Shown: positions 1-64,000 of the stretch, piece after piece | Numbering within the stretch: the first letter of the stretch is position 1 | Layout of the letters: every line of letters starts with the position of its first letter | DNA from: an uncultured bacterium | GTDB taxonomy: Bacteria; Planctomycetota; UBA1135; GCA-002686595 | Assembly (NCBI GenBank): GCA_943787795.1 | Contig: CALSNU010000002.1 | Coordinates: 448,001 to 512,000 of the forward strand | Direction of reading: 5' to 3' | DNA: 64,000 nucleotides | Translations under genes and position numbers: made by a program | The notes under the pieces: model-generated | Told to the model about the DNA's origin: nothing | Databases searched by the model: none | What the model saw: the letters and a program-made list of their open reading frames with translations, nothing else

Positions 1-2
1 AA

Positions 3-1406
3 CGGCTCGAGGTCCCCAAGGAGCTCCTCGCTCGGTACGCGACCTCGGCGCCGCGCTACACGTCCTATCCCACCGCGGTGGACTGGGAGAAGGACCCCGA
101 GCGGGCGTTCGACCCGACGACCTACGGCGAGCGCCTGGAGGCCGCCGCGGCGGCGCGGCCGGACGAGGCCATCTCGCTCTATACCCACATCCCCTACTGC
201 GCCGAACTGTGCCTGTTCTGCGGCTGTAACGTCCAGATCTCGCGGTCCGCGGAGCGCCGCGAGCGCTACCTGGAGGCGGTCGAGCACGAGCTTCGGTTCA
301 TCGAGCAGACCGGGATCCAGCGGCGCGAGGTCAAGCAGTTCCACTGGGGCGGCGGCACCCCCACGAGCCTTGATCCCGACCAGCTGGCGCGCCTGTTCGA
401 GTCGATCATGGGGCGCTTCCGCATGGCGGAGGGGGCGGAGGTCTCCATCGAGGTCGACCCGCGGGTCACGACGACCGAGCAGATCGAGCGCCTCGCGGCG
501 CTCGGCTTCAACCGGATCTCCATGGGGGTCCAGGACTTCGAGCCCGACGTCCAGAGCGCGATCAAGCGAGTCCAGTCCGAAGAGATGACGCGCAACGTCA
601 TCCAGAGCGCCAGGGAGTCAGGGATGGAGTCGGTCAACATCGACCTCATCTACGGCCTCCCCCATCAGACCCGGGACGGCTTCAAGCGGACCGTGGAGAC
701 CACCCTGGACATCGCTCCGGAGCGCGTGGCGCTGTTCCATTACGCCCACGTCCCCTGGATGAAGAAGCACCAGGCGGCCATGGATACGGACGCCATGCCC
801 TCCGCGGAGCAGAAGCTGGACCTCTTCGCCGACTCGATCGAGGCCTTCGACGCGGCGGGCTATGTCTACCTGGGCCTGGACCACTTCGCCCTCCCCGAGG
901 ACGAGCTCAGCGTCGCGGCCGCGGACGGCACCCTGCACCGCAACTTCATGGGCTATACCACCCAGCGGGGCAGGGAGATGGTCTCCCTCGGCGTCTCCTC
1001 CATCGGCGAGGTGGACGGCTGCTACGTCCAGAACATCGCCAACGAGCCGGAGTACGTCCGGGACGTCGCCGAGCGCGGGTTCGCCACCTACCGGGGCCAC
1101 GCCATGACCCCCGAGGACCGCCTGCGCCGGGACATCATCCTTGAGCTCATGTGCAACGGGCGCGTGGACAAGCGTCGTATCGAGACCGAGCACGGCATCG
1201 ACTTCGACGCCACCTTCGCGCTCGAGCTGGGCGAGCTACAGATCCCCGCCGAGGACGGGCTCGTGGAGCTCAGCGCCGACGAGATCAAGCTGACCCCCGT
1301 GGGTCAGGTCCTGATGCGCAACGTCGCTGTCCCCTTCGACCGCTACCTCCGCCAGCGCAAGGCCAGCGGCGAGAGCGGTCAGTCCACGTTTTCCAAGACG
1401 CTCTGA
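3..1406 (+). CDS. hemN: Oxygen-independent coproporphyrinogen III oxidase (radical SAM), 5' end truncated by the window
   Basis: Frame open from base 3 (PRYTSYPTA); HIPYCAELCLFCGC radical SAM motif, GGGTPT, HRNFMGY. Confidence 0.95.
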   Translation, partial: RLEVPKELLARYATSAPRYTSYPTAVDWEKDPERAFDPTTYGERLEAAAAARPDEAISLYTHIPYCAELCLFCGCNVQISRSAERRERYLEAVEHELRFIEQTGIQRREVKQFHWGGGTPTSLDPDQLARLFESIMGRFRMAEGAEVSIEVDPRVTTTEQIERLAALGFNRISMGVQDFEPDVQSAIKRVQSEEMTRNVIQSARESGMESVNIDLIYGLPHQTRDGFKRTVETTLDIAPERVALFHYAHVPWMKKHQAAMDTDAMPSAEQKLDLFADSIEAFDAAGYVYLGLDHFALPEDELSVAAADGTLHRNFMGYTTQRGREMVSLGVSSIGEVDGCYVQNIANEPEYVRDVAERGFATYRGHAMTPEDRLRRDIILELMCNGRVDKRRIETEHGIDFDATFALELGELQIPAEDGLVELSADEIKLTPVGQVLMRNVAVPFDRYLRQRKASGESGQSTFSKTL

Positions 1407-1410
1407 GGCC

Positions 1411-2952
1411 ATGGCGGACGCGAACGTCATCGACAGCGGGTCCATGAACGACGTCATCGTCGTGGGCGCCGGCCTGACCGGGCTCGCCTGCGCGCACGAG
1501 CTCCGCTCCCGGGGCCTCCGGGTCCTCGTCCTTGAGGCCACACGCCGCGCCGGCGGCGTCGTCGGCACCGGTGAGCGGAACGGGTTCCTCTTCGAGAGCG
1601 GGCCCAACACGGTCCCCGCGGGCGCCCGCCATGTACGAGAGGCCGCCGGCAAGCTCGGCCTTGGTGACAAGCTGATCACCTCCAACGCGGCGGCCAAGCG
1701 GCGCTACCTCTTCAAGGACGGAGGGCTGCACGCGCTCCCGGGCTCACCCTCCGCCCTGCTCCGCACCCCGCTCCTCTCCGCGCGCGCCAAGCTCAAGGTC
1801 CTCTCCGAGCCGCTGCGCCGCTTCCGACCCGAGCCCCAGGCGCCCGAACCGACCTTCGAGGCGTTCCTCACCGAGCGCATCGGCCGGGAGGCCACACGCA
1901 CCCTCGCGGGGGCCTTCGTCCGGGGCGTGTATGCCGCCGAGATTGAAGAGCTCGGCGCGCGCAGCGCGTTCCCTCGCATGCACGCCATGTGCAGCGAGAG
2001 CGGCGGGCTGATCCGGGGCCTCCTCCGCAGGCGTCGCGAGGCTCGCCGAGCCCGGCGGCGAGGGGACGCTCCCCCCCCCGGACCGCGCACCTCGTCCACG
2101 GACCTGATCTCATTCCAGGGTGGCTTCGGGACGCTCATCGACGGATATCGTCGCGCCCTCGAGGGCTCCCTCTCCCTGACCACTCCCGTGGTGGAAATCG
2201 ACCGCGGCCCCGGTGGCTGGCGGGCGATTCTGGAGAGCGGCGAGTCCCTGGCCTGCCGCGACCTCGTGCTCGCCACGCCTGCGCCGGCGGCGTACCCGCT
2301 GATCGCGCTCTGCGCACCGGAGCGCCTCGACCTCGACGCCCTCCTGAACCTCCAGCACGCGGCGGTCACCGCCGTGCACCTCGGCCTCGAGAACGTGGAG
2401 CTACCGCCGGGCTTCGGCTTCCTCGTGCCGCCCGATGAGCAGGCGCGCCGCGACCCGCGCACCCCGGGGGTCCTCGGGACGCTGTTCACCTCACGGATCT
2501 TCGACGGGCGCGCCCCCTCCGGGACCTCCTCGATCACGTCCATGTTCCGCGGCGGCGACGTCGCGGATCTGGTCGGAGATGAGCTCGTGGACCGAACCCT
2601 CGTCGAGCTGGAGCGTGCCCTCGCCGGCTACCGCAGGACGCACCCTGGCGACCTCACCCCGACCGGGGCCCCTCGAGTCGTCGCCTCCCTGGTCCAGCGC
2701 TGGACCAACGTCATCCCGCGCTACGCTCCCGGCCACGACCGCCGCATGGAGCAGCTCGTCGCCGGCTGCGCGCGGCACCTGCCCGGCCTGCACCTCGCCG
2801 GTAGCTACCTCGGAGGCGTGTCGGTCGACGATCGAATCCGGGTCGGGATCAACGTGGCCAACGACGCCGCGGCGCGCCTCTCGCACGTGACCGGGCGCCC
2901 ACGCGAGGCAGCCTCGGCCGCACCGCCGCCCACGCGAGGAGAGGTCTCGTGA
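1411..2952 (+). CDS. hemY: Protoporphyrinogen/coproporphyrinogen oxidase, HemY family
   Basis: VGAGLTGL FAD motif, FESGPN, IPRY, GVSV; located in hem cluster. Confidence 0.88.
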   Translation: MADANVIDSGSMNDVIVVGAGLTGLACAHELRSRGLRVLVLEATRRAGGVVGTGERNGFLFESGPNTVPAGARHVREAAGKLGLGDKLITSNAAAKRRYLFKDGGLHALPGSPSALLRTPLLSARAKLKVLSEPLRRFRPEPQAPEPTFEAFLTERIGREATRTLAGAFVRGVYAAEIEELGARSAFPRMHAMCSESGGLIRGLLRRRREARRARRRGDAPPPGPRTSSTDLISFQGGFGTLIDGYRRALEGSLSLTTPVVEIDRGPGGWRAILESGESLACRDLVLATPAPAAYPLIALCAPERLDLDALLNLQHAAVTAVHLGLENVELPPGFGFLVPPDEQARRDPRTPGVLGTLFTSRIFDGRAPSGTSSITSMFRGGDVADLVGDELVDRTLVELERALAGYRRTHPGDLTPTGAPRVVASLVQRWTNVIPRYAPGHDRRMEQLVAGCARHLPGLHLAGSYLGGVSVDDRIRVGINVANDAAARLSHVTGRPREAASAAPPPTRGEVS

Positions 2953-3785
2953 ATCAAGAGCTCATCCAGGCCCTCAGCGTCGCCCTCCCGAGCCTCTATC
3001 TCTTCCTGGGCGTCCTCTACGGAATGTCCTTCGCAGGAGACCGAGAGCCGCCGATTCACCGCGCCCGCAAGGCGTTGATGCTGTCGACGATCGCGCTGCA
3101 CGCCGGCCTCTTCGCCCTGCTGGGCGATGCGTCCGGCGGGTTCCCGCGCCTCGATGTGTGGCTCTCGTTCTCGGCCGTCTGCCTCGGCATGGTGTCGCTC
3201 TTCTCCCTCGTCACCCTCCGGAATCAGCAGCCCACCGTCGCGGCGATCGTCTTCATCGCCGCCTTCCTGCTCCAGCTCTCTGCGAGCATGTTCGGCCCGC
3301 TGCGCGCGCTCACCGAGCGCGGCCCCTCCACGATCAGCACGATCATGCACGTGCTCACTGTGGTCCTCGCCAGCGCGGCGGTGATGCTCTCGGGGCTGTA
3401 CGGCTTCCTCTACCTGCTGCTGTTCCGCCAGATGCGGCGGCAGACCTTCGGCGCGCTCTTCCGCCAGCTCCCCGACCTCCGCCAGCTGGCGGTCATGACG
3501 CGCCTCTCCGCGCTGACGGGCTTCCTGGGCCTCCTGCTCGGGGTCAACGTCGGCATCGCCATGGCCCACAGCCGGGGCATCGAGGGGTTCGGCTACACCG
3601 ACTCGTTCGTGTTGAGCATGTTCGCGATCTGCCTCCACTTCGGGCTCATCGCGTTCTCCAAGCGCATCCCCGGGATCACCGCGAATCGGGCGAGCTGGGC
3701 GGCCGTAGGCGGGCTGATACTCCTCCTCGGTGCGCTGGTCGCGTCCGCGCTCATCCCCGAGGCGTCGTTCCACTCCCTCGACTGA
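2949..3785 (+). CDS. Cytochrome c assembly protein, CcsA/HemX-like membrane protein
   Basis: About 8 hydrophobic segments, conserved His, LPDL motif; directly upstream of hemA. Confidence 0.75.
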   Translation: MNQELIQALSVALPSLYLFLGVLYGMSFAGDREPPIHRARKALMLSTIALHAGLFALLGDASGGFPRLDVWLSFSAVCLGMVSLFSLVTLRNQQPTVAAIVFIAAFLLQLSASMFGPLRALTERGPSTISTIMHVLTVVLASAAVMLSGLYGFLYLLLFRQMRRQTFGALFRQLPDLRQLAVMTRLSALTGFLGLLLGVNVGIAMAHSRGIEGFGYTDSFVLSMFAICLHFGLIAFSKRIPGITANRASWAAVGGLILLLGALVASALIPEASFHSLD

Positions 3786-3788
3786 GCC

Positions 3789-5039
3789 ATGCACTCGATC
3801 GACGACCTCGTCCTGGTGGGAATGTCCCAGCGGACCGCTCCGGTGGCGGTGCGGGAGCGGTACGCCGTCAGCGAGGAGGACGCACGGGCGCTGCTCCAGC
3901 AGCTCAGCCAGGGCGGGCTCGTGGAGGAGGGCGTGGTCCTGTCCACCTGCAACCGCACCGAGATCCTCGCCTCCACCACCGACGGCACCCAGGGGGCAGC
4001 GACGCTCCGCGGGGCGCTGTTCAGGAACGCCGAGGAGCGTCACGTCTACGGCTTCCGCGGGGTCGAGGCGATCATGCACCTCTTTCGCGTCGCCTCGGGG
4101 CTCGACAGCCTGGTGCTCGGAGAGACTGAGATCCTCGGACAGCTGAAGCGCAGCCTCGAGGCGGGGCTCACCGGTAAGAAGCTGACGCCCCTCTACGAGC
4201 AGGCCATCACCGTGGGCAAGCGCGTCCGCCGCGAGACGTCGATCGGTGAGGGGAGCCTCTCGGTCGCGCGGGTGGGGCTCGAGGTGGCCTCACGCGCCGT
4301 GGGCCGCTTTGAGGAGCGGCGGGCGGTGGTCGTCGGGGCAGGCGAGACCGGCCTGCTCGTGGCGCGCAACCTGACCGCCGCCGGCATCGGGCACCTGCGC
4401 CTCATGAACCGCACCCCAGAGCGATCCGCGGAGGCCGCCCTGGAGCTCGGTGACAGGGTGGATTCCGCCGGGCTGGAGCGCCTGCCCGAGGAGTTCGAGG
4501 CCGCCGACCTCGCGGTCGTCTGCGTGGACGGTTCGGAGCCCCTGGTGAGCGCAGCGGACCTGAATCAGAAGGCCCTGGCGAAGCGAGACCAGCCCCTGGT
4601 CGTCCTCGACCTGTCGGTCCCCCGCTCGGTCGCGCCGGATGTGGCGGGCCTGGACGGCGTGATCGTCTACGACCTTGACGCGCTGCTGCCCGTGATCGAG
4701 GAGCACCGGGCGGGCCGCCAGGCCGCCGCCGAGGAGGTCACGCCCATCCTGATCGGCGAGGTCCACAAGTTCCTCAGCCTGCGCACCTTCGCGGCGTTCA
4801 CGCCAGCCATCGAGGAGCTGAAGAGCGGCTTCGCCGAGGAACGCGAGCTGCTCCTCGATCGCGTCACGAAGGGCCAGGCCACCGCGCGCGAGCTGGAGCT
4901 GGCGCACGCCATGGAGCGGCAGCTCCTGCACCTCGCCCTCTCCCAACTCAAGGAGAGTGCCAGGCAGACCCAGTCCACCGCTGCCCTCGAGCGCGCCTAC
5001 CTGCGCTTCGTTGACGGGCTCCCCGGCGACGTGAGCTGA
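3789..5039 (+). CDS. hemA: Glutamyl-tRNA reductase
   Basis: LSTCNRTE, HLFRVASGLDSLVLGE, VGAGETG, DLSVPR. Confidence 0.96.
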   Translation: MHSIDDLVLVGMSQRTAPVAVRERYAVSEEDARALLQQLSQGGLVEEGVVLSTCNRTEILASTTDGTQGAATLRGALFRNAEERHVYGFRGVEAIMHLFRVASGLDSLVLGETEILGQLKRSLEAGLTGKKLTPLYEQAITVGKRVRRETSIGEGSLSVARVGLEVASRAVGRFEERRAVVVGAGETGLLVARNLTAAGIGHLRLMNRTPERSAEAALELGDRVDSAGLERLPEEFEAADLAVVCVDGSEPLVSAADLNQKALAKRDQPLVVLDLSVPRSVAPDVAGLDGVIVYDLDALLPVIEEHRAGRQAAAEEVTPILIGEVHKFLSLRTFAAFTPAIEELKSGFAEERELLLDRVTKGQATARELELAHAMERQLLHLALSQLKESARQTQSTAALERAYLRFVDGLPGDVS

Positions 5040-5263
5040 GCGCCCGCGGCCCCCGCCAGGCCGATCGCAAGGGGCCTCTTCGAGCCCTGCTTCCACGCTC
5101 CGCTCGGGTGGTCCCGTGCGCGCCCGTTCAGCGCCGCTGTTCAGGCCACCCCGCGGAGGAGATCCAGGCGCGTTGGGCATGACCCCCCTGGTTCTCTGCT
5201 CGGCGGATCCGAGCCGGCGGCTTCTCAAGGGCAGGGTTCGTCCGGTGCGCGTATCTTCGGGGA

Positions 5264-6298
5264 ATGCCCAGCAGCTCCTGGATCAAGAGACTCGCGCCCG
5301 CGGCGGGGTGCCTCGCCGTCGCCCTCGTGTCCACCGCCGTGGCCCGGGTCGAACCCCAGGACCGTGACGGCATCGCCGAGCGTATGGCTCGAGCCGCCCA
5401 GTCGATGCTCGCGGCGCTCCCGGACAAGCTGAGCAGCAACGCGAGAGCTGCCCACGGGGACCCGGAGCGGACCCAGTGGGCCTTCGGCCCCGTCCAGCGC
5501 GAAGGGCTCGCCATCGGCGCGCTTGACGAGGATCAGGTCGCGGCGCTCGAGGAGCTCCTGGACACGGCCCTCTCCACCGATGGCATGACCATGTGGCGGC
5601 AGGTCAGGCGCCTGGAGACGGAACTCCGACGACTCGAGTCCACGCCGGAGAAGGTCGCGACCCACCGCGACCCGGACCTCTACTGGCTCCGGGTGTACGG
5701 TGAGCCTGGCCCCGAGCAGCGGTGGTCCTGGCGCTTCGAGGGCCACCACCTCGCGCTCCATGTGGACTGCCGCGCCGGGCGCACGCCGAGCGTCACCCCC
5801 TTCTTCGTAGGGGCACGTCCCGTGCTCGCGGTCCCCAACTCAGCAGACCCCGAGGCCAGCGCCCCGAGGTCGACGGTCGACGTCTTCGGGGCCCTCAATG
5901 AGGACTATCGCTCTGCCCTTGAGGGCGGAGGCGACGCGCTCCCCGAGTCCGAGCAGCCCCGTCCCAGGGACATCCGGATGGGGCCTGGCAGCGACTCGTT
6001 GCCTGGGGAGGACGGCGTGCGGTTCGCCGACCTCAAGCCAGAGGTGCGCGAGGGCATCGCGGCCCTCATGAGCACCTACCTTGAGCTGCTCGACGAGCCG
6101 CTGCGCGTCCCCTACAGCTTCGACCCCCAGCGAGCCGGCGCCGTGCGCTTCATGCGCTGGGGGGGGAGCGACCTCGATGGGCCCAGGGCATGGACCCTGC
6201 TCACCCCGAGGTTCGCGCTCGAGCTCTTCACGACCGATGGGCCCAACCACGTCCACGCGGTCCTCCGCGACGTCGACCGGGACTTCGGCGGCGAGTAG
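5264..6298 (+). CDS. Secreted DUF3500-like protein
   Basis: Signal peptide; RDPDLYWLRVYGEP, WSWRFEGHHL, NHVHAVLRD..DFG motifs. Confidence 0.7.
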   Translation: MPSSSWIKRLAPAAGCLAVALVSTAVARVEPQDRDGIAERMARAAQSMLAALPDKLSSNARAAHGDPERTQWAFGPVQREGLAIGALDEDQVAALEELLDTALSTDGMTMWRQVRRLETELRRLESTPEKVATHRDPDLYWLRVYGEPGPEQRWSWRFEGHHLALHVDCRAGRTPSVTPFFVGARPVLAVPNSADPEASAPRSTVDVFGALNEDYRSALEGGGDALPESEQPRPRDIRMGPGSDSLPGEDGVRFADLKPEVREGIAALMSTYLELLDEPLRVPYSFDPQRAGAVRFMRWGGSDLDGPRAWTLLTPRFALELFTTDGPNHVHAVLRDVDRDFGGE

Positions 6299-6309
6299 CA
6301 GGGCTTCGC

Positions 6310-6363
6310 GTCCGACCTCAGGACCCCGCTGTCCGATCTCAAGATCCCGCCGTCCGGCCTCAA
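6310..6363. repeat. Imperfect 21-bp tandem repeat (about 2.5 copies) upstream of hemC
   Basis: gtccgacctcaggaccccgct / gtccgatctcaagatcccgcc / gtccggcctcaa. Confidence 0.6.
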
Positions 6364-6429
6364 CTCCCAGGCCGCCGCCCACAACCCTCGGCCAAGATCC
6401 CCGGCCACCGGCTCCGGCCAAAGCTCTCC

Positions 6430-7338
6430 ATGCACCTTGCCACCCGAGGCAGCCAGCTCGCGCTCTGGCAAGCCCATACCACCCAGGCGATCCTCGGCGA
6501 AGAGCACGAGCTCCTGATCGTGAAGTCCTCCGGAGACCTTGACCGGGAGACCGAGCTCGCGCGGTTTGGGAGCATCGGCATCTTCACGGCCGAGGTGGAC
6601 CGGGCCGTCCTCGACGGCCGCGCCTCCATCGGCGTCCACAGCATGAAGGACATGACCACGACCCTTCAGGACGGCGTCGTGCTCGCGGGCTGCCTACCTC
6701 GAGGCCTCGTGGAAGACGCGTTGATCTCCAGGGACGGCGCGCTCCTCGGCGACCTCGCTGAGGGGAGCCGCGTGGGAACGGGCTCGCTACGCCGGGGCTC
6801 GATGCTGCGCGCCGCGCGAGGCGACCTCGAGGTCGTCCCCCAGCGCGGGAACGTGAATACGCGCCTGAACCAGGTCCTCGATGGGGACCTCGACGCCTGC
6901 CTGCTCGCGCGGGCCGGCCTGGATCGCCTCGGCCTCGCGAGTCACATCAGCGAGGTGCTCAGCGTCGAGCGCTTCCTCCCGGCCGTTGGTCAGGGGATCG
7001 TCGGGATCACGTGCCGTGAAGAGGACAGCGAGGCTCGCGCGGTCCTGGAGGAGAAGCTCCGGGACCCCGACGCCTGGGCGGCCGCGCTCGCGGAACGCGC
7101 CTTCCTCCGCGGCACGAACGGCGGCTGCAACGCCCCCATCGCCGGCCACGCCACCATCGATGCGGGGGAGCTCCACCTGCGCGGGAGAGTGCTCTCCGTC
7201 GACGGTGCCAGGCGCCTCGAGGGCGAGGTTCGCGGGCCAATGGACCGCGCCGAGGAGCTCGGCGCCACGCTCGCCGAGGAGCTGCTGTCCAAGGGCGCCG
7301 GGGCGCTGGTCGAAGAGGCCCGCCGGCTGACCTCATGA
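6430..7338 (+). CDS. hemC: Hydroxymethylbilane synthase (porphobilinogen deaminase)
   Basis: ATRGSQLALWQA, VHSMKD, GTGSLRR, RGNVNTRL, GGCNAP; start reassigned to ATG 6430. Confidence 0.96.
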   Translation: MHLATRGSQLALWQAHTTQAILGEEHELLIVKSSGDLDRETELARFGSIGIFTAEVDRAVLDGRASIGVHSMKDMTTTLQDGVVLAGCLPRGLVEDALISRDGALLGDLAEGSRVGTGSLRRGSMLRAARGDLEVVPQRGNVNTRLNQVLDGDLDACLLARAGLDRLGLASHISEVLSVERFLPAVGQGIVGITCREEDSEARAVLEEKLRDPDAWAAALAERAFLRGTNGGCNAPIAGHATIDAGELHLRGRVLSVDGARRLEGEVRGPMDRAEELGATLAEELLSKGAGALVEEARRLTS

Positions 7339-8057
7339 GCGTCGGCGGCTTGCCGAGGGTGTGCCTGACGGGACCCGCCACGCCGCGGGCCGCGGCGAGA
7401 TGGATCGACGCCGTGGGGGCGGCGGGGGCCTGGGAGCCCGTGCACTGCCCGCTGGTTCGGGTGGTGGGGCGACCCATCGAGCCCGCCGGGGTGACCCTGC
7501 TTCCGGCCATGGTCGCGGTGACCAGCCAGAACGCCATCCCGGCCCTGCGACGGCTCTGGGCCGAGCGGGTCGACGTGCGCGAGGCCCCCCACGCCGCGAT
7601 CGGTCTCGCGACCGCGCGCTCCCTGCGACAGGCGGGCGTCGACCCGGTCCTGGTGGGCCGGGCCGAGGAGAGCGGCGCGGCCCCCCTGGCCGACGCCATC
7701 GCCAAGGCGACGCAGCCCGGAGAGCGGATACTCTGGCCGCGAGGCGACCTGGCGTCAGACCTTAGAGAGCACCTCGTCGTCGCCGGGCGGATCGTGGAGG
7801 ACCCCGTGGCCTATCGCTCGGAAGAAGTGGCCGGCGCCGAACTCCCATCGCCCCTCGACGCTGCCTTCTTCGCCAGCCCCTCGGCCGTGCGCGCCTGGCT
7901 GCGGATCGCTGACGCACCCCGCGTCACCGCCATCGCCATTGGCGCCACGACCCAGTCTGAACTGGCGGTCTCGTACTCGAGATTCCAGAAGCTCTTGCGG
8001 CTCCATCGGCCGACACCAGACGCGCTCGTCGAGGCGCTCGCTACACTCCGCGGGTGA
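7335..8057 (+). CDS. hemD: Uroporphyrinogen-III synthase
   Basis: VTSQNAI, AIGLATA, FASPSAV, AIGATT; overlaps hemC and hemL by 4 bp each. Confidence 0.88.
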   Translation: MSVGGLPRVCLTGPATPRAAARWIDAVGAAGAWEPVHCPLVRVVGRPIEPAGVTLLPAMVAVTSQNAIPALRRLWAERVDVREAPHAAIGLATARSLRQAGVDPVLVGRAEESGAAPLADAIAKATQPGERILWPRGDLASDLREHLVVAGRIVEDPVAYRSEEVAGAELPSPLDAAFFASPSAVRAWLRIADAPRVTAIAIGATTQSELAVSYSRFQKLLRLHRPTPDALVEALATLRG

Positions 8058-9355
8058 ACCAGCAACACTTCGTCAGAACCCGTAGCGAGGAGATCTTCGC
8101 GGCCGCCAAGGAGCTCATCCCGGGGGGCGTGAACAGCCCCGTACGGGCGTACGGGAGCGTCGGTGGCGTCCCACCCCACCTCGTTCGCGGGAAGGGGCCC
8201 CTCGTCTGGGACGAGGATGGCAACGAGTACGTCGACCTCGTCGGCTCGTACGGCCCCCTCATCCTCGGGCACGGCAACGCCGAGGTGCGCGCGGCGCTCC
8301 ACGAGGCCGTCGACGGGGGCACCACCTTCGGCGCCCCCACCCGGGGCGAGCTGGACATGGCCCGCGACATCTGCGCGCGCGTCCACTCGGTGGAGATGGT
8401 CCGGCTGGTCAACTCAGGAACGGAGGCGACCATGTCCGCAGCCCGCCTCGCGCGCGCCGCGACGGGCCGCGAGAAGATCCTGAAGTTCGAGGGCTGCTAC
8501 CACGGTCACGGCGACTCCTTCCTCGTGGCCGCAGGCAGCGGCGCCCTCACCCTCGGCGCGCCGGACTCCCCCGGCGTCACGCGCGCCACAGCAGAGAACA
8601 GCCTGGTCGCCGTCTACAACGACCTCGATTCGGTCAAGGCAGTGTTCGACGAGCACGGCCCCGAGCTCGCCGCGGTCTTCGTGGAGCCGGTGGCCGGGAA
8701 CATGGGGACCATCCCCCCCGACGCGGGCTTTCTTGAGGGGCTCCGCGCGCACTGCGACGTGTCCGGAGCGCTGCTCGTGTTCGACGAGGTGATGACGGGC
8801 TTCCGCGTGGCGCGCGGCGGCTTCCAGGACTTCACCGAGGTCCGCTGCGACCTGATCACCCTCGGCAAGATCATCGGGGGCGGCCTCCCCGTCGGCGCCT
8901 ACGGCGGCCGTCGAGACCTCATGCAGCAGGTCGCGCCCGCGGGACCCATGTATCAGGCGGGCACCTTGAGCGGTAACCCACTCGCGGTGGCCGCCGGGCG
9001 CAAGACCCTGGAGATCCTCGGCCGCGACGGGATCTACGAGGCCCTCGAGGCGGCCGGCTCCCAGCTCTCGACCGGGCTCATGGAGATCGCGGCGCGACAC
9101 GGTCGCGTGCTCGCCGTCGGCCGCATCGGCTCGATGATGTGCCCCTACTTCTCCCCCGTGATGCCCCGCAACCTCACGGATGTCACGGCCACCGACCGGG
9201 AGGCATGGGTCCGCTTCTTCAACGAGATGCTCTCCCGTGGCGTCCTGATGCCCCCCTCTCCCTACGAGGCCTTCTTCCTGTCCGTGGAGCACGACAGCGG
9301 CGTCCTCGACCGGGTCCTCGACGCGGCAGAGGCCAGCTTCGCTGCGATCGCCTGA
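8054..9355 (+). CDS. hemL: Glutamate-1-semialdehyde 2,1-aminomutase
   Basis: PGGVNSPVRA, NSGTEAT, FDEVMTGFR, LGKIIGGGLP, GTLSGNP. Confidence 0.97.
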   Translation: MNQQHFVRTRSEEIFAAAKELIPGGVNSPVRAYGSVGGVPPHLVRGKGPLVWDEDGNEYVDLVGSYGPLILGHGNAEVRAALHEAVDGGTTFGAPTRGELDMARDICARVHSVEMVRLVNSGTEATMSAARLARAATGREKILKFEGCYHGHGDSFLVAAGSGALTLGAPDSPGVTRATAENSLVAVYNDLDSVKAVFDEHGPELAAVFVEPVAGNMGTIPPDAGFLEGLRAHCDVSGALLVFDEVMTGFRVARGGFQDFTEVRCDLITLGKIIGGGLPVGAYGGRRDLMQQVAPAGPMYQAGTLSGNPLAVAAGRKTLEILGRDGIYEALEAAGSQLSTGLMEIAARHGRVLAVGRIGSMMCPYFSPVMPRNLTDVTATDREAWVRFFNEMLSRGVLMPPSPYEAFFLSVEHDSGVLDRVLDAAEASFAAIA

Positions 9356-9403
9356 GCGCGACCGGGGCGAGGCGATCTCGCTCCGGGAGGGTAGGATCGG
9401 TCC

Positions 9404-10003
9404 ATGACGTCTCCCCAAGACCAAGCTGTCCGGGCCTCCCTTGAAGAGGCCCGGGCCACCCTCGACGCGTTCCTCTCCGACACCGACCTGATCCAGGCCG
9501 TCGGACAGTTCGCCCAGCGCTGCGAGGCGACGTTGAAGGGGGGCGGCAGGCTGCTGGCCTGCGGCAACGGCGGCTCCATGTGCGACGCCATGCACTTCGC
9601 CGAGGAGTGGACGGGCCGCTTCCGCGGCGACAGGAGCGCGCTCCCCGCCATGGCCTTCTCTGACCCGAGCCAGCTCTCGTGCATCGCCAACGACTTCGGC
9701 TACGACGAGGTCTTCGCCCGGTCCGTGGAGGCCCACGGTCGGACGGGAGACCTGCTCGTCTGTCTCTCCACCAGCGGCGACTCGCCCAACACCGTCCGGG
9801 CATTGGAAGAGGCGCGCCGCCTGGGGATTCAATCCGTCGCGCTCCTCGGCCATGGCGGCGGAAGAATGAAGGACCTCGCCGATCTCTCGATCGTCGTGCC
9901 GGTCGCGCAGACCTCGGACCGTATCCAGGAGCTGCACATCAAGATCATCCACACCGCGATCGAGATCGTGGAGCGGATGATGTTCCCCGGGAACTACGAG
10001 TGA
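9404..10003 (+). CDS. gmhA: D-sedoheptulose 7-phosphate isomerase
   Basis: CGNGGSMCDAMHFAEE, NDFGY, STSGDS, RIQELH. Confidence 0.93.
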   Translation: MTSPQDQAVRASLEEARATLDAFLSDTDLIQAVGQFAQRCEATLKGGGRLLACGNGGSMCDAMHFAEEWTGRFRGDRSALPAMAFSDPSQLSCIANDFGYDEVFARSVEAHGRTGDLLVCLSTSGDSPNTVRALEEARRLGIQSVALLGHGGGRMKDLADLSIVVPVAQTSDRIQELHIKIIHTAIEIVERMMFPGNYE

Positions 10004-10770
10004 TGAGCTGGGGCCGGCGAGCAGCGGTCGCGGCCGCGTTGCTCGCGGTCGCGGGGTGCGCCCTCACCCCCGCCACCACGAACTCCAGCGTCTCAGCTTC
10101 CCAGAGTCCGCCCTGGAGCCAGCTCGGCACCAGCCGGGAGGGGCGCCCGCTGAGGGCGCTGGACCTCGGCTCCGGCGGGCAGCGCGTGGCCGTCATCGCG
10201 GGGATCCATGGCACCGAGCAGGAGGGCCAGAGGCACGTCCCAGAGCTGATCTCTGCGCTCGCGCCGCTGCCCGCGACGATCCGACTCTACGAGGACGTCA
10301 ACCCGGACGGCTCCGCCGCCAATCGTCGGCGGACCTCCGCTGGCGTGGACCCCAATCGCAACTGGCCCGCCGCCAGCTTCACGGCCGCCCCTTCCCGAGG
10401 TCCTCGGCCGCTGAGCGAGCCGGGCGTCGGACACGTCTATCGGGACCTGGTCCGGTTCGACCCAGACCTCGTGATCGTGCTGCACTCCACCGCGTCGGGC
10501 CCCTTCGTTAACTTCGACGGACCCGCCGAGGGGCTCGCCCGGCGCTTCGCCGCGGCGGCCGGCGCTCCCTGGTTCGTCAAGCCCTCCATGGGCTACCCGA
10601 CGCCCGGCTCCCTGGGGTCCTGGATGGGCCGCGATCGAGGGCGACCGATCCTGACCATCGAGTTCCGCCGCGGCGCACCGGAGGAGGAGACCGGGCCCGC
10701 CTTGGTGCTGGGTCTCAGGGCGGTGATCCGGGAGGGGCCGCTCGAGGACGAGCGCCCAAGGGTGCGCTGA
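10003..10770 (+). CDS. M14 zinc carboxypeptidase, MpaA-like lipoprotein
   Basis: ATG overlaps gmhA stop (TGATG); lipobox VAGC; GIHGTE, NPDG, DPNRNW, YPTPGSLGSW, TIE. Confidence 0.75.
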   Translation: MSWGRRAAVAAALLAVAGCALTPATTNSSVSASQSPPWSQLGTSREGRPLRALDLGSGGQRVAVIAGIHGTEQEGQRHVPELISALAPLPATIRLYEDVNPDGSAANRRRTSAGVDPNRNWPAASFTAAPSRGPRPLSEPGVGHVYRDLVRFDPDLVIVLHSTASGPFVNFDGPAEGLARRFAAAAGAPWFVKPSMGYPTPGSLGSWMGRDRGRPILTIEFRRGAPEEETGPALVLGLRAVIREGPLEDERPRVR

Positions 10771-10779
10771 GCGCCTAAC

Positions 10780-10835
10780 GCCGAGCGCCCCGCAGGACCG
10801 AGACCCGAAGGTCGCGGCGCAGCGGGGCGCTCGGC
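10780..10835. terminator. Perfect 14-bp inverted repeat between convergent genes, probable terminator
   Basis: gccgagcgccccgc ... gcggggcgctcggc with an inner gacc-cgaa-ggtc hairpin. Confidence 0.55.
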
Positions 10836-10865
10836 CTTGGCCGCGTACACGGCTTGCTGAAGGCC

Positions 10866-11942
10866 TCAGATGGAGTCGAGGCCCCAGGCGTAAGGCTCGA
10901 TCGGGAGCAAGGGAAGATCGACGCCGATCTCCGACTCGGCCACCTCGGTGACGCGCTTGTCACCACGGGGCGGGCAGAGGGCGAGCAGGATCTCGTGATC
11001 GGTCAGCGTGATCTGGCCCGAGGGACCGTCCAGCGAGAGCGATCGATCGCCCACGATCTCGACGGTGACTCCCTCAGGAGTCAGCTGATCGAAGACTCGC
11101 GCCAAGGCGCCGAGGTCACCGATCCGAGCCATGGAGAGAATGCCCTTGGCGCCGAGTGAGCGGATGAAGGTGAAGTAGGCGGTGAAGTTCGCCTCGGACT
11201 CGGGGACCATCACGAAGAGCCGGTCCGTTTCCTCGCTCGTCGCGGTCCAGTGGCTGGTGATGACGGGCAGGACGTCATCGGCCGTTCCTCCCCACTCATG
11301 CACGCAGTGAGCGAGGTCCTCGCCCCTGCCGACGCAGGCGTACCCGGTGACCTCACCCTCGACCTCACGGACGAGCGCCCGAAGGCCCGGGGTGGTCAAG
11401 AGCGCGCCCGTCTCGGCCTCGGAGCGGTCGACTCGCGACTCATGGGTGCAGTAGAGCCCGTGGACCGCGGGGACGTCCCGCGCCTCCATGGGGCGCACCC
11501 CCACGGCGTCGGGCAGCAGGAAGGCGTTGTTGCTGTTGATCACGAAGACGTTCTCGGTCCCCATGGGCACCCAGCCGCGGGACTGATACCACTCCGACTC
11601 ATCGGCCCAGAGCAGGGCGAGCGCCGCCCCGTCCTCGGCCGCGCGGGCGATCGCCCGCTCCACGACCGCGGTCCCGTGGCCCCTGCCACGGTGGCTGACC
11701 TGGGTCGCCACGGACCCGACGAAGGCCACAGGCAGCTGGAGGCCCCCGACCAGGAGATCGCGCCGTATCCACGCGCATGTGGAGACAAGCTCACCATCTT
11801 CTTCGATGGTCTCGACGTGCCCGGTGGCCCCCGGACCGAAGATCTGAGCGTACTCGGCGGCCATCGGGCGACCGTCCCGCAGGACGGCTTCCATGAGTTG
11901 AAGCGCAGCCTCAGGCTGGCTGGTCATCGGCGTGGTCATCAT
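10866..11942 (-). CDS. Tandem GNAT family N-acetyltransferase (Eis-like)
   Basis: VATQVSHRGRGHG acetyl-CoA motif, YQSRGW; second GNAT-like segment. Confidence 0.75.
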   Translation of the reverse strand: MMTTPMTSQPEAALQLMEAVLRDGRPMAAEYAQIFGPGATGHVETIEEDGELVSTCAWIRRDLLVGGLQLPVAFVGSVATQVSHRGRGHGTAVVERAIARAAEDGAALALLWADESEWYQSRGWVPMGTENVFVINSNNAFLLPDAVGVRPMEARDVPAVHGLYCTHESRVDRSEAETGALLTTPGLRALVREVEGEVTGYACVGRGEDLAHCVHEWGGTADDVLPVITSHWTATSEETDRLFVMVPESEANFTAYFTFIRSLGAKGILSMARIGDLGALARVFDQLTPEGVTVEIVGDRSLSLDGPSGQITLTDHEILLALCPPRGDKRVTEVAESEIGVDLPLLPIEPYAWGLDSI

Positions 11943-12265
11943 TGTTCTGCGTCTTTGAGAGAGTCGAGGGCGGCGCCCTGCGCCTTGTGATTGCTTCGCT
12001 GCGTGGAGGCCCGATAGGCCTCGATCAGGTCCGTCCCGAGCGAGACAGCTTCCTCCACGGAGGCCCGCGCGCTCAGGACGGCGTCTCCGAGCCGGCTGGG
12101 GTCGTCGAGGTTCTCGGAGGCTTCTCCAAGAGCTCGAGTCTTCTCCTCCAGCCGTTCGAGGACGGCCCTGAAGGCCGCGCCGGCCTTTGCGTCTGATTGT
12201 TGAGCTCGCGCCGCACCCTCAACGGTGGCTTCCGCGCTGCTCTGGATCCTGGGATCGATCGACAT
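11939..12265 (-). CDS. Small helical protein with weak FliE-like appearance
   Basis: ATG 12265 preceded by AAGGA; AFRAVL...LIEAY pattern; last part of the flg operon. Confidence 0.55.
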   Translation of the reverse strand: MSIDPRIQSSAEATVEGAARAQQSDAKAGAAFRAVLERLEEKTRALGEASENLDDPSRLGDAVLSARASVEEAVSLGTDLIEAYRASTQRSNHKAQGAALDSLKDAEQ

Positions 12266-12296
12266 TGAATTTTCCTTGAGGGGATTCGGGGACGAA

Positions 12297-13712
12297 TCAG
12301 AGGTAGCGCAGCAGGCTCTGCTGCAAGAGGCGCGAGCCGGTGGCCTGGGCGAGCTGGAGCGTCTGCTCCGAGCGCTGAAGGTCGAGGGCGACCTCCGTGA
12401 AGTCCGCGTCCTCAACGTTCGAGATGAGGCTCCTCACCGAGACATCCAGGTCTTCGAGGCGGGAGGAGGCGATGTCGATCTGCTGCGCGGCGGTGCCCAG
12501 CCGGCCGAGCGCCGTGATCATGTCGCCCTCACTGCGGTCGAGCTCGCCGAGCCGGGTCTGGAGCCGCTCGGAGAGCATGAGCCGGTCCGTGCCCTCAGGC
12601 ATTCGAAGGTCAGCCACCACACCGCGGATCGTGTCGAACACGCTCGGGGTCCCTGAGAAGGTGGCCAGATCGCTCCCGGCGACCTTCAACCCCGTGGTGT
12701 CCACGTGCATCCGAGCACCAGTGCTCTGACTCCGAAGCAGCAGGTCCGTCTCGGTGAGGTTGACCGGGGTAAAGCTGACGCCATCGAGGGACACGGACGC
12801 CGCACCCGTGAGGTTGGTGTTGAGCGCTCCGCCCCCCCAGGCGCTGAGGTCGAGCTCCACGGTCGCCCCGTTCTCATCCTGCACGGTCATCGTGGAGGGC
12901 GCCGGCGTCGGGATATCCAGGACCTGCCCCGTCCCCAGCTGCACCGTCCTGGCGGCCCCGTCCACGCTCAGCGCCTGGGTCCCCACCAGCGTGTCGGAGG
13001 TGTCCACGAGCGTGATGCCCGCGCCCATGGCACCGGTGGTCCCGTTCTGCTGGACGATCAGCTCGGCGTAGCCCGAACCGGAGTCAGCCGTCGATCCGCT
13101 CTTGATACCCGTGGTGGAGGTGAGGTCGGTATCGGTGTACGCGAACTTGGAGAACACCTCCTGTCCTGAGACGTTGATCGCGACCTCCGCGTCGCGTCCC
13201 GTCTGGATGCTCTGCCGCCGAGCGTTCCCACGAAAGACGATCGCCCCCTCGCCGTCGACGGTCTCCTCCACGAACGGCCGCTCATCGGTCGCCGTGCCGC
13301 TGAAGAGGAAGCGGTCGCCGCTTCGGGTGTTGGCGATGTCGAGCAGCTGCGCCTCCAGGAGCTCGAGCTGGTTGGCCACCGAGCCCCGGTCGTCGGCGCT
13401 CAACGCGCCGTTCATCCCCTGGATCATCAACGCCCGGATGTCCCCGACCAGGTTGACCCCGTCCTGGAGTCGCGACGCCGCCTGCTCGACGATCGGCTTC
13501 GCAGACGCCGTCGAGGTCGAGTAGGCCTCGATCGCCCCGCGCTGGCGCCGGAGCGAGAGCGAGACGGACGACCCCACCGGGTCGTCGGAGGCGCGCACGA
13601 TCCGCCGGCCGCTGGCAGCCTGCTCCTGCGCGCGGATCAGCCGCGACGTGTTGCGCTCGATACCACGCTGTACGAGGTCGAAGATGCGCCCTTGTGTCGG
13701 TCGAATGCTCAT
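12297..13712 (-). CDS. flgL: Flagellar hook-associated protein 3
   Basis: ASGRRIVRASDDPVG, FLFSG, EDADFTE; follows flgK. Confidence 0.92.
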   Translation of the reverse strand: MSIRPTQGRIFDLVQRGIERNTSRLIRAQEQAASGRRIVRASDDPVGSSVSLSLRRQRGAIEAYSTSTASAKPIVEQAASRLQDGVNLVGDIRALMIQGMNGALSADDRGSVANQLELLEAQLLDIANTRSGDRFLFSGTATDERPFVEETVDGEGAIVFRGNARRQSIQTGRDAEVAINVSGQEVFSKFAYTDTDLTSTTGIKSGSTADSGSGYAELIVQQNGTTGAMGAGITLVDTSDTLVGTQALSVDGAARTVQLGTGQVLDIPTPAPSTMTVQDENGATVELDLSAWGGGALNTNLTGAASVSLDGVSFTPVNLTETDLLLRSQSTGARMHVDTTGLKVAGSDLATFSGTPSVFDTIRGVVADLRMPEGTDRLMLSERLQTRLGELDRSEGDMITALGRLGTAAQQIDIASSRLEDLDVSVRSLISNVEDADFTEVALDLQRSEQTLQLAQATGSRLLQQSLLRYL

Positions 13713-13725
13713 GTGTTCTCCTTGC

Positions 13726-16059
13726 TCAGACGAGCGCCAGGACGGTGTCGTTCAGCTGCCCAACGACTTGAAGGAAGCGGGCCGCCGCCTGGTAGGTCTG
13801 TTCGTACTCGATCATCTTCACGAGCTCCTCGTCGACGTTGACGCCCGACACCTGCTCGCGCTGCTCCTCAAGGCTGGCGAGCATGAAGCTCTCGACCTCG
13901 AGCGCGCTTGAGGTCGAAGCGACCTCAAAACCGACGCCGCCGACCAGCGAGCCGTAGTAGGTCGACAGCGTCCCGTTGAGGCCCTCGACATCCGCGCTCT
14001 GCACGTCGAGCATGGCGAGGATCGCGCCGTTGTCGCCGTCATCACCCGTCGACGATCCAGCGAACAGGCGCGGATCCTCAACGATGTCAGCGTTCAGGTT
14101 GATGGTCTCGGCATCAACACCGGTGAAGAGGCTGTTCAGTCCGAGCGCCACAAGGACGTCGCTCGTGTCTGAGTCGGCGATCGTGTCCAGGACAAGAGCG
14201 TCGCCCGCTGCCCCGTTGATCTCCCCCACCGAGAAGGACACATCGATGCCCTCGGCCACCGAGATCGGCGTGCCCGGCGAGTAGCCCTCGCCCACGTCGA
14301 GGGTGGTGACCAGCGCCCCCATCTTGTCCCGAACCTCGACCTCGAGCCGCGGCGTCGTCCCGATCGTGCCCGTGCCGACCGGCGTGAAGGTCCACTGGTC
14401 GTTGCTGCTGCCCTGGTAGTCCCCAGTCACAGCCACCTCGACCTCAAGATCCTGACCGCTGTAGGTGCCGACCGAGAGTCCCAACGCCGCCGCAGCGGTA
14501 CCGCCCGCGACCTGGAAGGAGGCGGCGGCGCCGGTGCTCAGCGTCTGGAAGCCAAGTCGATCCCCCACGGCGACCGCCCTGAGGTCCGCCGCGGCCATGC
14601 TTGGCGAGAGGTTGAAGCTCTCCGCGAGTTCCTGCGCTGTGGGAGAGCCCACCGACGCGAAGCTCGCGGGATCAATCGAGAGCGTGAGAGGCCCCGCGGC
14701 GCCGACGAGCTCCAGCGTGGAGGTCGTGCCGATGGCGAAGGGGCCGCCGAAGCTGCTCACGTGGGACGCGCGGTCTCCGCCGAAGCTCCCCACATCGTCG
14801 GGGGAACCCTCCAGGCGAGCGCCGAAGTGGAACTTGGTCTGCGACAGCGAATCCACGGCGAGGCGGCCAGAGGTATCGATCCGCGCCGAGAGCCCAGGAA
14901 TACCTGAGAGGGCGTCCGCGAAGCCCTGCACCGTCATCCGGCTCGGGTCGATCTCGAGGCGCGTGGTCTTGAAGCTCTCATCGCCGTCCACCGCGACATG
15001 CACGAAGAGCTCCCCCGACTTGACGTCGAAGGGGAGCTGCGCATCCCGCAGGAGCACGTCACCGAAGGCGCCGTCGCCGTCGAGGTCGGCGACCGGTGTG
15101 GCGCCCCGCAGCTGGTTGAAGCCGCCGCCGAGGGGGACCCCGGTGGAGTGGGCGCGGTTCATCTCCAGCACGATGCCCTTGGCGTAGCGGTCGAAGCCAT
15201 CGAGCACCTCGGTGGCGAACGTCTCCGAGAAGGCCACCACGCCGGCCAGCTGACCGGCTCGTGGCTGCACAGGCTGAACGCCGCCCTCGAGCTGGAGGGT
15301 GATCGCGCCGTTCGGACCAGCGTCGGCCCTCATTCGGTTCGTCGAGCGGGAGCCGACCAGCAGCTGCCCATCCACCTGGACCAGAACCGCTCCCTGCGCG
15401 TTCTCCCTGGCAGTGATCTCGACGCGCTCGGAGAGGGCGCGGAGCGCGACGCCGCGCTGGTCCCTCAAGTCATTGGCCACCGTCCCTTGGACGGACTCCA
15501 CCTGGGAGATCTGCTGGTTGAGGTCGACGACCCGCTCGGCCAGGAGGTTCACGTCTGCCACGAGGGTGCCCGCCTTGACCTGCGCGTCCCCCTGAAGCTG
15601 CTGGATCTCGTCGGAGACCTGGTGGAAGCGGCGGGTCATGTTCTCCGAAGACTGGAGCGCGCCGTTACGGGCGACCACGTCTTCGGGGCTCGCCGAGAGC
15701 AGGGATAGGCTGTTGAACAGGCTGTCCATCAGCGCCCCAAAGCCCCCTTCGCCGGGCTCGTTGAGGAGCGCCTCGACGCTGCCCATCTCCGTCAGCTGGG
15801 ACTCCAGCCTCGCGACCGACGAGGACTGCCCCTCGATCCGTGAGTTCAGGAGCGCGTCGACGGAGCGCGTGATCACGTTCGCGTTGACCCCGTTCCCGAG
15901 CTGAAGACCCCGCAGGTTGAGCGGCCGCGCGCTGGAGGTCAGCACCCGCTGACGGCTGTAGCCCTCTGTCGTGGCGTTGGCGACGTTGTGCCCGATCGTG
16001 TCCAGGGCTGACTGTGAGGTCAGCAGGGCCCGCAGCCCAATGTTCGTGCTCACTCCCAA
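13726..16059 (-). CDS. flgK: Flagellar hook-associated protein 1
   Basis: GHNVANATTEGYSRQ, NDLRDQR, VSGVNVDEE. Confidence 0.95.
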   Translation of the reverse strand: MGVSTNIGLRALLTSQSALDTIGHNVANATTEGYSRQRVLTSSARPLNLRGLQLGNGVNANVITRSVDALLNSRIEGQSSSVARLESQLTEMGSVEALLNEPGEGGFGALMDSLFNSLSLLSASPEDVVARNGALQSSENMTRRFHQVSDEIQQLQGDAQVKAGTLVADVNLLAERVVDLNQQISQVESVQGTVANDLRDQRGVALRALSERVEITARENAQGAVLVQVDGQLLVGSRSTNRMRADAGPNGAITLQLEGGVQPVQPRAGQLAGVVAFSETFATEVLDGFDRYAKGIVLEMNRAHSTGVPLGGGFNQLRGATPVADLDGDGAFGDVLLRDAQLPFDVKSGELFVHVAVDGDESFKTTRLEIDPSRMTVQGFADALSGIPGLSARIDTSGRLAVDSLSQTKFHFGARLEGSPDDVGSFGGDRASHVSSFGGPFAIGTTSTLELVGAAGPLTLSIDPASFASVGSPTAQELAESFNLSPSMAAADLRAVAVGDRLGFQTLSTGAAASFQVAGGTAAAALGLSVGTYSGQDLEVEVAVTGDYQGSSNDQWTFTPVGTGTIGTTPRLEVEVRDKMGALVTTLDVGEGYSPGTPISVAEGIDVSFSVGEINGAAGDALVLDTIADSDTSDVLVALGLNSLFTGVDAETINLNADIVEDPRLFAGSSTGDDGDNGAILAMLDVQSADVEGLNGTLSTYYGSLVGGVGFEVASTSSALEVESFMLASLEEQREQVSGVNVDEELVKMIEYEQTYQAAARFLQVVGQLNDTVLALV

Positions 16060-16060
16060 A

Positions 16061-16543
16061 TCAGACCTCTGCGTCGATCAGGCTTCCGCCTGCGTGTACG
16101 TCTCCGCCGTCCTCGGGACCGAGGACGACCTGAATCAGCTCGCGTGTGACCTGTCGGTGCAGCCGTACCAATGTCGCCATGCGACGATTGAGGCGACCGA
16201 TCTCGCCGCTCACCTCGACGAGGTGAGCCCGCTCGACGGCGAGGAGCTCTCCGTCCACGCCGAGTCGCTCGACCAGGCTGCCCACCGTCGCGGCGGAAGG
16301 CGCGACGCCGAACTCCTCGGCCAGGGCGACGACGGCCCTCTCTCGCCGCGCGGTGCGCTGTGAGCTGCGCTTCAGCTGGACCTCCAGCTCCTCCGTTGCC
16401 GTCTTGAAGGCGGGGCCGGCAGGCTGGCGGATCGAGCCCTCCTGTGCGTTGAGCAGCTCGAGGATTCGCCGCTGGGTGGCCACCTCCTCGCGGATCGCGA
16501 TGACGAGGCGGTTCACGAGGTTGGATTGGGTCCCGGCGCTCAC
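16061..16543 (-). CDS. flgN: Flagellar export chaperone
   Basis: Helical protein of about 160 aa between flgJ and flgK. Confidence 0.7.
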   Translation of the reverse strand: MSAGTQSNLVNRLVIAIREEVATQRRILELLNAQEGSIRQPAGPAFKTATEELEVQLKRSSQRTARRERAVVALAEEFGVAPSAATVGSLVERLGVDGELLAVERAHLVEVSGEIGRLNRRMATLVRLHRQVTRELIQVVLGPEDGGDVHAGGSLIDAEV

Positions 16544-16908
16544 TGTCCCACCTCTCCCTCGGGAGCCGAGCCAGCGAGCCGCGCCGCCTGAGCGGCCGCC
16601 GCGGCCTGCTGGCGGATGATGCTTTCCTTCACCTGGGCTCCGATGCCGAGGTTGCCCTGGTCCGCAATGGACGCTCCGAGCTGCTCGTCGAACCAGCCGT
16701 TGAAGGTGTCAGCCCCCTTACCGGTCCCGAAGAAGCCCTCTCCGAGCCCCTTGCGCATCTCGGTGACCAGGAGCGTCGCGAACAGCGACTCCATCTCCTT
16801 CGCGGCCACATCGGGCGCCTCAGCCCCCCGCTCGACCCGGGAGATCCGGCCCGTCATGAGCCCATTGCGCGCCGTCAGGGCGCCGGTGTTCTCAGCGTGA
16901 AGCTCCAT
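16540..16908 (-). CDS. flgJ: Rod-binding protein (FlgJ N-terminal domain only, no muramidase)
   Basis: AKEMESLF..LVTEMRK, FDEQLG, GIG. Confidence 0.8.
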   Translation of the reverse strand: MELHAENTGALTARNGLMTGRISRVERGAEAPDVAAKEMESLFATLLVTEMRKGLGEGFFGTGKGADTFNGWFDEQLGASIADQGNLGIGAQVKESIIRQQAAAAAQAARLAGSAPEGEVGQ

Positions 16909-18215
16909 CACATCCTCTTGAGTTCAGCGACGAGGAGCCCACCGGAGACGAGCGACTCCATGATGGCGATCATGTCCCGCGGGGTGGCCCCGAGGACGTT
17001 CAACACCTCGACGACCTCCTCGAGGTTGGTGGCGCCGCCCATCAGCACGAGGGGCGCGTCCCCCTCGACGACGTTGAGGTTCGTCCGGGGGACCTCGGTG
17101 GTCACGCCGTTCGAGAAGCCGGCCGGCTGGCTGACCTCGGGGGTCTCGGCGATGGTCACGACGATTGAGCCGTGCTGGATCACACCAGGCCGGAGGCGGA
17201 CGTTGCCGCCCATCACGATGACTCCGGTGCGCTCGCTGATCACGACGCGCGCCAGGTTGTCCGTCTCCACCTCGAGCCGCATGGCGCTGTCGAGGTAAGC
17301 GACCACGTTCTCCGCGGGGACCCCGTCCATGACCTTGAAGCGGACGGACTTGCCGTCCGGCATGACCCGAGCCATGTCCGGATAGAGGCGGTTGATCGCG
17401 TCGTTGGCTCGCACGGTGTTCCCGAAGGAGCCCTGTCCGTTCTTGGCGTCCAGGTAGATGTAGCCGTGCTCGTTGACGACGCTGGCGTCGACCCCCATCT
17501 GCACCCGCCCGGCGTTGGCGAGGGTGCCCACGGTGACGTGGTTCTTCGTGGTCGAGGCAGCGTCACCAGCCGCGAAGAACCCGCCCACCGTGAGCGAGCC
17601 TGACGCCGTGGCGTAGACGTTGTTGCCCTCGATGTCCATCAGCTCCGTGATCAGCAGGTTCCCCCCGAAGAGGCTCTCCGCATCGCCGAGCGTCGAGACG
17701 ATCACATCCATCCGCGTGCCAGGCTTCGCGCCGTGAGGGATGACCCCCTTGACGTGGACCGTCGCGATGCTGGAGGTCGCAAGGAGCTTGGGGTCGATGT
17801 TGATGTTCGACGCGAGCAGGCTGTTGGCCAGCAGCTGTGGAGCCAGGAGGCCACTGTCTCCGGTCGCGTCGAGCCCCATGACGATGCCGATCCCGTTGAC
17901 CTCGTTCTCCTGGACGCCCCGGACCCTGAAGAGGCTCGAGAGCGGGGAGGAGATCTTGGCCTCGTAGTTGCCGCCAGTCCTGGAGACAGGTCGGACCCGA
18001 GCGGTACGCGAGTAGTTCGCGCTGGAGACGCCCTGGGGCTGCGTGGGGGCTTCGATGCTCCCAACGGGCAACACCGTGGCGAGGTTCCCGCCCTGGTCGG
18101 TGGCCGCAGACGTGGCGTCGACGGGCTGTGTGATGGGGCCCGCAGCCGGGACAGTGCCTTGCGCACCGGCGGATGCCGTGACGGTCAGGGCGACGATGAT
18201 GTTGAAGAGGCGCAT
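16908..18215 (-). CDS. flgI: Flagellar P-ring protein
   Basis: GIGIVMGLDATGD, GDAESLFGG, VVISERTGVIVMG, LGATPRDMIAI. Confidence 0.93.
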   Translation of the reverse strand: MRLFNIIVALTVTASAGAQGTVPAAGPITQPVDATSAATDQGGNLATVLPVGSIEAPTQPQGVSSANYSRTARVRPVSRTGGNYEAKISSPLSSLFRVRGVQENEVNGIGIVMGLDATGDSGLLAPQLLANSLLASNINIDPKLLATSSIATVHVKGVIPHGAKPGTRMDVIVSTLGDAESLFGGNLLITELMDIEGNNVYATASGSLTVGGFFAAGDAASTTKNHVTVGTLANAGRVQMGVDASVVNEHGYIYLDAKNGQGSFGNTVRANDAINRLYPDMARVMPDGKSVRFKVMDGVPAENVVAYLDSAMRLEVETDNLARVVISERTGVIVMGGNVRLRPGVIQHGSIVVTIAETPEVSQPAGFSNGVTTEVPRTNLNVVEGDAPLVLMGGATNLEEVVEVLNVLGATPRDMIAIMESLVSGGLLVAELKRM

Positions 18216-18221
18216 GATTGA

Positions 18222-18845
18222 TCAGAAGGGCCAGACCCAGTCGACGGCGCTGTGGAGCCACTTGGCGAGGCCACGGCGCTCGTTGGTTCGGGTGAGCGGG
18301 CCGCTGCCCGAGTAGGAGACGTAGGCGTCCGCGACGAGCTCGGACTGGACGGTGTTGTCCCGCTGGACGTCGTAGCGGCGCACGATGCCGCGGAACTCGA
18401 GGACCTTGCGCTCCTCGTCGATGCGGATCTCGCGTCGCCCCTCGACCACGAGGTTGCCGTTCGGGAGCCGGTCCACGACCATCGCGGTCAGACGGGCCTC
18501 GAAGGCCCCGCTCTTCTCGTAGTTGGCCGCCCCGCCGAAGCTGTCGGACTTCGTCGTCCGCATGGTCGGCAGCGGGTTGAAGGCGTCCGGCGCCACGTCG
18601 AAGTCCACCAGCTGGTAGTTCAGCGTGCTGTTCTTGGCGAGGTCGGTCTTCTCCTCGTTCTTGAGGTCCTGGTTCTCCCGGATGACCACCGTGAGCAGAT
18701 CGCCCACGCGGTTGGCGGTCTTGTCCGAGATCGGGGAGACCGGGCCGCGAGCCGGGTCGTAGATGGAGCCCCGCCGCTGGGCGTCGGCCATGCCCGTCAG
18801 GAGCGCGACCGCGAGGGCCAGGTGGGTGATTCGGAGGGTGCTCAT
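18222..18845 (-). CDS. flgH: Flagellar L-ring protein
   Basis: DKTANRVGDLLTVVI, LPNGNLVVEG, GIVRRYDV, WPF terminus. Confidence 0.92.
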   Translation of the reverse strand: MSTLRITHLALAVALLTGMADAQRRGSIYDPARGPVSPISDKTANRVGDLLTVVIRENQDLKNEEKTDLAKNSTLNYQLVDFDVAPDAFNPLPTMRTTKSDSFGGAANYEKSGAFEARLTAMVVDRLPNGNLVVEGRREIRIDEERKVLEFRGIVRRYDVQRDNTVQSELVADAYVSYSGSGPLTRTNERRGLAKWLHSAVDWVWPF

Positions 18846-19774
18846 TTGATCTTCACCTCGAGGAGCTTGGGGCCGCGGACGACGGCCTGGAGTTCAACGC
18901 CCGAGGAGCGCAGCTGGACGCGGACTCGCTCGCCCATGCGCCCGTTGGACTGGGCCTGTCCCACGTCCTTGACCGTGACCCCGCGGCTCTTCACTGCCAC
19001 CTGGACCAGGTCGCCGCGCCGGACGAGTGTCATGCGCTTCACGTCGCGTTCACTCACCGGTGCCCCCGCGGCCATGCTCCGGTTGACGACAGAACCAGCG
19101 ACCTGGGTGAGCTCGAGAAACTGGAGCCCGGAGCCAGACTTGACCTTGGTGCGCACCACCTGGAACATCCCGGGTGAGAGCTCGGTACCAGCGGGGATCG
19201 CCTGCTTGAGGACCGCCTGGCGCTTCCAGACCGTGACCTCAAAGCGGACCTGGACCGTGCGGTAGATCCGATCACCGACCCAGACCTCGACGGGGACCTG
19301 GATCCTCCCGGGGAAGACTCGGTCCACGCGGAAGGTGGCGCGCAAGCGAGGCTCGTGGTCCGACGCGGGCAGGACGAGGTCGGGCATGTCCATCAAGGGC
19401 GTGGCCTCGGCGTCCAGCCCCGTGAGCGCCGCGCGGAGGGCCTGACTCGCCTCCGCGGTGACTCGCGTCCCGCGGACGGTCGTCGTTGCGGAGGTGACCC
19501 GGCAGCGCGGTGCTCCCGTGATCGTGACCTCGATGTCGGGCAGCGATTGCCTCAGAGAGGCCTTGAGCAGGTCGGCCCGCAGGATCCGGTGATACCCGGG
19601 AGCGGGGGCATACCCCAGCGACGCAGCCCGGACCCGCTCGACCTCGGTCGCGTCGTCGCCTTCGACCTTGGCGATCTCGTTGACCGAGATCTCCATTCCG
19701 GAGGAGGTGGCCTCGGACGGGAGGGCGATGGAGACGCCCCCCGCACAGAGGAGAAGAAGTGTGGTGGTAATCAT
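18842..19774 (-). CDS. flgA: Flagellar P-ring formation chaperone
   Basis: Signal peptide; C-terminal LVRRGDLV...GQAQSNGRMGERVRV. Confidence 0.88.
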   Translation of the reverse strand: MITTTLLLLCAGGVSIALPSEATSSGMEISVNEIAKVEGDDATEVERVRAASLGYAPAPGYHRILRADLLKASLRQSLPDIEVTITGAPRCRVTSATTTVRGTRVTAEASQALRAALTGLDAEATPLMDMPDLVLPASDHEPRLRATFRVDRVFPGRIQVPVEVWVGDRIYRTVQVRFEVTVWKRQAVLKQAIPAGTELSPGMFQVVRTKVKSGSGLQFLELTQVAGSVVNRSMAAGAPVSERDVKRMTLVRRGDLVQVAVKSRGVTVKDVGQAQSNGRMGERVRVQLRSSGVELQAVVRGPKLLEVKIK

Positions 19775-19780
19775 GTTGGA

Positions 19781-20566
19781 TCAGCGGATGAGCTGGTTGA
19801 CCTGCTGGAGCATCTCGTCCGAGACGCGGATGGCTCGGCTGTTCACCTCGTAGTTGCGCTGGGCCACGATCAGCGACACAAGCTCGTCGACGGTCTCGAC
19901 GTTGGAGCGCTCGAGGTAGCCCTGCTTGACCATCCCGGCGCCGGCCGTGGTCGGCTGAGTCGCTGCGGGTTGGCCGGACGACGGCGTTCCGGCGAAGTAG
20001 TTACCGCCCATGGCGCGGAGGCCGGTCGGGTTCGGGAACACGTGCAGGCGGATCGTGCCGATCTGGTTCTGCACGTTGCCCTCTCCGAGGGAGTAGACCT
20101 CACCGTCGGCGGAGATCGAGATGCCCTGGCTGTCCGGGGGGACCTGAACCTGGTCGCTGAGAAGGTAGCCCTCGGCGGTCACAAGGCGACCGTTGGCGTC
20201 CTGCCGGAAGGTGCCGTTTCGGGTGTAGCGCTGCTCGCCGTTCGGGAGCTCGATCTCGAAGAAGCCCGCACCCTCGACGCCGAGGTCGAGGGAGTTGCCC
20301 GTGAGCTCGAGGACGCCCTGCTGCATCTCCTTGCGGGATCCTGAGACCTCCGTACCCGAGCCGATCTGGAGGCCGGTCACGTCGTTCTGGTTGTTCGCCA
20401 GCGGCAGGCCAGGCTCGCGATAGGTCTGATAGAGCAGCGAGCGGAAGGAGAGACGGCTCTTCTTGAAGCCACTCGTGTTCACGTTCGCGATGTTGTTCGC
20501 GATCGTGTCGACCTGGAACTGCTGGGCCTTCATGCCGGAGGCCGCGGTGTAGAGAGAACGAATCAT
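19781..20566 (-). CDS. flgG: Flagellar distal rod protein
   Basis: ANNIANVNTSGFKK, YTRNG, LERSNV, AQRNYE. Confidence 0.96.
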   Translation of the reverse strand: MIRSLYTAASGMKAQQFQVDTIANNIANVNTSGFKKSRLSFRSLLYQTYREPGLPLANNQNDVTGLQIGSGTEVSGSRKEMQQGVLELTGNSLDLGVEGAGFFEIELPNGEQRYTRNGTFRQDANGRLVTAEGYLLSDQVQVPPDSQGISISADGEVYSLGEGNVQNQIGTIRLHVFPNPTGLRAMGGNYFAGTPSSGQPAATQPTTAGAGMVKQGYLERSNVETVDELVSLIVAQRNYEVNSRAIRVSDEMLQQVNQLIR

Positions 20567-20597
20567 GGTGCTTGGGTCGCTAGGTTCCTGCCCGGCC

Positions 20598-21293
20598 TCA
20601 GCGATAGAGGCGGCTGAAGCTCTGGTCGATGGTCTTGAACGCCTGTGATGCGGACTCGAAGGACCGCTGGGCTGCGATGAGCTCGACGAGCTCGTCGATG
20701 GTCTCGAGGTTCGCGCGCTCCAGGAATCCCTGGCTCACGGTGGCGTTGGCCTCGGTGTACTGCGCGCCGTCACGGAGGCGGAAGCCGCCGAACTCGTCCG
20801 GCTCGATGGAGCGCGGCCCGTCGACGTTCACGACGCGGATCTGCCCCACGGGGAGCCCTTCCTGGTTCACCCTCCCGTCCGAGTCAATCCGAACGGCGCC
20901 CTTGAGCGGGTCGATGACCCCGCGCCCTCCAGCCCACTGAACCGGGAACCCGCTGGGGTTCACAAGGACGCCCCTCTCGGTCAGTGAGAACTCGCCGTTA
21001 CGCGTCAGGATCTCACTACCTGCGCCCTCGAGGACGAAGAAGCCCCCGCCTTCCAGCGCGAGGTCGAGCGCGTTACCCGTGCTCTGGAGCACGCCTTGGC
21101 TCATGTCGAGGCGCGAGGCCGCGGCGACCTGAGTGTGGCTCGCGTCGTCCGCCCAGTTCTCGACGCCGTGGGCCACGTGGAGCATCCGCTTGAATCCCGT
21201 CGCGTCCGCGTTGGCGATGTTCGAGCTGATGATCTCGACGCGCTGCTGGTTGGCGCTCATGGCGGCGACCGTTCGATAGAGCCCGACGTTCAT
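20598..21293 (-). CDS. flgF: Flagellar rod protein
   Basis: SNIANADATGFK, TGNALDLAL, TRNG, LERAN; upstream of flgG. Confidence 0.85.
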   Translation of the reverse strand: MNVGLYRTVAAMSANQQRVEIISSNIANADATGFKRMLHVAHGVENWADDASHTQVAAASRLDMSQGVLQSTGNALDLALEGGGFFVLEGAGSEILTRNGEFSLTERGVLVNPSGFPVQWAGGRGVIDPLKGAVRIDSDGRVNQEGLPVGQIRVVNVDGPRSIEPDEFGGFRLRDGAQYTEANATVSQGFLERANLETIDELVELIAAQRSFESASQAFKTIDQSFSRLYR

Positions 21294-21305
21294 GCCGGTC
21301 CCTAC

Positions 21306-21320
21306 GCAAGCGCGATGCCA
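21306..21320 (-). promoter_or_regulatory. Sigma-54 (-24/-12) promoter of the flgF operon
   Basis: Minus strand TGGCATCGCGCTTGC, GG-N10-GC spacing. Confidence 0.7.
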
Positions 21321-21385
21321 ACCTCGCTCAGCACCCCTGAGGGCCGCTCGGCAGCCCCGACCGGGAAAGAACTTCCCGCCTTCGG

Positions 21386-22102
21386 TCAGAGGGCGCCGGA
21401 AAGAAGTTCCGGGTCCCTGACGATCCGCACGAGGCGAAAGGCGCCGGCCTCCGGCGCCGCCTGCCGCCCCTCTGCGTCCTCCGTCTCCACCTCGAGTCCG
21501 CGGGCTCGAGCCCGCCTGAGGAAGCCCGGGAGCCGTGTCCGACCCGGGTCGGCGAAGAGCGCCGACCCCCCTGGTGCCATGTAACGCTCGACCACGTCCA
21601 GGAGGGGCTCCTGCAGCCTCGCCTCATATGCAACATCACAGCCCACCAGGAGATCGAAAACCCCCGGCTCGGACCGCTCGAGCTCGCGCCAGTCGAGATC
21701 CCAGGTCCTGGTCCCATCGAGCCCGTTGAGGGCCGCGTTGACGGGCAGCACCGCCAGGGAGAGGGGGTCGTGGTCCGAGAGGGTCAGCTCCGCTGGCCCC
21801 TGTGCCGCCAGAGCCGCCGCGATGCCGACCAGCCCGAGGCCCGCGCCCAGCTCCAGGATCCGCGCGCCGCTGGCGGGGGGCGCCGCCGCGATGCGCCGCG
21901 CCATGGCGGGCGCCGAGTCCCACAGCCAGGCCCAGTACGGCATGGAGTCGTTGAACTCGTTCCTGGCAACGACGGCGTCGTCGTCGAGGAGCGCGTCGGG
22001 GGCCGCGGGGACGAAGAGATCCACCTCCAGACCCGCCGAGACCTCATGGGATTGGCGGGCCCAGCCTCCAGCCAGTTCGGGGAGTCGAGATTCGAGGTTC
22101 AC
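21386..22102 (-). CDS. Class I SAM-dependent methyltransferase (METTL21/lysine methyltransferase-like)
   Basis: PYWAWLWDSA, LELGAGLGLVG, LDW, DVAYE, ADPGR. Confidence 0.8.
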   Translation of the reverse strand: MNLESRLPELAGGWARQSHEVSAGLEVDLFVPAAPDALLDDDAVVARNEFNDSMPYWAWLWDSAPAMARRIAAAPPASGARILELGAGLGLVGIAAALAAQGPAELTLSDHDPLSLAVLPVNAALNGLDGTRTWDLDWRELERSEPGVFDLLVGCDVAYEARLQEPLLDVVERYMAPGGSALFADPGRTRLPGFLRRARARGLEVETEDAEGRQAAPEAGAFRLVRIVRDPELLSGAL

Positions 22103-22157
22103 GGGGAGACTCTAGCGAGACGCGCGGGTCAGGGCGCGGCATGGCGCTGATCAGGAA

Positions 22158-22192
22158 GCGGGGGCCGGGGCGCGTTGCGCTCCGACCCCCGC
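22158..22192 (-). terminator. GC-rich hairpin downstream of flgE
   Basis: gcgggggccggggcgc-gtt-gcgctccgacccccgc. Confidence 0.45.
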
Positions 22193-22234
22193 CCCATCCT
22201 CAGCTCCGGGCACCCTGGGGCACCCCGGCCCGGA

Positions 22235-24211
22235 TCAGACCAGGTTCACGGTCTCGGCGAGGACCTCATCCTGAGTGGAGACCACCCGGGCGTTGGCCTG
22301 ATAGCCGCGCTGAGCCTCGATCAGGCGCACGAACTGCTCCGCAGTATCGACGTTGGAGTTCTCCAGCGAGCCAGAGATCACCGCGCCCGCCTTCCGGATG
22401 TCGCCGGCGCCGTAGCGCGCCTCCCCGGAGTTGGGCGTCTCCTCGAACATGTTGTTGCCCGAGCTCCGTAGCCCCTCGTCGTTCTGGAACGTCACGACCC
22501 CCAGGGCCCCCAGGGCGCGCGACTGGCCGTTGGAGTAGAAGCCGTCGATCTGGCCGGTGGTCGAGACGGTGATGTTGGCGAGCTCGCCATCCCCGAACCC
22601 GTTCTGGTCGAAGACGTAGGCGGTCCCTGCGCTGCCAAACTGGGTCAAGCCGTCCACCGACCCGTCCGCTCCGAGGTTGACAGAGACCTCCTGGAGAGGC
22701 TGCCCTGTGAACTGGAGCTGCATCCGTGAGTCCACGGAGCCGAGGCCCGTGGGGGACCCATCCGGCGCAAAGGTGATCCCCGTGATCGGGTCCGCTGCGC
22801 TGCCTTTGCCGACCACTCCCTCGCTGGGATCCAGGTCGGCGTACAGGTTCCAGGTCAGGTCCGCCTGGCGCTCATAGCGCATGGTCACCGAGTGCGCCAC
22901 GCCAGCGGCGTCGTAGATCTCGGTGGAGGTCGTGACGGTGTCTGGCCCGGTCCCGTCGGTCGTGACCGACATCGCGTAAGCGCTGAAATCGGTCCCACCG
23001 GTGTTGGACGACCCGTCCGACATCGAGAGCAGAAGGTTCGCCTGGCCCGCGGTCTGAGCCGTCGCGACGAGGCGTCCGGAGCCGTCGACGGAGACCACCG
23101 CGTCCGTGTAGAGCGAGTCCAGGAAGCTCACGAGATCTTGCATCGTCGTGCCGTTGTTGACCGCACCGAAGGTGAAGGTCCCTGAGACCGGGCTACCGTC
23201 GGTGTCTTCACCGACGATCTGGATCTGGTCCCCGTTCACGTACTCCTTGAGGTTCGCCGTGAGGTCGTTCAGGTTCGCCGTGCTGAGGTCGCTCGGGATC
23301 GGGGTCTCCGTACCGGACTGAATGGTCGTGGAGAAGCCCACCATCTGCGTCAGGTCAGCCACGCCCGCCGGCGGGTTGAGGTCAACAGAGAACGAGCCGC
23401 CCTTGCGGTTCGTCGAGATCGCGATCTGCCCGGCCCCGTTCACGGTGGCCGTCACATCCTGCAGCGCGTTGATGGCTGCGGCGATGGAGGCAGAGGTCAC
23501 GTCCCCGGTGGTCGGGTCGCTCGACACGATCACCTGCTGGGGCACGCCGCCGTTGGCGATGAGCTCCATGGCGACGATGTCTCCCGGCGCCCCTCCCACG
23601 GACGAGACGTTGTAGGTCGCGCTCGTACCAGTACTTGCGATCTCAGCTGCCGTCCCCATGGAGAACGAGGAGTTGGCGGAGAGCAGCTCCGCCAGAGGGC
23701 CCTCGACCACCGCGGACAGGTTCCCCTTCATGGTCACGTCCGTGGTGACCTGCGGCGGGAAGAGCGAGGCCACATCAAGGGAAATGGCGGCGCCACTCGG
23801 GTTCAGAACCCGCATCCCCGAGCCCTGATCCACGAGGTTCTGCTGGGAGTCCAGACCGAAGGTCCCCACCCGGGTAAAGCTACGGCCCTCGCTACTCTCG
23901 AGCGCGAAGAAGCCCCCGCCCTCGAGGGCGAGGTCAAAGACGCGGCCCGTGTCGGAGAGCGCGCCCTGGGTGAAGGTCTGATCCACGCTGGCGAGGCCAA
24001 CGCCGTACCCGACCTGCATGCCATTGATCCCGCCGACGCCGCTCCGCGGACCGCTCGCGAACCTGAAGTTACGAGAGAAGTTATCCGCGAACACGGCGCG
24101 GCTCTTTTTGTAGCCGGGCGTGTTCTGGTTGGCGAGGTTGTTACCGATGACGTCGATCCACTGCTGGTGCGATCGCATCCCGGAGAGGGCGGAATAGAAG
24201 GATGAAGGCAT
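22235..24211 (-). CDS. flgE: Flagellar hook protein (enlarged)
   Basis: IGNNLANQNTPGYK, FTQG, FTRVG, LENSNVD, AQRGYQAN. Confidence 0.95.
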   Translation of the reverse strand: MPSSFYSALSGMRSHQQWIDVIGNNLANQNTPGYKKSRAVFADNFSRNFRFASGPRSGVGGINGMQVGYGVGLASVDQTFTQGALSDTGRVFDLALEGGGFFALESSEGRSFTRVGTFGLDSQQNLVDQGSGMRVLNPSGAAISLDVASLFPPQVTTDVTMKGNLSAVVEGPLAELLSANSSFSMGTAAEIASTGTSATYNVSSVGGAPGDIVAMELIANGGVPQQVIVSSDPTTGDVTSASIAAAINALQDVTATVNGAGQIAISTNRKGGSFSVDLNPPAGVADLTQMVGFSTTIQSGTETPIPSDLSTANLNDLTANLKEYVNGDQIQIVGEDTDGSPVSGTFTFGAVNNGTTMQDLVSFLDSLYTDAVVSVDGSGRLVATAQTAGQANLLLSMSDGSSNTGGTDFSAYAMSVTTDGTGPDTVTTSTEIYDAAGVAHSVTMRYERQADLTWNLYADLDPSEGVVGKGSAADPITGITFAPDGSPTGLGSVDSRMQLQFTGQPLQEVSVNLGADGSVDGLTQFGSAGTAYVFDQNGFGDGELANITVSTTGQIDGFYSNGQSRALGALGVVTFQNDEGLRSSGNNMFEETPNSGEARYGAGDIRKAGAVISGSLENSNVDTAEQFVRLIEAQRGYQANARVVSTQDEVLAETVNLV

Positions 24212-24271
24212 AAGACTACGTTTGGCTCAGGTGGTGGATTCGAAAGGAGGCGAGGCGCGGGCCGTCGTGGT

Positions 24272-24766
24272 TCAGAAGGACTCGCCGGAGCCCTCGCCTT
24301 CGCCTTCGTCCTCGCCGACGATCTCGTCCCCGTCACCGACCTCGCCGAGGACCTCGGCGACGCGGGCGAGGGGCACATCGATCCCGTCGATACCGAGGAA
24401 GATCTCGCCGTTCTGGACCCTCGCGGAGTCCACGGCGCCCTGGGCCATCTCACCCGAGACCGGGTCGAGATAGCCGACACGCTGGCCCACGAGGCCGCTG
24501 GCACCCGTGAGCTGGTCCATCAGGGCGTTGCCCTGCTGCAGGCGGGCCATGCCCACCAGGTTCTCATTCACGAGCTCCATCTGCTCCAGCGAGGAGAACT
24601 GCGCCAGCTGGGCGGCGAGCTCCTCATTCGACTGAGGCGACATGGGGTCCTGGTTCTGAAGCTGGGTGACCAGCAGCTGCGTGAACGCGTTCTTGTCGAG
24701 CTGCTGGTTGGCCGTCGCATTGGAGAAGCTCCGCTGCGCGTCCTGAATTCCGATTCCGTCAATCAT
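24272..24766 (-). CDS. flgD: Flagellar hook capping protein
   Basis: FTQLLVTQLQNQDPMSP, QLAQFSSLEQ. Confidence 0.94.
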   Translation of the reverse strand: MIDGIGIQDAQRSFSNATANQQLDKNAFTQLLVTQLQNQDPMSPQSNEELAAQLAQFSSLEQMELVNENLVGMARLQQGNALMDQLTGASGLVGQRVGYLDPVSGEMAQGAVDSARVQNGEIFLGIDGIDVPLARVAEVLGEVGDGDEIVGEDEGEGEGSGESF

Positions 24767-24792
24767 GGCTGCCTGCTGTTGTGGTTTGAGTA

Positions 24793-25962
24793 TCAGGCGG
24801 TGAGGTCCACACCGCCCTCGGCGGTGCGTGTAGCGAGTTGTTGGACGAGCGCCTCGGGGCTGGCGATGGGACTGGCCTCATCGCCGCTCTGGCCCCGGCG
24901 CGCACCGGAGTCCTGCCCGCGCTCGCCTTGTTCCGAGCGGGCCTGGGCGTCCGCTTCGGCGGAGGTCATCAGCCCGAGGTTGAGCTCCACGCTCTCCGCG
25001 CCGTCCCGACTCAGCCAGGCCCGAAGCTCGGGCGCATGGGCCTCAAGGACGGCCAGCGTCTCGGCGCTCTCGGCGGCGATGGACGCGTGGACGGCGCCCT
25101 GGTCGACCTTCACGTGGAGCCGCAGGCGGCCGAGGTCAACGGGGTTGAGGTTGATGGTGGCCTCTCGGTCGCCGCCCTGGATGCGCACCTTCAGCTGCTC
25201 GAGGATGGCCTCCGCGCGCTGCATGGAGGACGCGGGCTTGGCCGGCGCCGTCTTGTTCGTCGGTGCACCCGCGGCCGTCTCGACCCGGGTGCCCGCGGCG
25301 GTCGCAGCGGCGGGTGGGCGGTTGCCACCGGATGCCACCCCGGGCAGAGGCTGGCCCGTCCCAGGGGCCCTGAAGACCCCCGAGATCGCCGGCGCGGGTC
25401 CGGCAGAGGCCCCCATGGAGAGCGTCATCGGACCCGTAGGCTGCTGGGGCTGGGCCCCGAGGGTCGGGCCATAGGGCGCCTCGGTGACGTCCTCAGGCTC
25501 GATGGTCGAGCCCTGGGCGTCACTGGCGTCGGTCCACCCGGCGGCCTTCTCCTGACCGGAGAGCTTGCCGCCGTGGCGCCCGGAGGCTGCCTTCTGCCCG
25601 CCTCTGAACTCTGCGCTACGACGGCTCGACCCTGACTGTTCGGTGGCGCGGTCCGCCTGACGCGCGGCGTCATTGCGCTGGGCATCGGCCCGGGCGTCAC
25701 GCACCTGCTGATCATCTCTGACCGCCGACTCGCGGCGCCTGACCTGCTTGGCGGAGTCCGTTCGCCCATCACGAATGCGTGCGGCGACGTTGTCTTCCAC
25801 CTCTTCACGGGACCGTCGCGTCATCGTCGATCCTTCGGATGACTTCAGCTCCAGGTACTCCGAGAACCTCCCCGCGGCGGGCGATCCGCCTGGGCTACCC
25901 GCTCCAGGGGTGGTGGACGTGGGCGGCCGCTCCGTGCCGAGCGCCCGCCCTTCCATATCCAT
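24793..25962 (-). CDS. fliK: Flagellar hook-length control protein
   Basis: Low-complexity N-terminus; INLNPVDLGRL C-terminal domain; start placed downstream of the sigma-54 site. Confidence 0.85.
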   Translation of the reverse strand: MDMEGRALGTERPPTSTTPGAGSPGGSPAAGRFSEYLELKSSEGSTMTRRSREEVEDNVAARIRDGRTDSAKQVRRRESAVRDDQQVRDARADAQRNDAARQADRATEQSGSSRRSAEFRGGQKAASGRHGGKLSGQEKAAGWTDASDAQGSTIEPEDVTEAPYGPTLGAQPQQPTGPMTLSMGASAGPAPAISGVFRAPGTGQPLPGVASGGNRPPAAATAAGTRVETAAGAPTNKTAPAKPASSMQRAEAILEQLKVRIQGGDREATINLNPVDLGRLRLHVKVDQGAVHASIAAESAETLAVLEAHAPELRAWLSRDGAESVELNLGLMTSAEADAQARSEQGERGQDSGARRGQSGDEASPIASPEALVQQLATRTAEGGVDLTA

Positions 25963-26010
25963 GGAACGGAGATTCGAATGGGACTTCAAATACTCCATCG
26001 ACGGCCATGG

Positions 26011-26026
26011 AGCAATGGCCGTGCCA
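26011..26026 (-). promoter_or_regulatory. Sigma-54 (-24/-12) promoter of fliK-flgD-flgE
   Basis: Minus strand TGGCACGGCCATTGCT matches TGGCACG-N4-TTGC. Confidence 0.82.
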
Positions 26027-26098
26027 AGCGCGCCGCGGGGCCGCAGGCGAGGTCTCGGCCACAATCAGGTGGAAGACCTTTCCGGCCCCGGAAAGTCC

Positions 26099-26785
26099 TT
26101 ACGCCCCTTTCTTTCGCAGGTCCGCCGACCCGTCGTCGTGACCGATCACCAGCGTGCGCGCGAGGTTGATGAAGAGGCCGGACTCCACGACTCCAGGGAT
26201 CGCGTCGAGGGCCAACTCCAGCTGGGCGGCGTCCGAGATGCCGCTCTCGAAGTGAACGTCGAGGATCTGGTTGCCGTTGTCGGTCAGGTAGGAGGCGCCC
26301 TCCGCCCCCCGCAGCTTCGGAGCACCGCCGAGCGCCCGGATCCCGCGCTCCACCGCCGCCCGTGCGAAGGGGACGACCTCGACGGGGAGGTCGAATGTGG
26401 TCCCCAGGGTGCCCACGACCTTCTCCGGGCCGACGACGACCACCATGTGCTCGGTGGCGGCCGCCACGACCTTCTCACGCAGCAGCGCGCCGCCGCCGCC
26501 CTTGATCATGGCGTAGTCCCCGTCGATCTCGTCCGCCCCATCAATGGTGACGTCGAAGCGCTCCACCTCGTCAAGGGTCGCCAGCGGGATGCCGAACTCG
26601 CGGGCCTTGTTCTCGGTGTCCACGGACGTCGGCACGCCGCGGATCACCAGACCCTCGTCCCGGATCCGCTCCCCAAGGCGCTCGAGGGCAAAGAACACGG
26701 TCGAGCCGGTCCCCAGCCCAACGTCCTGCCCGGTCTCCACCACGTCTGCTGCGCGGCGACCCGCGGCTCTCTTGGAAGCGCTCAT
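26099..26785 (-). CDS. rpiA: Ribose-5-phosphate isomerase A
   Basis: GLGTGST, DGADE, IKGGGGALLREK. Confidence 0.97.
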   Translation of the reverse strand: MSASKRAAGRRAADVVETGQDVGLGTGSTVFFALERLGERIRDEGLVIRGVPTSVDTENKAREFGIPLATLDEVERFDVTIDGADEIDGDYAMIKGGGGALLREKVVAAATEHMVVVVGPEKVVGTLGTTFDLPVEVVPFARAAVERGIRALGGAPKLRGAEGASYLTDNGNQILDVHFESGISDAAQLELALDAIPGVVESGLFINLARTLVIGHDDGSADLRKKGA

Positions 26786-26882
26786 GGGGCCAACTTAGCG
26801 CCCAGGGCAGCCGGCTGCGATCATGGGCCGGGCTGCCCGAGGCGCTTGGACGACATCCGCGGATCCCTGTAGGGTCGTGGCC

Positions 26883-28466
26883 ATGCTCCTCTCCCAGAGA
26901 CCCCGCCTGGTCACCTCCCTCGTGTTGCTCCTGGCCGCCTCCGCGGCCTCCCCCGCTGCTGCGACCGCGCAGGAGAGCGGTCCCAAGGGGAGCCGGCCCA
27001 ACATTCTGTTCATCTTCAGCGATGACCACGCCACCGACGCCATCGGGGCGTACGGCGGGCGACTCGCGGGCGTGGACCCCACGCCCCGCATCGACCAGCT
27101 GGCGAGCGAGGGCATGGTCTTCCGGCGCTCCTTCTGCACCAACTCCATCTGCGGGCCGAGCCGCGCCGTGATCCTCACGGGCAAGCACAGCCACGTGAAC
27201 GGGTTCGAGCAGAACGGGAACCGCTTCGACGGGGGCCAGCCGACCTTCCCGAAGATGCTGAAGAAGGCGGGCTACACCACCGCCATGATCGGCAAGTGGC
27301 ACCTGGGGAGCGACCCCCAGGGCTTCGACTACTGGGACGTGCTCCCTGGCCAGGGGGCCTACTACAACCCACGCCTCAAGCGCGCCGAGGGCCCCCGGGT
27401 CGTGGAGGGGCACTGCACCGACATCGTCACCGACCTCGCCCTCGAGTGGCTCGAGGGGAACAAGGACTCCGAGCAGCCCTGGCTGCTCATGTGCCAGCAC
27501 AAGGCGCCCCACCGCACGTGGATGCCCGCCGCCCGGCACCTGGACCTGTACGCCGACATGGACCTCCCGGTCCCCGACACCCTCTTCGACGATCACGCGG
27601 ACAACTCGAGCGCCGCGGCCCGCTCCGAGATGTCGATCGCGGAGCACATGTACCTCTTCTATGACCTCTTCGTACCGCCGGTGGAGGGCGCGGACCCGAA
27701 GAAGGGCGGCTCCCTGGACGCCTCGGGTCAGCGCAACCTGGATCGTATGACGCCGGCGCAGCGGGCCCTCTGGGATGCCGCCTACGGCCCCCGCAACGCC
27801 GCCTTCCGCGCGGCCAATCTCGAGGGCGAGGATCTCGTTCGCTGGAAGTACCAGCGCTACGTGAAGAACTACCTGCGCTGCGTGCGCGGCGTGGACGAGA
27901 GCGTCGGGCGCCTGGTGGACTGGCTCGCGGAGAACGGCCTCGATGAGAACACCATCGTCATCTACTCGTCCGACCAGGGCTTCTACCTGGGTGACCACGG
28001 CTGGTACGACAAGCGCTGGATGTACGAGGAGTCCCTGGAGATGCCCTTCGTCATCCGCTGGCCGGGCGTCGTGCCCGCGGGGGGCACGTCGGACGCACTG
28101 ATCCAGAACCTCGACTACGCCCCCACGTTCCTCGAGGCCGCCGGCGCCGAGATCCCCGCGGACATGCAGGGCCGCTCCCTGATCCCGGTCCTCGGCGGCG
28201 AGACCCCCGAGGACTGGCGCGACGCCATCTACTACCGCTACTTCGAGTTCCCCGGCCCGCACCAGGTCGCCAAGCACTACGGCATCCGCACGGACCGCTA
28301 CAAGCTCATGTACTTCCACGACATCGACCAGTGGGAGTTCTATGACCTCCAGGAAGATCCCGACGAGCTCACGAACGTGTTCGGCGCCCCCGAACACACC
28401 GCCCGCATCGCCCGCCTGGCCACGCGCCTCGGTGAGATGAAGGCTGCGGCGCTCGACACCGATTGA
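26883..28466 (+). CDS. Secreted formylglycine-dependent sulfatase (S1 family)
   Basis: Signal peptide; PNILFIFSDDH, CGPSRAVILTG, GKWHL, SDQG. Confidence 0.93.
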   Translation: MLLSQRPRLVTSLVLLLAASAASPAAATAQESGPKGSRPNILFIFSDDHATDAIGAYGGRLAGVDPTPRIDQLASEGMVFRRSFCTNSICGPSRAVILTGKHSHVNGFEQNGNRFDGGQPTFPKMLKKAGYTTAMIGKWHLGSDPQGFDYWDVLPGQGAYYNPRLKRAEGPRVVEGHCTDIVTDLALEWLEGNKDSEQPWLLMCQHKAPHRTWMPAARHLDLYADMDLPVPDTLFDDHADNSSAAARSEMSIAEHMYLFYDLFVPPVEGADPKKGGSLDASGQRNLDRMTPAQRALWDAAYGPRNAAFRAANLEGEDLVRWKYQRYVKNYLRCVRGVDESVGRLVDWLAENGLDENTIVIYSSDQGFYLGDHGWYDKRWMYEESLEMPFVIRWPGVVPAGGTSDALIQNLDYAPTFLEAAGAEIPADMQGRSLIPVLGGETPEDWRDAIYYRYFEFPGPHQVAKHYGIRTDRYKLMYFHDIDQWEFYDLQEDPDELTNVFGAPEHTARIARLATRLGEMKAAALDTD

Positions 28467-28575
28467 CCCGGAGACGCGGCCCTCGGTCGCGCCTGACGGG
28501 AATCTCTCCCAGGTTGAGGACTCCAGGCCACCAGGCTTCAGAGCTCCAGCCTCTCCGACCGACGGGGAGACTGGT

Positions 28576-31131
28576 ATGTCGCATCGATCCCCGATCCTGG
28601 CAGCTGCTGGGGCCTTGGGCCTCGCAGCGTGTGGAATGGAGGGCGTCTCGGTCTCAGGACCGGAGACGACCGTGGGCTTCGTCAGCAGCGCCTCGAGCCA
28701 CGGGGAAGACGACGGGGCTCTGTTCATCGCCGTCGAGCTGACCACGGACCTCAACGCGCTGCCCCAGCCGGTCTCCGTCACGGTCTCCGACGGCCTGTCC
28801 GGCTCTGCCACCAGCGGGGCCGACTACGTCCCGTTCGCCCCGATCGAGGCGTCCTTTCCCGCGGGCTCACTCAGCGGCGCGACGACCCTCGTCCAGGTCA
28901 CCGCCCTCGGAGACAACCTCGCCGAGGGAGCCGACGAGACCGTCCAGCTGGTCCTCACCGACGCGTCCGGGGCCACCCTCGGGAGCACCACCGAGACCCT
29001 GCTCAGCCTGACCGATGCCGAGAGCGCCGACGTGCGCTTCGTACAGCCCACGAGCCTCACGCCGGATGAGTCGCCGGCGAGCTACGACATGGACGTCGAG
29101 CTCGTCCTCTCCGCCGGAGCGACCCTCGCCTTTGACATCGACCTCGTCGCCGTGGACGGAGGCGCGGGGACGGCGACCTCCACTGCGGACTACCAGGCGG
29201 TCGCGCCAGCCGCGATCCAGTTCAGCGCGGGCACCCCCTCGGGGGCCACGCGCACCGTCACCGTGGACGTCCTCGATGACGCCCTCTCGGAGGGGCCGGA
29301 GACGGTCCGCCTGAGCCTCTCGGGGGCCGACCTCTCCCGGCTCACCCTGGCGGGGCCCGCCGAGCACGTGCTCACGATTGTCGACGACGAGGGAGCGCCC
29401 ACTCCCCTGTTCGGGGCGAGCCACGGGCCGACCACCGGGGTCGAGACCACCCTCGTGTCTGGAGACACCGTGGACCTCGGCACCATGCCCAACGAGGGCG
29501 GCGCGAGCGTCGGCACCCTCCTGGTCCTCGCGAACCAGGGCGGCGCGGACATGCTCCTCGGCCAGCCCACCTTCGGCGGGACGGACCCGACCGACTTCTC
29601 CCTGGAGATCGAGGCCGCCAGCTTCGAGAACGGCGAGATGGTCGTCGCGTCCATGTCCGCCCCAGGAGAGACCGTCGACCTGGCCGCGCCGTTCGTACGC
29701 GCCGCCGCCCTCGGCCCGCCCGCTGCCACGGCACGCCCCGGCGTCGAGGTGGCGGTGGACGCCGCCAGCCTCGCCGACCTGCAGTACTTCGACCACGTCC
29801 GCCTGCACGGCTTCCCCGTGCCCGGGGGCGGCGACGTCACCCTGGAGCTGGACCGGATTCCCCTGCCGATCACGAGAGACGCCGTGCTGGCCCTCGACGG
29901 CAGGCCCGTCTCGGGGGGCCTCCGGGCCGCGCTCGGGGACCTCTCGACCTGGAGCGGACGGGCCCTCGAGCTCCCCGGCAGCCGCGTCTTCCTCGCCCTG
30001 CGCGAGGCCGGCCCCGAGGGCTGGATCGAGCTGCCCTTCGAGGACGGGCGCTTCATTCACCTCACCACCGAGACCGCCGCCACCCCCGGAACCGCGGCCA
30101 CCTGTCGCCTCATTCACGAGGATGACCTGCTGGCCCTGGCGCCGGACGCCCGCCCGCCCCTGTGCAGCGGCATGGAGCTCCCGCCGGGCGCCCAGCTCCC
30201 CTCACAGCTGGCCTCCTTTGGCAGCGGCGGCGCGGCGCCCGGTGCCCTACCCGGTGCTCTACCCGGCGCTCTACCCGGTGACGGGGACCCGCCGACCTCG
30301 GGCCTCGTGACCGTCGCCACGTGCCGCCTCGCCATCGAGACCGACTGGCAGTTCTTCCAGAAGTTCGGGAACGCCTCCGACGCCACGGCCTACGTCACCG
30401 GCCTCATCGCCGCGATCAGCGACGTGTACTTCGAGCACGTCCAGACCACCCTCACGATCGCCTACATCGGCCTCCACTCCACCTCCGCCGATCCCTGGAC
30501 CGCGCCCGACGTCGGCGCCAGCGCCGGCGCGCTGCTGAGCGAGTTCCGCAGCAGCTGGAACAGCTCGGGGTGGCCCGTGTCTGCCGACCTCGCGCACTTC
30601 ATGTCCGGCGCGGACCTCGGCGGCGGCATCGCGTATGTGAACGTGCTGTGCAGCCCGAACTTCGCCTACGGGGTCAGCGGGAACATGAACGGCAACATTG
30701 ACTGGGGGACCTGGACCGGCAACCCCGGGAGCTTCACCTGGGACTTCGTGGTGGTGGCCCACGAGCTGGGGCACAACTTCGGCGCCGAACACACCCACGA
30801 GTACTGCCCGCCCATCGACACCTGCACCACCAACTGCACCGGCGGCACTGCCTGCAGCCTGGGCACGCTGATGAGCTATTGCCACTCCTGCGGCGGCATG
30901 AACAGCATCGACCTCCGCTTCCACCCGCAGGTCTCCAACATCATGCGGAGCCGGGTCGATGCCAGCTGCCTGGGCGACGCGACCATGCAGGCGGGGGATA
31001 CCATCCAGTACCGCCTGCGCTTCGCGCCCCGCAGCGGCGCGGGCGCGAAGAACGCCACCCTGGACGTGGGGCACGACGCGGCAAACGCGCCGTCGCCCTT
31101 CACGATCAACGTGACGGGCCTGGCCCAGTAG
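28576..31131 (+). CDS. Lipoprotein metzincin (M12B/reprolysin-like) metallopeptidase with two Calx-beta-like domains
   Basis: Lipobox LAAC; HELGHNFGAEH, Met-turn LMSY; Calx-beta-like ATSGADY..EGADET repeats. Confidence 0.85.
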   Translation: MSHRSPILAAAGALGLAACGMEGVSVSGPETTVGFVSSASSHGEDDGALFIAVELTTDLNALPQPVSVTVSDGLSGSATSGADYVPFAPIEASFPAGSLSGATTLVQVTALGDNLAEGADETVQLVLTDASGATLGSTTETLLSLTDAESADVRFVQPTSLTPDESPASYDMDVELVLSAGATLAFDIDLVAVDGGAGTATSTADYQAVAPAAIQFSAGTPSGATRTVTVDVLDDALSEGPETVRLSLSGADLSRLTLAGPAEHVLTIVDDEGAPTPLFGASHGPTTGVETTLVSGDTVDLGTMPNEGGASVGTLLVLANQGGADMLLGQPTFGGTDPTDFSLEIEAASFENGEMVVASMSAPGETVDLAAPFVRAAALGPPAATARPGVEVAVDAASLADLQYFDHVRLHGFPVPGGGDVTLELDRIPLPITRDAVLALDGRPVSGGLRAALGDLSTWSGRALELPGSRVFLALREAGPEGWIELPFEDGRFIHLTTETAATPGTAATCRLIHEDDLLALAPDARPPLCSGMELPPGAQLPSQLASFGSGGAAPGALPGALPGALPGDGDPPTSGLVTVATCRLAIETDWQFFQKFGNASDATAYVTGLIAAISDVYFEHVQTTLTIAYIGLHSTSADPWTAPDVGASAGALLSEFRSSWNSSGWPVSADLAHFMSGADLGGGIAYVNVLCSPNFAYGVSGNMNGNIDWGTWTGNPGSFTWDFVVVAHELGHNFGAEHTHEYCPPIDTCTTNCTGGTACSLGTLMSYCHSCGGMNSIDLRFHPQVSNIMRSRVDASCLGDATMQAGDTIQYRLRFAPRSGAGAKNATLDVGHDAANAPSPFTINVTGLAQ
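30240..30279 (+). repeat. 12-bp coding tandem repeat (GALP x3)
   Basis: ggtgccctaccc ggtgctctaccc ggcgctctaccc. Confidence 0.7.
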
Positions 31132-31145
31132 GGCTCACCGTCCGC

Positions 31146-31165
31146 GAGGCTCCGCGCGGAGCCTC
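31146..31165. terminator. Inverted repeat between the convergent peptidase and dsbD genes
   Basis: gaggctcc-gcgc-ggagcctc. Confidence 0.45.
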
Positions 31166-33749
31166 AGCGAGCCTCGAGGTCCTCGGTGACCACGGTCATG
31201 AACTCGACGAAGGGCGACCAGTCCTTGATGGTCCCACCCTTGAAGCGGCCGAGCTCCTCCTCGGAGGAGGGGTCCACCGCCACGTAGATGGGCTGGGCGG
31301 GGCTGCCCGCGAGGGTTTCGATCAGGCCCGCGATGCGCTCGCGGAGCGCGAGGTCGTGGGCGTCCGAGTGGAGCCGGGCCTCGACCCAGCGTTGCTTGAG
31401 GGCGCGGACTTCAGGCTTGGGGAAGATGGAGACCTCCATCTTGCGGCAGACCACTCATGTGTGGCCGGTGAAGTTCACCAGCACACCCAGCCCCCGTTCA
31501 CGCGCGACCCTGAGGGCCAGGTCGTAGTCGTCCACCACCACCAGCGAGCCTCCCTGTCGCTTCACTCCTGCGGGAAGGGCCTGGCTGCTGCCGCCGCTGA
31601 CGACCTCGGCCTTGTGGGTCTCCACGAGGCCCCGGGAGTACTCGGGAGGCGGCGCCATGGCCGACATGATCGTCTCGTCGAGGTGGTAACCGAGGACGCC
31701 CATGAAGCAGTAGGCGGAGCCGATCAGGGTGACCAGGCCGCCGCAGAGCCGGCCCGGTCCGATCTCCCCGTCCGGGGACTCGCCCTTCAGGTTGATGCGG
31801 CCGAACAGGTACATGGCCGCGGCGAGGCCGATGGCCGCCCACATCATCAGGAAGACCTCGCGCGGCAGCCAGCCGGCCTGCAGGGCGATGTCCGCGTTGG
31901 AGAAGAACTTCAGCGCCGCCGCGAGCTCCACGAAGCCCATGAAGACCTTGAGCGTGTTCATCCATCCGCCAGCGGAGGGGATCGCGCTCAGGCGGCTGGG
32001 GATCAGCGCCAGGACGACGAACGGCGCTGCCATGGTCGCGCCGAACACCCCCATGCCGATCACGATTCGCATCACGCCGCCGCTGGCGCCGGCGGCGATC
32101 AGGGTGCCGACGAAGGGACCGGTGCAGGTGAAGCTCGTGATCACCAGGGTCAGGCCCATGAGGAAGACCCCGTAGATCCCGCCCGTGCCGCTGGCCTTGC
32201 CCGCGGCACCCATGAGGAACTGGGGCGGGTTGAGCGTGATCGCACCGAAGAGCGCCAGGGCGAAGACCACGAACAGGACGCCGATGAACAGGTTCGTCAC
32301 GTAGTGCGTGGCGAAGGGCACCAGCAGGGGCCCGGCGAGGACCCCTAGCAGCACGAACATCAGCACGATCCCGAGCCCGTACACCGAGGCGAGCAGGAGC
32401 GCGTTGCCGCCCTTCTCGTCCGCCTGCTTGGTGAAGAAGGAGATCGTGATGGGGATCATCGGGTAGGTGCAGGGCATCAGCAGGGTGAAGAGCCCCGCGC
32501 CGATGGCCAGCAGGATGAACTCCAGCAGCCCGTCGCTCTCGGTCTCCTGGCCGAAGGAGCGCTTCTCGCCATCCTCCACCGGGGCCTCGATCGTGGGCGT
32601 CGACTCCGCCGCGCCGACGACCGCCCCGGCGTCGGTCTCGGTGTCGGTCTCGGCGTCAGTGCCAGTGCCAGTGCCAGTGCCACTACCGGCATCGGGAACA
32701 GCGCCAGGTTCCGTGGCTGCCCCTGCGCCGCCGCTGGCCGCCTGCGGGAGCGTCCATGTGGCGAAGGCCGCCGCGAACAGTGCGTCCGAGCCGGACCCCA
32801 CGACCTCGATGCCGGAGAATTTCACCGGGAGGCAGGCGCCGTCGTCGCAGGACTGGCCGTCGAGGCCAATCTCCAGGTCACCCGGATCGAAGTCGTCGAA
32901 GGCTTCACCGCGGAGGGCGAAGTGGAAGAGGCCCTCGTGGGCCCAGAGCCAGACCTCCTTCGAGTCCGGGTCTTGGGGGTCCTTCTCCTCCTGGACGTAG
33001 CGGAAGGGCTCGGGATACTGAACCTCGTCCTCCCAGTCCACGTTGCCGCCCTCGACGGTGACGGTGGTCGGGGTCCCGATCCCCGGACCCATGTCCTCGG
33101 CGGTGGGGCCGTGGTACATGTGCCAGTGCTCCGGCGTCGCCACCTGCACCACGAGCTCGACGATCTCGCCGTCGTCCCCGTCAAGCACCCTCGCGAACGC
33201 CCGCGCCGCCGCCGCCTCGTCGCCGAAGTCAGGGCTCCAGGTCAGCGGGTCCTCCTCGGGCTCGGCCAGCAGCGACTCGGGGAAGCCCTCCCAGACCGAC
33301 TCCGGCCCAGCCCCGAGGGTCGCGAGGTCCTCCTCAAAGGGGAGGCACTGGTTCTCGTCGCAGACCTGCCCCTCGACGAAGGCGCTGATCGCCCCGGCGT
33401 CCACGCCGGCGGCCGCGGCGCCCCGAGCGGCGGCGAACAGGTAGGTCTTCTTGTCGAAGACGCGCGCCGGCCCGTAGCCCTCGTCCGGCTTCACCTTGGG
33501 CTCGGGGTACCAGACCTCGGTCCACGCTGCGCCCTCAAGCTCCCCGGGGGTCACCGTGGTCGGCAGCCCACCGACCTCGCTGGGGTCCCCCTGGTCATAG
33601 ACCCAGCAGCCGAAGGACGGCCGGACCTGAACGGCCATGAGCACGTCGTCCCCGACGGCCTTCGAGAACAGCTTGACCTTGACGGACTGGGCGCTCGCGG
33701 GTGCAAGGGCCGAGAGTGCGACGAGGAGGAGAGTGAGGAGTCGAGACAT
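31164..33749 (-). CDS. dsbD: DsbD-type protein-disulfide reductase, probable selenoprotein (in-frame TGA at 31455-31457, UxxC)
   Basis: Signal peptide; two Cx4C N-domains; transmembrane PCTYP and CTGP; thioredoxin domain NFTGHT-TGA-VVCRKME continues in frame to 31164. Confidence 0.88.
31423..31442 (-). promoter_or_regulatory. Candidate bacterial SECIS hairpin of dsbD
   Basis: Starts 12 nt after UGA: AAGAUGGA-GGUC-UCCAUCUU, perfect 8-bp stem with a G-initiated loop. Confidence 0.7.
32630..32686 (-). repeat. Coding microsatellite linker in dsbD (GTGTGTGT, TDAE/TDTE)
   Basis: About four gtgcca copies plus gtcggtctcg repeats. Confidence 0.6.
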
Positions 33750-33996
33750 CTTCGTCCTGGATCGGTGCCGTCTCGCGCCGGCGTTGGCGGAAGAGGGGGC
33801 GGGGAGAAGTTAGCAGGAGGCCGCGGAGCCGTGACCGACTGCCACCCGAGGAGTACGGCGTTTTGCGCTCCGTCGGAGGCACAATCAGGGCTCTTGCGGA
33901 CCTGAAACGTGCCTCGATCACGATCCTTGCACCTGACGCTCATGGCGAGAACCGCCGGGCTCCGACACAGTGGAGAGGCGCCCAGCGCCGCGAACC

Positions 33997-34851
33997 ATGA
34001 AGCTACACCACGCCCTTCCGCTCTTGCTGAGCACCCTGACCTTCCTCGCCGTCGCCAACCAGGAGCGATCCTCGCGCGCCCGAGGCGTCTCCCAGACCGC
34101 GCAAGAGCAGGGCGGAGGCAAGGCCACCACCGACGCTCCGGATCAGGCCCGCCGTGACTTCCCGGGCAGCACCCGAGACACGACGCTCGACGTGTTCGGT
34201 CGACGGAAGACCACCTCGGAGGTGAAGTCACCCCAGGAGCTCCTCATCGGCGGATGGAAGCTCCAGAGCATGAAGCTCCGCAAGGGCCCCAAGTCAAGCC
34301 AGGGCGTCTCCGGGCTGCTCGTGATCAGCGACCACTTCCTCTCCCTCGAACTCCACGGCCAAGGGGACCCCACCTCTCGCACCAACGGGCTGGCGTTTCA
34401 CATGTCCCTGGGGGGCGAGTATGTGCTGACGCCCGACGATGGCCTCAGCCTCCGAACCATGATCGGCAGCTTCCAGGACTCCGACAGCGAACAGTTGGCC
34501 TGGGAGCGGACAGGGAAGACGCGCGAGTTCAAGGCGGTCTTCAGCGAGCGCCAGCTCGCCCTCTCATGGGGTGGCGGCGCCAACCAACTCGTCTTCGGCC
34601 GCCGAGCGCCGACGATGAGCGGCCGGGTCGACATCTTCGGCCGCCTGATCCAACCCTCCGCCGACGCCCCCTCTCAGGCCCTGGACATCTTCGGGCGTGA
34701 GTTACCGGAAGAGCCGAGCGAGGAGAAGGACATCTTCGGCCGGAGCATCCCGGGCTCGGGGAACGGGACGACGGGCGCGCAGCCGGGCACCTCCAAGACT
34801 GGTACCTCCAGGACTGGCTCCTCAGGGACTGGCGGCGACCGGCAGCGCTAG
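33997..34851 (+). CDS. Secreted hypothetical protein with repeated D(I/V)FGR motifs
   Basis: Signal peptide MKLHHALPLLL; lipocalin-like IGGWKL; DVFGR plus DIFGR x3. Confidence 0.6.
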   Translation: MKLHHALPLLLSTLTFLAVANQERSSRARGVSQTAQEQGGGKATTDAPDQARRDFPGSTRDTTLDVFGRRKTTSEVKSPQELLIGGWKLQSMKLRKGPKSSQGVSGLLVISDHFLSLELHGQGDPTSRTNGLAFHMSLGGEYVLTPDDGLSLRTMIGSFQDSDSEQLAWERTGKTREFKAVFSERQLALSWGGGANQLVFGRRAPTMSGRVDIFGRLIQPSADAPSQALDIFGRELPEEPSEEKDIFGRSIPGSGNGTTGAQPGTSKTGTSRTGSSGTGGDRQR

Positions 34852-34858
34852 CTGCCGA

Positions 34859-37435
34859 CTAACACTGGCTGAACCCGCAGGAGTGGCACATCACGCAGCC
34901 CTCCTCGAACGAGATCCCGCCCTCACACTGGGGGCACTTGACCTTGTAGCGCTCGGCGTCGTTCACCTTCGCGCCCGAGGAGCGCTTCTGGTTCGGCTCG
35001 CCGTCAAGCTCTTCGGCGGACACGCGCCCGAGCAGGAGCGCCTCGAGGCCGTGCGCGTCCTTGGCGGTCTTGTAGCGATGCAGCGCGGTCGCGAGGCCGT
35101 CAGCGAGGGACATGATCCGCCCGTCCTTGGTCGGAACCGAGAGGCTGGAGCCGATCCCGGAGAGCTGGGAGACGGCCTTCTCGAGGCTGCCGTTGGAGCG
35201 GAGCCAGAGCGAGAGGATGCGACAGATGGCCTCGAGGTCCGAATTCGCCACGTCGCCGCCCTTGCCGAGCTGCGCGAAGACCTCGCGCTCGAGCCCGCTC
35301 CGCGGATCAACGGACACCTTCACGTGCATGTTGCCGAAGGGCGTCATCTGCCGGATCCGCAGGGACGGCATGATCTCCGGCAGGCGGACGGGGTCGAGCT
35401 GGGCTCCCCCTTGGATGACTTCGGCGGCAGGAGTCGGGTGTGCGGTCCCGGCCCCCGCCGCGTCAGTCGCCATCCCTCCCGTGGGACGGTCGGCGCCCTT
35501 GAGCGCCATGGGCTGCATGTCACGGCAGCCGTCGCGGTACACAGTGACACCTTTCACGCCCATGTCGACAGCCATGTCGTAGATCTGTCGAACATCCTCG
35601 ACGCTGGCGGACTTGGGGAAGTTGATCGTCTTCGAGATCGACGCGTCGCAGTGCCGTTGGAAGGCGGCCTGCATGCGCATGTGCCACTCGGGCGAGATGT
35701 CGTGCGCCGTCACGAACAGGCGTTGGTCCGCCTTGGGGATGTCGTCAAGGTGGGCGATGGTGCCGTCCGCGAGGATCTTCTCCACAAGCTCGCTCGAGAA
35801 GTACCCGGCAGCCTCCGCCGCGCGCTCGAAGACCTCGTTGACCTCGCGCATGACGGTGGGCTTGCCGTCCGCGTCCTTCATGATCTGGCGCTCGAAGGCG
35901 AGGCTGAACATGGGCTCGATGCCCCCAGAGCAACCGGCGATGATGGAGATCGTCCCCGTCGGCGCGATCGTCGTCGTGTAGCTGTTCCTGAGGCGTTTTC
36001 CCAGTGCCTCGAACTCGGAACCTTCCCAGGCCCCGAAGACGCCGCGCTCCTCGGCCAAGACCTCCGAGGCGAGGTGTGACTCCTCGTTGAGCACCCTCAT
36101 GATCTCCTCGCCGAAGGCGCACGCCTCCTGGGAGTCGTACGGCAGCCCGAGGGAGTAGAGGGCGTCAGCGAAGCCCATGACTCCGAGACCAATGCGCCGG
36201 GTCGAGCGGGACATCTCAGCGATCTCCCGTAGGGGATACTCGTTCACCTCGATGACGTCATCGAGGAAGCGCGTGCAGGTGTGGATGACCTCGCGGTACG
36301 CCTCCCAGTGGAAGGTCGACGTGGACGCGCCCGTCGCCTCGTCCGTGCCAGGGATCACGAAGCGGCCGAGGTTGATCGACCCCAGGTTGCAGGAGTCCCA
36401 GGCGTGCAGGGGCTGCTCCCCGCAGGGGTTGGTCGCCTCGATCTGCCCGACATTCTTGATCGGGTTGGTGGCGTTGATGCGGTCGATGAAGACAACGCCC
36501 GGCTCACCGGAGGCGTGGGCATGCTCGACGATCGAGCCCCAGAGGTCACCCACGGTGCAGGCTGCCCCGTCGCGCTCCAGGGCCGACCAGTCGCCGGTGA
36601 GGGGATCGAGCACCTGGTGGACAGCGCTCGGGTCCGCCCTCAGCTGCTCCATGAAGCGATCCGTCACCGCCACGCTGACGTTGAAGTTGTTCAGCTTCGA
36701 CCGGTCGTCCTTGCAGACGATGAAGTCCGCGATGTCCGGGTGATCGACCCGCAGGATGCCCATGTTCGCGCCCTTACGGAACGCGCCCTGCTGGATGGAG
36801 TCCGACGCCTTGGAGAAGACGTCCATGAACGTGAGGGGGCCCGCGCCCTGGCCGCCAGAGCTCTTCACGAGGCGCCCTGCCGGGCGGACCTTTGAGAAGT
36901 TGAAGCCCGTACCGCCGCCGGCCTTCTGGATCAGGGCGGTGGCCTTGACGGACTCGTAGATGCCCTCCACCGAGTCCGGCACAGGGAGCACGAAGCACGC
37001 GGAGAGCATCCCGCTCCCGCGGCCCGCGTTGGTGAGGCAGGGGCTGTTCGGGAGGAACATCCGCTGGCTCATGAGCGTGTAGAAGTCCCTGGCGACCTCG
37101 AGGGCCTCCTCCGGCTCCGCGTCGAACTTCACCTCAGCCCCGGCGACGGTGCGCGCCACGCGCCAGAACATCTGGCGCGGGGTCTCGTCGAGCTCTCCGT
37201 CCTCGCCGCGGATCAGGTAGCGACGCTCGAGCACCTTCAGCGAGTTCTCGCCGAGGTCCGGGTCCGGCAGATCCGCAGGGGGATCAATGCCTCCGAGGAG
37301 CGCCCCGGCGTCCTCCGCGTCTCGCGTCTCACCGGCGGGCTCCGAGGTCTCCGCGCCGTCAGTGACGGCGCTCACTCCGGTGGCCTCAAGGTCGTGCTGG
37401 AGAAGGTCGGCTGCGTGCGGCTGCGTCGAGGTCAC
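34859..37435 (-). CDS. nrdJ: Adenosylcobalamin-dependent (class II) ribonucleotide reductase with TSCPD-like domain and Zn ribbon
   Basis: PNSP, LSACFV, ATNPCGEQ, TIAPTGTIS, C-terminal CPQC..CHSCGFSQC; start approximate (GTG 37435). Confidence 0.93.
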   Translation of the reverse strand: MTSTQPHAADLLQHDLEATGVSAVTDGAETSEPAGETRDAEDAGALLGGIDPPADLPDPDLGENSLKVLERRYLIRGEDGELDETPRQMFWRVARTVAGAEVKFDAEPEEALEVARDFYTLMSQRMFLPNSPCLTNAGRGSGMLSACFVLPVPDSVEGIYESVKATALIQKAGGGTGFNFSKVRPAGRLVKSSGGQGAGPLTFMDVFSKASDSIQQGAFRKGANMGILRVDHPDIADFIVCKDDRSKLNNFNVSVAVTDRFMEQLRADPSAVHQVLDPLTGDWSALERDGAACTVGDLWGSIVEHAHASGEPGVVFIDRINATNPIKNVGQIEATNPCGEQPLHAWDSCNLGSINLGRFVIPGTDEATGASTSTFHWEAYREVIHTCTRFLDDVIEVNEYPLREIAEMSRSTRRIGLGVMGFADALYSLGLPYDSQEACAFGEEIMRVLNEESHLASEVLAEERGVFGAWEGSEFEALGKRLRNSYTTTIAPTGTISIIAGCSGGIEPMFSLAFERQIMKDADGKPTVMREVNEVFERAAEAAGYFSSELVEKILADGTIAHLDDIPKADQRLFVTAHDISPEWHMRMQAAFQRHCDASISKTINFPKSASVEDVRQIYDMAVDMGVKGVTVYRDGCRDMQPMALKGADRPTGGMATDAAGAGTAHPTPAAEVIQGGAQLDPVRLPEIMPSLRIRQMTPFGNMHVKVSVDPRSGLEREVFAQLGKGGDVANSDLEAICRILSLWLRSNGSLEKAVSQLSGIGSSLSVPTKDGRIMSLADGLATALHRYKTAKDAHGLEALLLGRVSAEELDGEPNQKRSSGAKVNDAERYKVKCPQCEGGISFEEGCVMCHSCGFSQC

Positions 37436-37578
37436 GTGGTGTGGACTGGGCTTGGGACTCTTCGTCAACGTCGCCCCATCAGGCACGGGTGCCGACCTGC
37501 GCCCATGATTCTCGCCAGCGGCTTCCGTTGCAAGGGGGGGCCTTCCATCGAGTGCCTCCAGCCCGCGAAGCGCCGGCT

Positions 37579-39375
37579 CTACCCGCGCCCAGGCCGGAGT
37601 CGATCCAGCACCTTCTTGCTGATCGCTCGAACGTCCTCGATCCCCAGCACGAGGGCCGCTCCCAGGTAGGCCCCGCCGCCCGCGCCGATGGCCAGGAAGA
37701 GCGCCAGGGCGGGTCCGAGCACATCGTCGAGCGCCTGCTCGACGGCGCCTGCGGCGACGCCCGAGACGGCAGCGGCCGCGAGGATCCTGGGCAGCGCATG
37801 CCTGAAGGGCACATCGCTCTTGGGGAGCCCGAGGAGACGCGAGAGGCCAGGAAGTAGCATCGCGACGTTGAGGGCGCTCGTCACCGCCGTCGCCGCGGCC
37901 AGCCCCTCCACGTCCATGCCCAGCCCCACGAGGAAGAGCACGTTGAGCAGTCCGTTGAGCACGAGCATCGCGGCGGAGACCTTCACCGGTGTGGAAAAAT
38001 CCCCAACCGAGTAGTAGGTGCGCGCCACGAGGCCCGTGGCGCCGGCCGGGACGATGGCGAAGCAGAGCGCCTTCAGAGCACGGGTGGTCCGATCCACACC
38101 CTCCGGGCCGAAGGCCCCGTGCTCGAAGGAGACCTCCACCACCGGCCTCGCGAGGACGAACAGCCCCACAGCCGCCGGCAAGGCCACCGCGGCGATGGCG
38201 AGGTGCGTGCGGTCGTGCAGCCGGCGCAGGGCCGCCAGCTCCCGACGGTGCCCAAGCTGCTGGAGGGCCGGGAACACGGCGCTGGTGGCGGCGATCGCCA
38301 CCAGCGCGAGGGGGAACTGCTGGACGCGGTTGGCGTAGTAATGGGCCGTGGGGCCGCCGTTCGAGAGCAGGCTCTCGGCCATCAGCCCGTCCACCATCAC
38401 GTTGATCTGGTAGACCGCCGCTCCGAGGGCCAGGGGCGCCGAGCGACGCAGGACCTCTCCGGGGCCGGCAGCTCCCTCCGGGAGGGCACTCAAGCCTCCA
38501 GGGCGCCCCAGGAGCCCCGCTGCGCGCAGCGCCGGCCACTGGATCAAGAGCTGCACGACGCCAGCCATCAGCAGGCCCCAGGCGAGCCAGCGGGCCATGG
38601 CCATGTGCCGCTCCACGTCGGCCATGCTCTCAGCACCGTACTCCGACCTGTCCCCCCATCCGAAGTGCCACGCGATCACCAGCAGCGTGGCGATCCAGGC
38701 GAGATTCATGGCCGCCGGCGCGAACGCGGGCGCTCCGAACTTGCCCCGTACGTGAAGTGCTCCGGTCACCAGGGAGGAGAGGCAGACCAGCACAAGGAAG
38801 GGCATGACCCGGATCGTGAGGTCCCGCACCGCGTCAGGGTCCGCCCCCAGCCAGGACCACTCCGTCCCCGGCAGCTGATCGGGGGCCATCGAGACGGCGG
38901 CCATGACCAGGAGGCTCAGGATGAAGGACACCACCATCAGCAGCCCGAGCGTCTTGCGGAACAGGACCGCTCCCGCGGGCTCTCCGTGGCTCTCATCCAC
39001 CTCGGTCAGAGCCGTCTGAAAGCTCACGGCCAGGGCGCCCTCCCCGAGGAAGCGCCGGAAGAGGTTGGGCACGCGGAACGCGGTCAGGAACGCGTCGAAG
39101 ACGCCTGAGGTGTCCCCGAAGAGCGCCGCCGCCAGCATCTCGCGCGCGTATCCGAGCACGCGGCTCACCAGCGTCAGGCTCGACACCAGCGCCGCGCGGA
39201 GCCCCAGTCGACGGTGCCGATCAGGCGGCCTCGAGGGCTCGGGGTGGGGGTCGATCTCGGGGCGTTCCAAGGGCGCAGCGCTCGGTGGATCCCCGGTGTC
39301 CCCGCGCGCCCGATGGATCAGGAGCGCGGGGAGGTGCCGCCGAGGGAAGCGAGGCCGCTGAAGGTATCGCGTCAC
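37579..39375 (-). CDS. murJ: Lipid II flippase (start uncertain)
   Basis: SRVLGYARE, DAFLTAFRVPNLFRRFLGEGAL, YYANRVQQFP. Confidence 0.93.
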   Translation of the reverse strand: MTRYLQRPRFPRRHLPALLIHRARGDTGDPPSAAPLERPEIDPHPEPSRPPDRHRRLGLRAALVSSLTLVSRVLGYAREMLAAALFGDTSGVFDAFLTAFRVPNLFRRFLGEGALAVSFQTALTEVDESHGEPAGAVLFRKTLGLLMVVSFILSLLVMAAVSMAPDQLPGTEWSWLGADPDAVRDLTIRVMPFLVLVCLSSLVTGALHVRGKFGAPAFAPAAMNLAWIATLLVIAWHFGWGDRSEYGAESMADVERHMAMARWLAWGLLMAGVVQLLIQWPALRAAGLLGRPGGLSALPEGAAGPGEVLRRSAPLALGAAVYQINVMVDGLMAESLLSNGGPTAHYYANRVQQFPLALVAIAATSAVFPALQQLGHRRELAALRRLHDRTHLAIAAVALPAAVGLFVLARPVVEVSFEHGAFGPEGVDRTTRALKALCFAIVPAGATGLVARTYYSVGDFSTPVKVSAAMLVLNGLLNVLFLVGLGMDVEGLAAATAVTSALNVAMLLPGLSRLLGLPKSDVPFRHALPRILAAAAVSGVAAGAVEQALDDVLGPALALFLAIGAGGGAYLGAALVLGIEDVRAISKKVLDRLRPGRG

Positions 39376-39439
39376 TCAGCGGGTACGCGACCGCCCGGAC
39401 CATTTCCTGGTCACGGGGTCCGCCGGCGACCGGGTGGCC

Positions 39440-42031
39440 TCACGGACAGAAAGTGATCTCGAGGCCGTCCGAGAAGTTGAAGCCCGAGCCGCCCACGTCC
39501 CTGAGCCAGAACTGGAAGTTCCAGGTCTCGCCGTTCGCGATCGCGACGGGCAGCGTGGGGAAGTCCAGGGCGTACGACGCCGCGCCTGCCGGGTCGGTCT
39601 GGACCACGGGGAGGCGCTGGAACGCGCCCCCGATGCAGATCGAGCCGTTGCCCACCTGGACCTGGTCCCGGCCCTGGCCGTAGAAGAACAGCCCGAAGCC
39701 CGACGGGTTCGCGTCGGCGACCGTCAGGGACAGCTGGTTCAAGGTGACGTCGGTGGACCCCGTGGCCCCCATGAATGCGCCAGCGGTCCACTGGTTGGGG
39801 GACAGCACGCAGTAGTTCTCAGGCTGAGGGCAGCCCGGATCCGTGGCCTCCACGCGCACGTCGTCCACCGCCGCCTCGACGATGGAGCCGCTGCCGAGAT
39901 CCGACGCGACGAAGCGCACCCTCACCTGGTCGGTCAGCGCCACGTACGCGCCGATGTCCACCGAGGCCTCGATCCACCCCCCGGACGTTCCGGCCCCCGT
40001 GGGCCCCACGACCTCGGCGCTGGTCCAGCTCACGCCACCATCGTCGGAGAGGTCCACGTTGAACACGTCGGCGCCCGGCGATGCGCCCTCGTCGTTCGAG
40101 TACCAACGCACGTACCGCAGGGTGGCTGTCGCCGAGCCGTCGAGGTCGAAGAGGGGAGAGAACAGCGCCGTGCTGCCGCCGTCCACGTCGTTCTCACCAA
40201 GGCCTCCGCCCACGCTCCCCTGGCCCGTGAACCAGCAGCGAGTGCCAGGACTCGGCGAGTTGTCGTTCTCCGGCTGCGCGGCGGTCCCGATCGGGTCCGC
40301 CCGGGTCCACTCCCCCGTGGTCGCGTTGTTCGGCGACCCGACGGTCCAGCCCTGGTCGCCCGCTGCCTCGAAGTCGTAGGCCGCGACCACGCGCACGCCC
40401 ACCGTCAGCTGACCGTCGAGGACCTCGGCTCGGCCCCCCTCGGTGATGGTGACCGTGAAGTTCACGACCTCGCCCACGGGCGTCGAGGGGTCGAGGAGCA
40501 GCTGGAGCGGAGCCGCGCCCGTCCCAGTGGTGAAGGACGGCACCAAGAGGGAAGACTGGGCCGTGGTCACCGTCGCAAACGGGCTCGAGGTGGCGAGGTC
40601 GATGGTCGCCGCTGCCGAGTCCCCGCGTCCGGAGTTGCGCACGAAGGCCGAGACGTCCACGGGCTCGCCCGGCTCGAAGGACCCATCCCCGTCGCCGGCA
40701 TCCGTCACCGTGACCGCCTCGGGCCGGAGCCAGGCGCCCGCCGCGAGCACGGTGCGGGCGAAGCTGGTGAGGTTCTCCTCCGCCAGGGGCACGATCCTGT
40801 TCTGCAGCGGCCAGAAGCCGTCGTTGCCGTTCCCGATCTCGGGGGTCCAGCCGTAGGTGCCCTTGACCCCGTACTCGTAGTCGAACGTGACGCCGTCCGC
40901 CTGGTAGAGGACGATCGAGGCTGGACCGTGGACGTAGCCGTTGTCCGCCACCGCGAGGTCGCCGATCTCACCGATCTCGTCCCAGTCGGGCGGGTACTGG
41001 GTCACGTAGCCCCACGGCGCGAGCCACAGGTCGGAGAAGGTGTGCACCGACAGGGAGGTCTCGAACTCCCGACTGTTGATGAATTGGACCATGGCCTGGA
41101 CCTCCGGCTCGGACGCCGGCGCAGTCCCCCGATACGTCTCCGAAGAGCCGGATCCGCTGGAGCCCGATCCACCCCACTGGAAGGGGTAGTTCCGGTTGAG
41201 GTCCACCCCGGTGCTGCCGCCGTTGCTGCGGCGGTTCTTGCGCCACAGGCCGCCGCCGACGGGGTCGGTCAGGCGATTGAACTCGTAGCCGTCCGGGTTC
41301 ACGCAGGGCACCACGTAGATCTCGCGCTCGTCGAGGAGATAGGTGGCCACGGGGTCGCTGCCGTACTCCTCGAGCAGGTAGCAGAGGAAGTAGAGGGTCG
41401 TCTGCATGCCCATGGGCTCGCGCGCATGGTGCAGCGCGTCGATGCGCATCTCCGGCTCGGGCTCATCCACGCCGGGGTTGTCGGACACCTTCACCATCCA
41501 GAGGTCTCGGCCCTGGAGTGACTGCCCGATGGAGGACTTGGCGGAGACGAACTGGGGGTACGCCGCCGTGAGCTGATCGAGGACCGAGACGACCTCGGCA
41601 AAGGTGTAGTACCCCGACATCGAGCCCTGCCCGTAGGGCGGGTTGAGCCACTGGCCGTACCCCACCCCGGCGTTGTCCTCGGAAGCGCCAGCGGTGAGCC
41701 GCCGCGCGTAGTACCCCGCGAGGTCCTCGATGAGCACCTCCGGCGTGAGCCGAACCCCGCGGATCTGTTCCATCTGCTCGTCGGTGACCAGCAGGGTCGC
41801 CTCGCCGCCCGCGAGGTCCACCGACACCAGATCGAGGTCCAATCGCTGCAGCCGCAGGAGTCCCATGGGGTCCGAGCTCACCTTGACCAGGTGCTGGACC
41901 GTGCCCAAGCTCACCGGGACGGGAACCGCGGGGGCTGCGTCGAGGGGCGCGAGCTCAGGGCCGACGCCTCCCTGGGGCGTGACGGCAGGGGAGAGGGCGA
42001 GCAGGGAGGCGGTCAGGATGGCGATCGTCAT
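39440..42031 (-). CDS. Secreted M14 zinc carboxypeptidase (carboxypeptidase T-like) with C-terminal accessory domains
   Basis: Signal peptide; HHARE, NPDG, WRKNR, DLNRN, SVHT, TPE. Confidence 0.88.
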   Translation of the reverse strand: MTIAILTASLLALSPAVTPQGGVGPELAPLDAAPAVPVPVSLGTVQHLVKVSSDPMGLLRLQRLDLDLVSVDLAGGEATLLVTDEQMEQIRGVRLTPEVLIEDLAGYYARRLTAGASEDNAGVGYGQWLNPPYGQGSMSGYYTFAEVVSVLDQLTAAYPQFVSAKSSIGQSLQGRDLWMVKVSDNPGVDEPEPEMRIDALHHAREPMGMQTTLYFLCYLLEEYGSDPVATYLLDEREIYVVPCVNPDGYEFNRLTDPVGGGLWRKNRRSNGGSTGVDLNRNYPFQWGGSGSSGSGSSETYRGTAPASEPEVQAMVQFINSREFETSLSVHTFSDLWLAPWGYVTQYPPDWDEIGEIGDLAVADNGYVHGPASIVLYQADGVTFDYEYGVKGTYGWTPEIGNGNDGFWPLQNRIVPLAEENLTSFARTVLAAGAWLRPEAVTVTDAGDGDGSFEPGEPVDVSAFVRNSGRGDSAAATIDLATSSPFATVTTAQSSLLVPSFTTGTGAAPLQLLLDPSTPVGEVVNFTVTITEGGRAEVLDGQLTVGVRVVAAYDFEAAGDQGWTVGSPNNATTGEWTRADPIGTAAQPENDNSPSPGTRCWFTGQGSVGGGLGENDVDGGSTALFSPLFDLDGSATATLRYVRWYSNDEGASPGADVFNVDLSDDGGVSWTSAEVVGPTGAGTSGGWIEASVDIGAYVALTDQVRVRFVASDLGSGSIVEAAVDDVRVEATDPGCPQPENYCVLSPNQWTAGAFMGATGSTDVTLNQLSLTVADANPSGFGLFFYGQGRDQVQVGNGSICIGGAFQRLPVVQTDPAGAASYALDFPTLPVAIANGETWNFQFWLRDVGGSGFNFSDGLEITFCP

Positions 42032-42200
42032 AGGTGCTGGACGGCACGTCCAAGGGTTGGGTTCCTGCACAAGCATGGGAACGCGGAACCAATGGCGCAG
42101 CCGAGGACGCCTGCACCGACAGCGACGTCTCGAAACAGCGCCTCTCCCCGCTCCCCCTCACGCGGTCCCGGGCCATCACCCGCTAGCCCCCCCCTGGGGA

Positions 42201-43493
42201 TCAGCTGCCGCCGCGCGCCAGGGCTCTCGGGCTCGCCATCGCCCGGATCTCGTCCACCTCGAGGCGGAACGGACCGGCCTTCTTGTCGTAGACGTAGAAC
42301 TCGAGCCCGCGGATCTGCTCGGCCGTGATCGTGCCGCGCATCCGGCGGCCGAAGAAGTGCCGCTCCATGTCCTCGATCCGGACGTCCACGGTCTGCCACT
42401 CGCCGTCCACCGTGGCGAAGCGGGTCCAGAAGGAGTCCCCCCCCATGCCGCTCGAGGTCCGCGCCCCGAAGATGTACGTCCGGCCGTCCCCCTTGACGCG
42501 CAGCTGGATCGTGTCTGCGCCGGCGAACGCGCCGTCCGCGACGCCGCAGCGAATCGAGGAGAAGCCCCCGTTGTTCTCGAGCGAGGTCACCCCCTCGAAG
42601 ATCATCGCGCCCTCGGCCTGACCGATCCGGCCCGTGGACCGGCCGCCCATGACGCCGTCGAGGACGGTGTCCCATCGGCGAGTCTCGGCCACGCCACCGA
42701 AGCTGAAGACCACGCGGCCTGCTTCCTCCACCTCAGGCGCGGGGCGCGGCAGCTCCCCGGCGAGCACCGCGTCGATGATGCCCCGGTAGGCCCAGGCCAA
42801 CTCCCGTGCCCCGGCCGACCGGTTGGCCTCGCTCACCATTCCCAGGAGGACCTCACGCTCCCAGTCCAACAGGCCGAAGCCGCCCCCAAGCCGAAGGGCG
42901 TCGAGGGCCGTGGCGTAGACGGCGCAGCAGCCCGCCTCGTCGCCGTTGTTGAACAGCGCCACGCCACGCTCCACCGCGCCCACGAGCAGCGCCTCGAGCG
43001 CCGCCGAACGCGCCGGCGGGAGCAGGACCCGGTCGATCACGTGGATCACTCCGTTGCTGGCTCGCAGGTCCGCGGCCTCCACCGCTGCCCCATCGACGAT
43101 CACCCGCCCGAGCGCCGCCTGCGCGGCGAGGCGAGTCCCGGCGAGAGTCTCCAGCCCACCTGCCTGGACCACGTCCTCCGCCAGCACCTCTCCAGCCACC
43201 ACGTGGTGCAGGAGGATGCGCGTCAGCTGCGGCCGGCCGCGCTCCGTGAGGAGCTCCTTCAGGGTGTCCTCACCCAAGGCCGAGAAGGCCTCATCCGTGG
43301 GCGCGAACACCGTCAGCGGGCCGTCGCCCGAGAGCGCGTCCACGAGCCCTGCGGCCTCGACCGCGGCCACGAGCGTGGTGAAGTTCCCGGCGCCTACCGC
43401 CAGGTCCACCAGGGTCCCCTCGTCCTGCGGGCGGGCCTGAGTCGTGAGCATGAGGAGGCCTGAGAGGCCGAGGGTGGCGAGGGTCTGATTCAT
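42201..43493 (-). CDS. Fasciclin (FAS1) and CIA30-like domain fusion protein
   Basis: FTTLVAAV, TVFAPTDEAF, NGVIHVIDRVL; DGVMGGRS, NNGGFSS, VKGDGRTY. Confidence 0.87.
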   Translation of the reverse strand: MNQTLATLGLSGLLMLTTQARPQDEGTLVDLAVGAGNFTTLVAAVEAAGLVDALSGDGPLTVFAPTDEAFSALGEDTLKELLTERGRPQLTRILLHHVVAGEVLAEDVVQAGGLETLAGTRLAAQAALGRVIVDGAAVEAADLRASNGVIHVIDRVLLPPARSAALEALLVGAVERGVALFNNGDEAGCCAVYATALDALRLGGGFGLLDWEREVLLGMVSEANRSAGARELAWAYRGIIDAVLAGELPRPAPEVEEAGRVVFSFGGVAETRRWDTVLDGVMGGRSTGRIGQAEGAMIFEGVTSLENNGGFSSIRCGVADGAFAGADTIQLRVKGDGRTYIFGARTSSGMGGDSFWTRFATVDGEWQTVDVRIEDMERHFFGRRMRGTITAEQIRGLEFYVYDKKAGPFRLEVDEIRAMASPRALARGGS

Positions 43494-43574
43494 GGCGGCC
43501 GTCCGGATGTGGATGTGGGAGGTGGAACCGGCAGCCTGGGTCAGCCCAGATGCCATCGGGTCCACACCCGCGCC

Positions 43575-43600
43575 TTCGGCCCCAAGCAGAGCCTGGATTC
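43575..43600 (-). promoter_or_regulatory. Candidate ECF sigma promoter (GAATCC-N15-CCGAA)
   Basis: Minus strand motif about 80 bp upstream of the fasciclin gene. Confidence 0.35.
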
Positions 43601-43668
43601 ACCGTACACAGGGATCGAACGGCACTCCGCTCTCCGAGTCCCTGAAGCGGGACTGGCGCCGAGCCACC

Positions 43669-46600
43669 TCAGTCGAAGGACTGGGACCAGGTCGCGTCCC
43701 CGCCGCGCACGCGGAAGTCCCAGCTGAACCGGTCCCCCACGCTCGTCTGCCCCGGGGCCATCACGACCCAGAGCACGTCCCCCGGCTCCATCCAGACGGG
43801 GCCCGAGGTGACGGCGGGCGGCCCGGCAGCGGGGAGGGACTGCTCGAAGAGGGTGGTCGGCGCGCCGCCTGCGACCCGACCGTGGAGCACGCGGGCGATC
43901 AGCTCAGCGCCCGCCACCTGGGTCGAGGCGAGCCCCTCCACCAGATAGAACCCCGCCCGCTGGACCGAGTACCCCGCGGCGACCACGCCCTGGTGCGCCC
44001 CGGGCGCCGCCTCGAGCGCGCCGGGCCCAGGACTGCCGACGCCGCTGGCGATCCACCCATCCGCCGGGGTGGGCCCCGTGTACCTGCGACCCGCGGCGTC
44101 CCAGGTCAGGGCCACGTACTCGTCCGGGTCAAGGGAGTCGCCGAGGTCGTTCCGGCGAAGGAACCAGCCGTCGGAAGGCGAGCCCTGGCGGAAGAGGTCC
44201 GCCGACGTGGCGACCGTGCGCGGGGCGCCGCCCGCCACCGTGAACGGGACCGACGAGGTGACCCCGCCCGCCGGCGTGGCGTCGAGCTGGTACTCGCCAG
44301 GCTGAAGGTCGAAGGCTGGAACGCCCGGTCCGAAGAGCCGGTAGGGGCCGTGGGCCGCCGTCCTGCGATGAAGCTCGACCGGGGCGGACCCGCCAGTGTC
44401 CAGCAGCACAAGCTCAACGTCCCCCTGGGCCACGTCGAGGTTCACCCGGAGGTCCACCTCCCCCGTCCCGAGCCGCAGTGGGTCGAGCTGCTGGCCGGCC
44501 GCCAACGCGCCGATGACCCCGTCGCCGGACATCAACGAGACCGCGCGAACCTCGGCGGTACGCCCGTCCCATCGGTCGAGGAGCCAGCGGTCCACCAGCA
44601 CCGGCGAGCCGTCCACGGGGCGCGGCTCATCGGGCCGCGGCCGCGGGGAGCCGCCGGCGTCGACGATCCCGTTGGGGATCGCCCCGCCGATCCGAGCGGG
44701 GGGCTGGGAGGGCTGACGCCGCGGGTCGCGGAGCGCCGCGAGTCCGGGCCGGTAGGTGAGCGCGTCGAGCCCGAGCCCGCCCGGAGCCCCCGCGGTGTGA
44801 CAGCTCAGGCAGAAGCGGTTCGCGCTCGAGTCCGGCCGCGGCCGGTCCTGGAAGACGGGGCCCTCGGGGAAGTGCACGGCCGACCGCAGGTGGCGCGCGC
44901 CCGAGGGGATCGAGACCCGGTGGACCCCGAGGTCCCTGGTGGCGTCCACGAAGGACGCGTAGCGCTCCTCCGCCGGCTCACCGCGGCGCCGCAGGGCCTC
45001 GCTCAGCTCCCCGTGGGCCCAGTCGGGGAAGCTCGCTGCCACCTGGTCCATCCAGCGCGTGGACTGAGCCGACTCGTCGAACCCGATCAGAGTGCCCCGG
45101 GCGTGGTTGGCCGCGGTCTCAGGGTCCACGTCGTGGGCCAGGACCTTGAACTCGTCCACCCAGCCCCGCAGCGAGGTGGCGCCGGCGGCCGCCGCCCCAC
45201 CCACGGTGATGGCTCCCGCGGAGGCGAGCGGCTGGAAGATGGACCGGGAGGGGTCCTGCCAGCGGTCCATGGGGAATCCGTCCAGGAGCAGCGTGACCCG
45301 CCGCCCCGCGCGCTCGATGCGCAGGCCCAGGTGGGTCCAGGCGCCCTCGCGGAAGAAGCCGTGCACCTCGGGCGCCTGGCCCCCGTCCGGGACGTAGCTG
45401 AAGTCGTCGGGGAGCAGGACACGGTGGAGCACGCGGTCGCCCTTCATGTACCGGAGCGAGGACCGCCCCAGCAGCTCGACGGACGTGCCGTCAGGGAAGG
45501 TGACCAGGGGCCGCCGCTCCCCATCGTCGGCGAAGCGGCAGTCCACGAAGAGGCCGACATAGAACGCCTCAGGGTCAGGGACCCCGGGCCCGGCCCTGTC
45601 GGGGGCGTCGAAGCGCAGGCTCAGCCCGTCCTCGAGCCAAAGGCCCCGACCGTACACGCCGCCGAGGGCCGCCGGCTCGAGGCGACCCGTGGAGCCGCCG
45701 GTGGCAACGAGTTCGCCGAAGGCCGGCAGGCGCCAGCGGTCCGCGTCGGTCGCGGCGTTCTGCAGGTGCACCGGGAGGTCGAAGGCGCGGGTCACCGGGT
45801 TCCAGCCGGAGCGGTGCTCGAGGTCGTTGAACCCGGGCCCCGCGAGATCGGGGAGCGTGAGCCGGCCGTTCATCTCGGCCACGATGAGCGCGCCGGGGTC
45901 GAGCAGGTCGTCGAAGGCCACCTCGTCGGTGTGCTTGCCGTTCTGGACGTGCCACACGACATCCCGGAGGCGCAGCGGCCGGAGGCGGTCCGCGATGTGC
46001 AGCTTGCTCTCGGTCGACTCGATCACCGAGCTGTTCCCGTTGACACCCGAGGGCAGGCCCGGGGTCTCTGACGCCCTGCCGTAGCCGAGCCGAACCCAGC
46101 CGCTGGTCGGGTCCAGGGAGGGCACCCCTGACCCTTCGAACAGGCGCACCAGCCGCTGCTGCGGCCCGACGTTGTAGGGCGCCCCGCCGTACGAGCTCGC
46201 CTCGGAGTGGCCGATGGCGAAGTCCATGTCGTTCAGGAGGCCATCGAGCAGCACCGTCTTGCCTCGGGTCCAGAGGCCCGCCACCGCCACCCCCTGAAAC
46301 GTCCGGCTCGACTCGGCCCCCCAGCGCTCCCTCGGGTCGCCAGGGACGCCCACGGCCTCGTAGCGAGTCTCGGTCCACTCCGCGGCGCTCTGCGGGTCGC
46401 GGTTGGGGAACTGCGGGTTGGGGTCCTGCAGGTGCAGGGTGTCGCCAATCGTGGTGTAGAAGAGATTGCGCGCACCACGGTCGATCCAGGGGTAGGCACC
46501 ACCGAGATCCTCCCAGTCCGGCACGACCTGCCCATCCGGCGCGCGGAAGGGGAACTGCGCGAAGCCGAAGCCCCCCAGCTCCATGGGTCCGTTCAGCCGC

Positions 46601-47457
46601 GGGTCATGGGGCGCATGACTGATCGGGAACACCTCGGTCCAGTGGGCCGGATTGGCGCTTCCTCGGGTCCCTGCGGGGTCCTCGTAGTAGGAGTAGACGA
46701 TGTCCGCCGCCCCCGGCCCCGACGGCGTCGGGAGGTCTGCGGAACGAATTCGCATGACGAGCAGCCGACCGTCCCCCGCGACCATGGGCTCGAAGCCGCC
46801 GCCCGAGTGGAAGGCGCCCGTGGCGAGCTCGGAGAAGTTCGGGCCCGCGATCGTGGGTCCCTCCACCTCGATGCTCGCGATACGCGCCCCGGCCGTCTTC
46901 GGGGCGGCGACCTCGATGGCGAGCGGCGTCATGAACAGCTGCAGGCTACCGCCGGGCCCCCGCGTGGTCACCACGGCCTTGACCTGGTAGCGGTCCCGTC
47001 CGGCGGGCGTGCGGATCGGGAGCTCGTCGTCCCAGAAGCAGCTCTGAATGATCTCTCGCCCTGTGCCCGCCGCGAGGATCTGGGCCTGCGTGACCGGGTC
47101 ACCGCCCACGTAGGCCCAGCCGGTCCAGCGAAGGTTGGCCTCGCCGGGAGGCTGCAGCATGAGCGGGGCGCCGCCGCCCCGGCGACGGAGCTTCTCCGGA
47201 GTGAAGAGGGTGAAGCGCGGCGCGCGCGCCACCGTCATGGCCAGACGGCCATCCTGCGACGTCCGGAATGCAGGCAGGTGAGGGCGCTGGAAGCGGGGGT
47301 CGTGATCCTGCTCGAGCGGCCCCCCCTCATCGAGGACCCCGGTCACCTCTCTCCAGATCGAGGGGGACTCGGGAAGCGATTGCCCCGCTCCCAGGGGTGC
47401 GAGGAGGCCCGAGATGAGCGCCAGCACTCCAGCCCTTCCCTTGCTCGTCATTCGCAT
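43669..47457 (-). CDS. Large secreted hypothetical protein with a LamG-like segment and one CxxCH heme c motif
   Basis: Signal peptide; WTHLGL..LLDG..LRGWVDEFKV; FCLSCH. Confidence 0.75.
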   Translation of the reverse strand: MRMTSKGRAGVLALISGLLAPLGAGQSLPESPSIWREVTGVLDEGGPLEQDHDPRFQRPHLPAFRTSQDGRLAMTVARAPRFTLFTPEKLRRRGGGAPLMLQPPGEANLRWTGWAYVGGDPVTQAQILAAGTGREIIQSCFWDDELPIRTPAGRDRYQVKAVVTTRGPGGSLQLFMTPLAIEVAAPKTAGARIASIEVEGPTIAGPNFSELATGAFHSGGGFEPMVAGDGRLLVMRIRSADLPTPSGPGAADIVYSYYEDPAGTRGSANPAHWTEVFPISHAPHDPRLNGPMELGGFGFAQFPFRAPDGQVVPDWEDLGGAYPWIDRGARNLFYTTIGDTLHLQDPNPQFPNRDPQSAAEWTETRYEAVGVPGDPRERWGAESSRTFQGVAVAGLWTRGKTVLLDGLLNDMDFAIGHSEASSYGGAPYNVGPQQRLVRLFEGSGVPSLDPTSGWVRLGYGRASETPGLPSGVNGNSSVIESTESKLHIADRLRPLRLRDVVWHVQNGKHTDEVAFDDLLDPGALIVAEMNGRLTLPDLAGPGFNDLEHRSGWNPVTRAFDLPVHLQNAATDADRWRLPAFGELVATGGSTGRLEPAALGGVYGRGLWLEDGLSLRFDAPDRAGPGVPDPEAFYVGLFVDCRFADDGERRPLVTFPDGTSVELLGRSSLRYMKGDRVLHRVLLPDDFSYVPDGGQAPEVHGFFREGAWTHLGLRIERAGRRVTLLLDGFPMDRWQDPSRSIFQPLASAGAITVGGAAAAGATSLRGWVDEFKVLAHDVDPETAANHARGTLIGFDESAQSTRWMDQVAASFPDWAHGELSEALRRRGEPAEERYASFVDATRDLGVHRVSIPSGARHLRSAVHFPEGPVFQDRPRPDSSANRFCLSCHTAGAPGGLGLDALTYRPGLAALRDPRRQPSQPPARIGGAIPNGIVDAGGSPRPRPDEPRPVDGSPVLVDRWLLDRWDGRTAEVRAVSLMSGDGVIGALAAGQQLDPLRLGTGEVDLRVNLDVAQGDVELVLLDTGGSAPVELHRRTAAHGPYRLFGPGVPAFDLQPGEYQLDATPAGGVTSSVPFTVAGGAPRTVATSADLFRQGSPSDGWFLRRNDLGDSLDPDEYVALTWDAAGRRYTGPTPADGWIASGVGSPGPGALEAAPGAHQGVVAAGYSVQRAGFYLVEGLASTQVAGAELIARVLHGRVAGGAPTTLFEQSLPAAGPPAVTSGPVWMEPGDVLWVVMAPGQTSVGDRFSWDFRVRGGDATWSQSFD

Positions 47458-47475
47458 GTCCTCGGGCTCCGGCGA

Positions 47476-48495
47476 TCAGCGGGACATGGCTTCGAGGAAG
47501 GCCACGAGCTGCGCGGCCTCTTCGTCCGTGAGCTCGATCGCGTCCATGCGATCGGAGAGGTGGGCGTTCGCGTTGCCTCCCTCGCGGTAGAAGTCGACGA
47601 CCTCGGCGAGGGTCGCGAGGCTACCGTCGTGCATGTAGGGAGCCGTCTTGGTGAGCATGCGGAGCCCTGGCGTGCGGAAGCGCCCCTGGTCTCCATCCTG
47701 GCCCGTGATCGCGAAGCGACCCGGCTCAGGTGCGCCGTCGATCACGCCGACGCCGGTGTTGTGGAACGACTCATCGCTGAAGTTGGGCCCGTTGTGGCAC
47801 CGCCAGCAGCGGCCCCGGCCCTCGTAGATCCAGAGCCCCGCCTCCTCGTCCGCGGAGAGGGCCTCGACGTCGCCGTCGCGAAAGCGGTCCACCGGCGAGT
47901 CGCCCACCGTCAGACCGCGCACGAAGCCGGCCAGCGCTGCCGCGAGCGCCGCGTCGTCCACCTCGCGCCCGAAGGCCTTCTGGAACTGCGCAGCGTAGGA
48001 CGGGTCGCTGGAGAGCCTGTTGACCGCCGCGGCCTTGCCCAGCCCCATCTCCTCCGGGTTCTCGATGGGCATCAGCACCTGCTCCTCGAGAGTCGCCGCC
48101 CGTCCGTCCCAGAGGACGTCCTCGCTGAGCCCCTTGTTCAGGAGCGAGGGGGCGTTGCGGACCGTGAGGTAGCCCTCGATGCCGCGGGAGAGCTTGCGGT
48201 TGTCCGCGAAGCCGAGCTCGGGTTGATGGCACGAGGCGCAGGAGACCGAGCGGCGCGGGGACAAGACCGGGTCAAAGAAGAGCCGGCGGCCCAGGTCGAA
48301 GACCTCCTGAGAGGCTCCGAAGCCCTCCGCGAGCTCCTCCACGCCGAGGGGCGCGGTGCGCACGAAGGGTGAGGGGAGGGAGTCCCGGGGAATCAGAGGG
48401 GGGCCCTCGTCGTCCTGCGCGAACTGCGCGGCGACGAGGACCGGCAAGAGGACCAGCCAGCCCAGGCGCCCCGCTCCGATTCCCCGGTCTCCCAT
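47476..48495 (-). CDS. Diheme cytochrome c peroxidase/MauG family enzyme
   Basis: CASCH, RNAPSL, WDGRA, CWRCH, FRTPGLR, PYMHDG...DFY. Confidence 0.9.
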   Translation of the reverse strand: MGDRGIGAGRLGWLVLLPVLVAAQFAQDDEGPPLIPRDSLPSPFVRTAPLGVEELAEGFGASQEVFDLGRRLFFDPVLSPRRSVSCASCHQPELGFADNRKLSRGIEGYLTVRNAPSLLNKGLSEDVLWDGRAATLEEQVLMPIENPEEMGLGKAAAVNRLSSDPSYAAQFQKAFGREVDDAALAAALAGFVRGLTVGDSPVDRFRDGDVEALSADEEAGLWIYEGRGRCWRCHNGPNFSDESFHNTGVGVIDGAPEPGRFAITGQDGDQGRFRTPGLRMLTKTAPYMHDGSLATLAEVVDFYREGGNANAHLSDRMDAIELTDEEAAQLVAFLEAMSR

Positions 48496-48501
48496 GTCTC
48501 G

Positions 48502-49593
48502 CTACTTGCCCTTGGCCTTGGCCTTGGCCTTCGCCAAGAGGTCCGCGACGACGGCATCGATGTCCGTGCCGGAGTGACCGCGGTAGGCGATGGTGCCGTC
48601 CGTGTCGAGCACGAGGTACGTGGGGTAGCCCCGGACCTTGTAGAGGTCCGAGATCGGCGTCATGGCCTGGCCCTGGAAGGCGCTCAGCCAGGTGAGGCCG
48701 AACTCCTTGACGCCCTCGTGGTAGGCGTCGGGCGCGTCGCCAGTGTTGATTCCGATGAGGGCGAAGGGGTCGTTTTCGTGACGCTCAACGAGCGTCTTAA
48801 GGTGCGGCATGCCGCGCCTGCAGGGGGGTCACCAGAACCCGTAGAAGTCGAGGGCCACGACCTTGCCGCGGTAGTCCTCGATGGAAAACTGGAAGCCGTC
48901 GATCGTCTCACCGACGAAGGTGGGAGCGACCTTGCCGACCTCGGAGTCCTCGGGCGTTGCCTTCGAGGCGCGGGCGGCGGTGCCGTACACGGTGTTCGAG
49001 TACTTCTCACCGATCTCGTCCATCCACTTCTTGGCGCGATCAGGGTCGCTGTCCCCCACGATCGTGGCGGCGAAGAAGAGCGACGCGGCCTTGGCGTTGT
49101 CCGACTTGGCGGTCTTGGCCGCCTTCTCGAGCATGGCCACGGACTCTTCGATCCCGACGTACTTCTTGTTGGCGTTGAGGCTCTTGACCGCGCTGGTGAA
49201 CCACTCGGCGTCCGCGTGGTTGTCGATGATCGACTGGAACAGCGGCGTGAGGACGGCGCCGCGCTCCTTCGAGCGCACGTCGCGGTTCTCCTTGATGTGA
49301 TCCACGAGCCAGAGCGTCGCGCGACCCTCGCCGGCCTTGGACATGGCCTCGAAGCGCGGCCAGTAGCGCTTGATCGGCGAATTGCCCCGGAGCTCGCGGC
49401 GCTGCGCCTTGTCGGCCGCCTTGAGCTCCTTGGTGTACTCGACGAGGGCGGCCTCGAACTCCGTGTCGAGGGCTGTGAAGTCGTCGATGGGCGACGCCGA
49501 AGCCGAAGCAACGGGCACCTCCCTGACGATGGGATCGGCCGCGTACGCGACCATGGGAATCAGTGCGACTCCCAGGATGGACTTGAATCTCAT
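48502..49593 (-). CDS. Secreted TlpA-like thioredoxin-fold protein, probable selenoprotein (in-frame TGA at 48829-48831, UPPC)
   Basis: APTF..DYRGKVVALDFYGFW-TGA-PPCRRGMPHL..IGIN..YKVRGYPTYLVLD; the two track ORFs are in the same frame. Confidence 0.88.
48800..48819 (-). promoter_or_regulatory. Candidate SECIS hairpin of the TlpA-like gene
   Basis: Starts 9 nt after UGA: AGG-C-GCGG-CAUG-CCGC-A-CCU. Confidence 0.45.
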
Positions 49594-49646
49594 GGGTAGA
49601 TAACTCGGGAGAGGGACCTCCTGAGCGTACCCAAATCGACCGTCCC

Positions 49647-49673
49647 CGTTGACATCGAGCGCCGATGTCAACG
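49647..49673. promoter_or_regulatory. Perfect 11-bp inverted repeat, candidate operator or RNA hairpin
   Basis: cgttgacatcg-agcgc-cgatgtcaacg. Confidence 0.5.
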
Positions 49674-49706
49674 TCCCGAGGTAGGGGTTGTGTAGCCCCT
49701 ACCCCT

Positions 49707-50147
49707 TCAGAGACGCGCCGCAGCGAGGCGATTGACGAGCTTGCCGTCGATGACGTCTCGGTGGCTGGCCATGACCGCCTTCATCACCTTGCCGATATCG
49801 CACTTCTCGGAGGCGCCTGTATCGGCGATGGCCTGCTCGACGATGGCCGCCGTGGCCGCCTCGTCCAGCATCTGCGGCAGGTAGCCCTCGAGGACCGCGA
49901 TCTCCGCGTCCTCCTTCTCGGCGAGATCGAGACGATCCGCCGCGCGGTACTGCTCGGCGCTGTCCTTGCGCGACTTCACGCCGCGCCGGACCACGGCCAT
50001 GACCCCTGCCTCGTCGAGGTCGGCGCCTCGCTCGATACGCTCGTTCTTCATGGCGGCGATGAGCATCCGCAGGGTGTCCCTGCGGAGCGCATCGCCGGCC
50101 TTCATGGCCGCCTTGAGGTCGTCGCCGATCGTCTGCTCGAGGGACAT
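49707..50147 (-). CDS. GatB/YqeY domain protein
   Basis: DLKAAMKAGD, RKDSAEQY, YLPQML, DIGKVM. Confidence 0.9.
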   Translation of the reverse strand: MSLEQTIGDDLKAAMKAGDALRRDTLRMLIAAMKNERIERGADLDEAGVMAVVRRGVKSRKDSAEQYRAADRLDLAEKEDAEIAVLEGYLPQMLDEAATAAIVEQAIADTGASEKCDIGKVMKAVMASHRDVIDGKLVNRLAAARL

Positions 50148-50148
50148 A

Positions 50149-52758
50149 TCAGTCATCCGAAGGGGTTTCAGGATCGCTCTCATCGCCGGCGCTGGCGGCG
50201 TCGGAGTCCGCTTGGTCTCCGGACGTCACGTCTCCGGAAGTCACGTCCCCGGAGAGGGAGTCGCCCTCGACGCCCTCGCCCTCCTCGTCACCAAACCTCT
50301 CGAGGTCGGAGCTGGAGATGATCTCCACCGAGACGAGGCTGTCCCCGTCCTTGAGGTTGACCAGGCGAACGCCCTGGGTGTTACGGCCCACCGTCGAGAT
50401 GTCCGCGATGGACGTCCGCACGATCATGCCGCTCTCGGTGATAAACATCGCCTCATCCTCCTCGCGGCAGAACTTGGCCGTGATCACCTTGCCGTTGCGA
50501 TCGGTGGTCCGGATGTCGATGACGCCCTGGCCCCCGCGCCCCTTGATGGGGTAGTCGGAGAGCGGTGTGCGCTTGCCGTAGCCGTTGACCGAGGCCGTGA
50601 GCAGGAACGCGTCCGGCTCCGCGACGACCATGCCGACGACCTGGTCGTCCCCCAGGAGCTTGGCGCCCTTGACGCCTCTCGAGGAGCGGCCCATGGCCCG
50701 CACGCCCGACTCGTCGAAGCGAATCGCGCGCCCGCAGGCCATGGAGAGCATGACCGTGTCACCCGGGCTCGCCAGGCGGACGGACACGACCTCGTCGTCC
50801 TCGTCCACGAGGATGGCGCGGATGCCGCCCTTCTTGGGGCGAGAGTACGCCTCGAGCTTCGTCTTCTTCACCACGCCGTTGCGGGTCGCGAAGACGATGA
50901 AGCGCTCCTCGTCGAACTCAGGCACGCGGAGGATCGTGTGGATCTCCTCGCCGTCACGGAGCTTGAGCAGGTTCGTGATGGCGCGCCCCTTGGAGCTCCG
51001 GCCGGCCTCGGGGACCTGGAAGCCCTTCTTCCAGAAGACCTGGCCGTAGTTCGAGAAGAACAGGAGGTAATCGTGGGTCGAGGTCACGAACAGCGACTTG
51101 AGCACGTCGCCCTCCTTCGCCTCTGAACCACGGACACCGCGGCCGCCACGGGCCTGGGTGCGGTAGGTATCCAGCGGCGTCCGCTTGACGTAACCGTCGC
51201 GGGAGAAGGTGACCACCGTGAGGTCCTCGGTGATGAGGTCCGCGATGTCGATGCTGCCGTCCACCTCCTCGATGCTGATCTTCGTCCGGCGCTCGTCCCC
51301 GTACTTCTCGATCACCTCGACCAGGTCCTCGCGGATCATCTCGGTCACGCGCTCGGCGCGCTCGAGAATGTCCTTGAGGTCCGCGATGCGGGCCACCAAT
51401 TCCGCGTGCTCGGCCTCGAGCTTGTCCCGCTCAAGCCCGGTCAGGGAGCCGAGTCGCAGGTCCACGATGGCCTGACTCTGACGGTCAGAGAGGCTGAACT
51501 CGGCCGCGAGGGCCTTCTTGGCCGTGTCGCGATCCGCCGACCCGCGGATGATCTCGATCACCCGGTCGATGTTGTCGACCGCGATCCGCAGACCGTCGAC
51601 GATGTGCTTGCGCTCCTCGGCCTTGCGCAGGAGGTACTTGGTCCGGCGCCGGATGACATCGCGACGGTGGACCAGCCAGGCGTTCATCAGCTCCCGCAGC
51701 GACAGCGTGCGCGGCTGGCGGCGGTCGATGGCCAGGTTGATGATCGAGTACGTGCTCTGGAGCGGCGTGAACTTCCACAGCAGGTTGAGCACCACATGGG
51801 GGTCCTCGCCCTTCTTGACCTTCACCACCAGCCGCATGCCGTCGCGGCTGGAGTAGTCCGTCACGTCGGCGATGCCAGTGATCCGGCCGTCCTTCACGAC
51901 CTGCACGATCTTGGCGATGATCCCGGAGTCCTGACCGCCCTTCTTGGTCTGGTAGGGGATCTCGGTGAAGACGATCTCCTCGCGCCCCTTCTCCTCTTCG
52001 ATGTGGTACTTCGCGCGAACACGGACGAGCCCGCGGCCGGTCCGGTAAGCCTGAACGATGCCGCTGCGGCCCATGATGGTGCCGCCCGTGGGGAAGTCCG
52101 GACCGGGAACGAGGCTGAAGAGTTCCTCCTCCGGCAGGTCGGGGTCATCGAGCAGCGCGATCAGGCCCGCGCCGATCTCCCGCAGGTTGTGCGGCGGCAG
52201 GCTCGTCGCCATGCCGACGGCAATGCCGTCGGAGCCGTTGCAGAGCAGGTTCGGGAAGCGCGAGGGCAGCACCGTGGGCTGCATGCGCGTCTCGTCGTAG
52301 TTGGGCTCGAGGTCGACGGTCTCCTTGTCCAGATCGGACAGGACCTCCATCGTGATCCCTGCCATGCGGGCCTCCGTGTAACGCATGGCCGCCGGCGGGT
52401 CCGCGTCGATGGAGCCGAAGTTGCCCTGACCGTCCACCAGCGGGTACCGCAGGGAGAAGTCCTGGGCCATGCGGACCAGGGTCGGGTAGATCACCGACTC
52501 CCCGTGCGGGTGGTAGTTCCCCGACGTGTCGCCCGCGACCTTGGCGCACTTCCTGTACTTGGCCCGGGGGCTCAGGTTCAGGTCGTTCATTGCGACAAGG
52601 ATGCGTCGCTGCGAGGGTTTGAGGCCGTCGCGAACGTCGGGCAGGGCGCGCGAGTGGATGACCGAAAGGGCGTACGTCAGGTACGACTCTTTCATCTCAC
52701 GCTCGATGGAGCGCGGGGTCGTGTTGCCCCCGAACTGGGGTGCTTCCGTATCGGTCAT
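50149..52758 (-). CDS. gyrA: DNA gyrase subunit A
   Basis: [24 protein letters not shown], GyrA-box-like QARGGRG, acidic tail. Confidence 0.96.
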
Positions 52759-53011
52759 TGTTGGTCCCGGGAGAGTGTCTCCCCGTCCCCTTCGGGCGCG
52801 GCGGAGATAGCGGGCTGGCAGGCCCCATCAGCGGGACCCAGCGAGCCGGCTATTATCCGCCCTGGAGCGGTGCGCGGCTAGGTCTCAGAGGCCATTCCAT
52901 GGCCGTTATGGGCCGATTTGGCGCCCTCCCCGAGGCCCCACCGCGCCGCCCGAGACGGCGCCGCCGCAGTACGCCCCTGGCGCCACCTGGCGGCGGAGTT
53001 CCAGAGCGCCC

Positions 53012-54043
53012 TCAGATCGCCCGAAGCGGGGCGTCCTGGAGGTCTCCAGGGAGCATCAAGCCGGCCTCTGTGGCGACCCCATCCACCCACTCAAGGCCCA
53101 CGGCCTCGAAGGGCTGAGCCTCCACATCGACATCCTTCGGCGCGCTCTCCCAGAGGTGCCAGGACTCCCCGGACGCCCAGCCAGGAAGCGTCAGGTCCCC
53201 GCCAGGCCTGAGCTTGTCGGTGGTCGCCAGCAGGGTCGTGATCACCCCGAGCTCGCGCGCCTTCTCCACGAGGGCTCCGGTCCCCACGCGGCCAAGGAAC
53301 TGCTCCGTGCCCAGCGCGTCCGTGCCCAGCCAGACCCGGTCCGCGCGGCGGACCCCGGCGACCAGCGCCGCGTCGTAAACGAAGCGGACCCTGATCCCGC
53401 TCGCCACCAGCCTGCGGGCCAGCCGGCGACCACCGAGGTCGGGGCCGCCCTCCGAGACGATGACCTCCGGCGCAAGCCCCCTGGCCTGCACCAGCTCGAG
53501 GCCGCGCGCGACGGTCTCGGACCAGCCGTGAACCAGGAAGACCTCCCCCTCCTCGATGGCGGCGGCCCCCTCCAGGAGGGGGCGCGCGCAGCCTCCACGG
53601 TCCGGCAGGCGGAGACGCGGCCGCTCGGCGGCGTCCTCCCACCCGGGCCCCGTCAAGGTCTCGGCGGTCTCCAGCCAGAGGGCGCACTCGGCCGCCAAGG
53701 CCTCACGCAGCGCCGGGCTGCCGTCATCGGCGATCAGGGCCCCCACGTGCTCGAGTGAGGCGCGAAAGCGGTCCACCGGGGCCCGCCAGCCCTGCGACTC
53801 CAGGAGCACCCCCAGGCCTTGCTTCAGCGCGGCGCTCACCCCCAGGTCTGCGCAGGAAGGCTCCACCAGCCAGCCGTGGCAGGTCCGCGCGGCCCGCCGG
53901 ACCACGTCCGCAGCAGACGCCGCCCGATCCTCGACCAGGGCGCCGAGACGCTCCGCGAGGGGCTCGCCGGACTCGGCCTCGGGCAGCCCGGCGGAAGGCG
54001 GGGTCCATTCGAAGGTCGAGAGGGGCGTGGACGGGTCAGTCAT
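53012..54043 (-). CDS. eIF-2B alpha/beta/delta (sugar-phosphate isomerase fold) family protein
   Basis: SEGGPDLGG, ADRVWLGTD, VGT, FEAV, VATEAG. Confidence 0.65.
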   Translation of the reverse strand: MTDPSTPLSTFEWTPPSAGLPEAESGEPLAERLGALVEDRAASAADVVRRAARTCHGWLVEPSCADLGVSAALKQGLGVLLESQGWRAPVDRFRASLEHVGALIADDGSPALREALAAECALWLETAETLTGPGWEDAAERPRLRLPDRGGCARPLLEGAAAIEEGEVFLVHGWSETVARGLELVQARGLAPEVIVSEGGPDLGGRRLARRLVASGIRVRFVYDAALVAGVRRADRVWLGTDALGTEQFLGRVGTGALVEKARELGVITTLLATTDKLRPGGDLTLPGWASGESWHLWESAPKDVDVEAQPFEAVGLEWVDGVATEAGLMLPGDLQDAPLRAI

Positions 54044-54147
54044 GGCAGCGGCCTGCGATTCTCACCGGGCGCCTCCGAGCGGGCAAGGTGATTCCCCTCG
54101 CCCCGGAAGGGGAGGCGCCGCGCGGCGCTCTCTGTCAGGATGCGCCG

Positions 54148-54642
54148 ATGCCCACCCACGACACCACCTCGCTGGACGCCATCGGACCCGCCCTCGGCCG
54201 GGTCTCCAGCGGCCTCTTCATCGTCACCACGCGGGACGAGTCCGCCGCGCCGCTCGGATTCCTGGGCTCCTTCGTCCAGCAGGTCGCGCTCTCACCGCCC
54301 ACGATCTGCGTCGCCATCGGCGCGGATCGCGAGCACCTCACCCAGGTGCGGCGGGAGGGGCGCTTCGGGATCTCGGTCCTCGGGGACGAGGACAAGGCGC
54401 TCATGAAGCCGTTCTTCAAGGGGCCAGATGACGGCTCCCCCTTCGACGACGTGGAGCACTGCGCGGCGCCGGGCGGCACGCCGGTCCTGCAGGACGCGCT
54501 CGCGTGGCTGGAGTGCCGCGTGAGCGGCGAGCACGACGCGGGGGACCACGTGGTGATCTTCGGCGTCGTGGAGGCTGGTTCCCTTCAGGGAGACGCGGCG
54601 CCCCTCACCCATACCCGAAAGAACGGGCTGCGCTACTCCTGA
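54148..54642 (+). CDS. Flavin reductase family protein
   Basis: GLFIVT, SFVQQV..PP, LAWLEC, AGDHVVIFG. Confidence 0.88.
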   Translation: MPTHDTTSLDAIGPALGRVSSGLFIVTTRDESAAPLGFLGSFVQQVALSPPTICVAIGADREHLTQVRREGRFGISVLGDEDKALMKPFFKGPDDGSPFDDVEHCAAPGGTPVLQDALAWLECRVSGEHDAGDHVVIFGVVEAGSLQGDAAPLTHTRKNGLRYS

Positions 54643-56276
54643 GCCCGTAGCGCGCTCCGGAGGCGTGGCGCCCACTCGCCCCCCATACGCTCCGCCTCGA
54701 CGACGGCGCGGGCCCTGTCGCCGTCGCGCGCCCGCTCAAGGACGTCAATCATCGCGCGGACCCCGTCGATGTCCCGTAGCTCCGCCAGCTGAGCCAGGGC
54801 CCAGGACCGATCCAACTGCCCGGCCTTCAGCGCGGCCTCGAGCGCGTCCGCGACCGCGACCTTGGTGCCGTCCGGGAGCGAGAGCGCGGCGCTCACGAGC
54901 GGCACCAGCTCCTGCTCGTCCTCGGCGTCGAGGCGGGGCAGCGAGGCCTGCGCCGCGGCGTACTCTCCGCGAGCGAGGCGCACCACCGCCCGGTCGGCGG
55001 GAAAGTCTGCGGAGAGCGACAGCCCCTGGGCCAACAGGCCCACAAGAGCTGCGACCAGCCCTGCCGTTCTCAAGCGGCCCATCTGGGCCTTGAACCTGAT
55101 CCGGAAGCCCTCGTCCGAGAGCGCCCGCTCGAGGAAGGCCACCCTGCGCGAGGGGCTGAAGTGCCGCCAGCTGGCCACGTCCCGAACGCGGCCCCCGACC
55201 CGATCGAGCGCGCTCACGAGCGCGGCGAGGTCGCCCTGAACCTCGAGACTGAAGAGATCGGCCTCGAGCTCGAAGCGGCGTGAGAGCCATCCAAACCCCA
55301 CGTACCAGACCCCAAGCAGCCCGACGCCCGCCGCGCCCTGGAACCAGATCGAATGCCCCTCGAGCACCTCGCGGAACAGGACGTCGCCGACGAAGACCAG
55401 CGCGCACAGCCACGCGATGAAGGCCCCCACGTGACGGCACCGCGCGTGACCGATCTCGTGGGCGTAGACCGCGCTGAGCTCCCGCATGTTGAGCAGCGAG
55501 AGCAGGTGATCGGAAAAGAGCACGGCCCGCCCCCGCTCGCGGAATCCGACGATGGCCGCGTTCGCCATCAGGTCACCGGTCCGCCACACCAGCAGCCGGC
55601 CCGGCTGGAACCCCGCGCGCTCCGCGACGACGTCCAGCGCCTGACGCCGCGCGTCATCGGGGAACGGCTGCGTATCCCAGGACCAGGTGAGCAAGCGAGG
55701 CAGGAGCGTCCCCAGCGACGCGACCATCAGCGCCGTGAAGGCGAAGGACGCCAGCCCGACGTACTGGACCTCGGTACGAAGCCAGTGGCTCTGCCCCACC
55801 GCGATGCTGAACAGGACGAAGAGACCGATGGGGGCGCAGCAGGCGAGCAAGAGGCGCGCCTGGAAGCGCCGCAGGTGACGGCGCACCAGCGGGGTGCCGC
55901 CGTGGACTCGCGCCGAGGCCTGGATGGCTGAGAGCTCGATGAGCGCGAAGGGTGCCATGGCCAGCAGTAGCCCCAGGTCCGGCCAGGCGTCCAGGTCCAG
56001 GGCCAGGCCTGTCCACTCCCGGATTGAACCCAGCCAGTTGGCGCCCAGCACAAGGAGGGCGTAGCCCATCCACCCGGACCCGGCCAGGAGCCGCTCGAGG
56101 CGCCTGGCGCGCACCGTCTGGCCCGCGATCGAGGCCCGGCGCGCGGCGAACCCGATCCCGTGGGGCAGGAGCAGCGCGATGATCAGCGCCTCGGGCCGTG
56201 GCTCGCTCGCCCCCACCCCCGCCTGGGCCAGGGTCAGCGCGACGAGCGCGGCGAGAACAGAGAACAGAGGGCCCAT
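54633..56276 (-). CDS. M48 family membrane zinc metallopeptidase
   Basis: Transmembrane segments; ANAA, AHEIGH, SRRFELEAD. Confidence 0.85.
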   Translation of the reverse strand: MGPLFSVLAALVALTLAQAGVGASEPRPEALIIALLLPHGIGFAARRASIAGQTVRARRLERLLAGSGWMGYALLVLGANWLGSIREWTGLALDLDAWPDLGLLLAMAPFALIELSAIQASARVHGGTPLVRRHLRRFQARLLLACCAPIGLFVLFSIAVGQSHWLRTEVQYVGLASFAFTALMVASLGTLLPRLLTWSWDTQPFPDDARRQALDVVAERAGFQPGRLLVWRTGDLMANAAIVGFRERGRAVLFSDHLLSLLNMRELSAVYAHEIGHARCRHVGAFIAWLCALVFVGDVLFREVLEGHSIWFQGAAGVGLLGVWYVGFGWLSRRFELEADLFSLEVQGDLAALVSALDRVGGRVRDVASWRHFSPSRRVAFLERALSDEGFRIRFKAQMGRLRTAGLVAALVGLLAQGLSLSADFPADRAVVRLARGEYAAAQASLPRLDAEDEQELVPLVSAALSLPDGTKVAVADALEAALKAGQLDRSWALAQLAELRDIDGVRAMIDVLERARDGDRARAVVEAERMGGEWAPRLRSALRAQE

Positions 56277-56315
56277 GGGGCTCGGAATGTAGGTGCAGCG
56301 CCCTCCGGAGAGCAC

Positions 56316-57218
56316 CTACAGACGGTCGAGGATCTTCCGGGTGTTCTTGAAGTGGAGCTTGGCGGCGCCCCGCAGCGCCTCCTCCCCCTGCTCCTCAACG
56401 AGACGGCGTCCCACCGCATCGGTCGGGGCCCCCGCCCCCTTGTGCAGGGGCATCCCGAAGTCCTCCGAGAGCTCCGCGAGCCCGAGCAGGAACTCCTGAC
56501 GGGCGATGATGCTGGCGGCAGCCACCGCGGCGTGGCGCTCGGCGCGCGGCACCTCAGTGAGGCGGATCTTCAGGGGACCGAGGCGCTCGCGGACGAGCCC
56601 GCGGCGCTCGAACTGGTCGACCAGCACGTTCTCTCCAGGGTGCGCCAGCTGCCCGATCACCTCCGCGTGGAGGTCCGCGAGCATCGGATTGAGCGCGGGG
56701 TACTCGGGATAGATGGCGTTGTACTCGTTGGGATCCACGCGCCGGACCGCGAACTCCGTCTCGTCGCGGAGCTGCGCGCCGAGCTTCAGCGCGCGACTGT
56801 CGGTGAGGGTCTTGGAGTCCGCCGCACCCAGGGCCGTGAGCCGCTCCAGCATGTCCCCGTCGGCCCGCACCGCGGCGACAACCAGGGGGCCGAAGTAGTC
56901 GCCCTTCCCGGCCTCATCGCTCCCCGTCACCGGAGGATCGAGGTCAAGGGGGACGTCCTCACGCGCCGCCTTGCGCGCCTTCGGCGCCGCCGCCGCGCCA
57001 GGGTCGAGGTCGGTCCAGCGCGCCACGAAGGCCGCCGGGTCGCCGCCCTGAACCACGAACTTGCCGGAGGAGTAGAGGGTCGCCACAACGCCCTCTCCCT
57101 TCGCGCGGAACTCCGCGTAGGGCACCGTGCCGTACTCGAAGCTACCTGCGGAGAGCCGCGCGCGGAGGGCGGCGAACTGGCCCCGGGGGACCTTGGTCAC
57201 GAACGTGTCTTGGGCCAT
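56316..57218 (-). CDS. rnhC: Ribonuclease HIII
   Basis: N-terminal TBP-like LYSSGKFVVQG; GSDEAGKGDYFGPL, DSK, VAAASIIAR, KLHFKNT. Confidence 0.93.
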   Translation of the reverse strand: MAQDTFVTKVPRGQFAALRARLSAGSFEYGTVPYAEFRAKGEGVVATLYSSGKFVVQGGDPAAFVARWTDLDPGAAAAPKARKAAREDVPLDLDPPVTGSDEAGKGDYFGPLVVAAVRADGDMLERLTALGAADSKTLTDSRALKLGAQLRDETEFAVRRVDPNEYNAIYPEYPALNPMLADLHAEVIGQLAHPGENVLVDQFERRGLVRERLGPLKIRLTEVPRAERHAAVAAASIIARQEFLLGLAELSEDFGMPLHKGAGAPTDAVGRRLVEEQGEEALRGAAKLHFKNTRKILDRL

Positions 57219-57244
57219 CGCTCGGAGGACCATACTTTGACGGC

Positions 57245-57617
57245 ATGACCGAGCACGAACCCCGGGGCCCCGAAGTCTTCACGACCGACGTCGACGGCGC
57301 CGCTGTGACCGAGCGATCGCCGCAGATGGTGGAGACGCCCCTGGGCAAGCTGGCCCTGGTCCGGGACGGAGAGCGGATCGTGGCCATCGACGCCTGGTGC
57401 CCCCCACCTGGATGGGCCGCTCTGGGAGGGATCCAGCGCGGGGGGAGAGATCGCGTGCCCCTGGCACCGGTGGCGCTACTCCCTCGCGACGGGGCGCTGC
57501 ACCTGGGCACCCAAGGGGGACGAGGAGGAAGCGGCTGAGACGTCCATCGATGTCCACGCCACCGCTCTGGACCCCCAGGGACGGGTTCAGTTGCTGCTCG
57601 GCGGCCGGCCCGGGTGA
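57245..57617 (+). pseudogene. Rieske [2Fe-2S] ferredoxin frameshifted at a C6 run (57400-57405); pseudogene or sequencing error
   Basis: Removing one C restores CPHLDGPL...IACPWHRWRY and an open frame to TGA 57617. Confidence 0.8.
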
Positions 57618-57763
57618 GCCTGACCTGCGAGGGGGCCTCACCTTGGACGGTCCCCCGGGGCCCCTCGCCCACTACACTCTCGGCCAGAGCCGGCGACATG
57701 GGTCGCCGATCGAGCACCCCTTCCCCATCAAGCACGGCGCGGCGCGCGCCAAGGTCGCACCCC

Positions 57764-59128
57764 ATGGGCCCCCTCAAATCCATCCTCGACGCGATCGGCT
57801 GCACGCCGCTGGTTGAGCTGCAGAAGGTCGGCAAGGAGACCGGCTGCCGCTTCCTCGTCAAGTGCGAGTTCATGAACGCCGGCGGCTCCGTCAAGGACCG
57901 CATCGGTCGGCGCATGGTGCTGGAAGCGGAGAAGTCCGGACGCATCAAGCCGGGCGACACCCTCATCGAGCCCACATCGGGGAACACCGGGATCGGCATG
58001 GCCCTCGCGGCCGCGGTGCGCGGCTACCGGATGATCATCACGATGCCGGAGAAGATGAGCCGCGAGAAGCAGGTCGTCCTCGAGGCGCTCGGAGCGGAGA
58101 TCATCCGCACCCCCAATGATGCCGCATGGGACGATCCCGAGAGCCACATCGGGGTCGCCAAGCAGCTGCAGAGCATGCTGCCCAACGCGCACATCCTCGA
58201 CCAGTACTCCAACGAGAACAACCCGCTGGCCCACTACGAGGGCACCGCGGTGGAAATCCTCGAGCAGACCGACGGCGGTCAGTTCGATTACTTCGTGTCC
58301 GGCGCCGGCACCGGCGGGACGCTCTCCGGCTGCGCACGCCGCCTGAAGGAAGACGCCCCGAACGTCCAGATCATCGGCGTCGACCCCGTCGGCTCGATCC
58401 TCGCCGGACCGGCGCCGATCGGCGCCTACAAGGTCGAAGGCATCGGCTACGACTTCATCCCCGACGTGCTGGACCGCGACCTCGTGGACGAGTGGGTGAA
58501 GAGCGAGGACCACCCCTCGTTCCTCATGGCGCGGCGCCTCATTCGCGAGGAGGGGCTGCTCTGCGGCGGCTCCTGCGGGACCGCGATGGCCGCGGCTGTC
58601 GAGGTGGCCGAGCGCGTGGGCCCGGGCAAGACCTTCGTGGTCATCCTCCCCGACAGCGTCCGCAACTACATGACCAAGTTCATGGACGACGGTTGGATGA
58701 AGCAGCACGGCTTCACGGAGCCGTCATGGGAGGAGGACTCCTGCGGCTCCCTCATCGGCCGGCTCCCCGCCCGTGAGGTCATCACCGCCAGCGGTGACCA
58801 GACCCTCAGCGACGCGATCGAGTGCATGAAGGAGGCCGGCATCAGTCAGCTCCCTGTGGTCGAGGCCGGCCGCCTCGTCGGCATCGTCACCGAGTCCGAT
58901 CTCCTGCGCCGGATCGTCGACGGTCGCGCCCAGCTGAGCGCCACCGTGGCCGAGATGATGTTCAGGAACGTGGAGACGGTCCACGAGAAGGACCCGGCCC
59001 GCAACCTCCTCGAGATGTTCTCGAGGGAGACCGTGGGCGTGGTCGTGAACGACGAGCACCACCCCGTCGGCATCCTGACCAAGATGGACATCGTCGACCA
59101 CCTGTCCTCCGCCAGGTCCAGCAGCTAG
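57764..59128 (+). CDS. cbs: Cystathionine beta-synthase (PLP domain plus CBS pair)
   Basis: GGSVKDRI, EPTSGNTG, GTGGT, YKVEGIGYDF, NYMTKF; C-terminal CBS domains. Confidence 0.88.
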   Translation: MGPLKSILDAIGCTPLVELQKVGKETGCRFLVKCEFMNAGGSVKDRIGRRMVLEAEKSGRIKPGDTLIEPTSGNTGIGMALAAAVRGYRMIITMPEKMSREKQVVLEALGAEIIRTPNDAAWDDPESHIGVAKQLQSMLPNAHILDQYSNENNPLAHYEGTAVEILEQTDGGQFDYFVSGAGTGGTLSGCARRLKEDAPNVQIIGVDPVGSILAGPAPIGAYKVEGIGYDFIPDVLDRDLVDEWVKSEDHPSFLMARRLIREEGLLCGGSCGTAMAAAVEVAERVGPGKTFVVILPDSVRNYMTKFMDDGWMKQHGFTEPSWEEDSCGSLIGRLPAREVITASGDQTLSDAIECMKEAGISQLPVVEAGRLVGIVTESDLLRRIVDGRAQLSATVAEMMFRNVETVHEKDPARNLLEMFSRETVGVVVNDEHHPVGILTKMDIVDHLSSARSSS

Positions 59129-59192
59129 CGCCCCCGCCTCAGCCGCCCGGAGACGGGACCGCTGAACGGGACAACCTGACGGGCGCGGCTGC

Positions 59193-61574
59193 TCAGCGGT
59201 CGCGCCCGTCGGCGTATCCGATCTGCTCAAGCTGCTGCTGCCCCTGGGCGCCAACGCCGAGGATCAGGGGCGGCCGCGATTCGACCGCGTCCTCGACCAG
59301 CTCGCGGATCCGACGCTCGCTGCTCAGGTCGTCCGCCGGACGCATGCCCGCCAGATCCCGCTGCTGCGCTGGATCTCCGATCACGTCGTAGACGCGCAGG
59401 TCGCCCTCCGCGGCGGGCGACGAGCCGAGCGGGTCGTCCTCCGAGGGGCGCACGCGCAGATGAGTCGTGGAGGAACCGCGACGGAGCCCATAGAGCTGCT
59501 GATAGCGGGCCTTGCCCCAGACACCCTTCGTGGTCTCGAAGAGCGCCTCGTCGGGCAGCTGATCCTCGACCAGCTGAATCTGGAGGCCGGGTGTCCGCAG
59601 GCTCGCTCCTGCCAGGTCCGCGAGGGTGGTCGGGACGTGGCGATTGGAGACCACGCCGACTCGGCGCCCGGCAGGGATACCGGGGCCGCGCATGACCAGC
59701 GGGGCCCGTACGAGCTCGTCGAAGACCTCGTGGCCGTGGCCGTGCCGACCGTGCTCGAAGAGCTCCTCCCCGTGGTCCGAGGTGAAGACCACGATGGTCC
59801 GCTCGGAGAGGTCCAGGCGGTCGAGCTCGTCCAGGAGCACGCCGAACCAACGGTCGCCTGTGGCGACGCTCGCGTCATAGAGCTGGCTCGAGTACTCGCT
59901 GATCTCCGGCGTCGGAGCAGGGTCGGAGGGGACGCCGTCGAGGCCCCGCTCCGGCCAGCCGGCGGGGGGGAGCGGGAGCTCCAGCCGCGCCGCCTCCGCG
60001 GGATGAGGCCGGTGCGGCGTGTGGGGGTCGACGAGGTGCAGGTAGAGGAAGAACCGCACCGGCGCGTGGGTCTCCAGCCACTGGAGAGCAGCGGGCATGA
60101 CCTCATCGGACATACGGAACTTGGGCACCTCGACCTCGAAGGTCTCGAAGCCCTGGTCGAAGTAGCGATTGGGCTCGACGATGGGGTTGCCCACAAAGGC
60201 CGCGGTGCTGTAGCCGCGCGCCTGAAGAGCCTCGGCCAGGGTGGGCAGGCGCTGGCTCAGAGTGCACGCCTTGGAGCTCTTGACGCCGTGCGAGTCGGGG
60301 AGCCGCCCGGTGAACAGAGACGCCGTGGACGGCCAGGTCCAGCTGGAGGTCGTGTAGGCGTCCTCGAACACGAGCCCCTCGCGGGCGAAGGCATCCAGCC
60401 TGGGCGTCGTCCGCCGCTCATAGCCGTAGAGGCCGAGGCGGTCGCGCCGCAGGGTGTCCATCACCACGTAGACGATGTTGGGGGCGTCCGGCGTGGCCAA
60501 GCGCCGGGGCTCACGGAACTCCTTCTCCAGCGTCACGCCCCCGAACCCAAGCTGGAGGCCCTCGGCGCCGAGCCCCTCGAGGAGCACCCGCTCCTCCTCC
60601 GAGTCCCACAGCAAGGCCGTCTCGAAGCGGAGGGATTCACCGCCGGTCACCGGCACCCCTGGACCGTCGGGGCCCGCGACGTGGCGCCAGCGGAAGACGC
60701 TCGTGTCCCAAACCCCCGCTGGCATGCGGCGGTGCTCGACCACCTCGGACCAGGCCTCGACGCCCTCCACGAGGATCCGGTAGCGCACCTTCAGGGCGTC
60801 CAGCTCGCGGGGCAGTCGCTGGACGACGGACCCGTCAGCACCCACCGAGGCCATCAGCCGGACCGAGCCGGCGGAGGCGGGCACCGTCATGGCCTGCGCA
60901 GCAGGCGGCGGCATGATGAGCGCGGGCTTGTCCCCGGTGTCGGTCTGCTGGTCCACCGCTGGCGTGAGCACCCCGACTCCTGGCTCGGCACCGGGGCGAG
61001 CTTGCAGTGTCTGGAAGAGATCGGGCGCCGCCACGAGGTCATAGAGCACGACCCGCACCGGGATGCCGGGGCTGTCCGCCTGAACGCGCGAGGCAGCCCA
61101 CCAGATGGGGCTGACTCCGAGCACCACACCAGCGACCAGCGCCACGCGCCCACGGAGACCGAGCGCGTCCACGGCGAACAGCCCTGCTGCGAGGAGCACG
61201 GCGGCGCCGATGCTCCCGGAGGTGAAGCCAACCGTGCCGCCGGGGAACCCCGAGAGGAAGGTCAGCATGAGCAAGGCCACCACAGCGCACACCGCCGCCC
61301 GCACCAGCCGCCTGCCAGTGCGCCGGCCGGCGGTCACCATGAGCATCCCCAGGGTGGTCGCGAAGAGCGCCTCGGCGAGGTGGTCCACCCAGCCGGTCGC
61401 GAGGGCCACCTGCTCGATGCTGCGAGCCTGATCGCCCAGCCGCGCGGGGACCGCGGCGATCTGCAGGGCGCCGCCGATCAGCGCCGCCAGCCCCCCGAGG
61501 AGGAAGGCGCCTGGAAACACCTCCAGGAAGACGTTGGGCCCACCAGAATCCGAGGTCGTGTGCGAGCCTTCCAT
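59193..61574 (-). CDS. Membrane-anchored sulfatase-like (alkaline phosphatase superfamily) hydrolase or transferase
   Basis: N-terminal transmembrane helices; DTLRRD, SSWTWPSTASL, DPHTPH, SDHGE. Confidence 0.8.
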   Translation of the reverse strand: MEGSHTTSDSGGPNVFLEVFPGAFLLGGLAALIGGALQIAAVPARLGDQARSIEQVALATGWVDHLAEALFATTLGMLMVTAGRRTGRRLVRAAVCAVVALLMLTFLSGFPGGTVGFTSGSIGAAVLLAAGLFAVDALGLRGRVALVAGVVLGVSPIWWAASRVQADSPGIPVRVVLYDLVAAPDLFQTLQARPGAEPGVGVLTPAVDQQTDTGDKPALIMPPPAAQAMTVPASAGSVRLMASVGADGSVVQRLPRELDALKVRYRILVEGVEAWSEVVEHRRMPAGVWDTSVFRWRHVAGPDGPGVPVTGGESLRFETALLWDSEEERVLLEGLGAEGLQLGFGGVTLEKEFREPRRLATPDAPNIVYVVMDTLRRDRLGLYGYERRTTPRLDAFAREGLVFEDAYTTSSWTWPSTASLFTGRLPDSHGVKSSKACTLSQRLPTLAEALQARGYSTAAFVGNPIVEPNRYFDQGFETFEVEVPKFRMSDEVMPAALQWLETHAPVRFFLYLHLVDPHTPHRPHPAEAARLELPLPPAGWPERGLDGVPSDPAPTPEISEYSSQLYDASVATGDRWFGVLLDELDRLDLSERTIVVFTSDHGEELFEHGRHGHGHEVFDELVRAPLVMRGPGIPAGRRVGVVSNRHVPTTLADLAGASLRTPGLQIQLVEDQLPDEALFETTKGVWGKARYQQLYGLRRGSSTTHLRVRPSEDDPLGSSPAAEGDLRVYDVIGDPAQQRDLAGMRPADDLSSERRIRELVEDAVESRPPLILGVGAQGQQQLEQIGYADGRDR

Positions 61575-61661
61575 CGGGTGGAGGGTACCAGTCCACTCCC
61601 GCGCCAATCCCGCCTGAGGGCCTTGAAGAACCCCTTCGGCACGCAATTAGTCTACTCTAGA

Positions 61662-63521
61662 TTATTTTACTTCCGTGTATTCTCCGCCGGAGTCCTCCGC
61701 GATCCCCTTCAAGAAGGAGCTCGCCGCCCCGATGGAGATGCAGTGGATCCGGATGCCGCGGACCGAATTCCAGCGCTCGACCTCCTCGCGGATCGCGACC
61801 GGATCCCCGTTCGGAATGCCGTCGGTGAGCAGGTAAATGGTGTCCACGATCTGGTCCTCGAAGGCCGCCGCGAGGCCCTCGTAGGCGTTGGTTCCCCCAC
61901 CTGCTCGCAGGCCCTCGACATAGAGCATCGAGTCCTCGCGGAGCGACTCGTCCATCTCGATCAAGACCTCCTCCATCGGGAGGGCGTTGTCGGCGAACGG
62001 GATGACGTTGAAGAGCGCCCCATCGCGGATGCGCTTGATGACGCCGTTGATCTGCTCTTTCGCGATGTCCAGCCGGGTCTTGCCGTCCTTGACCTTGGTG
62101 GTCATCGAACCGGACGTATCCACCACGAGGGCGAAGTGGTTCGAGATCACCGTCAGCCCGTAGAAGGACACCGCGGACATGCCCTCCTCGCTCTGGTTCG
62201 CCGCGAGCTCGGCCGCGACCTTGCGGGCCTCCTCGAGGGTGGGCATCTGGAAGCCCTCACCCTTGTCCCTCCAGAAGCTCCTCCACGACCCGACCCTGAA
62301 GCCCAGGTCCATCCCGGTCATCATCGTCAGCACGAAGTGGGCGTCGCCCCGGAGCCGCCCGTTCTCGCGGGAGAGGCACTCGATCAACGGCAAGATGGAG
62401 TCCACCTCGCGCCGCCGCCCGGTCTGGCGGATCGCCTCTGCGCGGACCGAGACGTCCTCGTCCTCGAGCAAGGCGTGCAAGGCGCCGAGCGCGTCCGGTC
62501 CCGAGCTCTCCGCGAGGAAGATCGCCGCGGCCTGACGGGCGACCGGGTCGGAGGAACGCGAGAGGCCCACCGCGCCCTTGCCGTTCGAGGTGGCTCGGAG
62601 GACCACGAGCAGGGCGAGGCGGCGAACGGCTGGATCTCGATCCTTGGTCAGCCTCGTCACCGCCGGCAGGCTCTCGGTGCCACCGCGGGTCGCCATGGCA
62701 TCCAGCGCGTAGTAGCGCAGCCGCGGGTCCTTGATCTGAAGCCCGCGGTAGAGCACCTGCTCGACCCCCTCATCCAGCGTCTGGCTCGTCCCGAAGGGAT
62801 GGGCCGCCATCGCGCGCAGGATGGTCTGGCGCATCTGATAGGTGCCCTTCTTGGACCCGACGTACCTGGCCATCCGCTTGAGCGCGTCCAGCTCACGGAA
62901 GGAGGCGAGCACGGCACAGGCCTGAGCCTGGGTACCGGAGCGTGGGGTGACCCAGGACTCGAGCACCAGGTCGAGCAGCTCCAGCTCACCGCGCTCGAGG
63001 ATCTCGGCCTGAAGTCCCCGCAAGGCAGCGGCACGCGACCCCGGGAGCTTGCCCTCCTTTGCAAGTTCGATGAGCGCCTCGGTGGCGCTGGCGCCGAAGC
63101 TCGCCAGAGCGTTCGCTGCCTGGGGCGCCTCCACCTTGTCGCGCCCCTTCGCGGCCCGCAGCGTGAGCCGAATCGCCTTGGGCCCGAGCTCCGCATCCGG
63201 GAGGAAGTGGCGCATGGCGCGGAAGATCGCGCGGAACCGGCCGACCGACTTGACCTGCGAGAGGGATCGCTCGAGCACGCCAAAAGACTGGGCCGTCCCG
63301 AGGACCCCGAGCTCCTCGAAGAGCGCGACCGGGGTCTTGTCCCCCTCCCGCCGGATGGTCGAGGAGATCTCCACCGCCCGATTCTGGGGCGCAGCGGCAG
63401 CGGCGCCGGAGGTCATGGAGCACGCCAGCAGGAGCCCCACCACCCACCGCCGGGAGCTCAGCAGGCGCCTGAGGGCTCCCGACCAGGGGCTCTCCGGGGA
63501 GTTCAGTTGGATCGAATGCAT
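61662..63521 (-). CDS. Secreted HEAT-repeat plus von Willebrand A domain protein
   Basis: DRDPAVR/DEDVSVR HEAT-like repeats; MIDAS DTSGSM, GGTN, LLTDG; start uncertain. Confidence 0.8.
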   Translation of the reverse strand: MHSIQLNSPESPWSGALRRLLSSRRWVVGLLLACSMTSGAAAAAPQNRAVEISSTIRREGDKTPVALFEELGVLGTAQSFGVLERSLSQVKSVGRFRAIFRAMRHFLPDAELGPKAIRLTLRAAKGRDKVEAPQAANALASFGASATEALIELAKEGKLPGSRAAALRGLQAEILERGELELLDLVLESWVTPRSGTQAQACAVLASFRELDALKRMARYVGSKKGTYQMRQTILRAMAAHPFGTSQTLDEGVEQVLYRGLQIKDPRLRYYALDAMATRGGTESLPAVTRLTKDRDPAVRRLALLVVLRATSNGKGAVGLSRSSDPVARQAAAIFLAESSGPDALGALHALLEDEDVSVRAEAIRQTGRRREVDSILPLIECLSRENGRLRGDAHFVLTMMTGMDLGFRVGSWRSFWRDKGEGFQMPTLEEARKVAAELAANQSEEGMSAVSFYGLTVISNHFALVVDTSGSMTTKVKDGKTRLDIAKEQINGVIKRIRDGALFNVIPFADNALPMEEVLIEMDESLREDSMLYVEGLRAGGGTNAYEGLAAAFEDQIVDTIYLLTDGIPNGDPVAIREEVERWNSVRGIRIHCISIGAASSFLKGIAEDSGGEYTEVK

Positions 63522-63672
63522 CGGCCGAGGAACGCCGTCTTGGCTGAGGCGGCTCCACGCGTCCATCGTACCGGAGGCGCGCGCAGCGTTGGCGAGGCCC
63601 GTTGGGACCCGATTCGGGTTCAGTGGCGGAGGCCATCTGGACGACCACTATCCCGCACCCGCGTGCACGACC

Positions 63673-64000
63673 ATGACCGAGTCTGACCCCATCGACGACC
63701 CGCTTGAGCCCTCCGGCCCCTCCACAGGCACGGGGCGGCCCCAGTTCCGGCTCGTGGCCGCGGACCCCACCGCGGATTCGGTCCGCGGCGGGTCCCCCGA
63801 TGAGACCGCAGGCGAGACCGAGTCCAAGGGCGCCGAGAGCGGCTGGGCGGAGGTCTCGAAGTACCTGCTGATCAACGGCGAGCCCTGGACGTCCAGGTGG
63901 GCCAAGGCTCCCGAGGGCTACGTGCGTGTCAAGGCCTCCATCCCCCTCGTGGCCTCCCTGGCGAGGATCAGGAGCCGCTCAGATGCCGCACTGGCGCTGA
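63673..64000 (+). CDS. Hypothetical protein, 3' end truncated by the window
   Basis: ATG 63673 (MTESDPIDD...) open to the window end; divergent from the vWA gene. Confidence 0.5.
   Translation, partial: MTESDPIDDPLEPSGPSTGTGRPQFRLVAADPTADSVRGGSPDETAGETESKGAESGWAEVSKYLLINGEPWTSRWAKAPEGYVRVKASIPLVASLARIRSRSDAALAL

Follow-up and report, generated by a model that had tools for sequence, protein, structure and literature searches.

A DsbD-type electron relay with a predicted selenocysteine at an in-frame UGA codon in a marine planctomycete

Very probably, a single gene of a marine planctomycete encodes a DsbD-family electron relay of the inner membrane, 861 aa long, whose UGA codon 765, judging from sequence comparisons, would be decoded as selenocysteine (Sec). 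The gene lies in a window of 64,000 nucleotides, the whole stretch of DNA that was analysed, and its features are listed in Table 1. Read conventionally, the ORF (33749..31455, minus strand) has 764 aa and ends NFTGHT-TGA; past the UGA the reading frame continues as VVCRKME, with 96 open codons before the next TGA. GC3 is 0.92 upstream versus 0.94 downstream of the UGA. An earlier note on this DNA had described this ORF end and a continuation that completes a thioredoxin domain, and had proposed one protein of about 860 aa with UxxC; re-reading the sequence bore this out, the read-through product having 861 aa and a gamma domain with U765-x-x-C768. The UGA codon is present unchanged in contigs of DNA runs X2 and X5, which come from two other studies, and TGC or TGT in its place was not seen in these sequences, which are assembled contigs and not raw reads. 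RNA contigs also cover the gene and one of them bridges the UGA, which serves as a check of the codon and not as a measure of expression.

Table 1. Features of the selenoprotein gene, in window coordinates
Feature	Position	Strand	Basis or details
Whole gene, 861-aa DsbD-type selenoprotein (predicted)	31164..33749	-	ATG 33749 to TGA 31166-31164
In-frame UGA, inferred selenocysteine 765	31455..31457	-	single in-frame UGA, codon 765
SECIS-like hairpin, 8-bp stem, loop GGUC at 31434..31431	31423..31442	-	folding; covariation
Probable signal peptide, residues 1-20	33690..33749	-	judged by eye; helix 2-19 in model
First DsbD-alpha (Ig-like) domain, residues ~23-145, Cys130/Cys135	33315..33683	-	PF11412; beta-sandwich in model; Foldseek
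Second DsbD-alpha domain, residues ~181-318, Cys301/Cys306	32796..33209	-	Cys conservation; model
Low-complexity acidic G/T-rich linker, residues ~339-400	32550..32735	-	pLDDT <50; sequence
Membrane (beta) domain, residues ~408-685, Cys427 and Cys542	31695..32528	-	PF02683, 76.6 bits; hydropathy
Gamma thioredoxin domain, residues ~729-861, U765-x-x-C768	31167..31565	-	PF13899, read-through only; Foldseek

The read-through protein has the three-domain layout of DsbD: an alpha domain with a Cys pair, here in two copies, a membrane domain with two Cys and eight hydrophobic segments (counted as hydropathy peaks), and a gamma domain in which the motif is UxxC. It scores 28.9 bits on the DsbD-alpha profile PF11412, over the cut-off, and Foldseek matches of the first alpha domain include the nDsbD structures 1l6p, 1jpe and 1vrs. 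In an 82-row alignment Cys306 is invariant and Cys301 nearly so, and both membrane-domain cysteines are invariant. Thioredoxin_7 (PF13899) gives 27.2 bits with read-through (cut-off 27), and each ORF alone gives no score. We also modelled the protein using AlphaFold with the 82-row alignment (without an alignment the mean pLDDT was only 40). In the read-through model (mean pLDDT 84.8) the thioredoxin domain is complete, and residue 765 immediately precedes helix 766-775. Asn759 takes the position of E. coli Asp455 in the gamma domain, and Pro820 sits in what is usually the cis-Pro loop. The best Foldseek row was an ScsB N-domain, yet with an rmsd of 19. The ScsB class is marked by a Lys at the eighth residue past its first membrane Cys (PMC3322552); this Lys is absent here, position 435 being a Thr that is invariant in the 82 rows.

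TGA at the identical column, followed by x-x-C, was found in 30 of 30 top loci of relatives. Among 61 genomes searched, 52 matched, and in 46 of these the best match had one TGA. A search of the class matched 174 of 201 genomes, with one TGA in 123 of the 150 matches listed; 38 further matches lie outside those 150. We also extracted 125 homologous genes from 26 Planctomycetota families, one per genome and each with the membrane domain. In this selection, which oversampled Cys forms, the column held TGA in 97 genes and TGC or TGT in 28, and Cys stood at +3 in all 125. The set derives from 135 motif rows, 10 of which were dropped for want of the membrane-domain motif in the fetched stretch; two loci gave no motif. 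Downstream of the TGA, 80-115 codons are open in 95 of the 97 TGA forms. Trees were built with FastTree (125 rows) and IQ-TREE (50 rows chosen from those), with the Sec column and the next 18 residues masked, and they indicate that several lineages changed to Cys. The homolog alignment that the earlier note had proposed as a check thus shows TGA conserved across class and phylum and aligning with Cys, and the loss of TGA and hairpin in close relatives that it had raised as a counter-argument was not observed, given these 30 loci and a hairpin present in 17 genomes of the genus. Asn occupies the Asp455 position in 83 of 97 Sec forms versus 11 of 28 Cys forms, and we do not claim co-evolution of Asn and Sec, since Cys forms nested among Sec forms keep Asn.

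The machinery for decoding the UGA was found in the genome. It contains selA, selB, selD and tRNA-Sec(UCA), each above its curated cut-off, so the objection that the selA, selB, selC and selD machinery might be missing fails; selD has its own in-frame TGA. At the default ARAGORN threshold there is a single UCA-anticodon tRNA, whose 69 bits on the tRNA-Sec model exceed the gathering value of 47, and a relaxed run returned noise only. selA was found in 59 of 61 genomes and selB in 30 of 31; one genome with the TGA (G003, 78% complete) gave no selA or selB match and another (G029, 83% complete) no selA match. The FdhA, SelD, PrdB-like, SelW-like and ArsC-like selenoproteins of the genome use the TGA codon, the FdhA gene with a GGUCU loop at 18 nt, and several exported TlpA/ResA-like proteins also have an in-frame UGA-x-x-C. 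For the DsbD/CcdA family, a single PF02683 gene was found in this genome, which is 85% complete and could be missing a second one, and likewise in 58 of 61 genomes; PF13386 gave no profile match. A motif scan of weaker second matches, covering six genomes, found a motif in one only and showed no general Cys backup gene.

The perfect 8-bp GGUC hairpin that the earlier note had placed from 12 nt after the UGA is present, with a fully Watson-Crick stem and the loop 20 nt past the UGA. The SECIS loop of E. coli fdhF is also GGUC. The bacterial SECIS consensus has a loop of 3-9 nt, GG or GU at the loop start, a distance of 16-37 nt from the UGA and an MFE of -7.5 or lower (PMC13188914), and the SECIS check that the note had called for found agreement on all four points (loop GGUC, 20 nt, 8 bp, -9.3 kcal/mol for a 36-nt piece). 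Among 17 genomes of the genus the hairpin covaries, with 94% of cells paired and three pairs showing two-sided changes. By itself, however, it is weak evidence, because it is no more stable than shuffles (folding z-scores -1.2 to 0.0) and because 15 of the genome's 2351 coding-like ORFs that end in TGA have a hairpin of at least 8 bp with a GG or GU loop 16-37 nt downstream. The case rises above chance through the conservation of the TGA and x-x-C in the 30 top loci. A genome scan for TGA plus a GGUC hairpin with a stem of 5 bp or more returned 341 hits, most of which were out of frame; it was useless as a detector, and a dicodon model was used instead.

The expectation that the SECIS lies just 3' of the Sec codon holds here, but not as a fixed position in the family: the GGUC loop is 20 nt past the UGA in this genus versus 44 nt in most relatives, which exceeds the consensus range. 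Of the 70 TGA forms in the class, 64 have a GGU-loop hairpin at 20 or 44 nt, as against none of the 21 Cys forms. When TGA and Cys forms were compared as phylogenetically independent pairs, the hairpin went with TGA in 6.7 pairs and never the reverse (median sign-test p 0.016), and the family covariation holds against shuffle and slide controls. A GGU-loop hairpin is at neither position in 28 of 97 TGA forms (6 in the class, 22 outside), 19 of which carry a different hairpin in the consensus window, at -5 kcal/mol or better. A sister genus shows a two-hairpin intermediate, and the change from 44 to 20 nt falls at the base of the genus, where branch support is high (100/99 for the genus, 100/100 for the genus together with its 44-type sister). 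The deepest SECIS state is not settled, because the class backbone is unresolved in the tree and 20-nt-type hairpins also occur outside the class (GGUC in G428, related loops in f83 and f88). On the SECIS question only, a possible if rather doubtful alternative is that the working SECIS of the relatives is a nearer, variable-loop hairpin at about 23 nt, with the 44-nt GGUC as an accessory and no true relocation. This nearer helix covaries too, with 90.9% pairing and two-sided changes in 3 of its 6 pairs; among 44-type genes, 27 of 51 have a hairpin of -5 kcal/mol or better in the consensus window, versus 8 of 28 Cys forms, and an alternative long lower stem fits most 44-type sequences. However, its loop varies freely and it is missing in 7 of the 51 genes, whereas all 51 have GGUC as the distal loop, which holds the Val codon there to a single one where class Cys forms use four, and the genus that gained GGUC at 20 nt has lost its distal hairpin in all 17 genomes. 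A second selenoprotein gene, the ArsC-like one, also speaks for a distal element: a hairpin 48-51 nt from its UGA (loop CG(U/G)GA) is conserved in 30 of 30, and none is conserved within the consensus window.

If the UGA were a true stop, the gene would encode a CcdA-like alpha-alpha-beta protein, and the 96 codons beyond would be a relic or a small ORF starting at GTG. TGA is the main stop of the genome (1919 of 2290 long coding-like ORFs), a GTG directly follows the UGA and an ORF finder gives a 96-aa ORF there, and CcdA-only proteins exist and can stand in for ScsB in Caulobacter (PMC3322552). Yet a start codon after the UGA is missing in 46 of 97 TGA forms, the cut would take from the fold its first strand and helix and the attacking residue, TAA or TAG never occurs at the column (0 of 125 genes), and the hairpin is gone where the codon is Cys; we therefore regard a true stop as highly improbable. 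Decoding as cysteine or tryptophan, by an alternative code or a special tRNA, is hardly credible either. Although tRNA-Cys species with a UCA anticodon are known in some bacteria, and an inserted Cys would give a working enzyme since homologs have Cys at the column, the dominance of TGA as a stop excludes a code-4/25 reassignment, the only UCA-anticodon tRNA fits the tRNA-Sec model, and the other selenoproteins of the genome share the codon. The source genome is a metagenome assembly, but an error for TGC or TGT is refuted at the contig level by the same codon in the X2 and X5 contigs, in an RNA contig and in 96 other genomes, and its probability is negligible. The selenocysteine reading could still be modified by a selenium switch with both products in use, the 764-aa CcdA-like protein at low selenium and the full relay with selenium. 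The truncated product would retain six upstream redox cysteines and the entire membrane domain, a fallback would be valuable for the sole family member found, and CcdA alone partly supports growth of an scsB mutant (PMC3322552). Nevertheless, such a switch seems unlikely, given that a half-domain tail would probably be degraded and that several lineages went to Cys instead.

The predicted selenoprotein was also compared with known systems. It shares with E. coli DsbD the domain order, a redox pair per domain, the Ig-like alpha fold and a gamma attacking residue that comes first in the motif, and differs in having two alpha domains, Sec for Cys461 and Asn for Asp455. On the E. coli-type NCBIfam subfamily PRK00293 it scores 91.8 bits against a cut-off of 330. 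Sec is ionised at neutral pH, with a pKa of about 5.2. In E. coli DsbD, Cys461 is kept unreactive, with a pKa of 10.5 that falls to 9.3 in D455N (PMC2631958, PMC3322552). The closest solved structure is the gamma domain of a Bacteroides-type DsbD (PDB 3f9u; E 5e-10 by sequence, TM 0.71 and rmsd 2.1 by Foldseek), which shares the FTG..C..CRKME and AQP.YV motifs and has Cys where this protein has Sec, its first Cys falling on U765. The DsbD identity given in the earlier note therefore stands, but with two alpha domains and on a Bacteroides-like branch rather than as the E. coli type.

Among selenoproteins, a 2008 ocean survey (GOS Trx-like 2) predicted Sec in the UxxC of a DsbD-gamma-like thioredoxin domain, as here. 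Its entries are mixed fragments, mostly small exported thioredoxins with repeat tails, unlike this protein; one of the 22 sequences derived from reads resembles, by eye, a U-containing fragment of a proteobacterial DsbD-gamma domain, and neither a membrane domain nor the NFTG..U..CR.ME signature was found in the fragments. The 'Thiol:disulfide interchange protein' selenoprotein family (PF13098, WP_011366075.1) has the same name and a UxxC in a thioredoxin fold, but its representative, soluble and about 190 aa long, lacks any DsbD membrane or alpha domain (deep-Sep supplement). Our protein belongs with this family and GOS Trx-like 2 under a loose, domain-level definition only, that of a DsbD-gamma-like UxxC; it does not have the representative's architecture of a small soluble thioredoxin with a helical tail, as judged by inspection of the supplement sequences. 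TsoB (NF045694), a rhodanese/DsbD fusion-like selenoprotein, has a DsbD-type membrane domain in common, but by its listing it carries two Sec in UxxxxU among rhodanese-like forms, whereas here there is one Sec in UxxC; the NF045694 score is 105.6 against a cut-off of 805, from the membrane part only.

By homology with E. coli DsbD, the protein would pass electrons from cytoplasmic thioredoxin to periplasmic substrates. As in known SelB biology, SelB with Sec-tRNA may bind the G-U in the loop of the hairpin, which lies just 3' of the UGA, and deliver Sec during membrane insertion of the protein. Cytoplasmic thioredoxin would reduce Cys427/Cys542, which in turn would reduce a selenenylsulfide between U765 and C768 of the periplasmic gamma domain; its selenolate could then attack the disulfide in one or the other alpha domain (130/135 or 301/306). 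The alpha domains would reduce envelope thioredoxin-like proteins in cytochrome c maturation and oxidative repair, with the exported TlpA/ResA-like proteins of the genome as candidate substrates; substrates and direction of electron flow are both taken from homology. As this is the only DsbD/CcdA-family gene found, envelope reduction here would depend on selenium. We lean slightly towards a broader proposal: that in much of Planctomycetota the only membrane conduit of envelope reducing power is an unannotated selenoenzyme feeding exported selenoproteins, so that both envelope redox and the maturation of cytochrome c would depend on selenium, and that the lineage uses a distal, non-consensus SECIS (44-51 nt, in at least two genes), the SelB-binding loop having moved 24 nt closer in this genus via a two-hairpin intermediate. 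Such a relocation, if true, shows a way in which a bacterial SECIS can shift its place within a coding sequence. In a 2026 database, 87.4% of bacterial selenoprotein entries have a canonical SECIS and the rest are unexplained (PMC13326102); the covarying hairpins at 44 and 48-51 nt, together with the natural 44-to-20 shift, offer test cases for the reach of SelB. E. coli avoids stray periplasmic oxidation with an unreactive residue and Sec is the opposite, which raises the questions of what lets a selenolate survive in an oxidising compartment and what keeps electron flow directional with Sec at the attacking residue; sister pairs with Sec and Cys allow a comparison in nature.

Full-length Sec-DsbD was not found in a 2026 list of 119 selenoprotein families, nor was a description of it found in the searched literature. 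Because the apparent stop almost certainly codes for selenocysteine, the protein is cut short by gene callers, as the earlier note had anticipated for standard annotation: of the 120 best database homologs, 69 end exactly before the Sec codon, 51 are full length with Cys and none has U. The cut homologs are often named CcdA or hypothetical, so that a core envelope-redox protein stands truncated in public databases across a large part of the phylum. A homolog search from an Acidobacteriota-labelled Cys protein gave no named truncated form outside Planctomycetota, most rows being unnamed. One truncated homolog on record (P0015) comes from a named strain, 'Planctomycetes bacterium Poly30', which we take to be a cultured isolate, and proteomics therefore looks feasible.

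The minus-strand ORF that starts at ATG 33749 comprises 764 codons and terminates with ...NFTGHT-TGA. Beyond this codon the frame continues with VVCRKME and remains open for 96 codons up to another TGA, giving a read-through product of 861 aa, and codon bias is equal on both sides of the UGA (GC3 of 0.92 before and 0.94 after it). The earlier note proposed that these parts form one protein of about 860 aa with a UxxC motif, in which the downstream codons complete a thioredoxin domain. Our analysis agrees with this: Pfam identified DsbD_N and DsbD_TM in the product (hereafter Sec-DsbD), Thioredoxin_7 was found only with read-through, U765 and C768 form the motif, and the UGA column is conserved. 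The Sec machinery is present in the host genome, with selA (456.6 bits), selB (327.9 bits), selD (327.2 bits, with its own in-frame TGA) and a tRNA-Sec with anticodon UCA (69 bits) all above their cut-offs. A sequencing or assembly error replacing TGC or TGT was rejected, as assembled DNA contigs from two other studies (runs X2 and X5) contain the UGA unchanged; at the same contig level, an RNA contig (X15) bridges the codon. An alternative genetic code was also rejected, as most of the long coding-like ORFs in the genome (1919 of 2290) end in TGA, its dominant stop. We are highly confident that Sec-DsbD is a real selenoprotein gene.

Coordinates of the features discussed. Plain numbers are window positions; G000 is the host genome and L numbers are loci.
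Feature	Position	Strand	Remarks
Sec-DsbD gene	31164..33749	-	UGA (U765) 31457-31455; final TGA 31166-31164; redox pairs C130/C135, C301/C306, C427/C542, U765/C768
SECIS-like hairpin	31442..31423		perfect 8 bp, loop GGUC, start 12 nt past UGA
X2 DNA contig	31242-32659		one differing letter, outside the UGA
X5 DNA contig	31402-33737		zero differing letters
X15 RNA contig	31404-31646		
ArsC-like gene, L203	G000:C4:534702-535250	+	NF041106 above cut-off; loci L221-L250
selA and selD	G000:C5:184589-187201		adjoining; selB on C1, selC on C3
TlpA/ResA-like, L193	G000:C4:789281		UGA-x-x-C
TlpA/ResA-like, L197	G000:C1:189639		UGA-x-x-C; similar by eye to one GOS 'Trx-like 2' read
TlpA/ResA-like, L206	G000:C6:69085		UGA-x-x-C
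TlpA/ResA-like, L207	G000:C1:576619		UGA-x-x-C
L201	G000:C6:580988-582637	+	exported; stand-alone DsbD_N domain
L195	G000:C4:265189-265986	-	exported, lysine-rich
L194	G000:C2:619320		UGA beside Cys; FG-GAP repeats
L196	G000:C1:989221		UGA beside Cys
L208	G000:C2:427086		UGA beside Cys
Cytochrome c assembly-type match	2805-5039	+	weak, PF01578 below cut-off; gene resembling glutamyl-tRNA reductase directly downstream
Flagellar cluster (by inspection)	12297-26064	-	hook, hook cap, hook-length control, rod, ring, hook-associated proteins
Large exported protein (by inspection)	28576-31131	+	terminal zinc-metallopeptidase-like HELGH motif; tail to tail with DsbD gene
Class II ribonucleotide reductase-like gene (by inspection)	34859-38539	-	
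Large exported carboxypeptidase-like protein (by inspection)	39440-42076	-	

Over the thioredoxin (gamma) domain, sequences from relatives, including Planctomycetota, are 93-95% identical. In a search of 61 genomes, 52 matched, with TGA in the best match of 46 of the 52, and TGA lay at the exact column in all 30 extracted loci. A search of the host's class matched 174 of 201 genomes (one TGA in 123 of 150 among the matches listed), and a phylum sample matched 127 of 251, many with TGA. From 125 genomes we also retrieved the gene together with its membrane domain; Cys forms were oversampled in this set. The TGA column indeed pairs with Cys: 97 genes have TGA (70 in five class families and 27 in 21 other families), 28 have TGC or TGT and none of the 125 has TAA or TAG, and all have Cys at +3. 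When the Sec column and the codons of the SECIS were masked, the trees placed Cys forms singly within Sec clades, with at least 15 changes, a distribution most simply explained by repeated Sec-to-Cys change. The relative G022 has a Cys-form DsbD yet retains selA and a UGA-containing ArsC-like gene; the change is therefore gene-specific. Matches to selA occur in 59 of 61 genomes and matches to selB in 30 of 31; the genomes without a selA or selB match (G003 and G029, 78-83% complete) both carry the DsbD TGA. The earlier note expected standard annotation to split such a gene or call it a pseudogene. Among the best 120 protein-database homologs, 69 stop directly ahead of the TGA codon, the other 51 are full-length Cys proteins, and U appears in none. 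Some DsbD homologs contain two gamma-like domains: L175 of G324 has TGA at both motifs, about 530 codons apart, L145 and L215 (G040 and G048) have Cys at both, and L190 of G272 shows two matches within one frame.

The hairpin noticed in the window was located as described. Taken alone its folding is unremarkable (z-scores -1.2 to 0.0); a comparable hairpin follows 15 of 2351 TGA-ended coding-like ORFs of the genome. Among the class TGA genes, 64 of 70 have a GGU-loop hairpin, which lies 20 nt past the UGA in 17 genes, each from this genus, and 44 nt past it in 47, and six have it at neither position; none of the 21 Cys forms of the class has it at either. In independent TGA/Cys pairs, hairpin and codon were concordant in 6.7 and discordant in 0 (median p 0.016). 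In the genus hairpin, 94% of cells are paired, with two-sided changes at three of eight pairs. A two-hairpin structure, evaluated on all 53 other class Sec genes including the six without the hairpin, showed 87% of cells paired against 80.6% for shuffled and at most 64% for slid controls, which retain relatedness, and two-sided changes in four of five distal and three of six proximal pairs.

The bacterial SECIS consensus is reported to lie 16-37 nt from the UGA (PMC13188914, PMC10778597), so the window hairpin conforms and most of its relatives' hairpins lie outside this range. A less probable view is that in the 44-nt genes the nearer hairpin is the SECIS, and 27 of 51 such genes have a fair one. 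All 51 genes with the distal loop use the same Val codon there, whereas Cys forms use four. Distal recognition is also supported, at the level of sequence, by the ArsC-like selenoprotein gene, which has TGA in 40 of 40 matches from the 61 genomes. All 30 of its loci have a stem of at least five pairs whose CG(U/G)GA loop lies 51 nt past the UGA (48 nt in a single locus). Two-sided changes occur in this stem, a candidate distal SECIS, and the loci share no conserved hairpin within the consensus window. The window's genus is a single clade (support 100/99), sister (100/100) to a genus with the 44-nt form; one member of the latter, G169, carries GGUC at 44 nt together with GAUC at 20 nt, one base off the window state. 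We read this as a relocation, in which a pre-existing nearer stem gained a SelB-type loop before the distal hairpin decayed. Such natural distal and relocated SECIS elements are directly testable.

The AlphaFold model of Sec-DsbD (mean pLDDT 84.8, 82-row alignment) consists of a pair of beta-sandwich domains followed by a disordered linker, a membrane domain made of helices and a full thioredoxin fold, in which residue 765 immediately precedes helix 766-775. Foldseek matched the model to E. coli nDsbD structures and to the Bacteroides gamma domain 3f9u (TM 0.71, rmsd 2.1), with whose first Cys U765 aligns in sequence. The protein falls far short of the cut-off for E. coli-type DsbD, and the ScsB Lys is missing at the alignment position tested. 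The most fitting name is therefore Bacteroides-like DsbD, with a doubled alpha (Ig-like) domain. Neighboring genes are unrelated (a secreted protein gene on the opposite strand and a hypothetical gene).

No PF02683 match other than Sec-DsbD was found in the genome, which is 85% complete, and PF13386 gave none. Of 61 genomes searched, 58 likewise have a single PF02683 match. The host also encodes a cytochrome c assembly protein. By homology with E. coli DsbD (PMC2631958, PMC3322552), electrons would pass from thioredoxin through beta (membrane), gamma and alpha to envelope substrates. The attacking Cys461 of the E. coli protein is reported to have a pKa of 10.5, raised by Asp455, as a guard against stray oxidation (same sources). 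Sec-DsbD instead has Sec at the Cys461 position and Asn759 at that of Asp455. In the simplest reading, U765 would be a faster, permanently ionised nucleophile that serves both alpha domains and a large number of exported thioredoxin-like clients, several of which are apparently selenoproteins themselves. The low-reactivity design of E. coli would be reversed in an apparent sole envelope reductant conduit spread across a phylum.

DsbD and SelB recoding are both known, and recoding here is ordinary in kind; the gene is a variant of both. Table 1 of a 2026 review, which covers 119 families, includes no DsbD that has its Sec in the gamma domain; the review's 'thiol:disulfide interchange protein' is, from the supplement entry, a small soluble protein (PMC12013277 supplement), and DsbD is absent from the main text of PMC12013277. 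TsoB has only the membrane domain in common with Sec-DsbD; the original TsoB paper (Haft and Tolstoy 2025) may affect the novelty of Sec-DsbD. In the GOS survey, 22 'Trx-like 2' UxxC sequences are listed, one like a proteobacterial DsbD-gamma fragment (PMC2398784); therefore, Sec in such a domain is already in print. A planctomycete genome paper mentions, as 'thiol-disulfide isomerase-like thioredoxin', two candidates that are split and have no SECIS (PMC4807772). DsbD is not named in the available portions of PMC1794560, PMC1088965 and PMC5029168, nor in those of the BSepDB text (PMC13326102), a database that could list such genes as thioredoxin. Word searches of the literature found no description of Sec-DsbD.

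We also screened the host genome for selenoprotein genes by a dicodon scan, followed by family searches on 17 of 185 candidates picked by hand. FdhA, AhpD-like, ArsC-like and SelW-like genes scored above their family cut-offs. The screen also recovered one PrdB-like gene, along with several genes of the TlpA/ResA-like type that carry UGA-x-x-C. Four of the latter (L193, L197, L206 and L207) have N-terminal hydrophobic stretches resembling signal peptides, and their products are candidate DsbD clients. The selD hairpin loop lies 32 nt from the UGA, which is close to the upper limit of the consensus. L194, L196 and L208, with patterns U-C, C-U and C-x-U, gave no selenoprotein family match. L195, without Pfam or NCBIfam matches, carries a pair of TGA codons in frame, separated by 80 codons, with coding-like sequence on both sides, and a CGUGA-loop hairpin 21 nt after the second. 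L201, without NCBIfam matches, is possibly an undescribed selenoprotein; its in-frame TGA directly precedes Ile-Cys, and the G-rich loop of an 8-bp hairpin lies 23-24 nt from the TGA.

Follow-up and report, generated by a model that had tools for sequence, protein, structure and literature searches.

The locus analysed here raises the question of whether an in-frame TGA, at which gene calling stops in an uncultured member of the Planctomycetota, ends translation or encodes selenocysteine (Sec). In the window (the whole stretch of 64,000 nt that was analysed), the minus-strand frame starts with ATG at 49593, ends with TAG at 48504..48502 and is interrupted once, at codon 255 (48831..48829), by a TGA that lies within D-F-Y-G-F-W-TGA-P-P-C. 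The preliminary description had the frame continue from W-U-P-P-C through G-Y-P-T to 48502, and reading of the minus strand bears this out. Our analysis indicates with good confidence that the locus is one gene of 363 codons, with the TGA most likely decoded as Sec, and that its product is a predicted exported two-domain thiol-disulfide reductase of the TlpA/ResA type (Table 1). The earlier proposal of an exported, Sec-containing TlpA-like redoxin thereby gains support from several sides: the Sec/Cys pair, the conservation of the TGA, the decoding machinery, purifying selection, the fold, and RNA folding that goes along with the TGA. TlpA/Prx-like selenoproteins with the UxxC motif are already catalogued; the present gene is real, and the databases cut it short.

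Table 1. Features of the redoxin locus (positions in the window)
Feature	Coordinates	Strand	Basis
Whole gene: 363 codons and TAG stop, one TGA read through	48502..49593	-	frame; match to relatives over residues 1–361, one TGA included
Predicted signal peptide, residues 1–18, A-Y-A/A	49540..49593	-	read from sequence
All-helical repeat N-domain, residues 38–217, no catalogued family	48943..49482	-	pLDDT 94.4 when modelled alone
TlpA/ResA/DsbE-like thioredoxin-fold domain, residues 219–363	48505..48939	-	Pfam, ResA 4nmu, structure matches
UGA codon 255, predicted Sec, attacking position of W-U-P-P-C	48829..48831	-	aligns with first Cys of ResA W-C-x-P-C
TGC, Cys258, resolving residue of the motif	48820..48822	-	invariant in alignment A4
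Hairpin 1, AGG.GCGG-CAUG-CCGC.CCU, 9 nt after UGA	48800..48819	-	real local structure, sliding register
Hairpin 2, GACGCUC-GUU-GAGCGUC, likely SECIS core	48780..48796	-	fold, covariation, TGA-only distribution
cis-Pro codon P324 of G-Y-P-T, in frame downstream of TGA	48622..48624	-	P324 and T325 invariant in alignment A4
Exported MauG/CCP-family di-haem enzyme gene, 6 nt downstream, likely co-transcribed	47476..48495	-	profile matches, gene order

The N-terminus of the deduced protein (MRFKSILGVALIPMVAYA, followed by AD) looks like a signal peptide, as judged by eye; its beginning (MRFK...) is kept among close orthologs, and residues 1–32 are disordered in the AlphaFold2 model (pLDDT 89.5, pTM 0.82). 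The same model shows helices over residues 38–217, in agreement with the helical domain of the preliminary description, and a thioredoxin fold over residues 219–362. The helical domain is common to 562 cluster representatives, but we assigned it to no family, because the Pfam search gave no match and the fold search returned only generic TPR/HEAT-like entries, the best of which (Z 9.8) is below the bar for helical repeats. For the C-terminal domain, Pfam identified AhpC-TSA (PF00578, 8e-15) as well as Redoxin and Thioredoxin_8, and the best solved relative is ResA (4nmu, 4.9e-16). The claimed likeness to the W-C-x-x-C motif of TlpA and ResA holds, as U255 falls on the first Cys of the ResA motif, i.e. 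on the thioredoxin CxxC position. Structure comparison of the model identified 3gl3_A (Z 20.9, rmsd 1.6 over 136 residues), 2f9s_A (Z 20.6), 1kng_A (Z 17.6) and 1jfu_A (Z 15.7). The active site is of the TlpA type (W254-U255-P-P-C258 together with G-Y-P324-T), except that U replaces the first Cys. Annotation as a peroxiredoxin (AhpC/TSA, PF00578 proper) was rejected: the P-x-x-x-T-x-x-C(U) motif is absent, as U is preceded by L-D-F-Y-G-F-W, which lacks the Pro at −7 and the Thr at −3. The NCBIfam curated cut-offs for ResA (74.5 of 170 bits), TlpA (50.4 of 230) and DsbE (29.8 of 123) were all missed. Judged from its sequence, the protein is a member of the TlpA-like (cd02966) superfamily and not an ortholog of ResA, TlpA or DsbE.

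A search of 41 genomes revealed that the best 72 homolog matches all carry the in-frame TGA, and the motif F-W-U-(P/G)-P-C is present in 20/20 orthologous loci. The preliminary description had proposed to look for both Cys- and TGA-containing homologs, and both exist: 85 aligned homologous sites comprise 63 TGA codons, 19 Cys codons and 3 others. One of the Cys forms, P0016, is an ortholog with the same two domains, the motif DFYGFWCVPC and 41% identity. Among the best 150 of the 562 representatives of the N-domain family, 119 end in ...GFW/GDW and 8 are Cys forms. The sequence 3' of the TGA is under purifying selection, with ratios of synonymous to non-synonymous changes of 17:2, 12:1, 17:6 and similar; in close orthologs the C-terminal part is 90–98% identical, compared with 79–90% for the N-terminal part.

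Two hairpins follow the UGA, and the distal one (hairpin 2) is the likely SECIS. The bSECIS model, as reviewed in PMC13188914, comprises a loop of 3–9 nt with a G as its first or second nucleotide, a stem of 4–16 bp and an MFE ≤ −7.5; in 'most' elements the apical loop is 16–37 nt away from the UGA, other classes also existing. Hairpin 2 agrees with criteria i, ii and iv in its 7-bp stem, GUU loop and MFE (−11.0 kcal/mol in folding and −9.5 in evaluation; z −3.94, with 0 of 200 shuffles as good), but is positioned just beyond the range of criterion iii, with 39 nt from the UGA to the start of the loop, reduced to 38 nt by opening of the closing C-G pair. Thus, it resembles the consensus bSECIS in stem length, in the 3-nt loop starting with G-U and in stability (−9.5 to −11 kcal/mol), and departs from it in the position of the loop and in the presence of a second, variable hairpin that separates the UGA from the conserved one. 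Across the homologs, 88.3% of the cells are paired, compared with 31.6–57.1% in slid registers. Changes on both sides of the stem occur in 17 cells, a number reached by 0/500 shuffles, and the 50-nt stretch that follows the UGA folds more strongly than equal windows upstream and farther downstream in the same genes, and more strongly than Cys homologs of equal G+C; the homologs being kin, the Mann-Whitney and shuffle figures overstate the significance. The both-side changes are confined to 2 of the 7 pairs, and 3 of the 7 never vary. Likewise, the invariance of the loop G-U is not independent evidence, because these nucleotides also start a conserved Val codon.

The distribution of hairpin 2 follows the TGA closely: at least 6 of its 7 pairs can be formed in 48 of the 55 unique TGA sequences and in none of the 19 Cys sequences. 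A scan by bSECIS criteria i, ii and iv found a hairpin in 43/55 and 0/19, respectively, the strict requirement for a perfect stem leaving 12 TGA sequences without one. Folding of the 66-nt stretch after the UGA as a whole yielded a z of only −1.05, the signal emerging for the hairpins singly. The Rfam models, which are not expected to catch short bacterial SECIS elements inside ORFs, gave nothing in the window at gathering thresholds. The selD gene of the same genome contains a hairpin of the same design as hairpin 2, CACGCAG-GUG-CUGCGUG, 33 nt after its UGA. The E. coli fdhF-type SECIS has a GGUC loop; such a loop is found in a paralog group (CACGAGC-GGUC-GCUCGUG at 31 nt) and, 20 nt from the UGA, in the DsbD gene of the genome studied here.

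The proximal hairpin, with the CAUG loop, had been put forward in the preliminary description as a less canonical SECIS. It exists, but probably is not the SelB-binding element: its loop, 17 nt from the UGA, has no G among the first two positions, and its register slides (i+j = 59 to 68), although some hairpin is present at its place in every ortholog. Modelled alone, it reaches −10.5 kcal/mol (z −1.39), and 18 of 200 shuffles are equally stable; the covariation analysis suggested for it found nothing above the slid controls (47.6% of cells paired in the fixed register, 39.0–52.8% in slid ones). Nonetheless, its region has a lower MFE in TGA genes (−8.8 kcal/mol; orthologs alone −11.8) than in Cys homologs (−5.4), so it may matter too. 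It is worth considering a selenoprotein in which SelB binds hairpin 1 (48819..48800), hairpin 2 being accessory or serving another purpose. We regard this as unlikely. The 17-nt spacing does fall within the 16–37 nt given in PMC13188914, the DsbD hairpin at 20 nt indicates that short spacings work in this organism, and both the ubiquity of a hairpin at this place and its better folding in TGA genes are in its favor. However, the CAUG loop lacks the early G of criterion ii, the weak z and the sliding register with its control-level pairing point away from a conserved element, and the model-like scan found a qualifying hairpin at that spacing in 0/55 TGA sequences. Hairpin 2 hence remains the preferred SECIS candidate.

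The genome that would have to decode the UGA encodes selB (327.9 bits), selA (456.6 bits), selD (327.2 bits) and a tRNA-Sec (69 bits) with the anticodon TCA, all above curated cut-offs; its selD itself contains an in-frame TGA. As selA is present in 40/41 relatives, there is no contrast for testing whether the machinery co-occurs with the TGA form. If translation nevertheless ended at the UGA, the product would be a 254-residue helical protein, perhaps accompanied by a separate 102-residue product from ATG 48810. This would match the existing gene calls, i.e. the ORF list and the 254-aa database fragments of the close relatives P0002–P0007, which end at the TGA, and an ATG does lie 18 nt after the UGA. 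It is however highly improbable, because the cut would fall inside one thioredoxin fold, just before the active site, leaving neither piece a functional redoxin and the second without a signal peptide; moreover, in all 63 TGA homologs the two parts share one frame and are separated by exactly one TGA, the Cys homologs are continuous frames, and the Sec machinery and the TGA-specific hairpin are present. Still less credible is read-through without selenium, by near-cognate insertion of Cys or Trp or by a suppressor tRNA, for which we found nothing specific: of the 5 genes nearby, 4 use TGA as their stop codon (gyrA, yqeY, the MauG-like gene and the gene for a 1262-aa protein), so recoding is site-specific, and the TGA of the family always occupies the catalytic Cys position, in a genome with dedicated tRNA-Sec, selA, selB and selD and with a downstream hairpin specific to TGA forms. 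A pseudogene, or the sequencing error considered in the preliminary description, has no point in its support and is already refuted, because the same TGA stands in the 20/20 orthologous loci from separate assemblies and, unchanged, in bridging contigs of 3 public runs (X6 record 29, X17 record 13, X18 record 22), and purifying selection acts on the codons that follow.

Several further observations concern TGA codons and RNA-library contigs in the window. In the DsbD gene, located in the same 64,000 nt, the codon for the attacking residue of the thioredoxin domain is likewise a TGA. Two other TGA candidates, at 5842 (minus strand) and 58117 (plus strand), were discarded as non-coding frames with no Pfam match. 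Contigs from RNA libraries span the redoxin gene and its UGA; they are uninformative on Sec insertion and may stem from DNA carry-over. The X15 contigs end near the UGA (48822 and 48829), which is taken as assembly fragmentation only.

Comparison with known systems places the protein, by family definitions (domain plus UxxC), among the published 'Prx-like thiol:disulfide oxidoreductase' and 'Thiol-disulfide isomerase-like' selenoproteins. They have in common PF00578/PF08534 (or cd02966), Sec as the first residue of UxxC, Cys homologs, occurrence in marine bacteria and a hairpin after the UGA inside the ORF; the present protein is distinguished by an extra helical-repeat N-domain of ~180 residues without a Pfam family and by a likely SECIS loop 38–39 nt from the UGA. 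With ResA, CcmG (DsbE) and TlpA (4nmu, 2f9s, 3gl3, 1kng, 1jfu) it shares the fold (Z 15.7–20.9), the W-C-x-x-C position and the cis-Pro loop, and its signal-like N-terminus suggests that it may likewise be located outside the cytoplasm. The named ResA, CcmG and TlpA proteins have a membrane anchor, whereas the redoxin is predicted to be a soluble protein that bears a signal peptide and the extra helical domain; it also differs from them in having Sec instead of the attacking Cys and in scoring under every curated NCBIfam cut-off. CcmG is a known client of DsbD, and the CcmG-DsbD complex (1z5y_E) is among the structure matches (Z 16.1). Finally, the planctomycete P1 'thiol-disulfide isomerase-like thioredoxin' candidates in the rows of S9 Table of PMC4807772, likened here by table rows, come from the same phylum, consist of two adjacent gene calls each and have a closest database match with Cys; that 2016 table, in the rows concerned, marks such candidates as 'SECIS present: no', while here a hairpin appears once the spacing limit is relaxed. 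A four-term literature search on thiol disulfide interchange selenoproteins returned no paper.

The gene directly 3' of the redoxin gene, in this arrangement in 19 genomes, is MauG-like (MauG 5.1e-66 and MbnH 3.2e-64, both under curated cut-offs; CCP_MauG 6.7e-49). Prediction of a complex between its product (residues 31–339) and the helical N-domain gave no answer (score 0.00) and is neutral on binding; a literature search found no paper joining MauG, diheme and thiol-disulfide oxidoreductase. The 1262-aa protein encoded downstream matched no Pfam family, even with the limit relaxed to E ≤ 1. For the function of the redoxin, the following scheme may be proposed, in which export, the role of DsbD as donor and the MauG-like partner are inferred by analogy and from gene order. 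SelB carrying Sec-tRNA(Sec) would bind hairpin 2 (48796..48780) while the ribosome stands at the UGA 39 nt upstream, and the variable hairpin 1 may assist or act as a spacer only. The signal peptide would export the protein. Sec255 would attack the disulfide of a substrate and Cys258 would then resolve the mixed selenylsulfide, as the cysteine pair does in ResA, CcmG and TlpA, after which the oxidised motif could be re-reduced by DsbD, whose own gene in the window has a TGA. The helical N-domain might select the client, with the MauG-like di-haem enzyme as the best candidate for a partner or client.

These findings leave the general picture of bacterial selenoproteins unchanged, but they bear on how such proteins are found. 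The public entries for the gene, its paralogs and well over 100 clusters of relatives are 250-aa fragments, broken off one codon short of the active site, so that they escape redox inventories of marine Planctomycetota. As hairpin 2 lies just outside 16–37 nt, SECIS-first searches can miss the family as well, and a SECIS beyond the standard window, if true, would account for planctomycete candidates having earlier been scored as 'no SECIS'. It is tempting, if rather speculative, to see here a large family absent from the catalogues, in which a TlpA fold is joined to a new helical-repeat domain. Such a two-domain family would be almost exclusively Sec-containing and have a bipartite SECIS with its conserved G-U loop 38–39 nt from the UGA, beyond the standard search window; together with Sec-DsbD and the MauG-like neighbour it might provide a haem enzyme with an electron relay in the periplasm that is selenium-based throughout. 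The occurrence in one genome of a predicted Sec-containing DsbD and a predicted Sec-containing TlpA-like client, the latter consistently beside a MauG-like di-haem gene, points to a testable selenium-based pathway of periplasmic reduction.

The redoxin gene is, as the preliminary description had proposed, a single reverse-strand frame interrupted only by the TGA at codon 255, in the context D-F-Y-G-F-W-TGA-P-P-C. Standard ORF calling splits it into two ORFs, one of 254/280 aa terminated by the TGA and one of 102 aa from ATG 48810. In the 363-residue read-through product, residues 219–340 match AhpC-TSA (8e-15), Redoxin and Thioredoxin_8, and the closest solved structures by sequence are ResA, other extracytoplasmic thioredoxins, DsbE/CcmG and TlpA; the TGA lines up with the first Cys in W-C-x-P-C of the ResA/DsbE/CcmG/TlpA relatives. 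The thioredoxin fold of the AlphaFold2 model (pLDDT 89.5, pTM 0.82; alignment of 19 sequences) matches DsbE (3gl3_A: Z 20.9, rmsd 1.6 over 136 residues), ResA (2f9s_A: Z 20.6), CcmG (1kng_A: Z 17.6) and TlpA (1jfu_A: Z 15.7). The C-terminal tail, K-A-K-A-K-A-K-G-K, is encoded by an AAGGCC repeat (window 48488..48575), over which short unrelated contigs give a very high summed depth in all four public runs; this depth is a low-complexity artefact and no sign of expression.

Coordinates of the redoxin gene, its hairpins, its neighbours and other TGA-containing genes of the source genome (window positions unless a G000 contig or residues are given)
Feature	Position	Strand	Details
Redoxin frame	49593 (ATG) to 48504..48502 (TAG)	-	single internal stop TGA 48831..48829 (codon 255)
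Redoxin, N-terminal segment	residues 1–32		disordered, signal-peptide-like (AlphaFold2 model)
Redoxin, helical domain	residues 38–217		all-helical (AlphaFold2 model)
Redoxin, C-terminal domain	residues 219–362		thioredoxin fold (AlphaFold2 model)
Hairpin 1	48819..48800	-	AGG.GCGG-CAUG-CCGC.CCU
Hairpin 2	48796..48780	-	GACGCUC-GUU-GAGCGUC; 16 nt beyond hairpin 1
MauG-like gene	6 nt downstream of redoxin		di-haem CCP/MauG family, predicted exported; CCP_MauG 6.7e-49
1262-aa protein gene	43669..47457	-	starts 18 nt after MauG-like gene
DsbD gene	31164..33749	-	DsbD_N, DsbD_TM, Thioredoxin_7; in-frame TGA 31457..31455
TGA thioredoxin-fold paralog, first of L081–L083	G000:C1:753527-753991		F-W-G-F-W-U-G-P-C
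TGA thioredoxin-fold paralog, second of L081–L083	G000:C4:789449-789850		F-F-E-Y-W-U-G-P-C
TGA thioredoxin-fold paralog, third of L081–L083	G000:C6:69331-69675		F-W-G-T-W-U-G-P-C

A change of the genetic code does not account for the redoxin TGA, because TGA terminates gyrA, yqeY, the MauG-like gene and the 1262-aa gene beside the locus. Neither is it a sequencing error, since it is identical across 20 separate assemblies and is spanned without change by DNA and RNA-library contigs of three public runs. The source genome (G000) encodes the Sec machinery, with selB (327.9 bits), selA (456.6 bits), selD (327.2 bits) and a tRNA-Sec with anticodon TCA (69 bits) each above the curated cut-off. Among 41 related genomes, G000 included, 39 possess a redoxin homolog at E <= 1e-10, and by our count from the table for these genomes each of the 72 best homolog rows contains an in-frame TGA, the first stop-free row ranking 73rd. 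All 20 orthologous loci fetched exhibit F-(Y/F/W)-G-F-W-U-(P/G)-P-C. The proposed comparison of Cys- and TGA-bearing homologs found both: at 85 aligned sites (80 loci) the redox position holds TGA in 63, TGC/TGT in 19 and another codon in 3, and one Cys ortholog (database entry P0016, 41% identity) shares both domains and carries DFYGFWCVPC. Over the 100 codons past the TGA, seven close orthologs show synonymous:non-synonymous changes of 17:6, 17:2, 12:1, 17:8, 16:6, 10:8 and 23:9, and the C-terminal piece is better conserved than the N-terminal one (90–98% vs 79–90%). The Sec machinery, the TGA/Cys pair, the selection past the TGA and the fold match thus support the earlier reading of a Sec-containing TlpA-like redoxin. 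Passages of a review (PMC13188914) describe evidence of these types as the computational standard accepted for calling a bacterial selenoprotein, and by it the redoxin is a predicted selenoprotein. The true stop of the 20 orthologs is TAG in 16, TAA in one and TGA in three, while all four window genes neighbouring the redoxin terminate in TGA; a second UGA near the SECIS may be avoided in the orthologs, or the scarcity may be due to chance.

The CAUG-loop hairpin originally put forward as the SECIS (hairpin 1) fared poorly: folded alone it has a z-score of -1.39, its register varies among orthologs, and with the register fixed, pairing reaches 47.6% of cells, no gain over the 39.0–52.8% of slid registers (33 homologs). 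Hairpin 2 is better, as it folds at -11.0 kcal/mol (z -3.94; 0/200 shuffles as stable), keeps a single register in the 33 homologs (88.3% of cells paired vs 31.6–57.1% slid) and exhibits compensatory changes at two pairs (G-C/A-U/U-A and C-G/A-U). Seventeen cells are changed on both sides, a number reached by 0/500 shuffles, the significance of all these hairpin statistics being overstated by the kinship of the sequences; some compensating changes swap both encoded amino acids (e.g. GAG...CUC for ACG...CGU). Three stem pairs are invariant among the homologs examined, and the G-U of the loop doubles as a conserved Val codon. A paralog group carries CACGAGC-GGUC-GCUCGUG, placed three codons earlier, with the GGUC loop known from the classic E. 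coli SECIS. In one of the two registers, 6 or more of the 7 pairs form in 48/55 unique TGA sequences vs 0/19 Cys homologs. A scan with the loop, stem and energy limits of the bSECIS model found a hairpin in 43/55 TGA vs 0/19 Cys sequences, at spacings of 31 nt (n=20), 38 nt (n=12) and 39 nt (n=11), and none at the hairpin 1 position in the 55 TGA sequences. The spacing of hairpin 2 from the UGA, 39 nt, falls just outside the 16–37 nt range of the bacterial model, as the review summarizes bSECISearch (PMC13188914). In G000, selD, which belongs to an undisputed family of selenoproteins, carries CACGCAG-GUG-CUGCGUG at 33 nt past its own UGA. Fold, covariation, TGA-only distribution and likeness to selD therefore make hairpin 2 the leading candidate for SelB binding. 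TGA genes show more structure across the hairpin 1 region than Cys homologs of equal G+C do, and more there than in their own flanking windows; a two-hairpin SECIS is therefore possible.

The Pfam search found no match for the helical domain. Modelled alone (pLDDT 94.4), it resembles generic TPR/HEAT-like folds, with a top match (Z 9.8) below the level meaningful for helical repeats. Its profile retrieved 562 cluster representatives from 1.84 billion proteins (226 at E <= 1e-10). Among the best 150 of these, 119 have a terminal W, 117 of them ending F-(Y/W/F)-G-(F/D)-W, i.e. gene calls cut directly before the redox codon; W-C-x-x-C occurs in 8, and the remaining 23 comprise fragments and longer forms. 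The nearest database entries to the redoxin are 254-aa fragments. The 119 W-ending vs 8 Cys representatives thus indicate that the two-domain family is large, overwhelmingly TGA-bearing and stored truncated; this uncatalogued domain defines a large family predicted to be almost all-Sec.

The MauG-like gene, which scores below the equivalog cut-offs of both MauG and MbnH, directly adjoins the redoxin in 17/20 orthologous loci; of the others, L037 stops at the contig edge, and L039 and L040 are without it. By coordinates, the adjacency recurs in G028 and G036, two genomes from a different family within the order. In a further genome a MauG-like homolog (G033:C21:9390-10367, 47% identity) has one in-frame TGA of its own, and a TGA-redoxin is found 6 kb away on its contig. 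The 1262-aa protein begins with a signal-like segment, contains a single C-x-x-C-H motif, matches nothing in Pfam/NCBIfam even at E <= 1, and keeps its gene position in 7/20 orthologous loci (L021–L027); it may serve the MauG-like enzyme as partner or substrate. The window's DsbD, presumably the first hidden selenoprotein of the preliminary description, reads F-T-G-H-T-U-V-V-C at its TGA, which falls within the thioredoxin domain, and the loop of its GAUGGA-GGUC-UCCAUC hairpin begins 20 nt after the UGA. In selD (L010:1531, G000:C5), the in-frame TGA lies in A-A-C-A-G-U-A-A-K and is followed by an AUG-loop hairpin of 5 bp and then by the GUG-loop hairpin, a two-hairpin layout as in the redoxin. 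The strict hairpin scan of the three G000 paralogs found none in two.

By analogy with ResA, CcmG and TlpA, the redoxin would be exported, Sec255 would attack a client disulfide, Cys258 would resolve the mixed selenylsulfide, and the oxidised W-U-P-P-C motif would be re-reduced by DsbD, for which the Sec-DsbD of the window is a candidate electron donor. Gene order suggests that the client or partner could be the MauG-like enzyme or the exported 1262-aa protein encoded after it, with the helical domain perhaps giving specificity.

Three papers already catalogue UxxC selenoproteins that have PF00578 or TlpA-like domains, including a Sargasso Sea study (PMC1088965, Table 3) and an ocean survey (PMC2398784, Table 2; 'Prx-like 1', 225 sequences, and 'Prx-like 3'), the latter mentioning fusions to unknown domains too. 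S9 Table of a 2016 planctomycete genome paper (PMC4807772) gives two 'thiol-disulfide isomerase-like thioredoxin' candidates, each as two gene calls and 'SECIS present: no'. The redoxin scores below the curated cut-offs of ResA, TlpA and DsbE and, unlike peroxiredoxins, lacks P-x-x-x-T-x-x-C; judged by its sequence it is therefore no ortholog of a named enzyme, and is placed in the TlpA-like superfamily and among UxxC selenoproteins of the catalogued kind. It is of modest interest for its uncatalogued N-terminal domain, for a conserved hairpin slightly past the standard spacing window, and for the fixed MauG-like neighbour together with a Sec-DsbD in one genome.
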